Source: a virus. From it: DNA of 36,585 nucleotides. Made by a program: the position numbers and the translations under genes. Positions 1 to 36,585 of the stretch are shown here, piece by piece (the first letter of the stretch is position 1; the number at the start of each line of letters is the position of its first letter). The notes beneath the pieces were generated by a model. That model was not told the origin of the DNA. It saw nothing but the letters and a program-made list of their open reading frames with translations, and searched no databases. The stretch is taken from the UHGV virus genome UHGV-1373817. One strand, written 5' to 3'.

Positions 1-124
1 GAGCAAATATGATTATCTGTCAAGGAATAGAAACGAATTATATTTTGGGGATGATTTGATAGAAGAAGAGAGGAATCTCAAGGAGGCGATGGTATGCAGA
101 GTTATAGTGAAAGAGAAACGTTAA
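1..124 (+). CDS. 3' end of an ORF entering from upstream. If the molecule is circular this is the C-terminus of the minor head/ART gene 34946..36585.
   Basis: Reading frame 2 is open from nt 2 to the TAA at 122-124. The partial codon 'ga' at 36584-36585 plus g1 continues in exactly this frame. Confidence 0.4.
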   Translation, partial: SKYDYLSRNRNELYFGDDLIEEERNLKEAMVCRVIVKEKR

Positions 125-387
125 TAAAAGAACTAAAAAAAGATTCAAGCATTAGAGTTAAAATCTCTCAAAACGATATAAACAGAATAGAAAAAAACAG
201 CCACATAGAAGAAAAAGAAAATTACTGGTTGTTAGCTGAACATTTGAAGTATTTAAGAAGAAAAATGCGAGAAACTAAAAAGGAGGAAGAAAGAAAGAAA
301 CTGGATGAACAAGTACATATAACTGAGAACTATCTTACTGAAAGCCAATTTGGAGATAGAAACGTTGGTAGATTTAACGGAATATGA
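94..387 (+). CDS. Hypothetical K/E-rich coiled-coil protein
   Basis: ATG preceded by AAGGAGG at 80-86. 97 aa, charged and low-complexity. Confidence 0.45.
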   Translation: MQSYSERETLIKELKKDSSIRVKISQNDINRIEKNSHIEEKENYWLLAEHLKYLRRKMRETKKEEERKKLDEQVHITENYLTESQFGDRNVGRFNGI

Positions 388-396
388 GGGAGTTAT

Positions 397-726
397 ATGA
401 AAAGCTTTAGTTTTACGATTGACGATAATACAGGCGCATTTTTAAACGCCTTACCTGGGGCAGTTGATGTAGCTCTGGAGATGATAGGGCTTCAAGCTGA
501 AGGATATGCAAAGATGAAATGTCCAGTAGATACAGGCAATCTTAGAAATAGTATATCTCATATGGTTGCAAATCAGGCTGCTTATATCGGAACCGATGTA
601 AACTATGCGGCTTATGTAGAAATGGGCACGTCAAAGATGCCTGCAAGACCATATATCGAACCGGCTGTTACGGAACACTCGGATGAATACAAAGATATGG
701 CAATATCTTGTTTAAAAAATGCTTAA
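397..726 (+). CDS. HK97 gp10-family phage structural protein
   Basis: Motif PVDTGNLRNSI and an overall ~110 aa profile match the HK97 gp10 family (recalled). RBS GAGGGA. Confidence 0.6.
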   Translation: MKSFSFTIDDNTGAFLNALPGAVDVALEMIGLQAEGYAKMKCPVDTGNLRNSISHMVANQAAYIGTDVNYAAYVEMGTSKMPARPYIEPAVTEHSDEYKDMAISCLKNA

Positions 727-802
727 TATTGCTTAAAACAACAACATGTGGTACATTAAATTTATAGTGTAAATTAAATAAAACAAAGGTTCATTTAGTT
801 GG

Positions 803-858
803 AGAGCCATTAGTTAGGTGCAGAAATGTCTGTATGTAATTAATGGCTCTTTTTGTTT
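803..858 (+). terminator. Intrinsic terminator with a 10-bp stem and a large loop
   Basis: AGAGCCATTA (803-812) pairs with TAATGGCTCT (841-850), followed by TTTTTGTTTT. Confidence 0.5.
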
Positions 859-913
859 TATTTAAACAACTCGATGCAAAGAACAGCATCCCAAAGAAAA
901 GGAGAAGAGCAAA

Positions 914-1537
914 ATGGCACTAAGTAGAAAATATCTGCAGGGAATGGGACTGAACGAGGAACAGATAAACGCGATCGTTGAAGCTAACGAAGAGACTATT
1001 ACAGGTCTCAAGGCTGAGATTGAGAAGTATAAGTCAGCATCAGAAGGTTCAGACAAGACTCTTGCAAAGGTCCAGAAGGAATTGGATGAGATGAAGAAAG
1101 AAGCAGAAGAAAGTGCTTCAAAAAATCCGTACAAAGTTAAATATGACGCTATCAAAGAAGAATTTGAGAACTATAAGGCAGAAGAAAAGGCAAAGGCTAC
1201 AAAGACAGCTAAGAAAGATGCTTATAGAGAGCTTCTTAAGGCTTGCGGAGTATCTGATAAGCGCCTTGAATCAATCCTTAAGGTTACTGATACCGATAGT
1301 GTTGAATTTGACGAGAATGGAAAAGTAAAAGATGCAGACAACCTCAAGAAAGCAATCAAAGAGGAATGGGCAGACTTCATTCCTACAGAGAGCACAAGAG
1401 GCACAAATGCATCAAATCCGCCATCTAATACAGGCGGCACCACAATGACAAAAGAGGCAATCCGAAAGATTGCAGACCCAGTAGCTCGTCAGAAGGCTAT
1501 GGCAGAAAATGCATCACTTTTCGGATTAGCAGAATAA
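914..1537 (+). CDS. Phage scaffolding protein
   Basis: Sits immediately upstream of the major capsid gene. Helical and charged, with a K/E-rich coiled coil. RBS AAAAGGAGAAG. Confidence 0.6.
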   Translation: MALSRKYLQGMGLNEEQINAIVEANEETITGLKAEIEKYKSASEGSDKTLAKVQKELDEMKKEAEESASKNPYKVKYDAIKEEFENYKAEEKAKATKTAKKDAYRELLKACGVSDKRLESILKVTDTDSVEFDENGKVKDADNLKKAIKEEWADFIPTESTRGTNASNPPSNTGGTTMTKEAIRKIADPVARQKAMAENASLFGLAE

Positions 1538-1553
1538 GAAAAGGAGAAAGAAC

Positions 1554-2426
1554 ATGGGCGCAGAAGCAAATGTAATTAAGAAAGCCGATATGGGCAAGGT
1601 TAGAGAGCTTGATTTTGCACAGCTCTTTGGTGAAAACATCAAAGGACTTGTAAAGATGCTTGGCGTTACAAGATTAATTCCTGTAACAGCCGGAACAGTA
1701 CTTAAGAAGCTCACAGTAACAGGTACACTTCAGACAGATTCAGTAGCAGAAGGTGATGTGATTCCACTTTCAAACTACAAAACAACTTATACACCTATTG
1801 GAGAAGCGAAGCTTGAGAAGTTCAGAAAAGGAACTACAGCAGAAGCTATCCTCCAGGGCGGATATGATCAGGCAGTAAATTCAACAAATAAGAAGATGCT
1901 TCTTGATATTCAGAAGAAGATTAGAGGCGAACTTATCGCATCTTTTACTGATGGTACAGGAACAGCTTCTGGTAACGGCTTACAGGCAGCACTTGCTGAT
2001 GCTTGGGGCAAGTTACAGGTTGCATTTGAGGATGAGACAGTACAGACAGTTTACTTTATCAATCCTCTTGATATCGCAGACTATCTTAAGACAGCTCAGG
2101 TATCACTTCAGACAGCATTCGGAATGTCTTACATTGAGAATTTCCTCGGACTTGGCACAGTGATCACATCTTCTCAGATTGAGCAGGGCACATTCTACGC
2201 AACAGCCGCACAGAATATCGTAGCTTACTATGTTAATGCAAATGAAGCTAACGGACTTGGCGAAGTATTTGAGTTCACAACAGACCCAGAGACAGGCTTC
2301 GTAGGAGTTCATGAGGTAGCTAACTACGAGAGAATGCAGTCAGAAACAATCGCTGTAGCAGGCGTAGATTTCTTCGCTGAAATGCCTGCAGGGGTAATTG
2401 TCGGTTCAATCAACTCAAATTTTTAA
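1554..2426 (+). CDS. Major capsid protein, probably HK97-fold
   Basis: 290 aa ORF after the scaffold gene. Strong RBS AAGGAGAAAG. Followed by a strong terminator at 2892. Confidence 0.8.
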   Translation: MGAEANVIKKADMGKVRELDFAQLFGENIKGLVKMLGVTRLIPVTAGTVLKKLTVTGTLQTDSVAEGDVIPLSNYKTTYTPIGEAKLEKFRKGTTAEAILQGGYDQAVNSTNKKMLLDIQKKIRGELIASFTDGTGTASGNGLQAALADAWGKLQVAFEDETVQTVYFINPLDIADYLKTAQVSLQTAFGMSYIENFLGLGTVITSSQIEQGTFYATAAQNIVAYYVNANEANGLGEVFEFTTDPETGFVGVHEVANYERMQSETIAVAGVDFFAEMPAGVIVGSINSNF

Positions 2427-2803
2427 CAGGTCTCACAGTACAGGCCGCACCTGATGAGACAGACTTCTGGGGCACTACAGCAGCCCAGATTCAGAGCGGT
2501 GTTACAGTAACAGGAAATAAGATTACAGGTACTCTTACAAGACAGACATCCGGACAGATTGTAACAGACTGGGGAGCAGGATATTTCCTCGGACTTAAGT
2601 ATACAAACATTGACGCAGATGCAACATCCGTTAAGGTTGGACTTCTTCCATCAGTATCAAGCGGACTTGTAGAGCTTGATGAGGACAAGATGAGCATCAT
2701 GAAGATTACTGATAAAGATGTTCAGAAGCTTAAGGTTGTACAGTCTAATGCAAATGGCAGAACAACTCAGCTGTTTGACTTATCTGATCTTACATTAGCT
2801 TAG
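2381..2803 (+). CDS. -1 frame Ig-like (BIG2-like) C-terminal extension of the major capsid protein, reached by programmed -1 frameshift
   Basis: The -1 frame is open from 2381 to the TAG at 2801-2803 with no start codon. It encodes TVQAAPDETDFWGTTAAQIQSGVTVTGNKITG..., an Ig-like composition. Confidence 0.6.
   Translation, partial: NACRGNCRFNQLKFLTGLTVQAAPDETDFWGTTAAQIQSGVTVTGNKITGTLTRQTSGQIVTDWGAGYFLGLKYTNIDADATSVKVGLLPSVSSGLVELDEDKMSIMKITDKDVQKLKVVQSNANGRTTQLFDLSDLTLA
2417..2460 (+). other. -1 PRF site: slippery heptamer A_AAT_TTT abutting the capsid stop codon, with a downstream interrupted hairpin
   Basis: The heptamer at 2417-2423 lies immediately 5' of the capsid TAA (2424-2426). GTCTCA (2430-2435) pairs with TGAGAC (2455-2460), enclosing an inner CAGG/CCTG pair. 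Confidence 0.5.
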
Positions 2804-2812
2804 GAGGGACAT

Positions 2813-2887
2813 ATGGTAGTTATTACACCAGCAGGCTCAACAACAAAGCCGTTAGAGAAAAAGGAAAAAAAGACTACTAAGAAATGA
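2813..2887 (+). CDS. Tiny ORF (24 aa, K-rich) with a strong SD; coding status uncertain
   Basis: TAGGAGGGAC lies 5 nt upstream of the ATG at 2813. Product MVVITPAGSTTKPLEKKEKKTTKK. Confidence 0.2.
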   Translation: MVVITPAGSTTKPLEKKEKKTTKK

Positions 2888-2891
2888 TTGA

Positions 2892-2937
2892 AAGGGTGCA
2901 GGGTGAGTTAATAGCTTGCACCTGCACCCTTTTCTTA
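2892..2937 (+). terminator. Rho-independent terminator after the capsid region
   Basis: AAGGGTGCAGG (2892-2902) pairs with CCTGCACCCTT (2921-2931), followed by TTTCTT. Confidence 0.7.
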
Positions 2938-2950
2938 TAAAGGAGACAAT

Positions 2951-3391
2951 ATGCTTACAGAAATCTGTCAATACTTAAGGAACTGGTTTAACCGTGGACA
3001 GGAGCAAATCTTCGGAGAGTTTACCATCCAAGATAACCAGTTAAATATAAGCGATATACAAACGGGACAGTATTACAGAATCGTTGGAAGTGTGTTTAAT
3101 GATGGAGTCCATAAAAAGGGCTCAGAAACACTGATAAATGAGACTTTTAATGGTTCGATATGGCTTATGGCCGTTCCGCAGGATGTTGTTGCTCTAGCTA
3201 ATGAAATAGCTGATTGGCAGAGTAAGTACGGAACTACGGAAAGCGAGAATATGAGTCCGTTCCAGAGTGAGAGCTTTGGAGGATATTCATATTCTAAATC
3301 AAGCGGAGGCCCGGCATCAGCAACATCATCTTCAGTTCCGACGTGGCAGGCAGTATACGCTGACCAGTTAAGGAGGTATAAGAAGATATGA
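2951..3391 (+). CDS. Putative head-tail connector/adaptor protein
   Basis: Position between the capsid and the head-closure gene. 146 aa. The ATGA overlap with the next gene suggests translational coupling. Confidence 0.45.
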   Translation: MLTEICQYLRNWFNRGQEQIFGEFTIQDNQLNISDIQTGQYYRIVGSVFNDGVHKKGSETLINETFNGSIWLMAVPQDVVALANEIADWQSKYGTTESENMSPFQSESFGGYSYSKSSGGPASATSSSVPTWQAVYADQLRRYKKI

Positions 3392-3744
3392 GCCTACTTG
3401 ATGAATATAGTGATGAATACACGGTGATTAATAAAGCAATGGTTGATGATGGCTATGGCGGATATACAACCTCTTGGACAGATGGGGCGAAGATAAAAGG
3501 TGCATTGGCACTTGCTTCAGAAACAGAGGTTAAAACTGCGGAAGCTAAAGGTGAGAAGGTAACACATACATTGCTTATTGATAAAAGCGTAACTCTTGAC
3601 TATCACACGGTATTAAGGCGGAGCGATGGAAAAATATTCAGAACCACTTCAAAGGGTGATGAAATGTATACGCCTAACAGCTCACGTTTGAATAAAAGAA
3701 AAATAACTTGCGAAGAGTGGGAGATTCCCGCAGGAGGTGCATGA
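3388..3744 (+). CDS. Head-tail joining / head closure protein (SPP1 gp16 or HK97 gp8-like)
   Basis: 118 aa. The DGYGG..W motif and synteny are typical of the Phage_H_T_join family (recalled). Confidence 0.55.
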   Translation: MSLLDEYSDEYTVINKAMVDDGYGGYTTSWTDGAKIKGALALASETEVKTAEAKGEKVTHTLLIDKSVTLDYHTVLRRSDGKIFRTTSKGDEMYTPNSSRLNKRKITCEEWEIPAGGA

Positions 3745-4106
3745 TGACGAAGGCACAGGCATTGCAGTACTTCTGGAATAAGTTTGGGACAGCATATGAT
3801 CAGAATACAGTTCCAGAAGATGCTAAATTCCCACGAATAACTTATGAATCAGCCACAGACAGTTTTGGACAGTCAATTCTACTTACTGCTTCAATCTGGG
3901 ATAGAAGTACATCCTGGGCGACTGTTGAAGGGCTGTCTTCTCAAATCTCAAATGAAATAGGTTGTGGAGGGACCACAATCCCATATGAGGATGGAATGCT
4001 GTGGATTAAACGCGGCACTCCATTTTCGCAAAGAATGGGAGATGAGGATGATTCTATAAGAAGAATAGTAATAAATATTGAAGCTGATTATTTATCGGTA
4101 AATTAG
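3708..4106 (+). CDS. Tail completion / tail component protein
   Basis: Synteny: it is the last small gene before the major tail protein. Ends in TAG. Confidence 0.4.
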   Translation: MRRVGDSRRRCMMTKAQALQYFWNKFGTAYDQNTVPEDAKFPRITYESATDSFGQSILLTASIWDRSTSWATVEGLSSQISNEIGCGGTTIPYEDGMLWIKRGTPFSQRMGDEDDSIRRIVINIEADYLSVN

Positions 4107-4117
4107 GAGGACAGGAA

Positions 4118-4951
4118 ATGAAATATACACAGATTCCTAGCACTGCTTTCCAGAACATTCAGATGAATGCAGGTATTCTTGTAGATAGCTTTGTTCCATC
4201 TACAGGAGTAATCGGAAATATAATCGGTGCTACTTCTGGTGGTGTCAATTTTACAGACACAGTCGAATATACAGACTTTGGAGAAGATATTGATAACTGC
4301 CCAAAGAATACAAAGGAACTTAAGAAGCTTAATTCACACGAAGTTAAAATGTCAGGAACATTCGTGACTGTGACAGCAGGTATTGCAAAGAGACTTGCCG
4401 GTGCAGCGGATGTTGACGAACTTGATGCAACACATATCGTTCCAAGAAACGACCTCGATGCATCAGATTTCGAGGACTTATGGTGGATTGGCGACTACTC
4501 AGATGAAAATACAGGAGAGAATGCAGGCTATTGCGCTATCCATATGAAGAACGCACTTTCAACAGGCGGATTCCAGATACAGTCATCTGATAAAGCAAAA
4601 GGAACATTTGCATTTGAGTTTACAGGTCACTACAGCATGAATGCGCAGGATGAAGTGCCTTATGAGATTTACATCAAGCAGGGCGGCGCAAATCCTACAC
4701 CTGTAGTTCTTCTCAATAAGCATTCAGCAACTATTGCAAAGGATGCATCAGTTACACTCACAGCATCAAAGATTCCTGCTAATGCAGTAGTAGCATGGAG
4801 CTCATCAGACAGCACAAAAGCATCTGTTTCAAGTGGTGTTGTTACAGGCGAAGCTGTAGGAAGTGCAATTATTACAGCATCTATCACAGTTGACGGGGTG
4901 GCTTACACAGATACATGCACAGTGATCGTTGAAGCCGCTGCAGAGGGCTAA
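4118..4951 (+). CDS. Major tail protein with a C-terminal Ig-like (BIG2) domain
   Basis: Position before the chaperone/TMP genes. C-terminal segment TASKIPANAVVAWSSSDSTKASVSSGVVTGEAVGSAIITASITVDG looks like a BIG2 domain. Confidence 0.7.
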   Translation: MKYTQIPSTAFQNIQMNAGILVDSFVPSTGVIGNIIGATSGGVNFTDTVEYTDFGEDIDNCPKNTKELKKLNSHEVKMSGTFVTVTAGIAKRLAGAADVDELDATHIVPRNDLDASDFEDLWWIGDYSDENTGENAGYCAIHMKNALSTGGFQIQSSDKAKGTFAFEFTGHYSMNAQDEVPYEIYIKQGGANPTPVVLLNKHSATIAKDASVTLTASKIPANAVVAWSSSDSTKASVSSGVVTGEAVGSAIITASITVDGVAYTDTCTVIVEAAAEG

Positions 4952-4968
4952 TAAGAAAGAGGTTATAA

Positions 4969-5343
4969 ATGAGAAAATTATCCGAGTACAAAGACAAAGA
5001 GGCCATCGAGTTATTAGCAAATATACTTGAGCCTACAGTAAAGATATTTGGCGATAAAGAGGTTGCAAGAGAATTAGTTGGTGGTAACAAGCTTAAGACT
5101 ATACAGCTTGCCATGAAGAAACATCCGGATGATGTGTTTGAACTTCTTGCAACCCTTGAAGGCGTTCCTGTAAATGAATATCACTGCTCAGTAGCTACAA
5201 TCCCAACGATTCTTCTCGACATTATGCATGATGAGGAATTAACCGGTTTTTTTACGGAGCAGGCTGTGACAAGTTCAGACTCTATTTCTGGACTTGTTAC
5301 GGTGAATACAGAGGAGCAGGAAAACACTTCGTCAAATATCTGA
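4969..5343 (+). CDS. Tail assembly chaperone (gpG-like)
   Basis: 124 aa acidic protein between the major tail protein and the TMP. Confidence 0.6.
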   Translation: MRKLSEYKDKEAIELLANILEPTVKIFGDKEVARELVGGNKLKTIQLAMKKHPDDVFELLATLEGVPVNEYHCSVATIPTILLDIMHDEELTGFFTEQAVTSSDSISGLVTVNTEEQENTSSNI

Positions 5344-5534
5344 TATCAAAAATGGCATTAGAAAGCAGTGAGTGGGAGTACAGATACTATGTCGCCGATT
5401 CACTGCAAGCAATGCCGCAGAATAAATATAAAGTACACAGCTTGAAAGAAATACTACATCCAAAGGAAGAAGACACAAGGAGCGGTGACGACATCGCTGA
5501 GGATGTAATGAGAAAGGCAGGTTTAACTTTTTAA
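5235..5534 (+). CDS. gpT-like -1 frame extension of the tail chaperone (GT fusion by programmed frameshift)
   Basis: The -1 frame is open from 5235. The slippery T_TTT_TTT (5247-5253) lies inside gene G. The extension ends with ATGA overlap at the TMP start. Confidence 0.55.
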   Translation, partial: GINRFFYGAGCDKFRLYFWTCYGEYRGAGKHFVKYLISKMALESSEWEYRYYVADSLQAMPQNKYKVHSLKEILHPKEEDTRSGDDIAEDVMRKAGLTF

Positions 5535-7606
5535 TGAATTTATTTGAATTATTCGCAAAATTAAGCCTTGATTCAAGTGATTACGAAAAAGGAATATCTG
5601 ACGCTGAAAAGTCAGCTAAGGAATTATCAGATAAGTGGGGCAAAGGCACTACCCAGATGAAAAGCGGTCTGAAAGATGTCGGAGTTGGTGTCGGTGTTTT
5701 AGGCGGACTTGGTGGTGCAGCATTTAAAGCCGCCGATGGAGTTGCTTCGACAGCTGATGAAATAGACAAGATGTCTCAGAAGCTTGGTTTGTCAAAGAAA
5801 GCATACCAGGAATGGGATTATGTGTTACAGATATCTGGAACCGACATAAACAGCATGGGAGTAGGTCTTAAGACTCTCACTAATAAGTTTGATGATGCAA
5901 AGAATGGCGGTCAAGGGTCAATCGAAATGTTCCAAAAACTTGGGCTTTCCATGGAAGACATCAAAGACATGTCCAGAGAGGAACTCTTTGCAACGACCAT
6001 ATCTCAATTCCAGAAGATGGAAGATTCTGCTGAACGTGCCGCACTTGCAAATGATTTATTTGGTAAAAGCGGACAGGAACTCGCTCCCTTATTTAATACC
6101 ACAAATGAAGAAACAGAAGCTTTAATACAGAAAGTCAATGATCTCGGCGGAGTAATGTCCGATGATGCAGTAAAAAGTGGAGCAGAGTTTAAGGACTCTC
6201 TTACATCTTTGAAGTCTTCGTTCCAAGGAGCTACAGCTTCACTTTTGAAAGAACTTGTTCCTGCTATCACAAAGCTCATGGATAAGATATCAAAATTCGT
6301 AGCTGATGGCGGTCTTGAAAAGATAATGAAGGTGATGAAAGAACTTGCTCCTGTAGTCGTTGCACTCGTTGGCGCATTTGCGACATTTAAAGTCATAAGC
6401 GGAGTAGCAAAGATTGTATCAGGACTCACAACAGCTTTTTCTGTATTATCCGGAACGATTCCTCTTGTTATTGGAGCCTTGGGGCCATTACTTCCTGTTA
6501 TCGCGGCAATTACCGCGGCAGTTGTAGGAGTTATCGCGGTTATAAAAAACTGGGACAAGATAGTCGAAGTGGCCAAAGGCGTTGCAGAGGAGTTTGTAAA
6601 CTTCTGGGGTGAAGCGTGGGAAGGTGCTAAACAGTTAGCTTCCGACATTTGGACAGGTATCACAGAAGGCATTTCCGAAGCTTGGAACGGCCTGCAAGAA
6701 TTTCTTGTTGGAGTCATTACAGAGTTCGTTGATTTTTGGTCTGAAGCATGGGAAGGAGCTAAACAGTTAGTTTCTGATGTATGGAACGGTATAAGCGAGT
6801 TCTTCAGTGGAATTTGGACATCCATAAGCGAAACGGCATCTACTATATGGAATGGCGTTACAGGTTTCTTTAGTGAAACGTGGTCGTCAATCAAAGAAAC
6901 AGCGACAGGAGTATGGAACGAGTTCAGTTCATGGATAGGTGAGACTTGGAATGGCATCAAAGAGAAAGCGTCTGAGACATGGACAAATATCAAGGAAGGC
7001 ATAGGCGAAAAGTGGAATTCCATTAAAGAGAATACATCAACAGCGTGGTCAAATATTAAGAGTGGCTTGTCGTCAGCTTGGAGCGGGATAACAAATGGAG
7101 TCAGGAGCTTTGGTTCGAGTTTCAAAAGCTTTTGGGGAGATATCTTGAGTGGTATCTCTGGAAAGACAAGTGAACTGATCACTTCGGCTCTCACATGGGG
7201 CAAAGACCTTATTGATAACTTCATTGGCGGTATTAAGTCAATGATGGGAAAGCTTGGAGACGCTGTTAAGGGTATCGCAAGCAAGGTTAAGAGCTTCCTT
7301 GGATTCTCAGAACCGGAAGAAGGACCTCTTTCAAATTTCCATACTTATGCACCGGATATGATAGACCTTTTCACTAAAGGCATTTACGACAACATGAGAC
7401 AGGTTGAAACAGCATCAAGTGATTTAGCTGAGGCTATAAGACCTGACTTAACAGGCGGACTTGGAACCTTGGCTGTTGGCGGAACAGTTGCTGCAGCGGG
7501 TGTCGGTGGAGATTTAATCATTCCAGTATATATAGGAGCAAATAAACTCGATGAAATATTAATCAAACAGGAACAGCTCATCAATTACAGAAGCGGAGGA
7601 AGGTAA
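5534..7606 (+). CDS. Tail tape measure protein
   Basis: 690 aa after the G/GT chaperones. Hydrophobic Gly/Ala-rich segments. A long array of ~11-aa tryptophan repeats (W..I/W..G). Confidence 0.8.
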   Translation: MNLFELFAKLSLDSSDYEKGISDAEKSAKELSDKWGKGTTQMKSGLKDVGVGVGVLGGLGGAAFKAADGVASTADEIDKMSQKLGLSKKAYQEWDYVLQISGTDINSMGVGLKTLTNKFDDAKNGGQGSIEMFQKLGLSMEDIKDMSREELFATTISQFQKMEDSAERAALANDLFGKSGQELAPLFNTTNEETEALIQKVNDLGGVMSDDAVKSGAEFKDSLTSLKSSFQGATASLLKELVPAITKLMDKISKFVADGGLEKIMKVMKELAPVVVALVGAFATFKVISGVAKIVSGLTTAFSVLSGTIPLVIGALGPLLPVIAAITAAVVGVIAVIKNWDKIVEVAKGVAEEFVNFWGEAWEGAKQLASDIWTGITEGISEAWNGLQEFLVGVITEFVDFWSEAWEGAKQLVSDVWNGISEFFSGIWTSISETASTIWNGVTGFFSETWSSIKETATGVWNEFSSWIGETWNGIKEKASETWTNIKEGIGEKWNSIKENTSTAWSNIKSGLSSAWSGITNGVRSFGSSFKSFWGDILSGISGKTSELITSALTWGKDLIDNFIGGIKSMMGKLGDAVKGIASKVKSFLGFSEPEEGPLSNFHTYAPDMIDLFTKGIYDNMRQVETASSDLAEAIRPDLTGGLGTLAVGGTVAAAGVGGDLIIPVYIGANKLDEILIKQEQLINYRSGGR
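6591..6853 (+). repeat. ~132-bp tandem duplication inside the TMP (two 44-aa units FV[ND]FW[GS]EAWEGAKQL[AV]SD[IV]W..)
   Basis: Copy 1 at ~6591-6721 and copy 2 at ~6723-6853, with about 80% nucleotide identity by eye. Confidence 0.5.
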
Positions 7607-7975
7607 ATGTTAACAAGTTATCCAATATTACTTAATAATGTGACACTTCCCTTCCCTTCTGGATGGGATGAATCATATGACGTGATTGAAACTGTAAATC
7701 AGACAGAAGCGGGTACGGACTCAATCGAAGTCCAGAGATATGACAAGCTCTCTGTCTCTGTGTCAACAACATGCTTATCTGATCTAGCTGAAACACTTGC
7801 CGGATTAAAAGATGTAGATGTAATCGTATTGAAATATTACGACTTAAAAACAAAAGCATATAAAGAAAGAAATGTCCGAATGCGCAACTTTACAGCAAAG
7901 CTGTCTAAAAGCTCGCATACACTCTCAGCAACTAACGGAGTCTGGGACATATCTTTCAAATTGGAGGAATTTTAA
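7607..7975 (+). CDS. Small distal-tail (Dit-like) protein, putative
   Basis: Immediately after the TMP. TAATG overlap with the next gene. Confidence 0.4.
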   Translation: MLTSYPILLNNVTLPFPSGWDESYDVIETVNQTEAGTDSIEVQRYDKLSVSVSTTCLSDLAETLAGLKDVDVIVLKYYDLKTKAYKERNVRMRNFTAKLSKSSHTLSATNGVWDISFKLEEF

Positions 7976-9756
7976 TGTACGAAGTAAGCCAAAAGTATAT
8001 AACGGCTATGAATAAGCCAGTAATACGCTCTAAGCTGTGCCTCGTACTTGATGAAGAAGAGCTTACTGAGGCAGATATCTTGGCAGGCTCTTTTTCCATA
8101 TCAAATCAGTGTACGGACACAAGCGACATAACGCTTGGAGCTGTATATATTGGGGAACTGTCAGTTACATTTTTGCGATCAGTGACAGTGTCTCGAAATA
8201 GTTGGAAAGGTAGGCAGATAACAGCCTCATATAAATTATTAGTAGACACAGATGAATGGGAAGAAGTTCCTTTAGGTGTCTATACCATATCAGAGGCAAC
8301 ATATTCGAAGGTAGGTGTTGAAGTAAAGGCCTACGATAATATGAGCCTCCTGGATAAGAAATATACCACGGATGCAACAAGCGGAACGCCTTATGCATTA
8401 CTTAGCACTATGGCATCAGCTTGTGGCGTTACTTTAGGAAATACAGAGCAAGAAATCAGAGCCTTACCAAACGGAACTGAGACATTAACTCTGTATACAC
8501 CAAATGATTGTGAGACGTGGAGAGATTTGACCTCGTGTGTGGCTCAAGCAGTGGGGTGTTTTGCTTTTAGCGATAGATTGGGCAATATAACCCTAAAACG
8601 GCTCTATAGCCCCTCAGAAGCGACGATAGACACAAGTCACCGATATACGGGTGCAAAAATATCAGATTTTATCACTTATTACTCAGGGATCTCGCTTGTT
8701 AACCTCAGAACAGAGTCAACAGAGTATTATGGAGACCTTTACGACGATACAGGAGCCACGATCAATTTAGGGACTAATCCACTGCTCCAATACGGCACTA
8801 AAAACCACCGTGAAGAGATGGCAAGGCGAATACTTGCAGAAGTAGAGAACTACAGATACGTTCCTTGCTCTGCAGCACTCCCAAGTGCTTATGTATGTCT
8901 TGATCTAGGCGATGTAATCACATTAACCGATGGATTAGCCGGTCAATCATCTGCTGTCTGCGTAATGAGGTACGATTTTAATAAGCAGGATGGCTTTGAG
9001 TTTAGAACCTATGGCGATGACCCCGACTTGGCAAACGCACGAAGCAAGGTAGATAAAGATATCAGCGGCCTTCTGGCGAATGCGGAACAAGATAAATTCG
9101 TTGTCTATTCTTTCAAGAATTCCGAAGATATTACCATTGAAGATGGTCAGACGCTCAGAGTAATTAACCTTAGAATTGCATCTATCAACGATACGACAGT
9201 AATCTTTCAGGGTGAGATAACCTGCGAGGAATCTGCTGATCGCGGCAAGGTTAAAGTCCATTACAAGCTTAACAACAGTGATATCGATTATGCCCCAGAA
9301 GAAACATGGCTAGAAGGTAAGCACATATTGAGCCTGCTTTACAAGATGGAGATTGACTACTCGCAGCAATACCAGTGGGAAGTATACCTTGAGGCTGTAG
9401 GCGGAGATATAACCATCAAGGCCGGCGAGTCAAACGGCATCATATCTGGTATTGGTCTTGTAGCTTCAGATAAATGGACAGGCTACCTTGATTTCCAAGA
9501 AAGAATCGGAAGAATCAATCTTGACGATATCACGGTTAAGCCATTCACCGACACGACATTTAATGTATCAACTAAGATTCCGACAGGCGATAGCTTAACA
9601 GACGAGCTTGGAGCAATCACACTTGATACAGATATCGTAACTATAAAAGGCTTCACAGAGGCTTTATATTTCAACAAGTATCCATTACATGACCATTATT
9701 GGAGAGAAATCCAAGATATGAAATGGTCAGAGGTTGAAGATACATATTTCTGGTAA
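7975..9756 (+). CDS. Tail tip / Tal-like tail protein (Prophage_tail-like)
   Basis: 593 aa after TMP/Dit, the usual position of the tail-associated lysin or tip protein. Confidence 0.55.
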   Translation: MYEVSQKYITAMNKPVIRSKLCLVLDEEELTEADILAGSFSISNQCTDTSDITLGAVYIGELSVTFLRSVTVSRNSWKGRQITASYKLLVDTDEWEEVPLGVYTISEATYSKVGVEVKAYDNMSLLDKKYTTDATSGTPYALLSTMASACGVTLGNTEQEIRALPNGTETLTLYTPNDCETWRDLTSCVAQAVGCFAFSDRLGNITLKRLYSPSEATIDTSHRYTGAKISDFITYYSGISLVNLRTESTEYYGDLYDDTGATINLGTNPLLQYGTKNHREEMARRILAEVENYRYVPCSAALPSAYVCLDLGDVITLTDGLAGQSSAVCVMRYDFNKQDGFEFRTYGDDPDLANARSKVDKDISGLLANAEQDKFVVYSFKNSEDITIEDGQTLRVINLRIASINDTTVIFQGEITCEESADRGKVKVHYKLNNSDIDYAPEETWLEGKHILSLLYKMEIDYSQQYQWEVYLEAVGGDITIKAGESNGIISGIGLVASDKWTGYLDFQERIGRINLDDITVKPFTDTTFNVSTKIPTGDSLTDELGAITLDTDIVTIKGFTEALYFNKYPLHDHYWREIQDMKWSEVEDTYFW

Positions 9757-9767
9757 GGAGGTACAAA

Positions 9768-10511
9768 ATGATATATTCAGCAAATTACGGCTTAAAAGAA
9801 CCACAGAAAAACGTGGACTTAGCTGATGTCAATGACATCAACTATAATACTGAAGCCATAGATGGACTCATACATAACACGCAGGTGTCTCTAGCCCCTG
9901 CTTACGACCATACGCTCACATATGAAGTGGGCGATTTGGTCATGTATGAAACTCTGCTGTACGAATGTATTACAGCGGTCACTACCCCCGAAGCATGGGA
10001 TAGCACAAAGTGGCAGAGGGCATATTTAAGCGAAAATGCAGGCGGAGGTGGAAATGCAAATGTAACAGAGATTTCATACTCTCAGTATTCACTGTTAACC
10101 CCTGCTGAAAAGGCAAACGGAACTATCTATATGGTAACTGATGACCCAAATGATAGCGCAAGTGGTGGCGGAGGTGGTGGAGTTAACTATTCCACTACTG
10201 AACAGAATACGGGGTTAAAGTGGATTGATGGTAAAGACATTTATCAGAAATCTTTCACAAGGACTAATCAAGTCTATGGCGGAGGAATGACATTTGACAC
10301 GGGCGTATCTAATATTGATACACTTATCAATGATAGATGGTGCGTATATGGAGCTATAAACGTATCTAAACCTGTAACTGCCGAAGGTCAGTATATCAGA
10401 TGTGTACATAGTGGTAATGGAATCCTTACGATAGGAGCAAATGGCATTAATTTTAATGCCGCATCAAATAGAACGTGGACTCTTACTATTTGGTACACAA
10501 AAGCATCATAA
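9768..10511 (+). CDS. Tail fibre / receptor-binding accessory protein with a CBM5/12-like motif and two poly-Gly linkers
   Basis: AYDHTLTYEVGDLVMYETLLYECI...W..W fits the CBM5/12 pattern. GGGG and GGGGGG linkers precede a C-terminal module shared with 11943..12332. Confidence 0.5.
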   Translation: MIYSANYGLKEPQKNVDLADVNDINYNTEAIDGLIHNTQVSLAPAYDHTLTYEVGDLVMYETLLYECITAVTTPEAWDSTKWQRAYLSENAGGGGNANVTEISYSQYSLLTPAEKANGTIYMVTDDPNDSASGGGGGGVNYSTTEQNTGLKWIDGKDIYQKSFTRTNQVYGGGMTFDTGVSNIDTLINDRWCVYGAINVSKPVTAEGQYIRCVHSGNGILTIGANGINFNAASNRTWTLTIWYTKAS

Positions 10512-10524
10512 GAAAGGAGAAAGC

Positions 10525-11931
10525 ATGAATATTAAAGGACATACAAGTATTGAATTAACAGATGTCAATACAGGCAAGGTAGAAAAGTTTGAAGATGATA
10601 ATATGGTAACTAATGCCATCAGCCTTTTTTACAAGAGTGGTGGAATGACTAACCCTAGCGCATTTAATGACCTCTTAAAGACTGATGCAGTGGAAAACTT
10701 ACTTGGCGGTATCCTTTGCCTTGATGACACCATCACAGAATCAGCAAACATTGTCCATGTGCCTACAGGAGTTAACATGGTTGCAAATGGTTCAGTTGGT
10801 ATTCTTAACAGTGGCAATCCTCCCGAACTTGGCTCATACAATGAAAGCGAAAGTGGTTGGCAACAGGACGGTTCATACAAGCTAGTATTTGACTATACAA
10901 CATCACAGGGTAATGGTGTGATTAAGTCAGTATGCATGACAAGTAAGTACGAGGGGCTGAAAGGTATTGGAAATGCCTCTAATACAAGTAGAAGTGCATC
11001 AGCCCCACAGACACAGGCTGCCTACAATTCTATAAACAACATGGCTTTTGGTAAGAAGGGAATGGCAGACCTTATCGGTGTTTACAACAACAAAGTGCAT
11101 ACTATCTCAGCATACGACAATACTAATCACAAGGTTACGGTTAGCGAGTATGCAATGCCTGTAACAAGCCTTGATTTAAGAGATAAGGCAGAAGCAAGGC
11201 TTGTGGCTACAAGAGAAATAAGCTTGCCAAGTCCACTTAATACTTTGAATTTTGAATTTAACGGAAGTATTACATCAGTCACAGGTAACAAGTATAGGCT
11301 TCTTGATAGGGCAGTAGATGGTCAATATGCTTATCTCTTATATGTTTACTTAGGTCAAACACAGATAGGCTATAATGTATATACTTCTTACTTCATTTCG
11401 GATAACTACCCTGTATATCTTGTTAAATACGACATGGTTAATCATGTATTCAGTGTGGAAGAAACACTTACAGCCTCAGTTGTTGGTTTTTCAAATGAAA
11501 ATGCACAACATGGTATGCAGTCCATTGCTTTGGCGAAGAATTACATCTTATGGGAAGAGCACGTTATCACTATCGCTAATACTTCTGATGTAAATGATAT
11601 TAGCAGTTTTGATGATTATAAATTTAATAAGACTTTCCTCAAGGTTGATGATGACCATGTACAGTGCGAAAAGATGCTTGTTGACTTAGCAAGCGCAACA
11701 GCAAAGCCTGTAAATAGCGGAATTACTTACACAAAACTAGGCGATGTTAATGGCTCAATGCACTATGGCTGGACTTATGGATATCAAGCACCTTATGGAA
11801 GTGACGCAATAATAGTATATATATGGCGCAATCCTAGTTATATAGCCACTATCAACAATCTTGAAAATGCAGTTGAAAAGACGGGTGATAAAACGATGAA
11901 AGTCACCTATATCTTAACATTTACAGATTAG
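10525..11931 (+). CDS. Tail fibre / receptor-binding protein
   Basis: The true start is probably the ATG at 10525 (RBS AAAGGAGAAAG), not the longest-ORF start at 10441. 469 aa. Ends in TAG followed by a strong RBS. Confidence 0.45.
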   Translation: MNIKGHTSIELTDVNTGKVEKFEDDNMVTNAISLFYKSGGMTNPSAFNDLLKTDAVENLLGGILCLDDTITESANIVHVPTGVNMVANGSVGILNSGNPPELGSYNESESGWQQDGSYKLVFDYTTSQGNGVIKSVCMTSKYEGLKGIGNASNTSRSASAPQTQAAYNSINNMAFGKKGMADLIGVYNNKVHTISAYDNTNHKVTVSEYAMPVTSLDLRDKAEARLVATREISLPSPLNTLNFEFNGSITSVTGNKYRLLDRAVDGQYAYLLYVYLGQTQIGYNVYTSYFISDNYPVYLVKYDMVNHVFSVEETLTASVVGFSNENAQHGMQSIALAKNYILWEEHVITIANTSDVNDISSFDDYKFNKTFLKVDDDHVQCEKMLVDLASATAKPVNSGITYTKLGDVNGSMHYGWTYGYQAPYGSDAIIVYIWRNPSYIATINNLENAVEKTGDKTMKVTYILTFTD

Positions 11932-11942
11932 GAGGTGATTAA

Positions 11943-12332
11943 ATGGCTATTTATTATAACGGACATCTTCAATCCACTAAAGGCGGTGGAAGTTCAAGCA
12001 GTGGCGGTGGAATAGACTACAGCACAACCGAACAAGACACAGGACTTAAATGGATTGATGGGAAACCGATTTATCAAAAGACGTTTGTTGTCACTGACAC
12101 TAACTATATGGATATATCAGGACTTAATGTTGATACATTCGTGGGAATTGAAGGTCTTAGCTTGGCTGATGGTGATAGTGTAATCCCTCTGTATGATAAC
12201 GTTACATCTCAATATAGATGCTATCTTGATTTAGACAGAGCTAATATGAGGATGAAAGTTAATGTATATGGGTGGACTTTTGAAAGCGGTCACATCACTT
12301 TAAGATATACAAAAACAACGGATACAGTATAA
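11943..12332 (+). CDS. Paralogous tail-fibre module (stand-alone copy of the C-terminal domain of 9768..10511)
   Basis: G/S-rich linker followed by DYSTTEQDTGLKWIDGKPIYQKTF ... RYTK. Ends like ORF 9768. Confidence 0.45.
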   Translation: MAIYYNGHLQSTKGGGSSSSGGGIDYSTTEQDTGLKWIDGKPIYQKTFVVTDTNYMDISGLNVDTFVGIEGLSLADGDSVIPLYDNVTSQYRCYLDLDRANMRMKVNVYGWTFESGHITLRYTKTTDTV

Positions 12333-12344
12333 GGAGGTAGAAAA

Positions 12345-12557
12345 ATGAATAAGTTTAGATTTTATGTAATGAAAGATGGAACAGTGGGAAGAGAGTTTCT
12401 CAACTATCCGACATACGATGATGCATTATCAGCCATGTATCAGGACTTAGGCTATGCGGTAGCTGATGAGAATACAGTGTCATGTATGTGCGAGCTTATT
12501 AATGACAGCGGTAGAGTTGTTAAGTGCGAGAGGTATGAAGGGGCGATAACTGAGTAA
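12345..12557 (+). CDS. Hypothetical small protein
   Basis: RBS AAGGAGG. 70 aa. Confidence 0.35.
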   Translation: MNKFRFYVMKDGTVGREFLNYPTYDDALSAMYQDLGYAVADENTVSCMCELINDSGRVVKCERYEGAITE

Positions 12558-12605
12558 CCAGATGAAATGAAGTATGTGTTAGCATGGGCGGAAAGGTTTA
12601 GAAGT

Positions 12606-12935
12606 ATGCAGGCAATTCCATGGCTTATAAGCGCAGTGACTTGTCTGTTCGGTATTCTGACATATGCTAGGGGAGCACGAAGAGAACGGGACAGACAAAG
12701 ACAGAAAGATGAGGAGAGATATGCAGTAACAAATGAGTCACTTCTCAAGATTAACATTAAGCTTGACCAGATTACGACGACAACGATAGAGACTAAAGCA
12801 GAGGTCAAACGGCTTAATGAAATGCAGTATGAATTTGATAAACGTCTGACTGTGGTGGAATCTAAAGTCCAGGCAGCACAGACAGAAATATTACGGTTGA
12901 AAGGAGAACAAAAAAATGAACTGGATTACAGATAA
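12606..12935 (+). CDS. XhlA-like membrane-anchored coiled-coil protein (lysis accessory, putative)
   Basis: One N-terminal TM segment plus a long coiled coil. Sits directly upstream of the holin and endolysin, as xhlA does in PBSX. The longest ORF starts at 12567; the ATG at 12606 has a better RBS. Confidence 0.4.
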   Translation: MQAIPWLISAVTCLFGILTYARGARRERDRQRQKDEERYAVTNESLLKINIKLDQITTTTIETKAEVKRLNEMQYEFDKRLTVVESKVQAAQTEILRLKGEQKNELDYR

Positions 12936-13128
12936 GAAATGGTGGGATAAAGCAGTATCAAGAGCCATTAGAACAGTGGCACAGTCTGCTTTAGCCTATA
13001 TCGGAACAAGTGCAACAATGATGGGTGAAGTGAACTGGTGGGGCGTACTCTCAGCGGGTGTATTTGGTGGAGTAGTATCTATCCTTACATCATTCGCCGT
13101 AGGTATCCCTGAATACAAGGAGGACTAA
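12916..13128 (+). CDS. Holin
   Basis: 70 aa with two hydrophobic segments. Motif KAVSRAIRTVAQ. Strong RBS. Immediately upstream of the endolysin. Confidence 0.7.
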   Translation: MNWITDKKWWDKAVSRAIRTVAQSALAYIGTSATMMGEVNWWGVLSAGVFGGVVSILTSFAVGIPEYKED

Positions 13129-13129
13129 T

Positions 13130-14146
13130 ATGTTAAAAGGTATTGATGTTTCTGCTTGGCAGGGTGATATTGACTGGAAGAAGGTAAAGGGTGACGGCGT
13201 TGATGCTGTCATCCTTAAGGCAGGCGGAAGCGATGATGGGTTTTACACAGACTCAAAATTTGAGTCTAATTATAAAGGGGCAAAAGAAGCGGGGATTAAG
13301 GTTGGAGCTTATTATTTTGTAGGAGAGAGCTTTATCTCTAAGCCGGACGGTGAGGCTGATGCTGTTAGATTCTTAAAGATGCTCAAAGGCAAGCAGTTTG
13401 ACCTTCCTGTATACGTGGACGTTGAGGCAACAAAGCCGGAAGATAAGAACGGAGCAACAAACGCAACTATAGCCTTCTGTGATTATATGGAAGGAAATGG
13501 ATACTTTGTAGGTATATACGCGTCAGAAGTAAGTGGATTCAGAGACAGACTTGACGATAGCAAGCTTCAGAAGTATGCGCACTGGGTGGCTTGCTATGGG
13601 AAAGAAAAGCCGGCTATTCCATACGTTGGATGGCAGTATTCTTCTAGCGGTAAGGTTGCAGGCATCAACGGAAACGTTGATATGGATGAGTTCGAAGATC
13701 TATCCGAAACAATCATATCTGGAGGATTTAACGGATATGCTAACCGTATTGAGCCGGACATTGTTAAGCCTTCAAAGAAAGTAGTACAGGTGAAGCGGAA
13801 AACAGATAAAGAGATTGCTGCTGAGGTTCTTGATGGACTGTGGGGCAACGGTGACGAAAGAGAAAAGAAGTTAACAGATGCAGGATATAATTATGACAAG
13901 ATTCAGGACATTGTAAATGGCATGATCAGTGACGGTTATATCGCAGGAAAAGAGTACAAAGTAGTTACTCCATACGGCCTTAACGTAAGAAAAGGACCTA
14001 GCAAGGATTACGATATAATTAAGGCGTTAAGCACTGGCACGAAGGTAGTTCCTACAGAGATCAAGAGCCGGAGAGACAATACCTGGATGAAGATGTCTGA
14101 CGGATGGATTTGTGCAAGAGAAGGCAATGATAGATTTGTAAAATAA
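13130..14146 (+). CDS. Endolysin: GH25 muramidase + CW_7 (Cpl-7-like) repeat + SH3b
   Basis: N-terminus GIDVSAWQGDIDWKKVK is a GH25 signature. LDGLWGNGDEREKKLTDAGYNYDKIQDIVN is a CW_7 repeat. The C-terminus YKVVTPYGLNVRKGPS...W is SH3b-like. Confidence 0.85.
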   Translation: MLKGIDVSAWQGDIDWKKVKGDGVDAVILKAGGSDDGFYTDSKFESNYKGAKEAGIKVGAYYFVGESFISKPDGEADAVRFLKMLKGKQFDLPVYVDVEATKPEDKNGATNATIAFCDYMEGNGYFVGIYASEVSGFRDRLDDSKLQKYAHWVACYGKEKPAIPYVGWQYSSSGKVAGINGNVDMDEFEDLSETIISGGFNGYANRIEPDIVKPSKKVVQVKRKTDKEIAAEVLDGLWGNGDEREKKLTDAGYNYDKIQDIVNGMISDGYIAGKEYKVVTPYGLNVRKGPSKDYDIIKALSTGTKVVPTEIKSRRDNTWMKMSDGWICAREGNDRFVK

Positions 14147-14172
14147 TAATGATCGGGACAGAAAGGGGAAAC

Positions 14173-14379
14173 ATGAAAAGACAACTCGATTTGTCCCGTT
14201 CAGAAAAAGAAAACTTAATAAATGAATGGATACCAAGCGCAAGGGATAGAGATATCCTTAAGCGCAGGCTAGTGGATGGAATCGCCTTTGAAAGTTTAGG
14301 CGAAGAATTTCATCTATCAACGCAGCGGATAAAGGTGATAGTTTACCAAGGAATTGATAAGCTGAGCCTACATTTATAA
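14173..14379 (+). CDS. Stand-alone sigma-70 region-4-like HTH protein
   Basis: DILKRRLVDGIAFESLGEEFHLSTQRIKVIVYQGIDKL matches region 4.2 of sigma factors. RBS GAAAGGGGAAAC. Confidence 0.5.
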   Translation: MKRQLDLSRSEKENLINEWIPSARDRDILKRRLVDGIAFESLGEEFHLSTQRIKVIVYQGIDKLSLHL

Positions 14380-14384
14380 CCTCG

Positions 14385-14432
14385 GCCATCTGTCTGGAGT
14401 GATCCGGATGGGTGGCTTTTTGGATTTCCACG
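14385..14432 (+). terminator. Weak GC-rich hairpin plus T5, a possible terminator
   Basis: CCATC...GATGG/GTGGC followed by TTTTT. Confidence 0.3.
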
Positions 14433-14451
14433 AAATTCGTGAAAAAATATG

Positions 14452-14480
14452 TTGACACACCACGGAAACCGTGGTAATAT
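14452..14480 (+). promoter_or_regulatory. Consensus sigmaA-type promoter with a palindromic operator in the spacer
   Basis: TTGACA (14452-14457), a 17-nt spacer, then TAATAT (14475-14480). The spacer contains the perfect palindrome CCACGGAAACCGTGG (14460-14474). Confidence 0.6.
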
Positions 14481-14523
14481 ATATTTACAAAATAAATATA
14501 AACATTTTATGGAGGTAAAAATT

Positions 14524-15024
14524 ATGAAAAGATACACAGATATGATTAGTGATATGGAATATGATCACCTTGACACACTTATAGGCCTTAATGACATTGA
14601 CCCAAAGAATATAGAAGTCCGCGATAACCATACGAAAGAGATTATAAAGGAAGCGTTTAGACCATCCGAATACATTAGAAGACTTACAAATATGAGCAGA
14701 GCAGAGTTCTCAAAGGCCTACAAGATTCCTGTAAGAACGTTAGAGGATTGGGATGCAGGAAGGTCAAAACCTACGGATTATGTAATTGACTTACTTGCTA
14801 GGGCTGTTTATTCAGATGTATACGAAAAGGTAGTTGAATTTGAGGTGGTAACTAAATCTGATCAGAGCGATGACGAGTGGTCACAGCTTAGAACAAAGAG
14901 CTTCCTTGAGGCTTTTAGAATGGGCGAAAAAGAGTCAGGGCACTACTGGAACGAGATAAGAATATACACAGACGAAGAAGAGTGCAACTGGAATGAGCTT
15001 GAATACAACAGAATATATGAATAG
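14524..15024 (+). CDS. Moron protein with an XRE/HigA-type HTH
   Basis: RTLEDWDAGRSKPTDYVIDLLARAV is the classic antitoxin-type HTH signature. The gene has its own promoter and terminator. Start is the ATG at 14524 after GGAGGT. Confidence 0.5.
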   Translation: MKRYTDMISDMEYDHLDTLIGLNDIDPKNIEVRDNHTKEIIKEAFRPSEYIRRLTNMSRAEFSKAYKIPVRTLEDWDAGRSKPTDYVIDLLARAVYSDVYEKVVEFEVVTKSDQSDDEWSQLRTKSFLEAFRMGEKESGHYWNEIRIYTDEEECNWNELEYNRIYE

Positions 15025-15035
15025 AGTACTTTTTA

Positions 15036-15069
15036 AAGACTTCCACTTGATTGTGGAGGTCTTTTTTTA
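15036..15069 (+). terminator. Rho-independent terminator
   Basis: AAAGACTTCCAC pairs with GTGGAGGTCTTT (one G-U), followed by T7. Confidence 0.65.
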
Positions 15070-15159
15070 TGCTTATAATTAAAAAAAACGATATGAAATG
15101 CTCAAATTTGCAGAAAAATTGCGAAAATTGGCGCTTAAAAACGAAAAAGGCGGTTTTAA

Positions 15160-15534
15160 ATGTATAATCCATATTTTTATCAACAGAATTATCAACAGAA
15201 TTATCAACAGCAGAATTATCTTCCTCAGCAGCAGATCATCCAGGTAAATGGAAAAGCAAGTGTTGATACTATCCAGTTAGCACCTAACAGCTCAGTTTTG
15301 GTTATGGATACATCGGCTCCAATAGTCTGGATGTGTGTATCTGATGGAATTGGAAAAGTAACAAGTACTCCATATGACATTGTGGTTCACAAAGAAGAAC
15401 CTCCGGTGGATATGGCAAGTGTTGAAACAAGAATATCAAAGCTAGAGCAGATTATTGCAGAAATGAGGTCAAATAATGAATCCAATGATGATGAATTTAA
15501 ACAATCCAATAAAAACGATGTTCGAAAAGGTTAA
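15160..15534 (+). CDS. Protein with a Q/N/Y-rich prion-like N-terminus
   Basis: MYNPYFYQQNYQQNYQQQNYLPQQQ followed by a globular domain. Confidence 0.45.
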   Translation: MYNPYFYQQNYQQNYQQQNYLPQQQIIQVNGKASVDTIQLAPNSSVLVMDTSAPIVWMCVSDGIGKVTSTPYDIVVHKEEPPVDMASVETRISKLEQIIAEMRSNNESNDDEFKQSNKNDVRKG

Positions 15535-15706
15535 GACTGCCGGCAATCCTCAAATGATGATGCAGCAGATGATGGGACAAAATCCACAGATCAAGCAGGC
15601 GATGGATTATATACAGCAGAACGGTGGAGATCCTAAAGAGGCATTTTATAAGCTAGCAAAAGAAAAAGGGATTAATCCGGACGACATACTAAATCAATTA
15701 AAGTAA
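15476..15706 (+). CDS. Small Met/Gln/Asn-rich protein
   Basis: RBS GAGGT. MNPMMMNLNNP...MMMQQMMGQNPQ. Overlaps the 3' end of the previous ORF. Confidence 0.35.
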   Translation: MNPMMMNLNNPIKTMFEKVKTAGNPQMMMQQMMGQNPQIKQAMDYIQQNGGDPKEAFYKLAKEKGINPDDILNQLK

Positions 15707-15747
15707 GCAATGCGCACAGCTTAAATATAATTTAAAGGAGAAAACTT

Positions 15748-16398
15748 ATGGATAATGGAATAACACCAGTAATGCCAATAGGTGGCTCAAACGGAGACTG
15801 GGGAAATAACAGCTTCTTTTGGGTGTTTGCTCTGCTCCTCTTAGGAATGGGTGGATTCGGTGGCTTTGGCAATAACAACTTCGCTAACGCCATAGGTTAC
15901 GAGAACCTTGCAACTTCAAATGAAGTACAGAGAGGTTTCGACAATCAGAATCAGCTTGCTAACGAAAGAGAGATTCTTTCCGCAGTAAACTCAGGCACAG
16001 CACAGGCTGTAGCCGCTACAAATCAGACTTTCCATGATACTCTTGGTATTATTCAGAGCAGATACGATGAACTTGCAAGAGATATTAGTGGAATCGCTGT
16101 AGGACAGGCACAGGCTCTTGCTAACCAGAATGCATGTTGCTGTGAGACTAAACAGATGATCATGCAGTCTAATTATGACGGAGCTATGAGAGATGCGGCT
16201 ACAAATGCCAACTTCACTGCACAGATTCAGTCAGTTAAAGACATGATAGCGCAGGATAAGATTGAGTCTTTACAGGCGCAGGTTTCTCAGCTTCAGCTTG
16301 CACAGGCTACAGCAGGAGTTCTTAAGTTCCCAAATCAGTGGAGCTATGGGGCAGGACCATTCCCACCAATCTTTGGGGGATGTTGCAATAACATTTAA
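15748..16398 (+). CDS. Gly-rich membrane/coiled-coil protein with ACCCE and a terminal GGCCNNI
   Basis: TM-like FFWVFALLLLGMGGFGGFG, a long Q/A helical region, and a Cys triplet. Strong RBS AAAGGAGAAAAC. Confidence 0.45.
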   Translation: MDNGITPVMPIGGSNGDWGNNSFFWVFALLLLGMGGFGGFGNNNFANAIGYENLATSNEVQRGFDNQNQLANEREILSAVNSGTAQAVAATNQTFHDTLGIIQSRYDELARDISGIAVGQAQALANQNACCCETKQMIMQSNYDGAMRDAATNANFTAQIQSVKDMIAQDKIESLQAQVSQLQLAQATAGVLKFPNQWSYGAGPFPPIFGGCCNNI

Positions 16399-16410
16399 CG
16401 TCAGATAGAC

Positions 16411-16446
16411 GAGGAACAAGGCAGGCTTAGTTCCTGCCTCTTTTTA
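16411..16446 (+). terminator. Rho-independent terminator
   Basis: AGGCAGG ... CCTGCCT hairpin followed by CTTTTTAT. Confidence 0.55.
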
Positions 16447-16460
16447 TAAAGGAGAACAAT

Positions 16461-16865
16461 ATGGGAAAAAGTTTAATACAGACAACTAACCAGTCACAGC
16501 AGACCGTGGCTGTAAACAGCATCATATCACTTGGTTCAGTGCTTAGAAGATACGGATGCAATTTAAGATTATCCGGAAATGGTATAGAAGTGACAGGAGA
16601 AGGCTATTATAAAATAGATTCAAATGTATCAGTATCGCCAACAGCAGCGGGACCTGTTACAGTGGCTTTGTATAATAACGGAGTCCAGATACCTGGAGCA
16701 ATAGCTTATGGCTCTGTATCAACAGCAGGCAATCCAATCACTTTACCTTTAGAGACAACTATCAGACAGGCTTGTTGCTGTGATTCCGCAGATAACATTA
16801 CTTGTGTGCTTCTTGAAGGAGCCGGAGTTGTAGATAATATTTCGGTAAGGGTAGAGAAGTCTTGA
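16461..16865 (+). CDS. BclA C-terminal-domain-like (C1q/TNF-like jelly-roll) protein without collagen repeats
   Basis: GEGYYKIDSNVSVSPTAAGPVTVALYNNGVQIPGA...NISVRVEK aligns by eye with the B. anthracis BclA CTD FYKITVIANTATASVLGGLTIQVNGVPVPGT...SIIIEKV (recalled). Contains ACCCD. Confidence 0.6.
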   Translation: MGKSLIQTTNQSQQTVAVNSIISLGSVLRRYGCNLRLSGNGIEVTGEGYYKIDSNVSVSPTAAGPVTVALYNNGVQIPGAIAYGSVSTAGNPITLPLETTIRQACCCDSADNITCVLLEGAGVVDNISVRVEKS

Positions 16866-17089
16866 GAGATGATTTTCTCGATATTTTAACATTGATGAGC
16901 TTTGTTATCTCACTTGAAAATCTGGATCTAAACGTCACGCAGGAAGATGCACAAAACCTTGAGAAAAACATGGATGAGAAAATGAACAGGTTACTCAATG
17001 AGATACATGCTCATTTAAAGGCGCAAGACAAAAAGATAGATGAAATCTTAAAGGAGTTAAAGGATGACAAGAATAAAAGAATTAGCTGA
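16862..17089 (+). CDS. Hypothetical coiled-coil protein (start uncertain)
   Basis: Longest ORF uses TTG. The first ATG is at 16895. Confidence 0.3.
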   Translation: MRDDFLDILTLMSFVISLENLDLNVTQEDAQNLEKNMDEKMNRLLNEIHAHLKAQDKKIDEILKELKDDKNKRIS

Positions 17090-17363
17090 TAAGATTAAAG
17101 ATGAGCTTTGTTCCGCAAAGGACTACGCTGAGGAGTATCTGACATTTAAGGCAAAGGATAATGGCACATGGGCTAACCGATACAAGGAAATGGCACAGGA
17201 AGAGCTTAAACATGCCGGATGGATACATGACAGGGCCGTGGAAGAGATAGAAGAGCTGAGAAAAGTGTATACACCACCACAGGACATGCTTGATAAGTGG
17301 AATGCTGATCATAAGAAATACATTGAAAAGGCTGCTTGGATTAAGCAGATGTTGGCGATGTAA
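17064..17363 (+). CDS. Hypothetical helical protein
   Basis: RBS AAAGGAGTTAAAGG. Confidence 0.4.
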   Translation: MTRIKELADKIKDELCSAKDYAEEYLTFKAKDNGTWANRYKEMAQEELKHAGWIHDRAVEEIEELRKVYTPPQDMLDKWNADHKKYIEKAAWIKQMLAM

Positions 17364-17641
17364 TGACAATAGAAGAGATTAACCACGAGATAGAACAGCT
17401 TGAACCTGCAGAGATCAATACAAGAAATGTGCAGGTGTTGGCTAATCTGTATACAATAAGAGATAATCTTAACGTCCCTTGCTCTGCTGATCGATTTCCG
17501 CAGATGAATGGCTCAGAATTAAACAGAGCGATATCCGGCAAGGGTGTAGGCGATGTTCTGGAAGTATTTAATGAACTTATGGACACACTTCAAATGATGG
17601 CTCCAAAACTCTACGAAGCAACTTTGCAAAGACTAATGTAA
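17363..17641 (+). CDS. Hypothetical protein
   Basis: TAATG coupling with the upstream ORF. Confidence 0.4.
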   Translation: MTIEEINHEIEQLEPAEINTRNVQVLANLYTIRDNLNVPCSADRFPQMNGSELNRAISGKGVGDVLEVFNELMDTLQMMAPKLYEATLQRLM

Positions 17642-17647
17642 CCAATT

Positions 17648-17656
17648 TGTTACCAA
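17648..17656 (+). repeat. Integrase arm-type site TGTTACCAA (P arm)
   Basis: Exact 9-mer, also found four times on the other side of the core. Confidence 0.5.
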
Positions 17657-17710
17657 AAACCTTTACAAATGGCTTAAATGCGTTGTTTACATATGACTTT
17701 TAATCAAGTT

Positions 17711-17738
17711 GTCGCGGGTTCGAGTCCCGCGTGGCTCA
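17711..17738 (+). other. attP core: 3'-terminal fragment of a tRNA gene (T-arm GCGGG-TTCGAGT-CCCGC plus acceptor 3' strand GTGGCTC plus discriminator A)
   Basis: A canonical T-stem/loop is present. No complementary 5' acceptor strand lies upstream, so this is not a full tRNA. Confidence 0.6.
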
Positions 17739-17749
17739 TAACTTAGAAA

Positions 17750-17793
17750 AACCGTCATTCCTTAGTAAAATCTAGGGTTATGACGGTTTTTTA
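17750..17793 (+). terminator. Rho-independent terminator just 3' of the attP core
   Basis: AACCGTCAT (17750-17758) pairs with ATGACGGTT (17780-17788), followed by TTTTT. Confidence 0.65.
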
Positions 17794-17840
17794 TTGCTTT
17801 TCAAAATGGGTGAAAGTAGGCGAAAGTGGTTGAAAATAGA

Positions 17841-17899
17841 TGTTACCAACGTGTTACCAAGGCTCCATTTTAGGGGTAATGTTACCATTTTGTTACCAA
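17841..17899 (+). repeat. Four arm-type sites in two tandem pairs (P' arm)
   Basis: TGTTACCAA at 17841 and 17852 (11-bp spacing). TGTTACCAT at 17880 and TGTTACCAA at 17891 (11-bp spacing). Confidence 0.55.
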
Positions 17900-18039
17900 C
17901 GTATGCAAAAATTTTGGAGTATTGTTAGCATAAAAATGTAGTGATAAAATAATCTTGTGTTGAAATAAATCCCCCATAGATTTTTAAACATTAACCAATC
18001 ACTTTTTCTGAAGGACACTGATGCGAGCAGTGTCCTTTT

Positions 18040-19173
18040 CTATTGGAAAATATTATTCAGAGCCTCAGAAGTCTTTTCTTTCCCTTCCACCAGATGAGAA
18101 TATACATCAATGACCATCTTTTCGTTATCACCCAGGAGTCGTGCAATCTCTTTAGTTGATATAATTGGAATCTGATAACACAATTCTGTGCAGTAGTTAT
18201 GCCTGAATGTATGGGCCGTCAAGTTTTGGATAGGTCTTACAGGTTTAGGGACTTTTTGCTGTGGATCATAACCGAGGGCAATGTTCATGCTGCAGATTAT
18301 TGATTCCCACATCCTGCGATAACCTATTGCTGTCATCATCTCGTTGTTTTCCACATGGAATAGATATTTGTCTGCACATTTAGTTACATAAGGCTTTATA
18401 TAAGGCATAGAAGCCACAGGAAGGGGCACAGAACGTATTCCGTTATCAGATTTAGGATAATCCTTTAAAACAGGTCTATTTGAGTCAAAAACGATAGCCT
18501 TTGATATCCTCACGGTGCTATCAGCCCAGTTAAAATCTTCTGGAGTCAGGGCAAGAGCTTCACCACGCCTTAAACCACAGTAGTAAAGTATCGATATAAA
18601 GGCTCTTTTTCTTTCGTCCAGTTCAGCCTTCTGTAAAGCCTCTTTTTCTAACTCATTTAAAGGCTTTTTAAGAGGCTTTTGATATTTAGGCAAGGAAATG
18701 TCTGTTAATATATCATCTATGGCTGTGCGGGGCAACAGGTGGTCTCTGACGGCTGATTTAATAATCTGACTGAATGTTAATTTGATAGTCTTACAGGTTC
18801 TTGGCTTATCCGAATATTGATTAATGATTGACTGCAGATCGGAGTGATTAATTGACGTAAGCTGACGGTCGGATATATCACCGAAATATGAAAGAGTATA
18901 CTTGTACATCTTCTGGGTGTTTAGCTCTTTTGTGGACTTAGCGACATTAAGCCATCTTTCCGCATATTCTCCAAATGTAACATTTGACATTGTAGTGCCT
19001 TGCTCTTCTAAGGAACGCTTAAACTCAAGAACCTTCTTCTCAAGGTCAGCAGATGACTTTTTGCTTATTATTCGTTTCCTGCGTTTAGCTCCATTAGGCA
19101 TCAAGGTTCCATCATAGACAAACGTGCACCATGCTTTCCGCTCCTCACTGTAACTGTATTTAGCTTTTGCCAT
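18040..19173 (-). CDS. int: Tyrosine integrase
   Basis: 377 aa. C-terminal HTFRHNYCTEL and VIDVYSHLV give the R..HxxR..Y catalytic signature. Adjacent to attP. Confidence 0.9.
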   Translation of the reverse strand: MAKAKYSYSEERKAWCTFVYDGTLMPNGAKRRKRIISKKSSADLEKKVLEFKRSLEEQGTTMSNVTFGEYAERWLNVAKSTKELNTQKMYKYTLSYFGDISDRQLTSINHSDLQSIINQYSDKPRTCKTIKLTFSQIIKSAVRDHLLPRTAIDDILTDISLPKYQKPLKKPLNELEKEALQKAELDERKRAFISILYYCGLRRGEALALTPEDFNWADSTVRISKAIVFDSNRPVLKDYPKSDNGIRSVPLPVASMPYIKPYVTKCADKYLFHVENNEMMTAIGYRRMWESIICSMNIALGYDPQQKVPKPVRPIQNLTAHTFRHNYCTELCYQIPIISTKEIARLLGDNEKMVIDVYSHLVEGKEKTSEALNNIFQ

Positions 19174-19179
19174 AAGGCA

Positions 19180-19713
19180 TCACTCCTTATTGAGTATTTT
19201 ATTAATAAGTTCTTTGTTATTCAGTAGCTGAGACATCAATTCAAGATTTTGATGTGATAATTGCTGATATTGCTCATTCCTGCGTTCTAAAGCGTTTAAT
19301 AAAAGAGTAATTCTGTCGTCTTTTAATTCAATCTGATGCTTGAGAAAGTCTATTTTCTTATCGTATGAATCGCGTTCTTTTTCTAGTTTAGCCGCATGTT
19401 TTTCTTTAAGGCTCTCAATCTTTTCGTTAAGGTCCTTTATAGTGGCATCCTTTACCTGGATAACTGCTTTCAGGGCACGTTCATCCTCATCGCCTTCGCC
19501 TAAATCATCCAGAGCAAGGAGCATATCTGCGATAGGCCTTACGGTGTCATATCTATATGTATACTTTTCGGAATCTTTTCCAAAGATTCTTGCTACAGTA
19601 GAAAATGATATCCCAGTATGATCAGAAATGTTTTGCAATGATACTTCTGGATGGTTTTCTTTGACGCGTTGCAGTTTCTTAACTAAATTAGCAACCTTTG
19701 CTTCATAATTCAT
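19180..19713 (-). CDS. HTH plus coiled-coil protein of the lysogeny module
   Basis: N-terminal HTH (LQNISDHTGISFSTVARIF). C-terminal heptad-rich region. Co-oriented between cI and int. Confidence 0.45.
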   Translation of the reverse strand: MNYEAKVANLVKKLQRVKENHPEVSLQNISDHTGISFSTVARIFGKDSEKYTYRYDTVRPIADMLLALDDLGEGDEDERALKAVIQVKDATIKDLNEKIESLKEKHAAKLEKERDSYDKKIDFLKHQIELKDDRITLLLNALERRNEQYQQLSHQNLELMSQLLNNKELINKILNKE

Positions 19714-19828
19714 TTTGTAATCCCCTTAATAATAAATACTAATAAATATAAATAAATAACAGCAAATAATAACAAATAACTATGGAATGACTTTCCGCTC
19801 TAAGTTAGTATTTACTTGTCCCGTTAAA

Positions 19829-19874
19829 GAGGGCAGGGAATTATTCTCCCCGGATGTCCCTGCTCTCATTTTTT
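19829..19874 (+). terminator. Strong hairpin plus T6 in + orientation, in the cI / 19180 intergenic region
   Basis: GAGGGCAGGGA (19829-19839) pairs with TCCCTGCTCTC (19857-19867) with one G-U, followed by ATTTTTT. Confidence 0.45.
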
Positions 19875-19885
19875 AAAGGAGTAGG

Positions 19886-20275
19886 TTATGAACGAAGAAG
19901 AATTGAAATCTTTCCAATCAATTCCAGAACCTTGGCAGTGTTTGGTGGTTCTTCTTGAAAAGCTTTTATTAGATCATCAATCAACTGCTGATACTCAGGC
20001 TTTAATTTCTCATATTGAGAAAGATGCTGACTGGCAGTAGGTTCAATCTCTATTAAAAGAGGTTCTTTGTCCCAATCCATAAGATATGCTACTGAAACAT
20101 TGAGAACCTTCGCAAACTTCTCAATGTTTTTTTGTGCTACATCATTGACTCCTTTTTCGATTCTTGTGATGGTGCTTTTTGAAGTATAGCCCATTCTATC
20201 AGCTAACTCCTGTTGAGACCATCCAAGCTCTAACCTTCGCTGCTTGATTTTCTCTCCTATATCTATAAAAATCAC
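19886..20275 (-). CDS. cI-like repressor (HTH_XRE plus C-terminal domain)
   Basis: HTH IGEKIKQRRLELGWSQQELADRMGYTSKSTITRIEKG. The longest ORF runs to the TTG at 20338, but that codon lies inside the predicted -35 of its own promoter. The start is probably the GTG at ~20275 or nearby. Confidence 0.65.
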   Translation of the reverse strand: MIFIDIGEKIKQRRLELGWSQQELADRMGYTSKSTITRIEKGVNDVAQKNIEKFAKVLNVSVAYLMDWDKEPLLIEIEPTASQHLSQYEKLKPEYQQLIDDLIKAFQEEPPNTAKVLELIGKISILLRS

Positions 20276-20309
20276 CTCGCTTGATTTAAAATCAATTTTT
20301 TTTAAAAAA

Positions 20310-20338
20310 ATTATAAAAAAAAGTTGACAGATAGTCAA
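20310..20338 (-). promoter_or_regulatory. PRM-like promoter for the repressor
   Basis: On the minus strand: TTGACT (+20333-20338), a 17-nt spacer, then TATAAT (+20310-20315). Confidence 0.5.
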
Positions 20339-20339
20339 C
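20323..20339. repeat. Operator O1: GTTGAC-agata-GTCAAC inverted repeat
   Basis: 6-bp arms with a 5-bp spacer, overlapping both -35 hexamers. Confidence 0.55.
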
Positions 20340-20355
20340 AGGGTGATACTATAAT
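20324..20355 (+). promoter_or_regulatory. PR-like promoter for the Cro-like gene
   Basis: TTGACA (20324-20329), 17 nt, then TG-extended TACTAT (20344-20352). A consensus TATAAT sits at 20350-20355 with a 20-nt spacer. Confidence 0.4.
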
Positions 20356-20359
20356 CTCA

Positions 20360-20376
20360 GTTGATAAATAATCAAC
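20360..20376. repeat. Operator O2: GTTGATAAATAATCAAC
   Basis: Same architecture as O1. An identical 17-mer recurs at 20833. Confidence 0.55.
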
Positions 20377-20529
20377 TTGAAAGAGAACCGCATAAGACCA
20401 AAGTTAAGGGAAGACCTTACCGAACTAACGTGAAACAACCGATGACGCGCGGCACAAGATGTTCAAGTATAAATAGCAGGAGTTACGACAGGCGAGTATA
20501 ATGGCGGCGGTTCATAAAAAAGCCGTAAT

Positions 20530-20597
20530 ATCTCTATAGGTGGGAGGATTAAAAGAGCCTTAGGCAAATCCCATGCAACTCCATAACCTATAGAGGT
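20530..20597 (+). other. Long imperfect hairpin in the ~240-nt leader of the Cro-like gene
   Basis: CTCTATAGGT (20532-20541) pairs with ACCTATAGAG (20586-20595), with inner GGAG/CTCC pairing. Ends ~15 nt before the RBS AAGGAGG. Confidence 0.3.
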
Positions 20598-20622
20598 CAA
20601 ATAAATAAAGAAGGAGGAATAA

Positions 20623-20844
20623 ATGACCGATACAAGACGACTTGAAGAGAAAATTGCAATGTCAGGGCTTAAGCTTTCTCACATTGCTAATGAACTTGGA
20701 ATTACTTATTACAGTTTATCGCAGAAGATACATAATAAGACCGAGTTCAAAGCCTCAGAAATCAAAGCTATGTGTAATCTCTTAAGAATTAACAACCTTA
20801 AGGAGAAAGAGGCTATTTTTTTTACAACAGAGGTTGATAAATAA
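20623..20844 (+). CDS. Cro-like HTH regulator
   Basis: 73 aa. HTH LSHIANELGITYYSLSQKI. First + strand gene after the operator region. Confidence 0.6.
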   Translation: MTDTRRLEEKIAMSGLKLSHIANELGITYYSLSQKIHNKTEFKASEIKAMCNLLRINNLKEKEAIFFTTEVDK

Positions 20845-20849
20845 TCAAC
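20833..20849. repeat. Operator O3: GTTGATAAATAATCAAC, an exact copy of O2
   Basis: Lies ~470 bp downstream of O2 and overlaps the cro stop codon. Confidence 0.5.
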
Positions 20850-20863
20850 CAGAAGGGAGGACA

Positions 20864-21064
20864 ATGGAATATCCAAAGCCAGTGATGAGCATTAAAGAGC
20901 TTAAGAAAATGGGAATGGCTGAAGAATGGCTTACAGGGTTTTACAAGACGGAATATAACCGGAGAAACAAAGTGGCATGGAAAATAGGAGCTGCATCAAA
21001 TAGCAAGATGCTATTCGATACAGAGGGGTTGGAAAAATATCGCAAGTCACAATGCGGTATTTAG
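20864..21064 (+). CDS. Small DNA-binding protein, possibly excisionase/HTH_17-like
   Basis: RBS AAGGGAGGACA. 66 aa. MSIKELKKMGMAEEWL. Confidence 0.35.
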   Translation: MEYPKPVMSIKELKKMGMAEEWLTGFYKTEYNRRNKVAWKIGAASNSKMLFDTEGLEKYRKSQCGI

Positions 21065-21075
21065 AAAGGGGAGAA

Positions 21076-21570
21076 ATGGTTAAAAAAATAATTGAAGCAA
21101 TCATCGCAGGGGCAGTTCTTAGCCTAGTAGCTTCATCAATCAAAAACATGGCTACAGTCAGTCGAAATGTAGCTGAAATCCAAAAAGAAACAGCAACAGT
21201 TAAAGAGGAACTATCCGAAGTAAAAGAGGAGACTTCAGAAGTCGAAGAAATGCTTCGGCATCTCGAAGCTGAGGAACCGACAGAAACAGATAAATACCAT
21301 AGCCTTCCATTAGGCCGTTACACGTTAACAGCCTATGAATGGACTGGAAACACATGCGCAAATGGTGAGTATCCATCTAAAGGTTACACAATCGCCTGCA
21401 ACAGCCTTCCACTCGGCACAAGAGTGTGGATTGAAGGCTATGGCGAGTTTGTCGTTGAGGACCGTGGAGGAATGGCTGACAACGTAATCGACATCTACCT
21501 GGGCGACTACGATGAGTGCATCGAGTTCGGTGTGCAGGAAGCAGATGTTTATTTGATTAAGGAGGATTAA
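21076..21570 (+). CDS. Membrane-anchored coiled-coil protein with a C-terminal 3D domain
   Basis: TM AIIAGAVLSLVASSI, then a E/K coiled coil, then LTAYEWTGNTCANGEYP...GTRVWIEGYGEFVVEDRGGMADNVIDIY with three conserved Asp typical of the 3D domain. Confidence 0.6.
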   Translation: MVKKIIEAIIAGAVLSLVASSIKNMATVSRNVAEIQKETATVKEELSEVKEETSEVEEMLRHLEAEEPTETDKYHSLPLGRYTLTAYEWTGNTCANGEYPSKGYTIACNSLPLGTRVWIEGYGEFVVEDRGGMADNVIDIYLGDYDECIEFGVQEADVYLIKED

Positions 21571-21574
21571 CAAA

Positions 21575-21757
21575 ATGGGAGAAATGAGTGAAATGATGCT
21601 TGGGATGAGTGCATCAGATATGTTCGTAAGAGATTTAAGACATGTTGTAAGAGGCGAAAGATTAGAAGAAGACCCAGATAATCCTAAATACATGGATGAG
21701 GTCAGATATTACAACAGCATGGCCGAGAATTGGTACCAAACTCACAAAAAAAGATAG
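21575..21757 (+). CDS. Hypothetical small protein
   Basis: ORF only. Confidence 0.3.
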   Translation: MGEMSEMMLGMSASDMFVRDLRHVVRGERLEEDPDNPKYMDEVRYYNSMAENWYQTHKKR

Positions 21758-21768
21758 GAGGAAGAAAA

Positions 21769-21969
21769 ATGGAAAGAAAAGAAGTGATCAAGGTGCTTAG
21801 TTTTCTAAAAGATGACATCTCAGCTAAACAGCTTGAGATTGAAGAAAAGGAGGGTGAAGAATACGACAAGCTCGATGAAAAGCTTGAGGAGTACTACGAA
21901 GCACTGGAAGAAACTATTAATTATCTGGAAAAGCTAGAGCTAATCCATGAGATTTCCAGATGCATATAA
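21769..21969 (+). CDS. Small acidic coiled-coil protein
   Basis: RBS AGGAGGAAGAAAA. 67 aa, E/K-rich. Confidence 0.35.
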   Translation: MERKEVIKVLSFLKDDISAKQLEIEEKEGEEYDKLDEKLEEYYEALEETINYLEKLELIHEISRCI

Positions 21970-22065
21970 AAAAGAACCTCGGAGGGAGAATCCGAAGTCC
22001 TTTTTGACGAATATGCCTTAATAAATAGCAAATATAGTATATCAGAAAAACAAAAGGAGAAAAAG

Positions 22066-22923
22066 ATGGAATTAAAAGTAAAAGAGTATAAATTGCCTGC
22101 AAAGATTGAGGCTAATTTTGAGGAATTAAAGAATCAGATCACTGAAAAGGTCGGCATCTATAAGACCATGGTCTATACAGATGACTAGATTAAAGAGGCA
22201 AAGGCAGATAAGGCGAGTCTTAACAAGCTTAAAAAGGCTCTTAATGATGAAAGACTCAGCAGAGAGCGTGAATACATGGCTCCGTTTAATGAATTTAAGA
22301 CTAGAGTCAACGAGATCATAAAACTTATCGATGAACCTGTAACGGTGATTGATAAGCAGATACAGGAAGCAGAAGAGAATAGAAAACAGGCTAAGATGCT
22401 TGAGATTGAAGGACTCTTTAATGCATCAGATAAGCCGGAATGGGTTCCATTAAAGGCTATATTCAATGAAAAGTGGCTCAATGCAACTTACAAGATTAAG
22501 GACATTAAAGAAGAAATGGCAATGCAGCTTACCATGATCAACAACAACGTTGAAACCCTTAATAAGCTCCCTGAGTTCGGATTTGAGGCTACAGAAGAAT
22601 ATAAAAGAACACTAGACTTCAACAAGGCACTTCTTGAGGGACAGAGACTTGCAGATATTCAGAGAAGAAAAGAAGAGATGAAAAAAGCTGAGGAGTTAAG
22701 AAAAGCCGAAGAACTTAGAAGAGCTGAAGAATTAAAAGCTCAGCAGGAAGAGTTGAAGAAGGTTGAGGAATCTAAGCCTGTAGAAGAACCAAAAGAAGAA
22801 AACAAAGAGGTTAAGGAAGAAGTTCAGACTCTTAGAACATTCAGTGGCTTCTTAACAGATGCCCAGGCAGCGGCACTTCTTGATTGGGCAACAAATAACG
22901 GAATCGAATTGATGGAGGTGTAA
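22066..22923 (+). CDS. DUF1351-family early protein interrupted by an in-frame TAG at 22186-22188
   Basis: The N-terminus MELKVKEYKLPAKIEANFEELK... is the typical DUF1351 start. The same frame continues after the TAG into the 215-aa ORF 22276..22923. Adjacent to erf as usual. Confidence 0.55.
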
Positions 22924-23532
22924 ATGAGTACATTACAGAAGATTCAGAGTGAATTAAAAGCTCCAAAGGGGCAGTTTAATTCATTCGGTAAATACAAGTA
23001 TCGTTCATGTGAAGATATTCTTGAGGCTGTAAAGCCTATTTTAGCAAAATACGAAGCTGAAATTAGACTTTCAGATGAAATTGTAAACATTGGCAACAGG
23101 TTCTATGTTAAGGCGACAGCTTCGTTCATGTCAAAAGATGGCGAGGGCAGAGAAGTGTATGCATACGCTAGGGAGCCAGAAGAGAAGAAGGGCATGGATG
23201 AAAGTCAGATAACAGGAACAGCGAGCTCTTATGCTCGTAAATACGCATTGAACGGGCTCCTCTTAATTGATGATACCAAGGACGAGGATACAAACGAGTT
23301 AAGAGAAGAAAAGAAGGCAAAGAAAGAAGCACAGGCTCCTGAGCCTAAGCCAGATAAAGTTGATGCAGTAACACTAAAGGCAGTTAGGTCAAGAATAGCA
23401 AATGCCGCTGCACAAGGAAAAAAGCTAGAAGAAGCAGACCTTTGTAAAATGTTCAAAATTGAAAAGCTCGAAGATATGACTTTTGAAATCGTGAATAAGT
23501 TCAATACCTTAATGGATAAGGCGGGAGTATGA
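22924..23532 (+). CDS. erf: ERF-family single-strand annealing protein
   Basis: LQKIQSELKAPKGQFNSFGKYKYRSCEDILEAVKPILAKY matches the ERF N-terminal signature (recalled). Confidence 0.8.
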   Translation: MSTLQKIQSELKAPKGQFNSFGKYKYRSCEDILEAVKPILAKYEAEIRLSDEIVNIGNRFYVKATASFMSKDGEGREVYAYAREPEEKKGMDESQITGTASSYARKYALNGLLLIDDTKDEDTNELREEKKAKKEAQAPEPKPDKVDAVTLKAVRSRIANAAAQGKKLEEADLCKMFKIEKLEDMTFEIVNKFNTLMDKAGV

Positions 23533-24062
23533 AAGCTAAATGGCACGGAGTCCCATACCATGATATAGCCACAAAAAAGTGGCTTATATCATTCGAAACA
23601 GATGAGATTCCGGAAGTGTTCGACAGAACAAAAGATAACGTCTTGAATCTTGAAATAAAGCGCCACAGAGAGGGTAGAAGCCTAAACGCCAACGCGTATT
23701 TTCATAAACTGTGTGACATGATAGCAAAAGTGGTTAACGCCTCAGCTATTAAGGTCAAGAACATGATGCTAGCGAGGTACGGACAAATAGACAAGGATGT
23801 AAGCCATCTGATCATGGATAACGACATAGACTGTACAGAGCTTGAAACAATCCACTTAAGGCCTACAGGCCATACAAAAGTGATGGATAACGGGAAGCTC
23901 TACCAAGTCTATTTAGTGATAAGAGGAAGTCATACATACGATACTAAAGAAATGTCGCAACTTATAGACGGGACAGTATCAGAGGCGAAAGCATTAGGAA
24001 TTGAAACGCTGACGCCTGCTGAACTAGAAAGGATTAAGGTGGAATGGGGACAAGTATCTTAA
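23529..24062 (+). CDS. Hypothetical early protein
   Basis: ORF with ATGA-type coupling. Confidence 0.4.
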   Translation: MKAKWHGVPYHDIATKKWLISFETDEIPEVFDRTKDNVLNLEIKRHREGRSLNANAYFHKLCDMIAKVVNASAIKVKNMMLARYGQIDKDVSHLIMDNDIDCTELETIHLRPTGHTKVMDNGKLYQVYLVIRGSHTYDTKEMSQLIDGTVSEAKALGIETLTPAELERIKVEWGQVS

Positions 24063-24328
24063 CCACACACAAAGGCATCTGTTACAGATTCCAAAAACAA
24101 ACAGTAACCGAATGTCACCATATATTCTATGGCAAAAACAGAAAGATATCCGACAAATTAGGGTTCTGGGTTCATCTTTGTCCTGAATGTCATAGAGGAA
24201 CTTACGGAGTCCACGGAAAGTATGGGCATGAAATTGACATGGACCTCAAGAAGATGTGCCAGTGGACATATGAGCAGACACATTCCAGGGAGGAGTTCAT
24301 CGAAAAAATAGGAAGGAGTTACATTTGA
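24044..24328 (+). CDS. HNH-type zinc-finger nuclease-like protein
   Basis: ECHHIFYG...LCPECHRGTYGVHG, a Cys/His HNH-like arrangement. Confidence 0.45.
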   Translation: MGTSILTTHKGICYRFQKQTVTECHHIFYGKNRKISDKLGFWVHLCPECHRGTYGVHGKYGHEIDMDLKKMCQWTYEQTHSREEFIEKIGRSYI

Positions 24329-24738
24329 AGGAATTAAAAGAGCCGAAGAGAGTGAGCTTTACTATCAAGCTTGCTCCTGTATCAAAAAAGAATCATTCAC
24401 AAATAATAACAAATCCAAAGACCGGCAGGCCGATGCTTATCCCATCGAAGCAGTATCGAGAGTATGAGCAGAATGCTGCATGGTTTATTCCAAGACTCAG
24501 CGAACCAATATCTGAGCCGGTCAATGTAAGAGGAATCTTTTACATGCCAACCAAAAGAAAATGTGATCTAGTCAACATGGAACAGGCACTGTGTGACCTT
24601 CTGGTTAAGTGCAGAGTCATTGAAGATGATAATTACACGATAGTGCAGTCAATGGATGGTTCAAGGGTGGAATATGACAAGGATGAGCCAAGAACAGAGG
24701 TAATCATTGAATATTTAGGGGGTGATGAATATGAGTAA
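24325..24738 (+). CDS. rusA: RusA-family Holliday junction resolvase
   Basis: VSKKNH...GRPMLIPSKQYREYE...FYMPTKRKCDLVNMEQALCDLL matches the RusA pattern. TTG start after AGGAAGGAG. Confidence 0.75.
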   Translation: MKELKEPKRVSFTIKLAPVSKKNHSQIITNPKTGRPMLIPSKQYREYEQNAAWFIPRLSEPISEPVNVRGIFYMPTKRKCDLVNMEQALCDLLVKCRVIEDDNYTIVQSMDGSRVEYDKDEPRTEVIIEYLGGDEYE

Positions 24739-24949
24739 GCAGGAACAAAGAGTACTTCAGTATATGAGAGACTTCGGGGGCATTACTCCGATGGAAGCTA
24801 TAAAGGATTTAGGAATCATGAGACTTGCTTCCAGAATAAGCGATTTAAGACGTAAGGGTTATCTCATAGATAGAACCTTTGAAAAGGGCGAAAACAGATA
24901 CGGAGAGCCAACAAAATGGGCAAGATACATACTGAAAGGAGAAATTTAG
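24722..24949 (+). CDS. Winged-HTH DNA-binding protein
   Basis: LASRISDLRRKGYLI motif. Confidence 0.45.
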   Translation: MMNMSKQEQRVLQYMRDFGGITPMEAIKDLGIMRLASRISDLRRKGYLIDRTFEKGENRYGEPTKWARYILKGEI

Positions 24950-24950
24950 G

Positions 24951-25361
24951 ATGAACAAAGCGATATTAATGGGAAGATTAACCAGAGACCCAGAGGTGAG
25001 ATATTCACAAGGACAGAACGGTGAGCAGATGGCTATAGCAAGATACACACTTGCAGTAGACAGAAAGACAAAAAAGACAGGTGATCAGCAGACAGCAGAC
25101 TTCATTAACTGTGTGGCCTTTGGTAAATCAGCAGAATTTGCTGAGAAGTACTTAAAGCAGGGAACAAAGATGATAATTGAGGGACATATTCAGACCGGCT
25201 CATATACAAATAAGGACGGTCAGAAGGTATACACAACAGACATCATAGTGGATGCTCAGGAGTTTGCAGAATCAAAGAAGAGCGCAGAGGAAACACCTGC
25301 AGCGGCTCCGGATTTCGTAAGTATTCCAGATGGACTTGAGAGTGATCTCCCATTTAAGTAA
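24951..25361 (+). CDS. ssb: Single-stranded DNA-binding protein
   Basis: OB-fold N-terminus MNKAILMGRLTRDPEVRY and acidic tail ...DLPF. Confidence 0.85.
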   Translation: MNKAILMGRLTRDPEVRYSQGQNGEQMAIARYTLAVDRKTKKTGDQQTADFINCVAFGKSAEFAEKYLKQGTKMIIEGHIQTGSYTNKDGQKVYTTDIIVDAQEFAESKKSAEETPAAAPDFVSIPDGLESDLPFK

Positions 25362-25376
25362 AAGGAAGGCGGGACA

Positions 25377-26165
25377 ATGGCAAAAAGATACTTTTGGCTA
25401 AAGCTTAAAGATAACTTTTTCAGCGACAAAAGAATAAAAAAGCTCCGTAAGATAGCCGGAGGAGACACATACACGGTTATATTCCTCAAGATGATGCTCA
25501 GGACACTCCAAACAGATGGGGTTATCGAATACGAAGGGATAGAAAGCACATTTGCTGAAGAACTTAGCCTAGATCTTGATGAAGAGCCGGACAATGTGCA
25601 GGTAACCGTCAACTATCTCTTAGCTTCTGGACTGCTTGTTGACCTGGGGGAGAACAAATATCTTCTCCCTACAGTCCGAGAGAATACAGGAGGGGAAACA
25701 GCGGCAGCCGAACGTATGAGAAATATGCGAAAGCGTAACAATGTTACACCTATGTTACGTGATGGTTACGTAGAGAAAGAGATAGAGAAAGAGAAAGAGA
25801 AGAGAAAGAAAGTAGATTATCAGCAGATAGCTGATATGTATAACGATACTTGCGTATCGTTCCCAAGGCTCAAAACACTATCTGAATCAAGAAAGCAGGC
25901 TATTAAGGCAAGGCTTAAGACATATACCATAGATGACTTTAAGAAAATGTTTGAAAAGGCTGAGTCTTCTGCATTCCTTAAAGGTGGAAATGATAGAAAC
26001 TGGTCAGCGACATTTGACTGGATGATTAAAGATTCAAATATGGCAAAGATTCTCGATGGTAACTATGACAGCAACAAAAAGGTTAAAAAAACAAGATACG
26101 ATGCAGCGGATAAAGAGGAAAGACTAGACGATTTAACAGCAATAGAGAACATGTATTTAGAATAG
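25377..26165 (+). CDS. Phage replisome organiser (N-terminal domain) with DnaD-like C-terminus
   Basis: MAKRYFWLKLKDNFFSDKRIKKL is the Rep_Org_N signature start. C-terminal FLKGGNDRNWSATFDWMIK is DnaD-like. Confidence 0.7.
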   Translation: MAKRYFWLKLKDNFFSDKRIKKLRKIAGGDTYTVIFLKMMLRTLQTDGVIEYEGIESTFAEELSLDLDEEPDNVQVTVNYLLASGLLVDLGENKYLLPTVRENTGGETAAAERMRNMRKRNNVTPMLRDGYVEKEIEKEKEKRKKVDYQQIADMYNDTCVSFPRLKTLSESRKQAIKARLKTYTIDDFKKMFEKAESSAFLKGGNDRNWSATFDWMIKDSNMAKILDGNYDSNKKVKKTRYDAADKEERLDDLTAIENMYLE

Positions 26166-26178
26166 GGGAGATAAACAC

Positions 26179-26604
26179 ATGGAAAGAACAACCGAATATA
26201 TGACTGATGGAGAAATAGTGAGGTCATACAAGCTCTCACGAGATAAAGGAGAGCAGATAACAATACTCGCAGAGCTTAATGCTTGTGATACGGAAACGAT
26301 CATGGCAATCCTGCTGAGATATGGAGCGATAGACAAAAGCGATATGTATACAGTCAAGTGTATGTACTGCGGGGCTGAGGTGATGCTTCCATCAAGACGG
26401 TGGAAACATATCTGTCCGGAGTGCAGACGCAGGAATGAAGCTATCAAAGAGATTAGATATAAGCTCAGGCTAAATGCTACCAATCTCCAGAATACCATGA
26501 GACGCGTTGCAGAGATTAATAACGACACTAAAAAGCTTCAGAAAGAACTGGAGGAGCTTGAGAAAGAAAGAGGAACTATCAATGGAAAGAAGAAAAGGAA
26601 ATAA
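26179..26604 (+). CDS. Zn-ribbon hypothetical protein
   Basis: CMYCG...CPEC. Confidence 0.4.
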   Translation: MERTTEYMTDGEIVRSYKLSRDKGEQITILAELNACDTETIMAILLRYGAIDKSDMYTVKCMYCGAEVMLPSRRWKHICPECRRRNEAIKEIRYKLRLNATNLQNTMRRVAEINNDTKKLQKELEELEKERGTINGKKKRK

Positions 26605-26750
26605 AGAAAGGAGTAACATCTAATCCCTATGAAGTAGGGTTCCTGGATAAAGATGTCATTAAATTCAGGGTAAAAGCCATTGAAATAGCGTGAAACGGTA
26701 ACGGAGTAGCATTGGAAGTCTAAATGGATTAACCACAGTCGATTAGATTT

Positions 26751-27488
26751 GTGGTTGATGTGAAAAGAAAAGTAGTTTGGATAAGTGCAGGAGTATCAAG
26801 CTTTATAGCCGGATATCTTGTGAAAGAAACTGTAACAGATTGGATATACATAGATGTAGCAGACCAACATCCGGATAGCATCCGATTCATACATGACTGT
26901 GAGAAAGTGTTGGGACAGCCTATACAAATTCTTAAGTCTGAAGAATACAAGGATGTAGCCGATGTGGTGAGAAAAACTCGAATGATAAACAGCCCTTGGG
27001 GAGCTAGTTGTACAGGAATGCTTAAGAAAGCGGTAAGAAAACATTGGGAGCAGGATCATTTGAAAGATGAATTAACATACGTCTGGGGAATGGATGCAAA
27101 GGAAAAAAGAAGAGCCGAAAGCATTATTCAGAACTTCCCAGAGTTTGAGCATGAGTTTCCATTAATAGACAGAAACATCTCAAAGCAGGACTGCCACGGC
27201 ATCATACAGCAGTTAGGAATTAAAAGGCCGGTAATGTATGACCTTGGATATTCAAACAATAACTGCATCGGATGCGTAAAAGGTGGAATGTACTACTGGA
27301 ATATGATCAGGAAGGACTTTCCAGAAGTGTTCAAGCATCGGGCAGAACTAGAAAGAGAGATAGGACATAGTTGCTTAAATGGAGTGTTTCTGGATGAGCT
27401 TGACCCTAAAGCAGGAAGAAAGAGTGAAGAGATAACAGGGGACTGTGGAGTTATCTGCTACTTGGAATATATGAATGTAAAGGAATAG
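26751..27488 (+). CDS. PAPS-reductase-family protein with a degenerate PP-loop
   Basis: VWISAGVSS replaces SGGKDS. C-terminal MYDLGYSNNNCIGC matches the LYDxGYxSxGCxxC family motif. GTG start. Confidence 0.55.
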   Translation: MVDVKRKVVWISAGVSSFIAGYLVKETVTDWIYIDVADQHPDSIRFIHDCEKVLGQPIQILKSEEYKDVADVVRKTRMINSPWGASCTGMLKKAVRKHWEQDHLKDELTYVWGMDAKEKRRAESIIQNFPEFEHEFPLIDRNISKQDCHGIIQQLGIKRPVMYDLGYSNNNCIGCVKGGMYYWNMIRKDFPEVFKHRAELEREIGHSCLNGVFLDELDPKAGRKSEEITGDCGVICYLEYMNVKE

Positions 27489-27490
27489 AT

Positions 27491-28756
27491 ATGGACGATA
27501 TGATTATTGATTGCTTCGCCGGTGGTGGCGGGGCAAGCGTGGGAATAGAAATGGCATTAGGGCGTCATGTTGATATAGCTGTTAATCATGACCCGCAGGC
27601 CATAAGGATGCACAAGGTTAACCATCCGGATACATTACATCTAACTGAGGATATCTTTTCAGTAGACTTGGAAAGATATGTAGATGGCAGAAGAGTGCCT
27701 TTGATGTGGGCGAGTCCTGATTGTACAAGCCACAGCAAGGCAAAAGGTGGACAGCCAAGAAACAGCGGATTAAGAATACTTCCCTGGGCGGTTCATAAAC
27801 ATGCGAAGGTTCTTAATCCAGAGGTAATTATTATGGAAAATGTTGAGGAAATACAGGAATGGGGACCTTTGAATGAATATGGATTTCCAATAAAGGAAAG
27901 AAAAGGAGAGGAATATAAGCGGTTTGTAGGAGCCATGGAAGACCTTGGATACAACTTTGATTGCAGAGAGCTTGTAGCTGCTGATTACGGCGCACCCACA
28001 ACACGAAAAAGATGGTATGCAGTATTAAGAAAAGACGGAAGGGATATAGTTTTCCCTGATCAGACTCACAGCAAGGATGGAATCGAATATGATAAATGGC
28101 TTGAGTGTGGCGATTATATCGACTGGAGTGACCTTGGGAAATCTGTATTTGACAGAAAGAAGCCATTAGCTGAGGCTACACAGAAAAGAATAGCTTTAGG
28201 CATTCAGAAGTACATCGTTAATAATCCTCATCCTTATATGGTAAGGAACAATCAAGTGGCTTCATTCCTTATTCAGTATCACGGTGAGACAAGGGAAGGA
28301 GATTGCAGAGGGCAGTACCTGGATGAACCTATAAAGACATTAGATACAAGCAACAGATATGGCTTAGTAAGTGCCTTTTTAATTAAGTACTACGGTACAG
28401 GATGCGGCCAAGAGCTTAGCCTTCCACTTGGAACCATAACCACAAAGGATAGATTTGGACTTGTTACGGTAGAAATCAACGGAGAGACATACAGAATCAA
28501 AGATATATTCTTGAGGATGCTTAAACCAGAGGAGCTTAAGGTATTACAAGGATTTCCAAAGGATTACATCATAGACAGGGATATAAATTGGAAACCTTAT
28601 CCGATAAAAGAGCAGGTTGCAAGAATAGGTAACAGTGTAGTGCCTGTAATGGCTGAATCGCTTGTCAGAGCTAATTGCAGCTATTTGAGAATCGGAGAAA
28701 GAACGCCAAATATTACATTTAGAAATGTTAATGGACAGATGGAAATAGCAGTTTAG
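27491..28756 (+). CDS. DNA cytosine-5 methyltransferase
   Basis: Motif I DCFAGGGGAS. A motif IV variant SPDC. Motif VI ENV. RxR motif TTRKRWYAV. Motif X RIGNSVVPV. Confidence 0.75.
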   Translation: MDDMIIDCFAGGGGASVGIEMALGRHVDIAVNHDPQAIRMHKVNHPDTLHLTEDIFSVDLERYVDGRRVPLMWASPDCTSHSKAKGGQPRNSGLRILPWAVHKHAKVLNPEVIIMENVEEIQEWGPLNEYGFPIKERKGEEYKRFVGAMEDLGYNFDCRELVAADYGAPTTRKRWYAVLRKDGRDIVFPDQTHSKDGIEYDKWLECGDYIDWSDLGKSVFDRKKPLAEATQKRIALGIQKYIVNNPHPYMVRNNQVASFLIQYHGETREGDCRGQYLDEPIKTLDTSNRYGLVSAFLIKYYGTGCGQELSLPLGTITTKDRFGLVTVEINGETYRIKDIFLRMLKPEELKVLQGFPKDYIIDRDINWKPYPIKEQVARIGNSVVPVMAESLVRANCSYLRIGERTPNITFRNVNGQMEIAV

Positions 28757-28767
28757 GAGGTGCAAAC

Positions 28768-28935
28768 ATGGATGCGAAGGAATTAACACAGAAATATTTT
28801 AAAGACCATCAGGACATATATGAGTTGAAGAAACAAGTCGAGTATCTCACTAATGAGGTGACTCTTTTAAGAAGATTCGTGGACGATATGAAGATAGATA
28901 TAAAGATGCTTCAGAATGTAAGGAGGGGGGGATGA
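28768..28935 (+). CDS. Small coiled-coil protein
   Basis: RBS GGAGGT. 55 aa. Ends in a G7 tract. Confidence 0.3.
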   Translation: MDAKELTQKYFKDHQDIYELKKQVEYLTNEVTLLRRFVDDMKIDIKMLQNVRRGG

Positions 28936-29035
28936 CAAAAGAAGAAATAGAGAAATGCTTGAAAGGAGCCAAGAATGATAAACGTAGAAAAGCGTGAAAT
29001 AGCAATTAGAAGTGTTGATAACGGGGGGGAGTTAT

Positions 29036-29668
29036 ATGTTAAACGAATGGATAGAAGCTAAGATACAAGATAGCAAAGATGTATTAAGACTTGCAGCGGA
29101 AATATCCCAAGAATATTATCAAAAACCCCTGATCATAACTTATTCTGGAGGAAAAGATTCGGATGTGATGCTTCAGCTCGCAATGGAATGCCTGGAGCCT
29201 AATCAGTTCGAAGTGTTAAACAGTCACACAACAGTCGATGCCCCCGAAACTGTATATCATATAAGAGATAAATTCAAAGAACTTGAAGATGCAGGAATTA
29301 AAACAACAATTAAATATCCAAGATACAAAGATGGTAGATATAAGTCAATGTGGGCATTGATAGAAGACAAGATGATACCGCCCACAAGAATTCAACGATA
29401 TTGTTGCGAAGAACTTAAAGAAACAAGTACGTCAAACAGATTTGCGGCGGTTGGAGTAAGGAAAGCAGAATCAGCAGGAAGAAAAGGGAGAGAGGTGTTT
29501 TCCACTTACGGAAGGACTAAAGCCGAAGCCCGCCACTACTACTACTCACACATCAAAGAGGTTTTTGAAACGGCAAAGCAGAAAACACTTGAGGGGGGCA
29601 GTTTCCAAACGATGACAATGTATGGGACTGCACATTCATTTCCAAAGCAAAACACAATGAAAATTTGA
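29036..29668 (+). CDS. PAPS-reductase-family protein, N-terminal part (intact PP-loop)
   Basis: LIITYSGGKDSDVMLQLAME and RIQRYCCEELK. The longest ORF starts at the GTG at 29012; the ATG at 29036 follows a G7 SD-like tract. Confidence 0.65.
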   Translation: MLNEWIEAKIQDSKDVLRLAAEISQEYYQKPLIITYSGGKDSDVMLQLAMECLEPNQFEVLNSHTTVDAPETVYHIRDKFKELEDAGIKTTIKYPRYKDGRYKSMWALIEDKMIPPTRIQRYCCEELKETSTSNRFAAVGVRKAESAGRKGREVFSTYGRTKAEARHYYYSHIKEVFETAKQKTLEGGSFQTMTMYGTAHSFPKQNTMKI

Positions 29669-30018
29669 TATGTAACCCGATATATGAATGGACAGATCAT
29701 GAAGTGTGGTTATTTATACGAGACAGAAAGATTAAATATAACCCGCTATATGATCAAGGGTACTCAAGAGTCGGATGTATAGGGTGTCCTTTAGCAAGGA
29801 ATCAGGTCTTAGAGTTAGAGAAAAACCCTAAATATAAATTGAATTACATCAGAGCTTTTGACAGGATGCTAAAGAAAAGAAAGGCTGCGGGGAAAGATGA
29901 CGTTACAGGCAAAACCGGTCTTCATTGCTGGAAAGATGGTGAGGCGGTTTATAGATGGTGGATTAACGACCAGGGTATCGAAGGGCAGACAGATATATAT
30001 GACTTTTTAGACAAATAA
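29593..30018 (+). CDS. PAPS-reductase C-terminal part in the -1 frame (gene split at a G6 tract)
   Basis: The -1 frame opens exactly at the G6 run 29593-29598. It encodes NPIYEWTDHEVWLFIRDRKIKYNPLYDQGYSRVGCIGCPL, the conserved C-terminal block. Confidence 0.55.
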   Translation, partial: GGQFPNDDNVWDCTFISKAKHNENLICNPIYEWTDHEVWLFIRDRKIKYNPLYDQGYSRVGCIGCPLARNQVLELEKNPKYKLNYIRAFDRMLKKRKAAGKDDVTGKTGLHCWKDGEAVYRWWINDQGIEGQTDIYDFLDK

Positions 30019-30039
30019 TAGAACATCGCGAATAGGAGG

Positions 30040-30387
30040 ATGTATGACAAGAGAAGAAGCAATAAAAGTACTGAATATGGTCGACGTATGGCTATCAAGG
30101 CACTAGAGCAAGAGCCTTGCGGGGGTTGCGTGAGTAGAGAGCAATTAAAAAGAGAACTTCATGCGCAAATGGCGGTTAATGCAATAACAAAAGAAACCGC
30201 AGAAGATATGCTCAATCATTTACCATCAGTTACACCACAGCCAAAGACAGGGCATTGGATAGCAACAGGAGATTATTTTACAGGGGCTTATGGCAGTATA
30301 GACTATGTCGAATGCTCATGTTGTGGGTATGAAAGCCTTGAAGAAGGGCATTATTGCCCTTTCTGTGGAGCAAGAATGGAGGATTAG
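30040..30387 (+). CDS. Zn-ribbon hypothetical protein (start uncertain)
   Basis: C-terminal CSCCGY...CPFCG. Confidence 0.35.
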   Translation: MYDKRRSNKSTEYGRRMAIKALEQEPCGGCVSREQLKRELHAQMAVNAITKETAEDMLNHLPSVTPQPKTGHWIATGDYFTGAYGSIDYVECSCCGYESLEEGHYCPFCGARMED

Positions 30388-30559
30388 AAATGACAGTAAA
30401 AAAAGCAATAGAGGTTTTAAAAAGCGAGTGTTATGTATTTAATCCGCGCGGACTTTGAAGAAGGGTGTCGTTACTGCAACAGGCGGGGCAGTGACAGATA
30501 TGTGAACAAAGAGGAATACTACGATTAAATGCAAAGGTAGTCATAGAATAGGGGTAAAA

Positions 30560-31018
30560 ATGGAAAAGAAAGAAATAATTGAATTAATCCATCAAATATG
30601 CTTTGAACTGATGGATTCGATTAATGCTGAGGAAGTATCCTTCCACGATGATTTGGTTCTCCAGATCAATAAGAAAGTTTGTGAAGAAATTGACAAACGG
30701 TTGGGTGAGGAAGAGCCCTGGAGTGGGTATATGAAAAAGAAACTTACACAGCTGTTTATAAGAGACTACAAAGAAGAAGGAGACTGCGATAACTGCAAGC
30801 ACTGTGGCGACCCGATAGAAATATGCGTATTAAAAAAATGTCACAGAGCTATTGACGAGTTTAACGACGCTTACGAATGCGCATACACAAAAGACGATAT
30901 GACGAAAGTTAAAGCAATGCGTGAATTAATAGACTTTAAAGATGGAGGGCTAAAACCTTCACCAGAAGCACTTGATATGGCAATAAACGCGTTAATGTCG
31001 CCATTTGATGAAGTTTGA
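30560..31018 (+). CDS. Cys-rich hypothetical protein
   Basis: CDNCKHCG...C..KC. Confidence 0.35.
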   Translation: MEKKEIIELIHQICFELMDSINAEEVSFHDDLVLQINKKVCEEIDKRLGEEEPWSGYMKKKLTQLFIRDYKEEGDCDNCKHCGDPIEICVLKKCHRAIDEFNDAYECAYTKDDMTKVKAMRELIDFKDGGLKPSPEALDMAINALMSPFDEV

Positions 31019-31035
31019 AAGAGAGGTAAAGAAGA

Positions 31036-31227
31036 ATGACAAGAACAGAGCGGGTAGTAAATCATAATAATGCCGCTGCAAAGATGATTGAAAATGCGGC
31101 CGCAGAAGGAATGATGTTAGAAGACATCGACGCAATGGTCGAAGGAGGTAAGCTTGAGGTGCTGAGAGATATAAGCGTATCACTTGCGATGATCGTGGAT
31201 TTGATTGGAGGAAAGGCGAATGACTAG
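31036..31227 (+). CDS. Hypothetical small protein
   Basis: RBS GAGAGGTAAAGAAGA. Confidence 0.3.
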   Translation: MTRTERVVNHNNAAAKMIENAAAEGMMLEDIDAMVEGGKLEVLRDISVSLAMIVDLIGGKAND

Positions 31228-31417
31228 AGAAGAATGTGAGCAGGCTATATGCCAGAAGATGAAAGAAATATGGAACATCTACCATGAATATAACCCAGTA
31301 GGATACAGTTTAGGACTATTCGCTAACGCTGAAGGGCTTGTGATGATAAACAACGAATACTGGAAGGATGATAGGAATAAACCTATATCTAAGCGTATGG
31401 CATGGAAGGAGGACTAG
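31205..31417 (+). CDS. Hypothetical small protein
   Basis: RBS GGAGGAAAGG. Confidence 0.3.
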   Translation: MEERRMTREECEQAICQKMKEIWNIYHEYNPVGYSLGLFANAEGLVMINNEYWKDDRNKPISKRMAWKED

Positions 31418-31498
31418 ATGAGCTTTATAACAGGATTAATAATAGGATGTGGGTTAGGAATAATGATTTGTACGTTGTTAAACGTTAACAAGGATTAA
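31418..31498 (+). CDS. 26-aa hydrophobic peptide MSFITGLIIGCGLGIMICTLLNVNKD
   Basis: TAGATG coupling to the upstream ORF. Single TM-like peptide. Confidence 0.25.
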   Translation: MSFITGLIIGCGLGIMICTLLNVNKD

Positions 31499-31508
31499 GG
31501 GGGTTCAT

Positions 31509-31667
31509 TTGGCTGAAAAAATAAGGTATAATAAAGAGAAGAGTAATGAACAGTTTAAATGTGACTGTGGGCGCGTGATAGCTTACAGGAAAGATGATAA
31601 GATATATGTAAAATGCAGAGATTGCAAGAAATGGATAGCAATACTCAGCATTAATAAGGTTCAGTAA
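31509..31667 (+). CDS. 52-aa zinc-ribbon protein
   Basis: TTG start after AAGGGGGT. CDCG...CRDC. Confidence 0.35.
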   Translation: MAEKIRYNKEKSNEQFKCDCGRVIAYRKDDKIYVKCRDCKKWIAILSINKVQ

Positions 31668-31671
31668 ATGA

Positions 31672-31710
31672 AGAGCCATCGAGATCATAAGGTTTCGGTG
31701 GCTCTTTTTG
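31672..31710 (+). terminator. Rho-independent terminator immediately upstream of terS
   Basis: AGAGCCATCGA (31672-31682) pairs with TCGGTGGCTCT (31695-31705), followed by TTTT. Confidence 0.6.
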
Positions 31711-31742
31711 TATTTAACACCCGAAGAACTGAGGTGATAGAT

Positions 31743-32240
31743 TTGGCGAAAGGAAAGTATGCCGAATGGTTAGAAGAAGATAATTTAATAAGACTGCAAG
31801 GATGGGCGAGAGATGGACTGACAGATGAACAGATAGCTCATAACGCAGGTATTAACAGAGACACGCTTAAGGAGTGGAAAAAGAGATTCCCCGCCATTTC
31901 CGCCGCCTTAAAAAAAGGAAAGGATGTAGCGGACAGAGAAGTGGAAAATGCCCTGTTTCGGTCAGCTATGGGATACAGTGCAGAAGAGGAAGTGTGGGAG
32001 CGAGTAGTTGATAAAGATACAGGTGAAGCGAGCATGGTCCTCACAAAGAGAATGATTAAACATATTCCTGCAAGTCAGACTGCACAAATATTCTGGTTAA
32101 AGAATAGAAAGCCTGAAGAGTGGAGAGAAAAACGTATCACAGAAGAACATATAGAGTTTGAGTCTGACGGATTCCTTGAAGCATTAAAGGGAGAAGCATC
32201 CAAGACGTTTGAAGAGGCAGGTGATACGGTTGAGACGTAA
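31743..32240 (+). CDS. terS: Terminase small subunit
   Basis: AKGKYAEWLEEDNLIRLQGWARDGLTDEQIA... TTG start after GAGGTGATA. The longest ORF begins at 31668, inside the terminator. Confidence 0.7.
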   Translation: MAKGKYAEWLEEDNLIRLQGWARDGLTDEQIAHNAGINRDTLKEWKKRFPAISAALKKGKDVADREVENALFRSAMGYSAEEEVWERVVDKDTGEASMVLTKRMIKHIPASQTAQIFWLKNRKPEEWREKRITEEHIEFESDGFLEALKGEASKTFEEAGDTVET

Positions 32241-33531
32241 ACAGACGGCCTTGATCAAGTTTAAGCCATTTAGCCTTAAACAGAAAATACTTCTTGAATG
32301 GTGGCTAGATGATTCTCCATACAGTGATAAGGATGGAATCATAGCAGATGGCTCCATACGAAGCGGAAAGACGGTTATAATGTCTCTTTCTTTCGTTATA
32401 TGGGCAATGGAAAGCTTTGATAATGAAAACTTCGCCATGTGTGGAAAGACTATTCAGTCGCTTCGCAGAAACGTTATAAAGCATCTTATCAAAATGTTAT
32501 TAATGCGTGGATACGCTGTTACAGAGCACAGAAGTGAAAATTATATGACCGTATCAAAAGGTGATGTAGTAAATGACTTCTATCTGTTTGGTGGCAAGGA
32601 TGAATCTAGTCAGGATTTAATACAGGGACTTACGCTTGCGGGGGTATATTTTGACGAAGTTGCGCTGATGCCTGAATCATTTGTTAATCAGGCGACAGCC
32701 CGCTGCTCCGTTGAAGGTTCAAAGCTGTGGTTTAACTGCAATCCTTCGTCTCCTGCACATTGGTTCAAGGTTAAATGGATTGACAAAATAACAGAGAAAA
32801 ACCTTATCAGAGTACATTTCTTAATGGACGACAATCCAAGCTTATCTAAGAGGATTATAGAGCGATATAAGGCGAACTATGTTGGAGTATTCTATGACAG
32901 ATTCATTCTAGGGCTGTGGGTCATGGCAGAAGGAATGATATATCCAATGTACCAGGATGCACTTGTGGATTTACTACCGGAAGGACAGGCATCAGATTAT
33001 GTTATATCCATTGACTACGGCACGATGAATGCCTTTGCCGCGATTCTGTGGGGAAAGCATGGAGACATATGGTATGCAGAAAGAGAATACTATTATTCCG
33101 GTCGTGATCTAGGAGTTCAGAAAACAGACCAACAATATGCAGATGATTTAAGAGAATGGATTTCGGATGTCTGGGCTAACATACAGGGAAGGAATCTATA
33201 TGGTATTTCTCGAAAGATTATGACCATCATAGACCCGTCCGCTGCATCATTTATTGCATTATTAAAAAAAGAATCATGGTGCAAGGTGAGAAAAGGAGAC
33301 AATGCAGTTATTGATGGAATAAGAGAAACGGCGGTGGCGCTGCAGACAGGCAAGGTTAAGGTTCTTAAATCACTCGATAATTGGAAGAAAGAAGCAGGCG
33401 GCTACGTTTGGGATAACAACAACGGTGAAGAAAGGCCTATTAAGATAGCAGACCATCTAATGGACTCAACTAGATACTTTGTAAAAACAATGAGGGTAGC
33501 TGCGAAGAACAGACAGTACTCTCCAGAATAA
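32209..33531 (+). CDS. terL: Terminase large subunit
   Basis: Walker A DGSIRSGKT, then an ATPase and nuclease-fold domain. 440 aa. The start is probably the TTG at ~32230 after AGGTGA. Confidence 0.85.
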   Translation: MKRQVIRLRRKQTALIKFKPFSLKQKILLEWWLDDSPYSDKDGIIADGSIRSGKTVIMSLSFVIWAMESFDNENFAMCGKTIQSLRRNVIKHLIKMLLMRGYAVTEHRSENYMTVSKGDVVNDFYLFGGKDESSQDLIQGLTLAGVYFDEVALMPESFVNQATARCSVEGSKLWFNCNPSSPAHWFKVKWIDKITEKNLIRVHFLMDDNPSLSKRIIERYKANYVGVFYDRFILGLWVMAEGMIYPMYQDALVDLLPEGQASDYVISIDYGTMNAFAAILWGKHGDIWYAEREYYYSGRDLGVQKTDQQYADDLREWISDVWANIQGRNLYGISRKIMTIIDPSAASFIALLKKESWCKVRKGDNAVIDGIRETAVALQTGKVKVLKSLDNWKKEAGGYVWDNNNGEERPIKIADHLMDSTRYFVKTMRVAAKNRQYSPE

Positions 33532-33545
33532 AAAGGAGAAGAAAC

Positions 33546-34940
33546 ATGTACACATATCAAGATTTTTTAGAGCTACCAGATAACGAGAGCACAAGGATGC
33601 AGTTCGTTAAAAGCTGTATAGCTCAGCACAAGGATTCACAGCTGTATAAAACAGCAAAGATTGCAGATGAGTACAACAGACATCAGAACAGAACGATTAA
33701 GAGTTATCAGAAGCTTCTTTATGACGTATCTGGAAGAGCATTTCCGGATAATTACACAGCAAATTATAAGATGGCTTCTAAGTTCTTCAATCGTTTTATA
33801 ACGCAGGAGAATCAGTATCTGCTTGGCAACGGAGTCACATGGCAGGAAGATGCAACAAAGCAAAAACTTGGCGATGATTTCGACACAGAACTGCAGAAGC
33901 TTGGACAGATGGCTCTCTCAGGGGCTGTCTCATTCGGATTTTGGGATTTTGACCATATGACAGCATTCTCAGTTCTTGAATTTGCGCCTTTGTACGATGA
34001 GGGAAATGGCGCATTAATGGCAGGTGTAAGATTTTGGCAGATAGACGTAAATAAGCCTCTTAGGGCAACTTTTTACGAGGTGGATGGATATACAGATTAT
34101 ATCTGGAATACAAGAGAAGATACGGAAGGCAGAATACTCCACGAGAAAAGGCCTTACATCCAGAAGGTTAAATATACTCCTGCTGATGGCTATGAGGTAT
34201 ATGACGGAGAGAATTATCCGTCTTTCCCTATTGTTCCACTGTGGGGAAATCCTCAGAAACAGAGCGAGCTTGTAGGGTTACAGGAACAGATTGACTGCTA
34301 TGACTTGATAAAGTCAGGCTACGCAAACAATGTCGATGAGGGCTCACTTATTTATTGGACTCTTAATAACGCGGGCGGAATGGATGATGTAGACCTTGCT
34401 CAGTTCGTCAAAAAGATGAGGACACTCCATGCAGCGGTAACAGATGACGGAGTACAGGCAGAGAGCCATAACCTTGAAGCTCCTTATCAGTCAAGGGAAG
34501 CACTTTTAGAAAAGCTCAGGACAGATCTCTACGATGATGCGATGGCTCTCGACACTAAGAATATAGCAAACGGTGCTGTTACAGCTACGCAGATCAAGGC
34601 GGCTTATGAGCCTCTTAATTCAAAGACAGACCAGTATGAGTATTGCGTGAGGGAATTTATAAAAGGCATCCTTGGAATAGCAGGAATAGACGACACTCCT
34701 TCGTTCACAAGGTCAATGATCGTGAATAACCAAGAAGAGGTGCAGTTAGTTATACAGTCCGCTGCATATCTTGATGAAGAATATGTCACAAGAAAGATAT
34801 TAACACTCTTAGGTGATGGCGATATGGCTGATGAGGTTCTCCGTAGGCGCGATTTTGACGAGATAAAAGGCTATAGCGCAGAAATAGACGATGAAGAAGA
34901 AAAAACGCCTACAGAGGGCACAGAAGAGGTTGAGGAGTGA
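33546..34940 (+). CDS. Portal protein
   Basis: 464 aa directly after terL with an acidic C-terminal tail. RBS AAAAGGAGAAG. Confidence 0.8.
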   Translation: MYTYQDFLELPDNESTRMQFVKSCIAQHKDSQLYKTAKIADEYNRHQNRTIKSYQKLLYDVSGRAFPDNYTANYKMASKFFNRFITQENQYLLGNGVTWQEDATKQKLGDDFDTELQKLGQMALSGAVSFGFWDFDHMTAFSVLEFAPLYDEGNGALMAGVRFWQIDVNKPLRATFYEVDGYTDYIWNTREDTEGRILHEKRPYIQKVKYTPADGYEVYDGENYPSFPIVPLWGNPQKQSELVGLQEQIDCYDLIKSGYANNVDEGSLIYWTLNNAGGMDDVDLAQFVKKMRTLHAAVTDDGVQAESHNLEAPYQSREALLEKLRTDLYDDAMALDTKNIANGAVTATQIKAAYEPLNSKTDQYEYCVREFIKGILGIAGIDDTPSFTRSMIVNNQEEVQLVIQSAAYLDEEYVTRKILTLLGDGDMADEVLRRRDFDEIKGYSAEIDDEEEKTPTEGTEEVEE

Positions 34941-34945
34941 TATAA

Positions 34946-36585
34946 ATGTCAAAGGATGCAGGGCATGATGAAACAGAAAAGGTTCTGAAGGAAATTGAAA
35001 AGAGAATATCACGAGAATATAAGCAAGCTGAGAAAGAGGTAGCCGCCAAGTTAGACGGCTACCTTAAAAAGTTTGAAACGAAGGATAAGACATGGCAGAA
35101 GTGGGTAGCTGATGGAACGAAGACTCAAAAAGAATATGATCAGTGGAGAGTTGGACAGATTTGCATGGGACAGAGATGGGATGAGCAGAGAAAGACATTA
35201 GCTCAAGACTTCGCCAAATCATCTCAGATAGCAAAAAATATAACAGCAAGCAAAATGCCGGATGTTTACGCTATTAATCACAACTATGCAACATTCCAGA
35301 TTGAGCAGGCGTCAATGATAAATACATCATATACGTTATATGATCATAAAACAGTGGAAAGACTCGCAAAAGGCGACGATAAGATTATCCCTGTACCAGG
35401 GAAGAAGATATCCCGATTGATTGACGAAGGCAAGGCGGTCAGATGGAATGAAAGACAGATTCAGTCTGTAATGATGCAGTCACTCCTTCAGGGTGAATCT
35501 ATTCCGGATATAGCATCAAGGCTTGCTTTTTCGGTGGGTGATTCAGACAGGAAAGCATCTATCCGTAATGCGAGAACACTTACTACAGGGGTGCAGAATG
35601 CAGGAAGAGTGGATTCCTACGAAAGAGCCAATGAAATGGGCATTCAAACTGCAAAACAGTGGATTGCTGCACTGGATGATAGAACAAGACATTGGCATGC
35701 AGAACTGGATGGAGAAATAGTTGAGAATGACGAGCCTTTTGAAAATGAATACGGAAAGATAATGTATCCAGGAGACCCGTTAGCAGACCCTGCGAATATA
35801 TATAACTGCAGATGCACACTTGTAGCCGCGATTAAAGGCTTTGACAAGGACTTATCTGATAGATACGATGAAAAGCTTGGAAAGATGTCTTATTCACAGT
35901 GGAAGGCCTCTAAGAAATCGAGTTCTGAGGACATAGAGAAACAAGAAAAGTATTCTGCAAAGATTAAGAGTAAATATATTGAAGAATATTCAGGAGGATA
36001 TAAAGGAGTAGACATAGAAAGTTCAAACAATTATGATAAAAATATAGAAAAGAGAGGCCAAATAGACACTGGATACAAAGGAAGAATATCTGATGCAGAT
36101 AAAGACAAGTATAACGAACAAGCGCTGAACCAGATTATAAAAGATACAGGATATTCAAAAGAAGAAGCAAAGAATTTTCAAGATGCGCTAATCCAATATT
36201 TTGGCGGGGATTATCAGACTATTGAAACGGATGCAAACTCTGCGATAACAAAAACGATTATATCTGGATTAGACAAACTTCCTGCGTATGACGGAACTAT
36301 AACAAGAGGAATACTTCTTTCAAATGACGATGTAAAGAAATTTACAAGTCTGAAACCGGGAGATGCATTACCAACAAAAGGCGTTTTGGAAAGTTGGACT
36401 AGCAATGAGAATTGTGCAAAGTCGTATGCAAGTATTGGAAAATCTGTAGACAGAAGTTCAGTTATATTTGAGTGCCGAGACAATACAAAGGGAAAAGGCG
36501 TTCAACATATATCAATGTTTAATGATGTGGAAGCCGAAGTCACTGTAGCGAATCCTAACTATGAAGTTGTAGAAGTTATAACTGA
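34946..36585 (+). CDS. Minor head / head-morphogenesis protein (Mu gpF or SPP1 gp7 family) fused to a C-terminal ADP-ribosyltransferase-like domain; runs off the window end
   Basis: Mu-F signature RNARTLTTGVQNAGR...RTRHWHAELDG...NCRC. C-terminal YFGGDYQTI, TITRG, SWTS and EAEVTV fit the R-S-E ART motifs. Confidence 0.75.
   Translation, partial: MSKDAGHDETEKVLKEIEKRISREYKQAEKEVAAKLDGYLKKFETKDKTWQKWVADGTKTQKEYDQWRVGQICMGQRWDEQRKTLAQDFAKSSQIAKNITASKMPDVYAINHNYATFQIEQASMINTSYTLYDHKTVERLAKGDDKIIPVPGKKISRLIDEGKAVRWNERQIQSVMMQSLLQGESIPDIASRLAFSVGDSDRKASIRNARTLTTGVQNAGRVDSYERANEMGIQTAKQWIAALDDRTRHWHAELDGEIVENDEPFENEYGKIMYPGDPLADPANIYNCRCTLVAAIKGFDKDLSDRYDEKLGKMSYSQWKASKKSSSEDIEKQEKYSAKIKSKYIEEYSGGYKGVDIESSNNYDKNIEKRGQIDTGYKGRISDADKDKYNEQALNQIIKDTGYSKEEAKNFQDALIQYFGGDYQTIETDANSAITKTIISGLDKLPAYDGTITRGILLSNDDVKKFTSLKPGDALPTKGVLESWTSNENCAKSYASIGKSVDRSSVIFECRDNTKGKGVQHISMFNDVEAEVTVANPNYEVVEVIT

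Follow-up and report, generated by a model that had tools for sequence, protein, structure and literature searches.

A conserved phage operon with a gene for a BclA-like knob protein, located between lysis cassette and integration site

Temperate phages of Gram-positive bacteria carry morons between the lysin gene and attP, where terminators border them and where they are optional among related phages. Typical morons are single genes, conversion cargo is typically found beside attP, and prophage exclusion genes are common between the lysis genes and attP. The operon described here has the position, the terminator borders and the optional occurrence of such morons, but comprises 7-8 co-inherited genes, among them what looks like a dedicated regulator; no toxin, exclusion or metabolic function can be recognised in it.

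Its best-defined product, protein D, is a free-standing copy of the trimeric "knob" domain of BclA, a protein of the Bacillus spore surface. Compared with the C-terminal domain of BclA, the Bacillus anthracis exosporium glycoprotein (PDB 1WCK; PF18573), D has the same predicted fold and a weak sequence homology. Unlike BclA, which is encoded in a bacterial sporulation locus, D is encoded by a phage, lacks GXX repeats, an N-terminal exosporium leader or any other N-terminal extension, and has a conserved Cys-triplet loop of its own. With ExsFA/BxpB, the anchor in the exosporium basal layer (PDB 7R1M, 8D02, 9H3D), D has no sequence-level match, and the partner motif of that protein, the exosporium leader (TIGR03720), was not detected in the neighbouring proteins C or A. 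In phage fibres, receptor-binding knobs of the C1q/TNF type (cyanophage A-1(L) tail fibre CBD, PRD1 P5 and the Sf6 needle knob) are fused to a shaft and encoded among structural genes, whereas D is the product of a separate gene past the lysis cassette, and C, its putative stalk, is likewise a protein apart and bears a hydrophobic anchor. Phage-encoded, stand-alone proteins like D do occur in BFVD, where 130-153-aa entries from uncultured human-gut Siphoviridae, Myoviridae and Podoviridae are named 'uncharacterized' or 'BclA protein' (A0A8S5SGY1, A0A8S5M9U0). With the same length and fold as D (TM 0.83-0.93, identity 19-29%), they are probable members of one broad family with it; as database records they come without described function or context.

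Operon layout and genome context

The window analysed here is the whole 36,585-nucleotide stretch of virus genome UHGV-1373817. Pfam and PHROG scans showed that the window as a whole is an ordinary temperate siphovirus, and detected no sporulation genes across it. The phage is of the Clostridia type, and the operon (window 14149-17641, + strand) sits between its lysis genes and its integration site. The features of the region are as follows.

12916..13128, + strand: holin, start of the lysis cassette (PHROG 443 holin, E 6e-15)
13130..14146, + strand: endolysin, GH25 + CW_7 + SH3 (Pfam Glyco_hydro_25 2e-33, CW_7 4e-17; PHROG endolysin)
14149..14379, + strand: sig4, sigma-70 region 4 only, 76 aa (Pfam Sigma70_r4, E 2.6e-5)
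14384..14417, + strand: terminator-like hairpin after sig4
14428..14448, + strand: GAAA-core repeat CCACGAAATTCGTGAAAAAAT, directly 5' of a near-consensus promoter
14452-14480, + strand: near-consensus promoter TTGACA-17-TAATAT
14524..15024, + strand: HTH gene between sig4 and A (weak HTH_3 and PHROG 25567 matches)
15035..15064, + strand: terminator-like hairpin upstream of A
15110..15132, + strand: candidate operator, a direct repeat in tandem with GAAA(A/T) core, GCAGAAAAATTGCGAAAATTGGC
15160..15534, + strand: A, 124 aa (PHROG 21718, E 6e-5)
15476..15706, + strand: B, Met/Gln-rich, helical, 76 aa; gene overlaps the 3' end of A
15748..16398, + strand: C, putative stalk, 216 aa (PHROG 16490, E 6e-7)
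16399-16414, + strand: small conserved inverted repeat CGTC-N5-GACG, then AGG, in the C-D intergenic stretch
16419-16439, + strand: GC-rich terminator hairpin between C and D
16461..16865, + strand: D, stand-alone, predicted BclA-CTD / C1q-TNF fold with CCC loop, 134 aa (sequence and fold matches)
16862..17089, + strand: E, small; N-terminus of moderate hydrophobicity, coiled-coil-like tail; gene overlaps D at its stop
17064..17363, + strand: F, ferritin/rubrerythrin-like, 99 aa, with invariant E14, Y21 and E47-x-x-H50
17363..17641, + strand: G, last operon gene, 92 aa, without family match
17694..17739, + strand: tRNA/tmRNA 3'-end-like segment with T-arm at 17714-17730 (sequence; partial Rfam tmRNA match)
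17746..17792, + strand: strong terminator hairpin followed by a U-tract, past the att-like site (-24.5 kcal/mol, z -6.9)
18040..19173, - strand: tyrosine integrase (ORF; Pfam Phage_integrase among the window ORFs)

A sequence-only reading of this region had proposed an island of four genes with their own terminators at the usual site of conversion cargo. The four ORFs A, B, C and D are present, as are the cysteine motifs NACCCE, GGCCNNI and QACCCD, and A-D do form the core; the unit is, however, larger, with 7-8 genes including the regulator. The cargo site between endolysin and attP was confirmed, with holin and endolysin upstream and a tRNA/tmRNA-like T-arm and the integrase downstream. Hairpins were found before A, between C and D, and past the att-like site, but none after A, B or D. 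The segment at 17694..17739, which contains no complete tRNA and has a partial match to Rfam tmRNA over the T-arm at 17713-17730 (E 1e-3), is the probable attP core. The operon thus lies at the prophage end, adjoining the putative attP and bordered by terminators, in the lysis-to-attP position of moron or lysogenic-conversion genes.

Synteny across about 20 loci of different uncultured phages (gut, rumen and bioreactor contigs) showed the same gene order, namely sig4, A-B-C-D, E and/or F, and then G. The genes A/B, D/E, E/F and F/G overlap or are coupled, and the operon is conserved and co-inherited as a unit with its own putative regulator. Wherever a lysis cassette could be identified the operon was downstream of it, and in three loci it was upstream of an integrase or serine recombinase. 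Its carriers are phages with tyrosine or serine recombinases on contigs of 30-130 kb; the large ones, L022 (82 kb) and L009 (132 kb, also with replication genes), may not be temperate. The module is optional, in that phages with related endolysins occur without it, and it was absent from every cultured phage in INPHARED. The cassette is abundant: clustered at 90%, the homologues of C exceed 7,000, those of D 900 and those of A 400. Identity between loci has fallen to 30-40% for A, B and C with the gene order kept, which argues against one recently spread DNA segment. Surface-type cargo adjoins the module in L003 (BspA-LRR proteins and a GT2) and in L009 (a GT2). Host labels came from MAGs only: 'Eubacteriales bacterium', and Bacteroidales for a contig that was probably mis-binned. 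Many Clostridia of rumen and gut are non-sporulating. L003 also encodes a SleB/CwlJ-type hydrolase, a gene class reported to be enriched in phages of spore-formers (PMC10294663).

The putative regulator of the operon is sig4, whose gene was found upstream of A in 11 loci (9 distinct sequences) and, in one phage (L027), without the module. Region 4 of TIGR02937 was matched by eight of nine sig4 homologues, and the PDB matches were to region 4 of SigF and SigW. Since the homologues (56-84 aa) consist of region 4 only and lack region 2, which provides core binding and -10 recognition, sig4 is not a sigma factor but a DNA-binding protein of region-4 type. Its gene starts 3 nt past the endolysin stop in the window and adjoins the holin gene in L023, suggesting that it is transcribed along with the late lytic genes. 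The HTH gene that follows was seen in the window only and is absent from the other module loci. Its maximal ORF runs from 14449, yet the promoter falls inside that ORF; the start is likely the ATG at 14524, which has GGAGG before it.

Within the window, the stricter tandem pattern [CG]GAAA[AT][AT] had only two matches, the repeat at 15110-15132 and one at 27833 that appears unrelated. Analogous tandem repeats of about 11 bp lie upstream of A in several loci, most clearly in L011, L015, L016, L020 and L023. A looser pattern, [CGT]GAAA-N6-9-NGAAA, was found in 5 of 14 regions against 0.58 expected, although neither window site fits it. The upstream repeats were also considered as Spo0A boxes, a candidate dropped because their spacing does not fit TGNCGAA, and a sub-threshold Rfam RsaF match at 15030-15149 is probably due to chance. 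In the C-D intergenic alignment RNAalifold predicted no structure, and a small hairpin defined by hand showed covariation no higher than in shuffles.

The BclA-like protein D and its operon partners

Protein D matched Pfam PF18573 (BclA_C) over residues 8-89 with 23.7 bits (E 4.8e-5), below the gathering score of 38 bits; some D homologues at 77-87% identity carry a precomputed match to this family. A profile built from 41 diverse D homologues matched only BclA chains among solved structures (E 1.6e-5 to 1.3e-4), aligning D residues 16-101. The sequence homology between D and BclA is weak but specific. The monomer prediction contains the ten-stranded C1q/TNF jelly-roll, which supports a BclA-CTD / C1q-TNF fold, and among the proteins related by fold are bacterial lectins of TNF-like type and Pgp3, which Chlamydia secretes. 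The resemblance to BclA claimed from the sequence alone was thus borne out in sequence and in predicted fold. So was the claim that collagen-like GXX repeats are missing, since the 134 aa of D amount to the domain only (NCBIfam GXX_rpt_CTERM, E 0.08).

At 50% identity clustering, D has 812 cluster representatives as relatives (E < 1e-3), and the listed non-identical homologues are 76-87% identical; scanning viral contigs with the single sequence returned nothing in this search. N-terminally extended homologues (P0329, P0352, P0376 and others) were considered as informative fusions and rejected as miscalled starts or chimeras. Of the refuting observations named in the sequence-only reading, those that could be looked for did not turn up: D does match BclA and C1q/TNF, and in the loci examined its homologues are not receptor-binding heads of tail fibres. 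They are separate proteins of about 134 aa that belong to an A-B-C-D cassette past the lysis genes, neither fused to nor encoded within tail-fibre genes.

Protein C has a Gly-flanked hydrophobic segment at its N-terminus, the only strongly hydrophobic segment among the operon products (Kyte-Doolittle mean 1.78), followed by a long Q/N/A-rich middle and a conserved C-terminus, GPFPPIFGGC(G)CN-NI. Among 18 homologues both termini are kept while the middle is mosaic from locus to locus, an arrangement that fits an anchor, a spacer and a docking tail. By eye, GPFPPI resembles the exosporium leader. A Pfam scan of the 18 homologues gave nothing meaningful, and DUF7211 was rejected as a part of C, since its matches in L022 are inserted, unrelated genes. 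Profile searches of the PDB with A, B and C yielded only insignificant coiled-coil or designed-protein matches.

C contains NACCCE internally and ends in GGCCNNI, and D contains QACCCD. The triplet of D (C105-C107) is invariant in 18 close homologues and that of C is nearly so in 18 homologues, so the triplet is not a chance feature. In D relatives at 35-50% identity the triplet decays to CC, CxC or nothing.

Most of the operon products have no family match. Protein A had been described as prion-like; its first ~25 residues are indeed Q/N/Y-rich, but the remainder is a conserved small beta domain followed by a C-terminal helix, and an AF2 model from a 27-sequence alignment was of low confidence (pLDDT 57). 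The A and B genes overlap by 59 nt, with the same overlap in L002, L010 and L013. Pfam XPC-binding (STI1-like) was weakly matched by two members of a mixed sequence set (A7), and these matches were assigned to its 18 B sequences on family type. In the same set, the matches to Rubrerythrin (six members) and Mn_catalase (three members) were assigned on family type to its 9 F sequences. F also matched BfrB with an alignment that spans the metal-binding motif (E 1.3e-4). With a helix-A Glu and Tyr, a helix-B ExxH and this profile match, F is a mini ferritin/rubrerythrin-like protein; since it holds only half of the four-helix ferritin domain, its activity is uncertain. E was considered as a BhlA/UviB-type holin, and dropped because it matched no holin family and Pfam gave no support. 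Inspection of the N-termini of the operon products revealed no signal peptides.

Spore-surface display and alternative roles

We read the unit as an accessory operon in the order sig4, A-B-C, an attenuating terminator and then D-E-F-G, and propose that C and D would form a knob on a stalk. D would be a BclA-CTD-like trimeric knob. C would be the stalk, with its hydrophobic N-terminus anchored in or on a membrane, its long helical mosaic middle serving as shaft, and its invariant Pro/Cys-rich tail offered to D; in trimers of the ExsF/BxpB type, partner peptides are bound in the clefts between subunits (PMC12357932). The cysteine clusters (CCC in C and D; CC/CGC at the C-terminus of C) could lock the structure by disulfides outside the reducing cytoplasm, with A, B, E and G as assembly or adaptor partners and F as a source or control of oxidant or metal. 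Given the lack of signal peptides, assembly would take place inside the cell, and the structure would be exposed only upon lysis of the surrounding cell. The display site could be the outer forespore membrane or the coat, where C and D would be functionally analogous to the BclA/ExsFA nap, with collagen replaced by an alpha-helical stalk. That such a structure is displayed on the developing spore of a sporulating lysogen is proposed with low confidence, and the full mechanism, from the disulfide-locked stalk and knob assembled in the cytoplasm to display on the spore surface, is a tentative possibility with the balance tilted against it.

The spore-surface interpretation is coherent and partly supported, with the fold and the position in its favour; the surface-type cargo beside the module in L003 and L009 and the SleB/CwlJ-type hydrolase of L003 also speak for it. 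On the other hand, spore-coat and exosporium families and the exosporium-leader model TIGR03720 had no match among A-G (NCBIfam at E up to 1; Pfam), so the evidence for a spore-coat or exosporium function is the fold and the composition. D is also unusually conserved for a surface-exposed protein, which speaks against a surface antigen. Further points against the interpretation are the sig4 gene adjoining lysis genes in the window and in L023, its presence without the module in L027, the cassette on the large contigs L022 and L009, and the many gut and rumen Clostridia that form no spores. The expected sporulation-specific promoters did not appear: there were no sigmaE/K/F/G matches upstream of A (13 loci) or of sig4 (9 loci), a weak regular-expression test with Bacillus consensus motifs that may not be those of the hosts.

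Alternatively, the operon may be a very late lytic module in which sig4, made from the lysis transcript, turns on A-G at the end of infection. At lysis or thereafter, the products might serve as a virion-associated decoration, or as a cross-linkable matrix or coat of membrane fragments released with the progeny. The place of sig4 directly after the endolysin gene, or after the holin gene in L023, agrees with this, and the GAAA-core tandem repeats lie just 5' of sigma70-like promoters, as activator sites would. Without signal peptides release would need lysis, the cysteine clusters would oxidise only once released, the module is found on large phage contigs (L009 with its own replication genes), and C1q/TNF-like knobs are common in virion fibres. 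However, the lysis cassette and terminators part the module from the structural genes, the module is optional among phages, and its site adjoining attP is typical of conversion cargo. Nor is it part of the tail-fibre genes proper: where it is downstream of Collar-domain genes, as in L006 and L022, it forms a separate A-B-C-D unit. We know of no phage precedent for a cross-linkable matrix released at lysis. On balance a late lytic role is doubtful. More broadly, the idea that uncultured temperate phages of gut and rumen Clostridia carry a self-contained kit for a BclA/ExsFA-like nap on a helical, membrane-anchored stalk, held by disulfides on the spore or on lysis-released material, seems to us unlikely as a whole.

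A role in superinfection exclusion or defence, with C (perhaps also E) anchoring a membrane complex and D recognising a component of the incoming phage, is quite unlikely. The position between the lysis genes and attP often hosts such genes, C has a hydrophobic anchor and a mosaic middle that suggests diversifying exchange, and the module is optional with its own regulator. Yet PADLOC gave no family at E < 0.01 and only chance-level matches (E 0.02-0.03), nothing in the operon can be recognised as an enzymatic or pore-forming effector, D shows strong conservation and not diversification, and the low-complexity, Cys-rich make-up points to a structural assembly. It is less probable still that D is a released TNF/C1q-like lectin or adhesin that targets other bacteria, or else glycans or receptors of the host animal, with the other genes aiding its folding and release. 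The lectins and Pgp3 among its fold relatives and the high conservation of D over gut and rumen phages would fit; the lack of a signal peptide or recognised export partner (E matches no holin family) would not, and the conserved C, A, B and F are left unexplained. Finally, that the genes are unrelated morons lying side by side without joint function, as the many products without family match might suggest, is already contradicted by the constant gene order in about 20 loci despite the divergence of A, B and C, as well as by the overlapping or coupled genes and the common Cys motif, and is almost certainly wrong.

Directed full-text literature searches found no description of the operon, and searches on phage-carried sporulation genes, together with PMC10294663, yielded no phage-borne coat or exosporium genes. 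Spore-surface remodelling is not among the phage-carried sporulation genes catalogued to date (PMC10294663). The cassette is a sizeable piece of gut and rumen 'viral dark matter' to which the BclA-like knob offers a structural handle. If it decorates spores or lysis products, temperate phages would be tied to surface properties of anaerobic Firmicutes and to their adhesion and transmission, and if the spore nap reading is true, phages would reshape the outermost layer of the form in which their host is transmitted. If it is instead a very late lytic module, it would represent a temporal class of a new kind, under an unusual regulator that consists of sigma region 4 alone. In both cases, decoration of spores or lysis products or a late lytic module, the operon would be new biology.

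Composition and position of the operon

According to Pfam and PHROG scans, the window represents the entire genome of a temperate siphovirus, which encodes a terminase, portal, major head and tape measure, a holin and GH25/CW_7 endolysin, a tyrosine integrase and ERF/SSB/RusA early genes. The sequence-only reading had placed four open reading frames (A to D) between the lysis genes and attP, and its coordinates and motifs for them proved exact.

Features from the endolysin to the integrase in the window
13130-14146, endolysin
14428-14448, GAAA-core site 1, adjoining the TTGACA-17-TAATAT promoter of an inserted HTH gene
15035-15064, terminator-like hairpin before A
15110-15132, GAAA-core site 2, before A
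15160-15534, gene A, 124 aa
15476-15706, gene B, 76 aa
15748-16398, gene C, 216 aa, with NACCCE inside and GGCCNNI at the end
16419-16439, GC-rich terminator-like hairpin between C and D
16461-16865, gene D, 134 aa, with QACCCD inside
17694-17739, tRNA/tmRNA-like 3' end (T-arm 17714-17730, acceptor-like segment 17731-17738)
17746-17792, strong terminator (z -6.9)
beyond 17746-17792, minus strand, tyrosine integrase

Because the genes lie between the endolysin and the tRNA/tmRNA-like 3' end, with the terminator and the minus-strand integrase following, the proposed placement is correct. Such a 3' end with a strong terminator is the classic layout for rebuilding a host tRNA or tmRNA gene upon integration. 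The T-arm was matched in Rfam at E 1e-3, and no complete tRNA was found in the 17694-17739 segment. By eye, an anticodon-loop-like CTTTTAA near 17694-17792 suggests tRNA-Lys(UUU). The claim that the genes have their own terminators held for the hairpins before A and between C and D; there are none after A, B or D, where the genes overlap or are coupled instead (A/B by 59 nt in the window; D/E, E/F and F/G at the stops). The A/B overlap of about 50-60 nt in different frames is kept across loci (15476-15534 in the window; L002, L010 and L013), and within it A contributes a poorly conserved tail and B a conserved N-terminus (MNPM/L...).

To compare loci from other uncultured phage contigs with homologues of D, C and A, we used tblastn of the window proteins. 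About 20 loci share one gene order: sig4 (a small sigma-70 region-4 protein and putative regulator), A-B-C-D, E and/or F after D, and often G. The order persists at loci whose A, B and C proteins share only 30-40% identity with those of the window, D remaining at 60-80%. The finding is a co-inherited operon, not four loose genes. Wherever a lysis gene could be identified, the module lies downstream of it (the window, L002, L015, L017, L022 and L023), and it is followed by a tyrosine integrase in the window and L003 and by a serine recombinase in L023. The module is also found on contigs of 82 kb (L022) and 132 kb (L009), the latter additionally encoding DnaE and NrdD. Most phages with related endolysins are without the module, and L027 has a sig4 homologue after the endolysin (7810-7944) with A-D absent within 7 kb. 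Thus, the module is optional and sig4 can occur apart from it; given L027, sig4 may serve beyond the module. No A-G genes were found in cultured phages (INPHARED), and the only matching records were four uncultured human-faecal 'Bacteriophage sp.' entries.

Several loci carry additional genes. Among the loci compared, the HTH gene (14449/14524-15024) is an insertion restricted to the window; its long reading frame opens at 14449, yet the near-consensus promoter TTGACA-17-TAATAT (14452-14480) lies inside it, and the true start is probably the ATG at 14524, with GGAGG just before. In three loci a small gene of about 70-90 aa, by reading, sits between C and D (L015 ~7716-7990, L020 ~7753-8000, L018 ~7775-7985); the L015 product, read by eye from the DNA, ends around ...GGSYCCTPSLPE, and the module may hold another Cys-Cys protein there. 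Two paralogous DUF7211 (PF23847) genes flank C within the module of L022 (7551-8231 and 9335-9985); neither is related to C, and both resemble small insertions of a mobile or selfish kind. L003 has two BspA-type LRR/DUF285 proteins and a family-2 glycosyltransferase (GT2) downstream of the module (11253-14705) and a SleB/CwlJ-type cell-wall hydrolase (Hydrolase_2) in the early region (19289-19849), and L009 has a GT2 two genes upstream of C. Also in L009, a called 190-aa gene (11404-11976) is interrupted by 7 in-frame stops (table 11), which reflects a wrong gene call or recoding of stop codons. In L006 (11762-20405), a 2,890-aa PhageMin_Tail-domain protein is encoded downstream of both the module and Collar-domain fibre genes. 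A tape-measure-like gene is not usually placed in this way, and the locus may consist of two adjoining elements.

The D protein and the other operon products

D matched Pfam BclA_C at E 4.8e-5 with 23.7 bits, below the gathering score of 38 bits, and a PDB search with the single D sequence gave no match. When a profile of 41 diverse family members was used, Bacillus anthracis BclA was the sole significant PDB match (E 1.6e-5, D residues 16-101), and the stretches GEGYYKI and NGVQIPGA that had been likened to BclA by eye fall inside this alignment. The AF2 model of D is confident (pLDDT 92.8) and all beta. Its ten best matches among predicted viral structures (TM 0.83-0.93) are stand-alone proteins of 130-153 aa from uncultured human-gut phages, and two carry the annotation 'BclA protein'. 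The family has many members of similar length: an E cut-off of 1e-3 gave 902 homologues, the 120 best listed having 76-100% identity and nearly all a length of 133-134 aa, and among 150 listed of the 812 representatives at 50% clustering, nearly all full-length ones are 130-143 aa. D has no collagen repeats, as the sequence-only reading had said, and it lacks the leader as well. Since the collagen region and leader are absent and the Pfam score is sub-threshold, D is not a BclA protein; it belongs, as a distant member, to the BclA_C domain family. By predicted fold it is a counterpart of the BclA/ExsFA knob and would work alike, while orthology with ExsFA/BxpB was not shown by sequence.

C is helical and mosaic, with a hydrophobic anchor and conserved ends. 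Its Gly/Asn-flanked hydrophobic segment has a Kyte-Doolittle mean of 1.78 over 19 residues (2.0 for the holin TM), and its long Q/N/A/T-rich middle is visibly mosaic across loci. Its C-terminus (...RFPNxWxYGAGPFPPIFGxCGCNxNI) is conserved and always ends in Ile. Homologues of C number more than 7,000, and its only family match is PHROG 16490. The Cys triplet is indeed common to both proteins: (A/E/S)CCC is near-invariant in C, and CCC is invariant in close D homologues, becoming CC, CxC or nothing at 35-50% identity. In D it forms a loop (residues 105-107) in the least confident block of the AF2 model.

Of the other products, A starts with a variable Y/Q/N/P-rich segment, which is followed by a conserved beta domain of about 50 residues and a helix; its structure model was poor and no family match beyond PHROG 21718 was found. 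B is a Met/Gln-rich helical protein with no PDB match. Two members of a mixed B/E/F/G set, assigned to B by family type, weakly match an STI1-like XPC-binding domain; a role for B as chaperone or adaptor is only a suggestion. The small E protein combines an N-terminus of moderate hydrophobicity with a tail resembling a coiled coil. F (99 aa) resembles ferritin and rubrerythrin, has invariant E14, Y21, E47 and H50, and matches BfrB at E 1.3e-4; in the mixed set, six members match Rubrerythrin and three Mn_catalase, assigned by family type to nine F sequences. No family match was found for G.

Regulatory sequences

Sig4 is made up solely of a region 4 of the sigma-70/ECF type. It starts 3 nt after the endolysin stop in the window, where a terminator follows it, and it follows the holin in L023. 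Because sig4 lies close behind the lysis genes, it is probably transcribed with them on the late transcript. Upstream of A, several loci have 2-5 tandem direct repeats of about 11 bp with a GAAA(A/T) core, clearest in L011 (~6510-6570, GAAAATCGTCT five times, one copy variant), L015 (~6165-6215), L016, L020 (~6290-6325, GAAAATGAGCT three times) and L023, and looser pairs are present in most other loci. The repeats usually stand directly upstream of sigma70-like -35/-10 elements, and the bases after the core vary between loci and are repeated within each locus. A strict pattern matched 5 of 14 regions (0.58 expected), and a stricter tandem pattern had just one further match in the window, unrelated-looking, at 27833. 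The closest relatives of sig4 recognise GAAAC-type -35 elements. From sequence, we infer that the repeats are a putative operator with predicted binding sites for sig4.

A second element lies 3' of the C stop, where 14 of 17 loci (alignment A9) have the inverted repeat ACG[TC]C-N5-G[AG]CG followed by AGG. In the C-D spacer of the window (16399-16447), these are followed by the GC-rich terminator hairpin with its U-tract and the RBS of D. The repeat has one covarying pair (UA to CG, five sequences), not above shuffles, and is otherwise conserved as sequence. The arrangement suggests controlled read-through from A-B-C into D-E-F-G, and the element may be a read-through/attenuation element or a protein-binding site. 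No sigmaE, sigmaK, sigmaF or sigmaG patterns were found upstream of A or sig4, a weak test, as the Bacillus-type consensus may not be that of the hosts.

Proposed structure and place of display

The proposal starts from what was observed: the operon, the D fold, C, the shared Cys clusters, the ferritin-like partner, the prophage-end position and the optional presence. D would trimerise into a knob, and C would form a stalk, with its conserved Pro/Cys tail docking on D, by analogy with the ExsF trimer, in whose clefts leader peptides dock (PMC12357932). The Cys clusters would lock the C-D complex once in an oxidising milieu, and the remaining proteins would help assembly. Inspection of A-G revealed no N-terminal signal peptides. 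Since no product is secreted, the structure would have to be assembled in the cytoplasm or at the inner face of a membrane, and it would reach the outside only once the surrounding cell has lysed. This would suit either the mother cell of a sporulating lysogen or the phage-lysed cell.

Decoration of the spore surface in the mother cell ranks first, as a tentative reading. It is favoured by the cargo position, by exosporium proteins being the closest structural relatives, by coat-like chemistry (Cys, Tyr, ferritin/Mn-catalase-like), and by the surface-type GT2 and BspA-LRR neighbours (L003, L009) and the SleB-like gene in L003 (PMC10294663). The spore-surface idea comes from the sequence-only reading, whose observation was confirmed and enlarged and whose interpretation is partly supported. 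Ranked just after spore decoration, and likewise tentative, is a very late lytic product, a structure exposed by the phage-lysed cell; in its favour are the link between sig4 and the lysis genes, the resemblance of the GAAA repeats to activator sites, the negative (weak, Bacillus-type) promoter test and the presence of the module on large phage contigs. Membrane exclusion or defence is unlikely, and a released lectin more unlikely still; PADLOC gave no match in A-G.

A catalogue of sporulation genes in gut phages comprises regulators, partitioning and repair genes and cortex hydrolases, with no coat or exosporium proteins among the listed genes (PMC10294663), and our directed full-text literature search found no description of the A-G cassette. 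There is a real chance that the cassette, as phage accessory or conversion cargo, is something new.

Follow-up and report, generated by a model that had tools for sequence, protein, structure and literature searches.

The window analysed here, the whole 36,585-nucleotide stretch of the virus genome UHGV-1373817, contains a gene for a PAPS-reductase-like protein (gene B, 29036-30018) whose reading frame breaks at a run of six guanines. From comparative sequence analysis, we consider it probable that gene B encodes an Fe-S PP-loop enzyme under a slipped-strand ON/OFF poly-G switch, OFF in the window (G6; ON = G7), and that its two neighbours, a second PAPS-reductase-like gene (A) and a C5 methyltransferase gene (M), are separate accessories. 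A preliminary description had left three readings of the frameshift side by side, namely phase variation, a pseudogene and a sequencing indel. The comparative data favour phase variation, because the tract is kept against codon usage, near-identical genomes differ in its length, roughly every second close allele is OFF, and the C-terminal frames are intact where the DNA was read.

The N-terminal frame of gene B (29036..29668, + strand; P0112) encodes 210 residues, covers positions 2-129 of the PF01507 model and terminates at a TGA (29666-29668). The C-terminal frame, -1 relative to the N-terminal part, spans 29593..30018 (+) with 141 codons free of stops (PF01507 positions 134-174, 53.5 bits). 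Between the two frames lies the putative switch site, the simple-sequence repeat G6 at 29593..29598 (+). Frame 1 is closed by a TGA at 29590-29592 and is open from 29593, the first G of the tract, in agreement with the earlier observation that the split falls exactly at the G6. The joined product comprises 327 residues, reads LEGG-QFPNDDNVWDC across the junction and is collinear with over 100 intact homologs (320-340 residues). ATG 29036 is taken as the start, while GTG 29012 was rejected. The sequence hallmarks described before are likewise in place: a canonical PP-loop, SGGKDS (29144-29161, residue 37), and a CC...CxxC cluster, made up of a CC pair at residues 123-124 (29402-29407) and a CxxC at 29776-29787 in the C-terminal frame, which carries the NPLYDQGYSRVGCIGC block. 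In an AF2 model of the protein (pLDDT 78), the best structural matches of which are CysD, the APS reductase 2goy and CysH, the G6 tract codes for Gly-Gly in a surface loop following helix 170-186.

Related loci, numbered here with the prefix L, carry this tract in different lengths at the homologous Gly-Gly codons. It is in frame in L038/39 and L040/41 (G7), L294 and L027 (G8) and L020/21 (G9); it is one G short in the window (G6) and in L293, L290, L229 and L034/35 (all G7), and one G long in L295 (G8), L287-289 (G9) and L230 (G9). In a sister clade, this loop holds a (GA)n repeat instead, at which L291/292 are out of frame. L293 and L294, assembled independently from two separate samples, form a near-identical pair: over 6,568 nt (99.97% identity), a single SNP and the G7 vs G8 tract are their only differences. 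Similarly, the flanks of L295 (G8) and L038 (G7) are identical, and L034 and L035 share G7 despite a difference of 1.25% elsewhere. Such length polymorphism between near-identical genomes is a property of the relatives, not of the window's own allele, which has no near-identical ON partner and whose best ON match is 76% identical. All OFF alleles read at the DNA level (window, L034, L287, L290 and L291) keep an open C-terminal frame. With both its length and the resulting ON or OFF state varying among many related viruses, the G run has the look of a reversible genetic switch and not of an isolated defect.

The tract is also more conspicuous than its coding function would demand. Four-fold sites between B alleles are saturated (25-37% identical), GGG accounts for 8.6% of the Gly codons in the window, GGGGGG is used in none of 58 other Gly-Gly pairs, and the B tract is the sole run of at least six G in the loci L038, L040, L293 and L294. 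Gene B therewith combines the features by which contingency loci based on simple-sequence repeats (SSRs) are recognized: an intragenic repeat that sets the frame, length polymorphism, an intact downstream frame in the OFF state and a repeat beyond the needs of the protein. It counts against a switch that G6 and G7 are at the short end of the tracts known to switch at high rate. Frame changes go along with the repeat: among the 201 rows of fetched loci, five are out of frame at the B junction (3/121 + 2/80), every one with a tract of at least G6, and none of the tract-less loci has a frame change there. In the wider B family (41-67% identical), the tract is missing from 80/80 prophage loci in genomes; since most of this family has no tract, the switch belongs to sub-clades.

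This restricted distribution would also suit a plain pseudogene at a mutational hotspot, in which Gly-Gly is GGGGGG by chance and OFF alleles are dead ends without an adaptive role, their loss perhaps being tolerated as A is present. We regard this explanation as unlikely. A non-adaptive mutational hotspot would yield many of the same patterns, but it sits poorly with the retention of the tract despite saturated synonymous sites and codon bias, with the other repeat type, (GA)n, at the same loop in the sister clade, and with the open C-terminal frames in every OFF allele inspected. The co-occurrence of the window's B with another PAPS-like gene, A, fits the idea of a tolerated loss, yet B is intact at the three other loci that have both genes. 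Some further copies of B, namely L022 and the second copy of L042, are indeed broken at ordinary A-runs; the C-terminal part of the window's B, however, is no more diverged than the N-terminal part (76% and 70% identical to L040, respectively).

At the protein level, truncation of B is frequent. Homologs of both A and B were drawn from word-limited candidate sets, about 5,000 for each gene. Counted as protein clusters at 90% identity, not as genomes, 59 of the best 120 matches to B residues 1-188 are products of 185-220 residues, and 58 of these 59 end at the repeat site, the exception being P0296 with a shift about 25 codons earlier. Many of the short clusters lie on contigs of 18-44 kb, and for nine of them a full-length counterpart with an identity of 97% or more exists, P0254/P0051 being 100% identical. 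Gene A served as a control: its best 120 homologs all measure 236-281 residues, with 0/120 truncated. These data bear on the proposal of a sequencing or assembly indel, according to which the true allele is G7, gene B is intact and one base of the homopolymer was lost in the MEGAHIT assembly. The window allele is found on one contig only, with no near-identical sequence in phage, IMG/VR or protein collections; homopolymers are a classic site of indel errors, systematic error in short-read assemblies is possible for any single contig, and one locus, L127, with nine G6-G8 runs and broken reading frames, has the appearance of an artefact. Even so, an indel is quite an improbable account, given that the same OFF alleles were obtained repeatedly, from different samples and with different assemblers (P0247, for instance, on 8 contigs), that OFF states also occur with the (GA)n repeat, which is not prone to such errors, and that the gene A family is free of truncations in the same data sources. 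Moreover, if a population is mixed in tract length, its assembly will show one of the existing variants, so that the state can be real in that case too.

Programmed recoding, by which full-length B would be made through -1 ribosomal frameshifting on G_GGG_GGC or through transcriptional slippage on the G run, is highly improbable: although G GGG GGC (29593-29599) conforms to X XXY YYZ in the zero frame, a -1 slip would yield exactly the homolog-like junction EGGQFPN and several other OFF alleles are likewise one G short, the heptamer arises automatically whenever a tract is one G short and begins at codon position 3, no downstream structure is apparent (RNA fold of 29599-29690, MFE -11 kcal/mol, z = +0.48 vs shuffles), L230, L287 and L295 have one G too many and would require +1 while others are on (GA)n, configuration and direction are not conserved, with 196 of the 201 rows simply in frame at the junction, and the short product splits a single catalytic domain.

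For the phase-variation reading, we propose the following mechanism. Slipped-strand mispairing during phage or prophage replication would change the tract by one G, and this hypermutable repeat, whose position corresponds to a loop halfway through the catalytic domain, would govern the expression of gene B. The ON state (G7 in the window allele) would yield the full 327-residue enzyme, and the OFF state the 210-residue product, devoid of the CxxC half of the CC...CxxC set and of the C-terminal third of the fold. Switching may be reversible and adaptive as a form of bet-hedging. The enzyme could act on nucleic acid early in infection, either in a sulfur-type modification of DNA or in counter-defence; its activity would then be useful in hosts that attack unmarked DNA and costly in those with modification-dependent nucleases or in the lysogen. 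More tentatively, we envisage that in temperate phages of gut Clostridia a poly-G/poly-GA contingency locus reversibly switches an early DndC/BrxP-like Fe-S enzyme, which might mark phage DNA or disarm a marking-based defence.

The profile searches confirmed PF01507 for both A and B, as had been expected, but did not bear out membership in the DndC, SspD or BrxP families. B was rejected as a CysH or APS reductase, with scores far below the cut-offs of TIGR00434 (42.7 vs 165.1), TIGR02055 (41.6 vs 235.3) and TIGR02057 (35.9 vs 254.2), and A had no match to these TIGR models. The C-terminal catalytic cysteine motif of the CysH/APS reductase family, ECG[LI]H, is absent from the sequences of A and joined B; the nearest string in B is GLHCW, which is GLHKW in most homologs. 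With PADLOC, B matched BrxP (1.4e-23) and DndC (3.6e-12). As DndC, B was rejected on its TIGR03183 score (40.4 vs 290.4) and the absence of dndD/dndE and dndA/iscS from the contig. As BrxP, it was rejected on its length of 327 residues, on a best stretch confined to model positions 266-320 and on the absence of brx genes from the contig; BrxP, of BREX type 4, is a large protein (779 positions in the PADLOC model) with extra domains and brxC/brxZ/brxL neighbours. As SspD, A was rejected since the PADLOC model (3.3e-16, 57.8 bits) is matched only over positions 1-202 of 277 and the contig has no sspB/C-like genes. A search of the window for DndD/E, SspB/C, BrxC/Z/L and cysteine desulfurase genes was negative. 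Judged by these profiles and motifs, A and B both fall outside CysH, DndC, SspD and BrxP. Like DndC, SspD and BrxP, PAPS-reductase-domain proteins that insert sulfur in DNA phosphorothioation systems (PMC12914056, PMC12707154, PMC12839542), both have the superfamily domain, and B has the canonical SGGKDS and four cluster-type cysteines; unlike them, A and B are far below the family cut-offs and much shorter, and the partner genes are absent from the window. Phage genes of this kind usually carry the label of a CysH 'auxiliary metabolic gene' (e.g. PMC13369170). B indeed shares the fold of CysH and APS reductases, and its CC...CxxC pattern matches Fe-S APS reductases, but the gene context in the window is one of phage replication and early genes, not of sulfate assimilation.

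Gene A (26751..27488, +) is intact and encodes 245 residues that match PF01507 with 22.7 bits (cut-off 22.5) and phrog_424 with 8e-43. Among proteins of known structure, it closely resembles 'PptA' (PDB 21fy chain C, 270 residues; E 4.9e-52, aligned over residues 25-237), and an A-family profile covers chain residues 29-267 of 270 with E 2.7e-58. The two proteins have the NNNCxGCVKGGxxYWNKIRKDFP block in common, and in both the PP-loop is non-canonical, with SCGAPS in PptA vs SAGVSS at residue 12 (26784-26801) in gene A. The latter had been called degenerate, which is incorrect: S-x-G-x-S-S is invariant across 20 aligned A-family sequences, and the motif is therefore a conserved family variant. 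The cysteines C87, C172-x-x-C175, C208, C232 and C236 are also invariant in the family alignment, and an AF2 model (pLDDT 82) has LarE, PAPS reductase and TtuA as nearest folds. On full-length similarity and shared conserved blocks, we assign gene A to the PptA family, for which a literature search found no publication or description (PDB 21fy).

Gene M (27491..28756, +; 421 residues) is predicted to be an orphan C5 cytosine DNA methyltransferase. It matches PF00145 (91.4 bits vs a cut-off of 22), phrog_116 (8e-85) and PDB 3g7u (E 1e-11), in which its PDC is aligned to PPC. Every motif named in the preliminary description was located on the + strand: I (FAGGG, 27515-27529), IV (PDC, 27716-27724), VI (ENV, 27836-27844), VIII (RKR, 28004-28012) and X (GNSV, 28628-28639). 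The motif IV variant, SPDC, is present in 34/34 homologs.

Two PAPS-reductase-family genes thus do flank a C5 methyltransferase, but the notion of a joint DNA-modification module finds partial support, and only from A. A-type genes lie beside methyltransferases at 30 of 84 loci (not de-duplicated), or within 2.5 kb of one at 7 of 37 non-redundant loci, and this pairing recurs; for B-type genes, the figure is only about 10 of 193, and A and B co-occur at just 3 of 193 B loci, in which B is intact. B is often second in an early operon, adjoining the repressor/cro pair. In comparison with the nearest related contig, L040 (ERZ27297822 k141_325502), the region 26598..31035 (+) is a mosaic segment with flanks that are 89-92% identical; L040 is without A, M and a 55-residue reading frame, and has B, 71% identical to that of the window, at the same place. 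Gene distribution accordingly indicates that B does not form an obligate unit with A and M, and A and M are best explained as intact, separately acquired accessory genes in one early-region mosaic segment.

The two further G7 tracts noted earlier are real. The first (28925..28931, +) follows AGGAGG, abuts the ATG (28932) of a 21-codon reading frame and is crossed by the last codons of the 55-residue one (28768..28935, +); as read from the sequence, one additional G would fuse the two. The 55-residue frame has no Pfam or PHROG match, and in the subset of fetched loci that was compared, its sole match was the window's own contig. The second tract (29023..29029, +) is part of an SD-like GGGGGGGAG, 4 nt upstream of the B ATG, and has no conserved equivalent ahead of B in L038, L040 or L042. 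An SD role of both tracts is plausible from their spacing. As the 36,585 bases hold no other run of at least six G, the G6 and the two G7 tracts are concentrated within 674 bases.

Phase-variable mod methyltransferases are SSR contingency loci as well, and poly-G tracts occur in Campylobacter phages. Gene B resembles SSR contingency loci in its intragenic repeat of 6-9 G (or dinucleotides) that sets the frame, in near-identical ON and OFF alleles, in an intact downstream frame and in the retention of the repeat against codon usage. It differs from the poly-G/C phase-variable genes of Campylobacter, Neisseria and Helicobacter (e.g. PMC8355987, PMC5320596) in that it is carried by a temperate gut Clostridia phage and encodes a PAPS-reductase-like Fe-S enzyme instead of a surface protein or methyltransferase. 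Our literature search found no publication linking PAPS reductase with phase variation.

The statement that the arrangement is not a characterised system calls for some amendment, given the close similarity of gene A to the solved PptA and a precedent in Vibrio phages. According to a preprint (bioRxiv 10.1101/2021.05.05.442762), p0018 of a Vibrio crassostreae phage, a PAPS-domain::Dam fusion, mediates escape from host Dnd together with its neighbour p0019, the anti-Dnd determinant having been located to an insert that contains these two genes. There as in the window, a variable early region of a phage couples a PAPS-reductase-type domain physically to a DNA methyltransferase. The PAPS-reductase genes annotated in the Vibrio phages 168E36-1 and 236O40-1 have 37-38% identity with gene A. 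By contrast, the genes in the window are separate and the methyltransferase is of the C5 type, not Dam; nor do the passages of the preprint consulted mention a repeat switch.

Phage 'PAPS reductase' genes are very common and routinely scored as auxiliary genes of sulfur metabolism. A repeat switch that is conserved, and that is OFF in about one of two close alleles, points to a strong context-dependent cost as well as a benefit, as is typical of conflict genes, and natural near-isogenic ON/OFF pairs such as L293 and L294 allow direct tests of activity. For annotation, it follows that 'split' or 'truncated' PAPS-reductase reading frames in viromes may often be switch states, not errors. The few viruses that generate phenotypic variation through simple-sequence repeats would be joined by a phage of Gram-positive anaerobes. 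If the model is correct, a phage population would spread its risk between two kinds of host, those destroying DNA that lacks the mark and those destroying DNA that bears it, as a phage counterpart of the phase-variable modification systems of bacteria, and the widespread phage 'cysH/PAPS reductase AMG' would be a conflict gene and not a gene of sulfur metabolism.

The window makes up nearly all of a 36.7-kb contig from a MEGAHIT metagenome assembly (ENA ERZ27229672, k119_480990) and looks like a temperate tailed phage, in which an integrase and a repressor are followed by ERF, RusA, SSB and a replisome organiser (25377-26165), ahead of the region studied here; the terminase lies 3' of it, together with head genes and a portal of the SPP1 type. 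Homologs of the window's genes are carried by Clostridia prophages and phages: among isolate phages, Ruminococcus gnavus phiRgPS_6 comes closest (45% at the amino-acid level), and the closest genome match is a Candidatus Fimenecus MAG (67%), with other genome matches in Lachnospiraceae, Oscillospiraceae and similar taxa. The region contains the PAPS-reductase-like gene A (26751-27488), the C5 methyltransferase gene M (27491-28756), in which every motif named in the preliminary description was located, and gene B (29036-30018), a second, split PAPS-reductase-like gene. A and both halves of B indeed match PF01507, the two halves at complementary model positions (2-129 and 134-174). The start of B had been misplaced and is corrected here to the ATG at 29036, and the frameshift lies where it was first seen: frame 1, closed by a TGA at 29590-29592, reopens at the first G of a G6 tract (29593-29598), and the N-terminal frame terminates at 29666-29668. 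Joined at the tract, the two frames encode 327 residues that align along their full length with over 100 intact homologs (320-340 residues, 57-71% identity). We read this tract, from sequence comparison, as a putative slipped-strand ON/OFF switch, which would be OFF in the window.

To place the tract in the B family, we use a DNA sample of about 200 B loci from IMG/VR, GTDB genomes and metagenomes, together with contigs encoding selected proteins. Where the window encodes Gly-Gly, the homologous codons of several diverged B alleles also form a poly-G tract, and its length varies in both directions around the reading frame: it is in frame as G7 (L038/39 and L040/41), G8 (L294 and L027) or G9 (L020/21), one G short as G6 in the window and as G7 in L293, L290, L229 and L034/35, and one G long as G8 (L295) or G9 (L287-289 and L230). 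In a sister clade, the same loop is encoded by a (GA)7-8 repeat, and its alleles are likewise found both in frame ('SERERERVGG') and out of frame ('SERERE', then stop). Of 201 rows examined, five are out of frame at the junction, all five with a tract of G6 or longer, and no frame change at the junction was seen in tract-less loci. The clearest case is the pair L293 and L294, which comes from two samples and two assemblies (ERZ28633613 and ERZ27297571) and differs over 6,568 aligned bases only by one SNP and by G7 versus G8. Another sub-clade, 45-58% identical to B (L211, L221, L223, L225 and L248), has a second poly-G site, which precedes the main one by about 25 codons; it is G7-G8, encodes Arg/Gly-Gly-Gly and is in frame in all five.

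The truncated products are equally widespread. When the protein database was queried with the N-terminal 188 residues of B, 59 of the best 120 clusters were products of 185-220 residues. These end at the repeat, for instance in '...DDKARRSEGG' or '...IEGGGDKSQ', with the sole exception of P0296, which ends about 25 codons earlier. Many of them come from contigs 18-44 kb long, so that contig ends do not account for the truncation. Gene A served to control for assembly quality: its best 120 homologs, taken from the same sources, all measure 236-281 residues. For nine of the truncated clusters there is a full-length counterpart, 97-100% identical in the part the two share. OFF alleles are, moreover, reproducible: P0247 recurs on eight contigs, and L034 and L035, despite a difference of 1.25% elsewhere, share the same out-of-frame G7. 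One further N-terminal product of B, P0276 (299 residues), runs past the repeat site into a match to the beta-lactamase family (PF00144), and may be either a chimeric contig or a fusion that arose at the repeat.

The tract has persisted at this position although four-fold degenerate sites have reached saturation among the B alleles (25-37% identity). In the other genes of the window, GGG accounts for just 8.6% of glycine codons, and none of the 58 other Gly-Gly pairs is encoded by GGGGGG; in L038, L040, L293 and L294, the B tract is the sole run of at least six G within 6-13 kb. The retention of GGG-GGG and a flanking G in many saturated alleles, together with the other repeat type in the sister clade, points to a position selected for its mutability. 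In an AlphaFold model of B (pLDDT 78), the tract-encoded loop immediately follows the helix 170-186, and would be a tolerant spot in the middle of the catalytic domain. The same linker contains a second, frame-neutral repeat, (TAC)n, at 29527-29538, which precedes the poly-G by some 15-20 codons. It encodes a run of 3 to 6 tyrosines, depending on the allele (HYYYSH in the window, AYYYYYYSH in its nearest relative, L040), and has homologous positions in L038, L040, L229 and L287.

The most serious rival to a switch is a non-adaptive mutational hotspot that yields dead-end pseudogenes. The B genes of L034 and L035 are identical, so a comparison of synonymous and non-synonymous changes between them carries no signal. 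Against dead ends speak the conservation of the tract and the intact downstream frames: the C-terminal frame is open in every OFF allele read as DNA, and between the window and L040 the C-terminal part of B (76% identical) is no more diverged than the N-terminal part (70%). Sequencing error may account for the G6 of the window contig taken alone. Megablast of 26600-30200 against 50,697 phage records found no near-identical sibling with which to compare the tract length of this allele, and a gapped exact pattern spanning the tract had no match in IMG/VR; such an error nevertheless fails to account for the family-wide pattern. Lastly, it is unlikely that the two frames are joined by fixed, programmed -1 ribosomal frameshifting: the sequence G GGG GGC meets the slippery-heptamer rule, but any one-G-short tract beginning at codon position 3 does so automatically, no structure was found downstream (z = +0.48), other OFF alleles require +1 or lie on a dinucleotide repeat, so that shifts go both ways, nearly all fetched loci in the wider sample are simply in frame at the junction, and the truncated product splits a single domain and loses two of four cluster-type cysteines. 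Weighed against these three alternatives, the slipped-strand reading is preferred. Of the possibilities raised in the preliminary description, phase variation is therefore favoured, a pseudogene is weakened, and an indel error does not extend to the family.

Runs of at least six G occur just three times in the whole window (36.6 kb), all inside 674 bases. One of them, the G7 tract at 28925-28931, forms the last codons of a 55-residue ORF (28768-28935, ending in RRGG). One additional G would fuse this ORF in frame to a 21-codon ORF (28932-28997), giving a 77-residue product, and the tract could be a second repeat-controlled junction; we found no homologs bearing on it. A denser arrangement is seen in L127 (5770-7216 of the Candidatus Fimenecus sp. 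MAG contig JAZSDZ010000095.1), where an intact B homolog is followed by nine G6-G8 runs in the space of 1.5 kb; at each run, one short ORF ends and another, overlapping it in a different frame, begins. The pattern resembles one gene of about 600 codons broken nine times, and is either an artefact of assembly at poly-G or a hypervariable gene with several tracts.

As to what the proteins are, B combines a canonical SGGKDS loop with the CC...CxxC cysteine arrangement seen in Fe-S APS reductases, and the nearest structural neighbours of its model are CysD, APS reductase and CysH; [4Fe-4S] tRNA thiolases come next. It scores far below the curated cut-offs for CysH, APS reductase and DndC, has no counterpart of the ECGLH cysteine found at the C-terminus of sulfonucleotide reductases, and resembles the BrxP and DndC defence models in the common domain alone. 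A belongs to a separate, very large family (phrog_424) and matches the PADLOC SspD model (3e-16). Its PP-loop, initially considered degenerate, is not decayed: SAGVSS is the invariant signature of this family, as are six cysteines (C87, C172, C175, C208, C232 and C236; alignment A2) and the blocks DQHPDS and NNNCxGCxKGG. The nearest solved member is PptA (PDB 21fy; E 5e-52), of which we found no description in the literature searched; the 141- and 115-residue neighbours of the region gave no meaningful PDB matches as partner chains of 21fy. By predicted fold, A lies nearest to LarE and TtuA, both of them [4Fe-4S] enzymes, suggesting a sulfur or adenylation chemistry that depends on a cluster.

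Such phage genes are commonly labelled 'cysH auxiliary metabolic gene' (PMC13369170), a label that the analysis bears out for neither A nor B. One functional precedent comes from a preprint on a Vibrio phage, which escapes host Dnd through an inserted gene pair, one a PAPS-domain::Dam fusion (bioRxiv 10.1101/2021.05.05.442762), and a later survey places PAPS reductases in Aca-regulated anti-defence operons. JSS1_004, considered as a phage 'PAPS reductase' acting against Dnd, is a kinase/shutoff protein and irrelevant here. For A and B, we infer a possible role in nucleic-acid modification or counter-defence. The window encodes no DndD/E, SspB/C, BrxC/Z/L or desulfurase partners; any action of A and B on DNA would be unaided or would draw on host factors.

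The three genes had been described as one module, of which the pairing of A with a methyltransferase recurs, whereas B is rarely found near either. An M-family or N6/N4 methyltransferase lies within 5 kb of A in 30 of 84 IMG/VR loci, redundancy included, and a methyltransferase within 2.5 kb in 7 of 37 non-redundant loci, in varying position and orientation. For B-type genes, the number with such a methyltransferase nearby is as low as about 10 of 193 loci, and A co-occurs with B in three of these 193. L040 (ERZ27297822 k141_325502) is 89-92% identical to the window in nucleotide sequence on either side (SSB, the 141-residue gene, the terminase/portal region), but lacks A, M and the 55-residue ORF and has a B allele, directly 3' of the 141-residue gene, that is only 71% identical. 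26598-31035 is thus a mosaic replacement, with small patches at 30380-30516 kept despite the swapped accessory segment. These counts and this comparison rule out an obligate A-M-B module, and the genes are better seen as accessory genes in a common hot spot, A and M being a recurrent pair.

In the prophages L038, L290 and L295, B is second in a rightward early operon, right after a cro-like 74-residue gene and opposite a cI-like repressor and integrase. Immediate-early counter-defence genes typically occupy such a position. In L042 (6001-7988 of a Logan SRR28378875 contig), an N6/N4 methyltransferase precedes two tandem B paralogs, and a frameshift near residue 80, in AAGAAAAGAG, splits the second of these; a B copy in L022 is split at an A-run (GTAAAAAAGC) in a similar position. 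The broken copy in L042 prompted the idea that redundancy lets one of two PAPS-like genes decay, which is weakened by L141, L146 and L235, where A and B co-occur and B is intact.

Repeat-driven phase variation and PAPS-reductase-like phage genes are each well known, and the literature we searched contained no paper connecting the two. The putative switch would indicate that a phage gene which is very common, but whose function is unexplained, carries a cost that depends on context, and it supplies natural ON/OFF pairs with which the activity of B may be tested.
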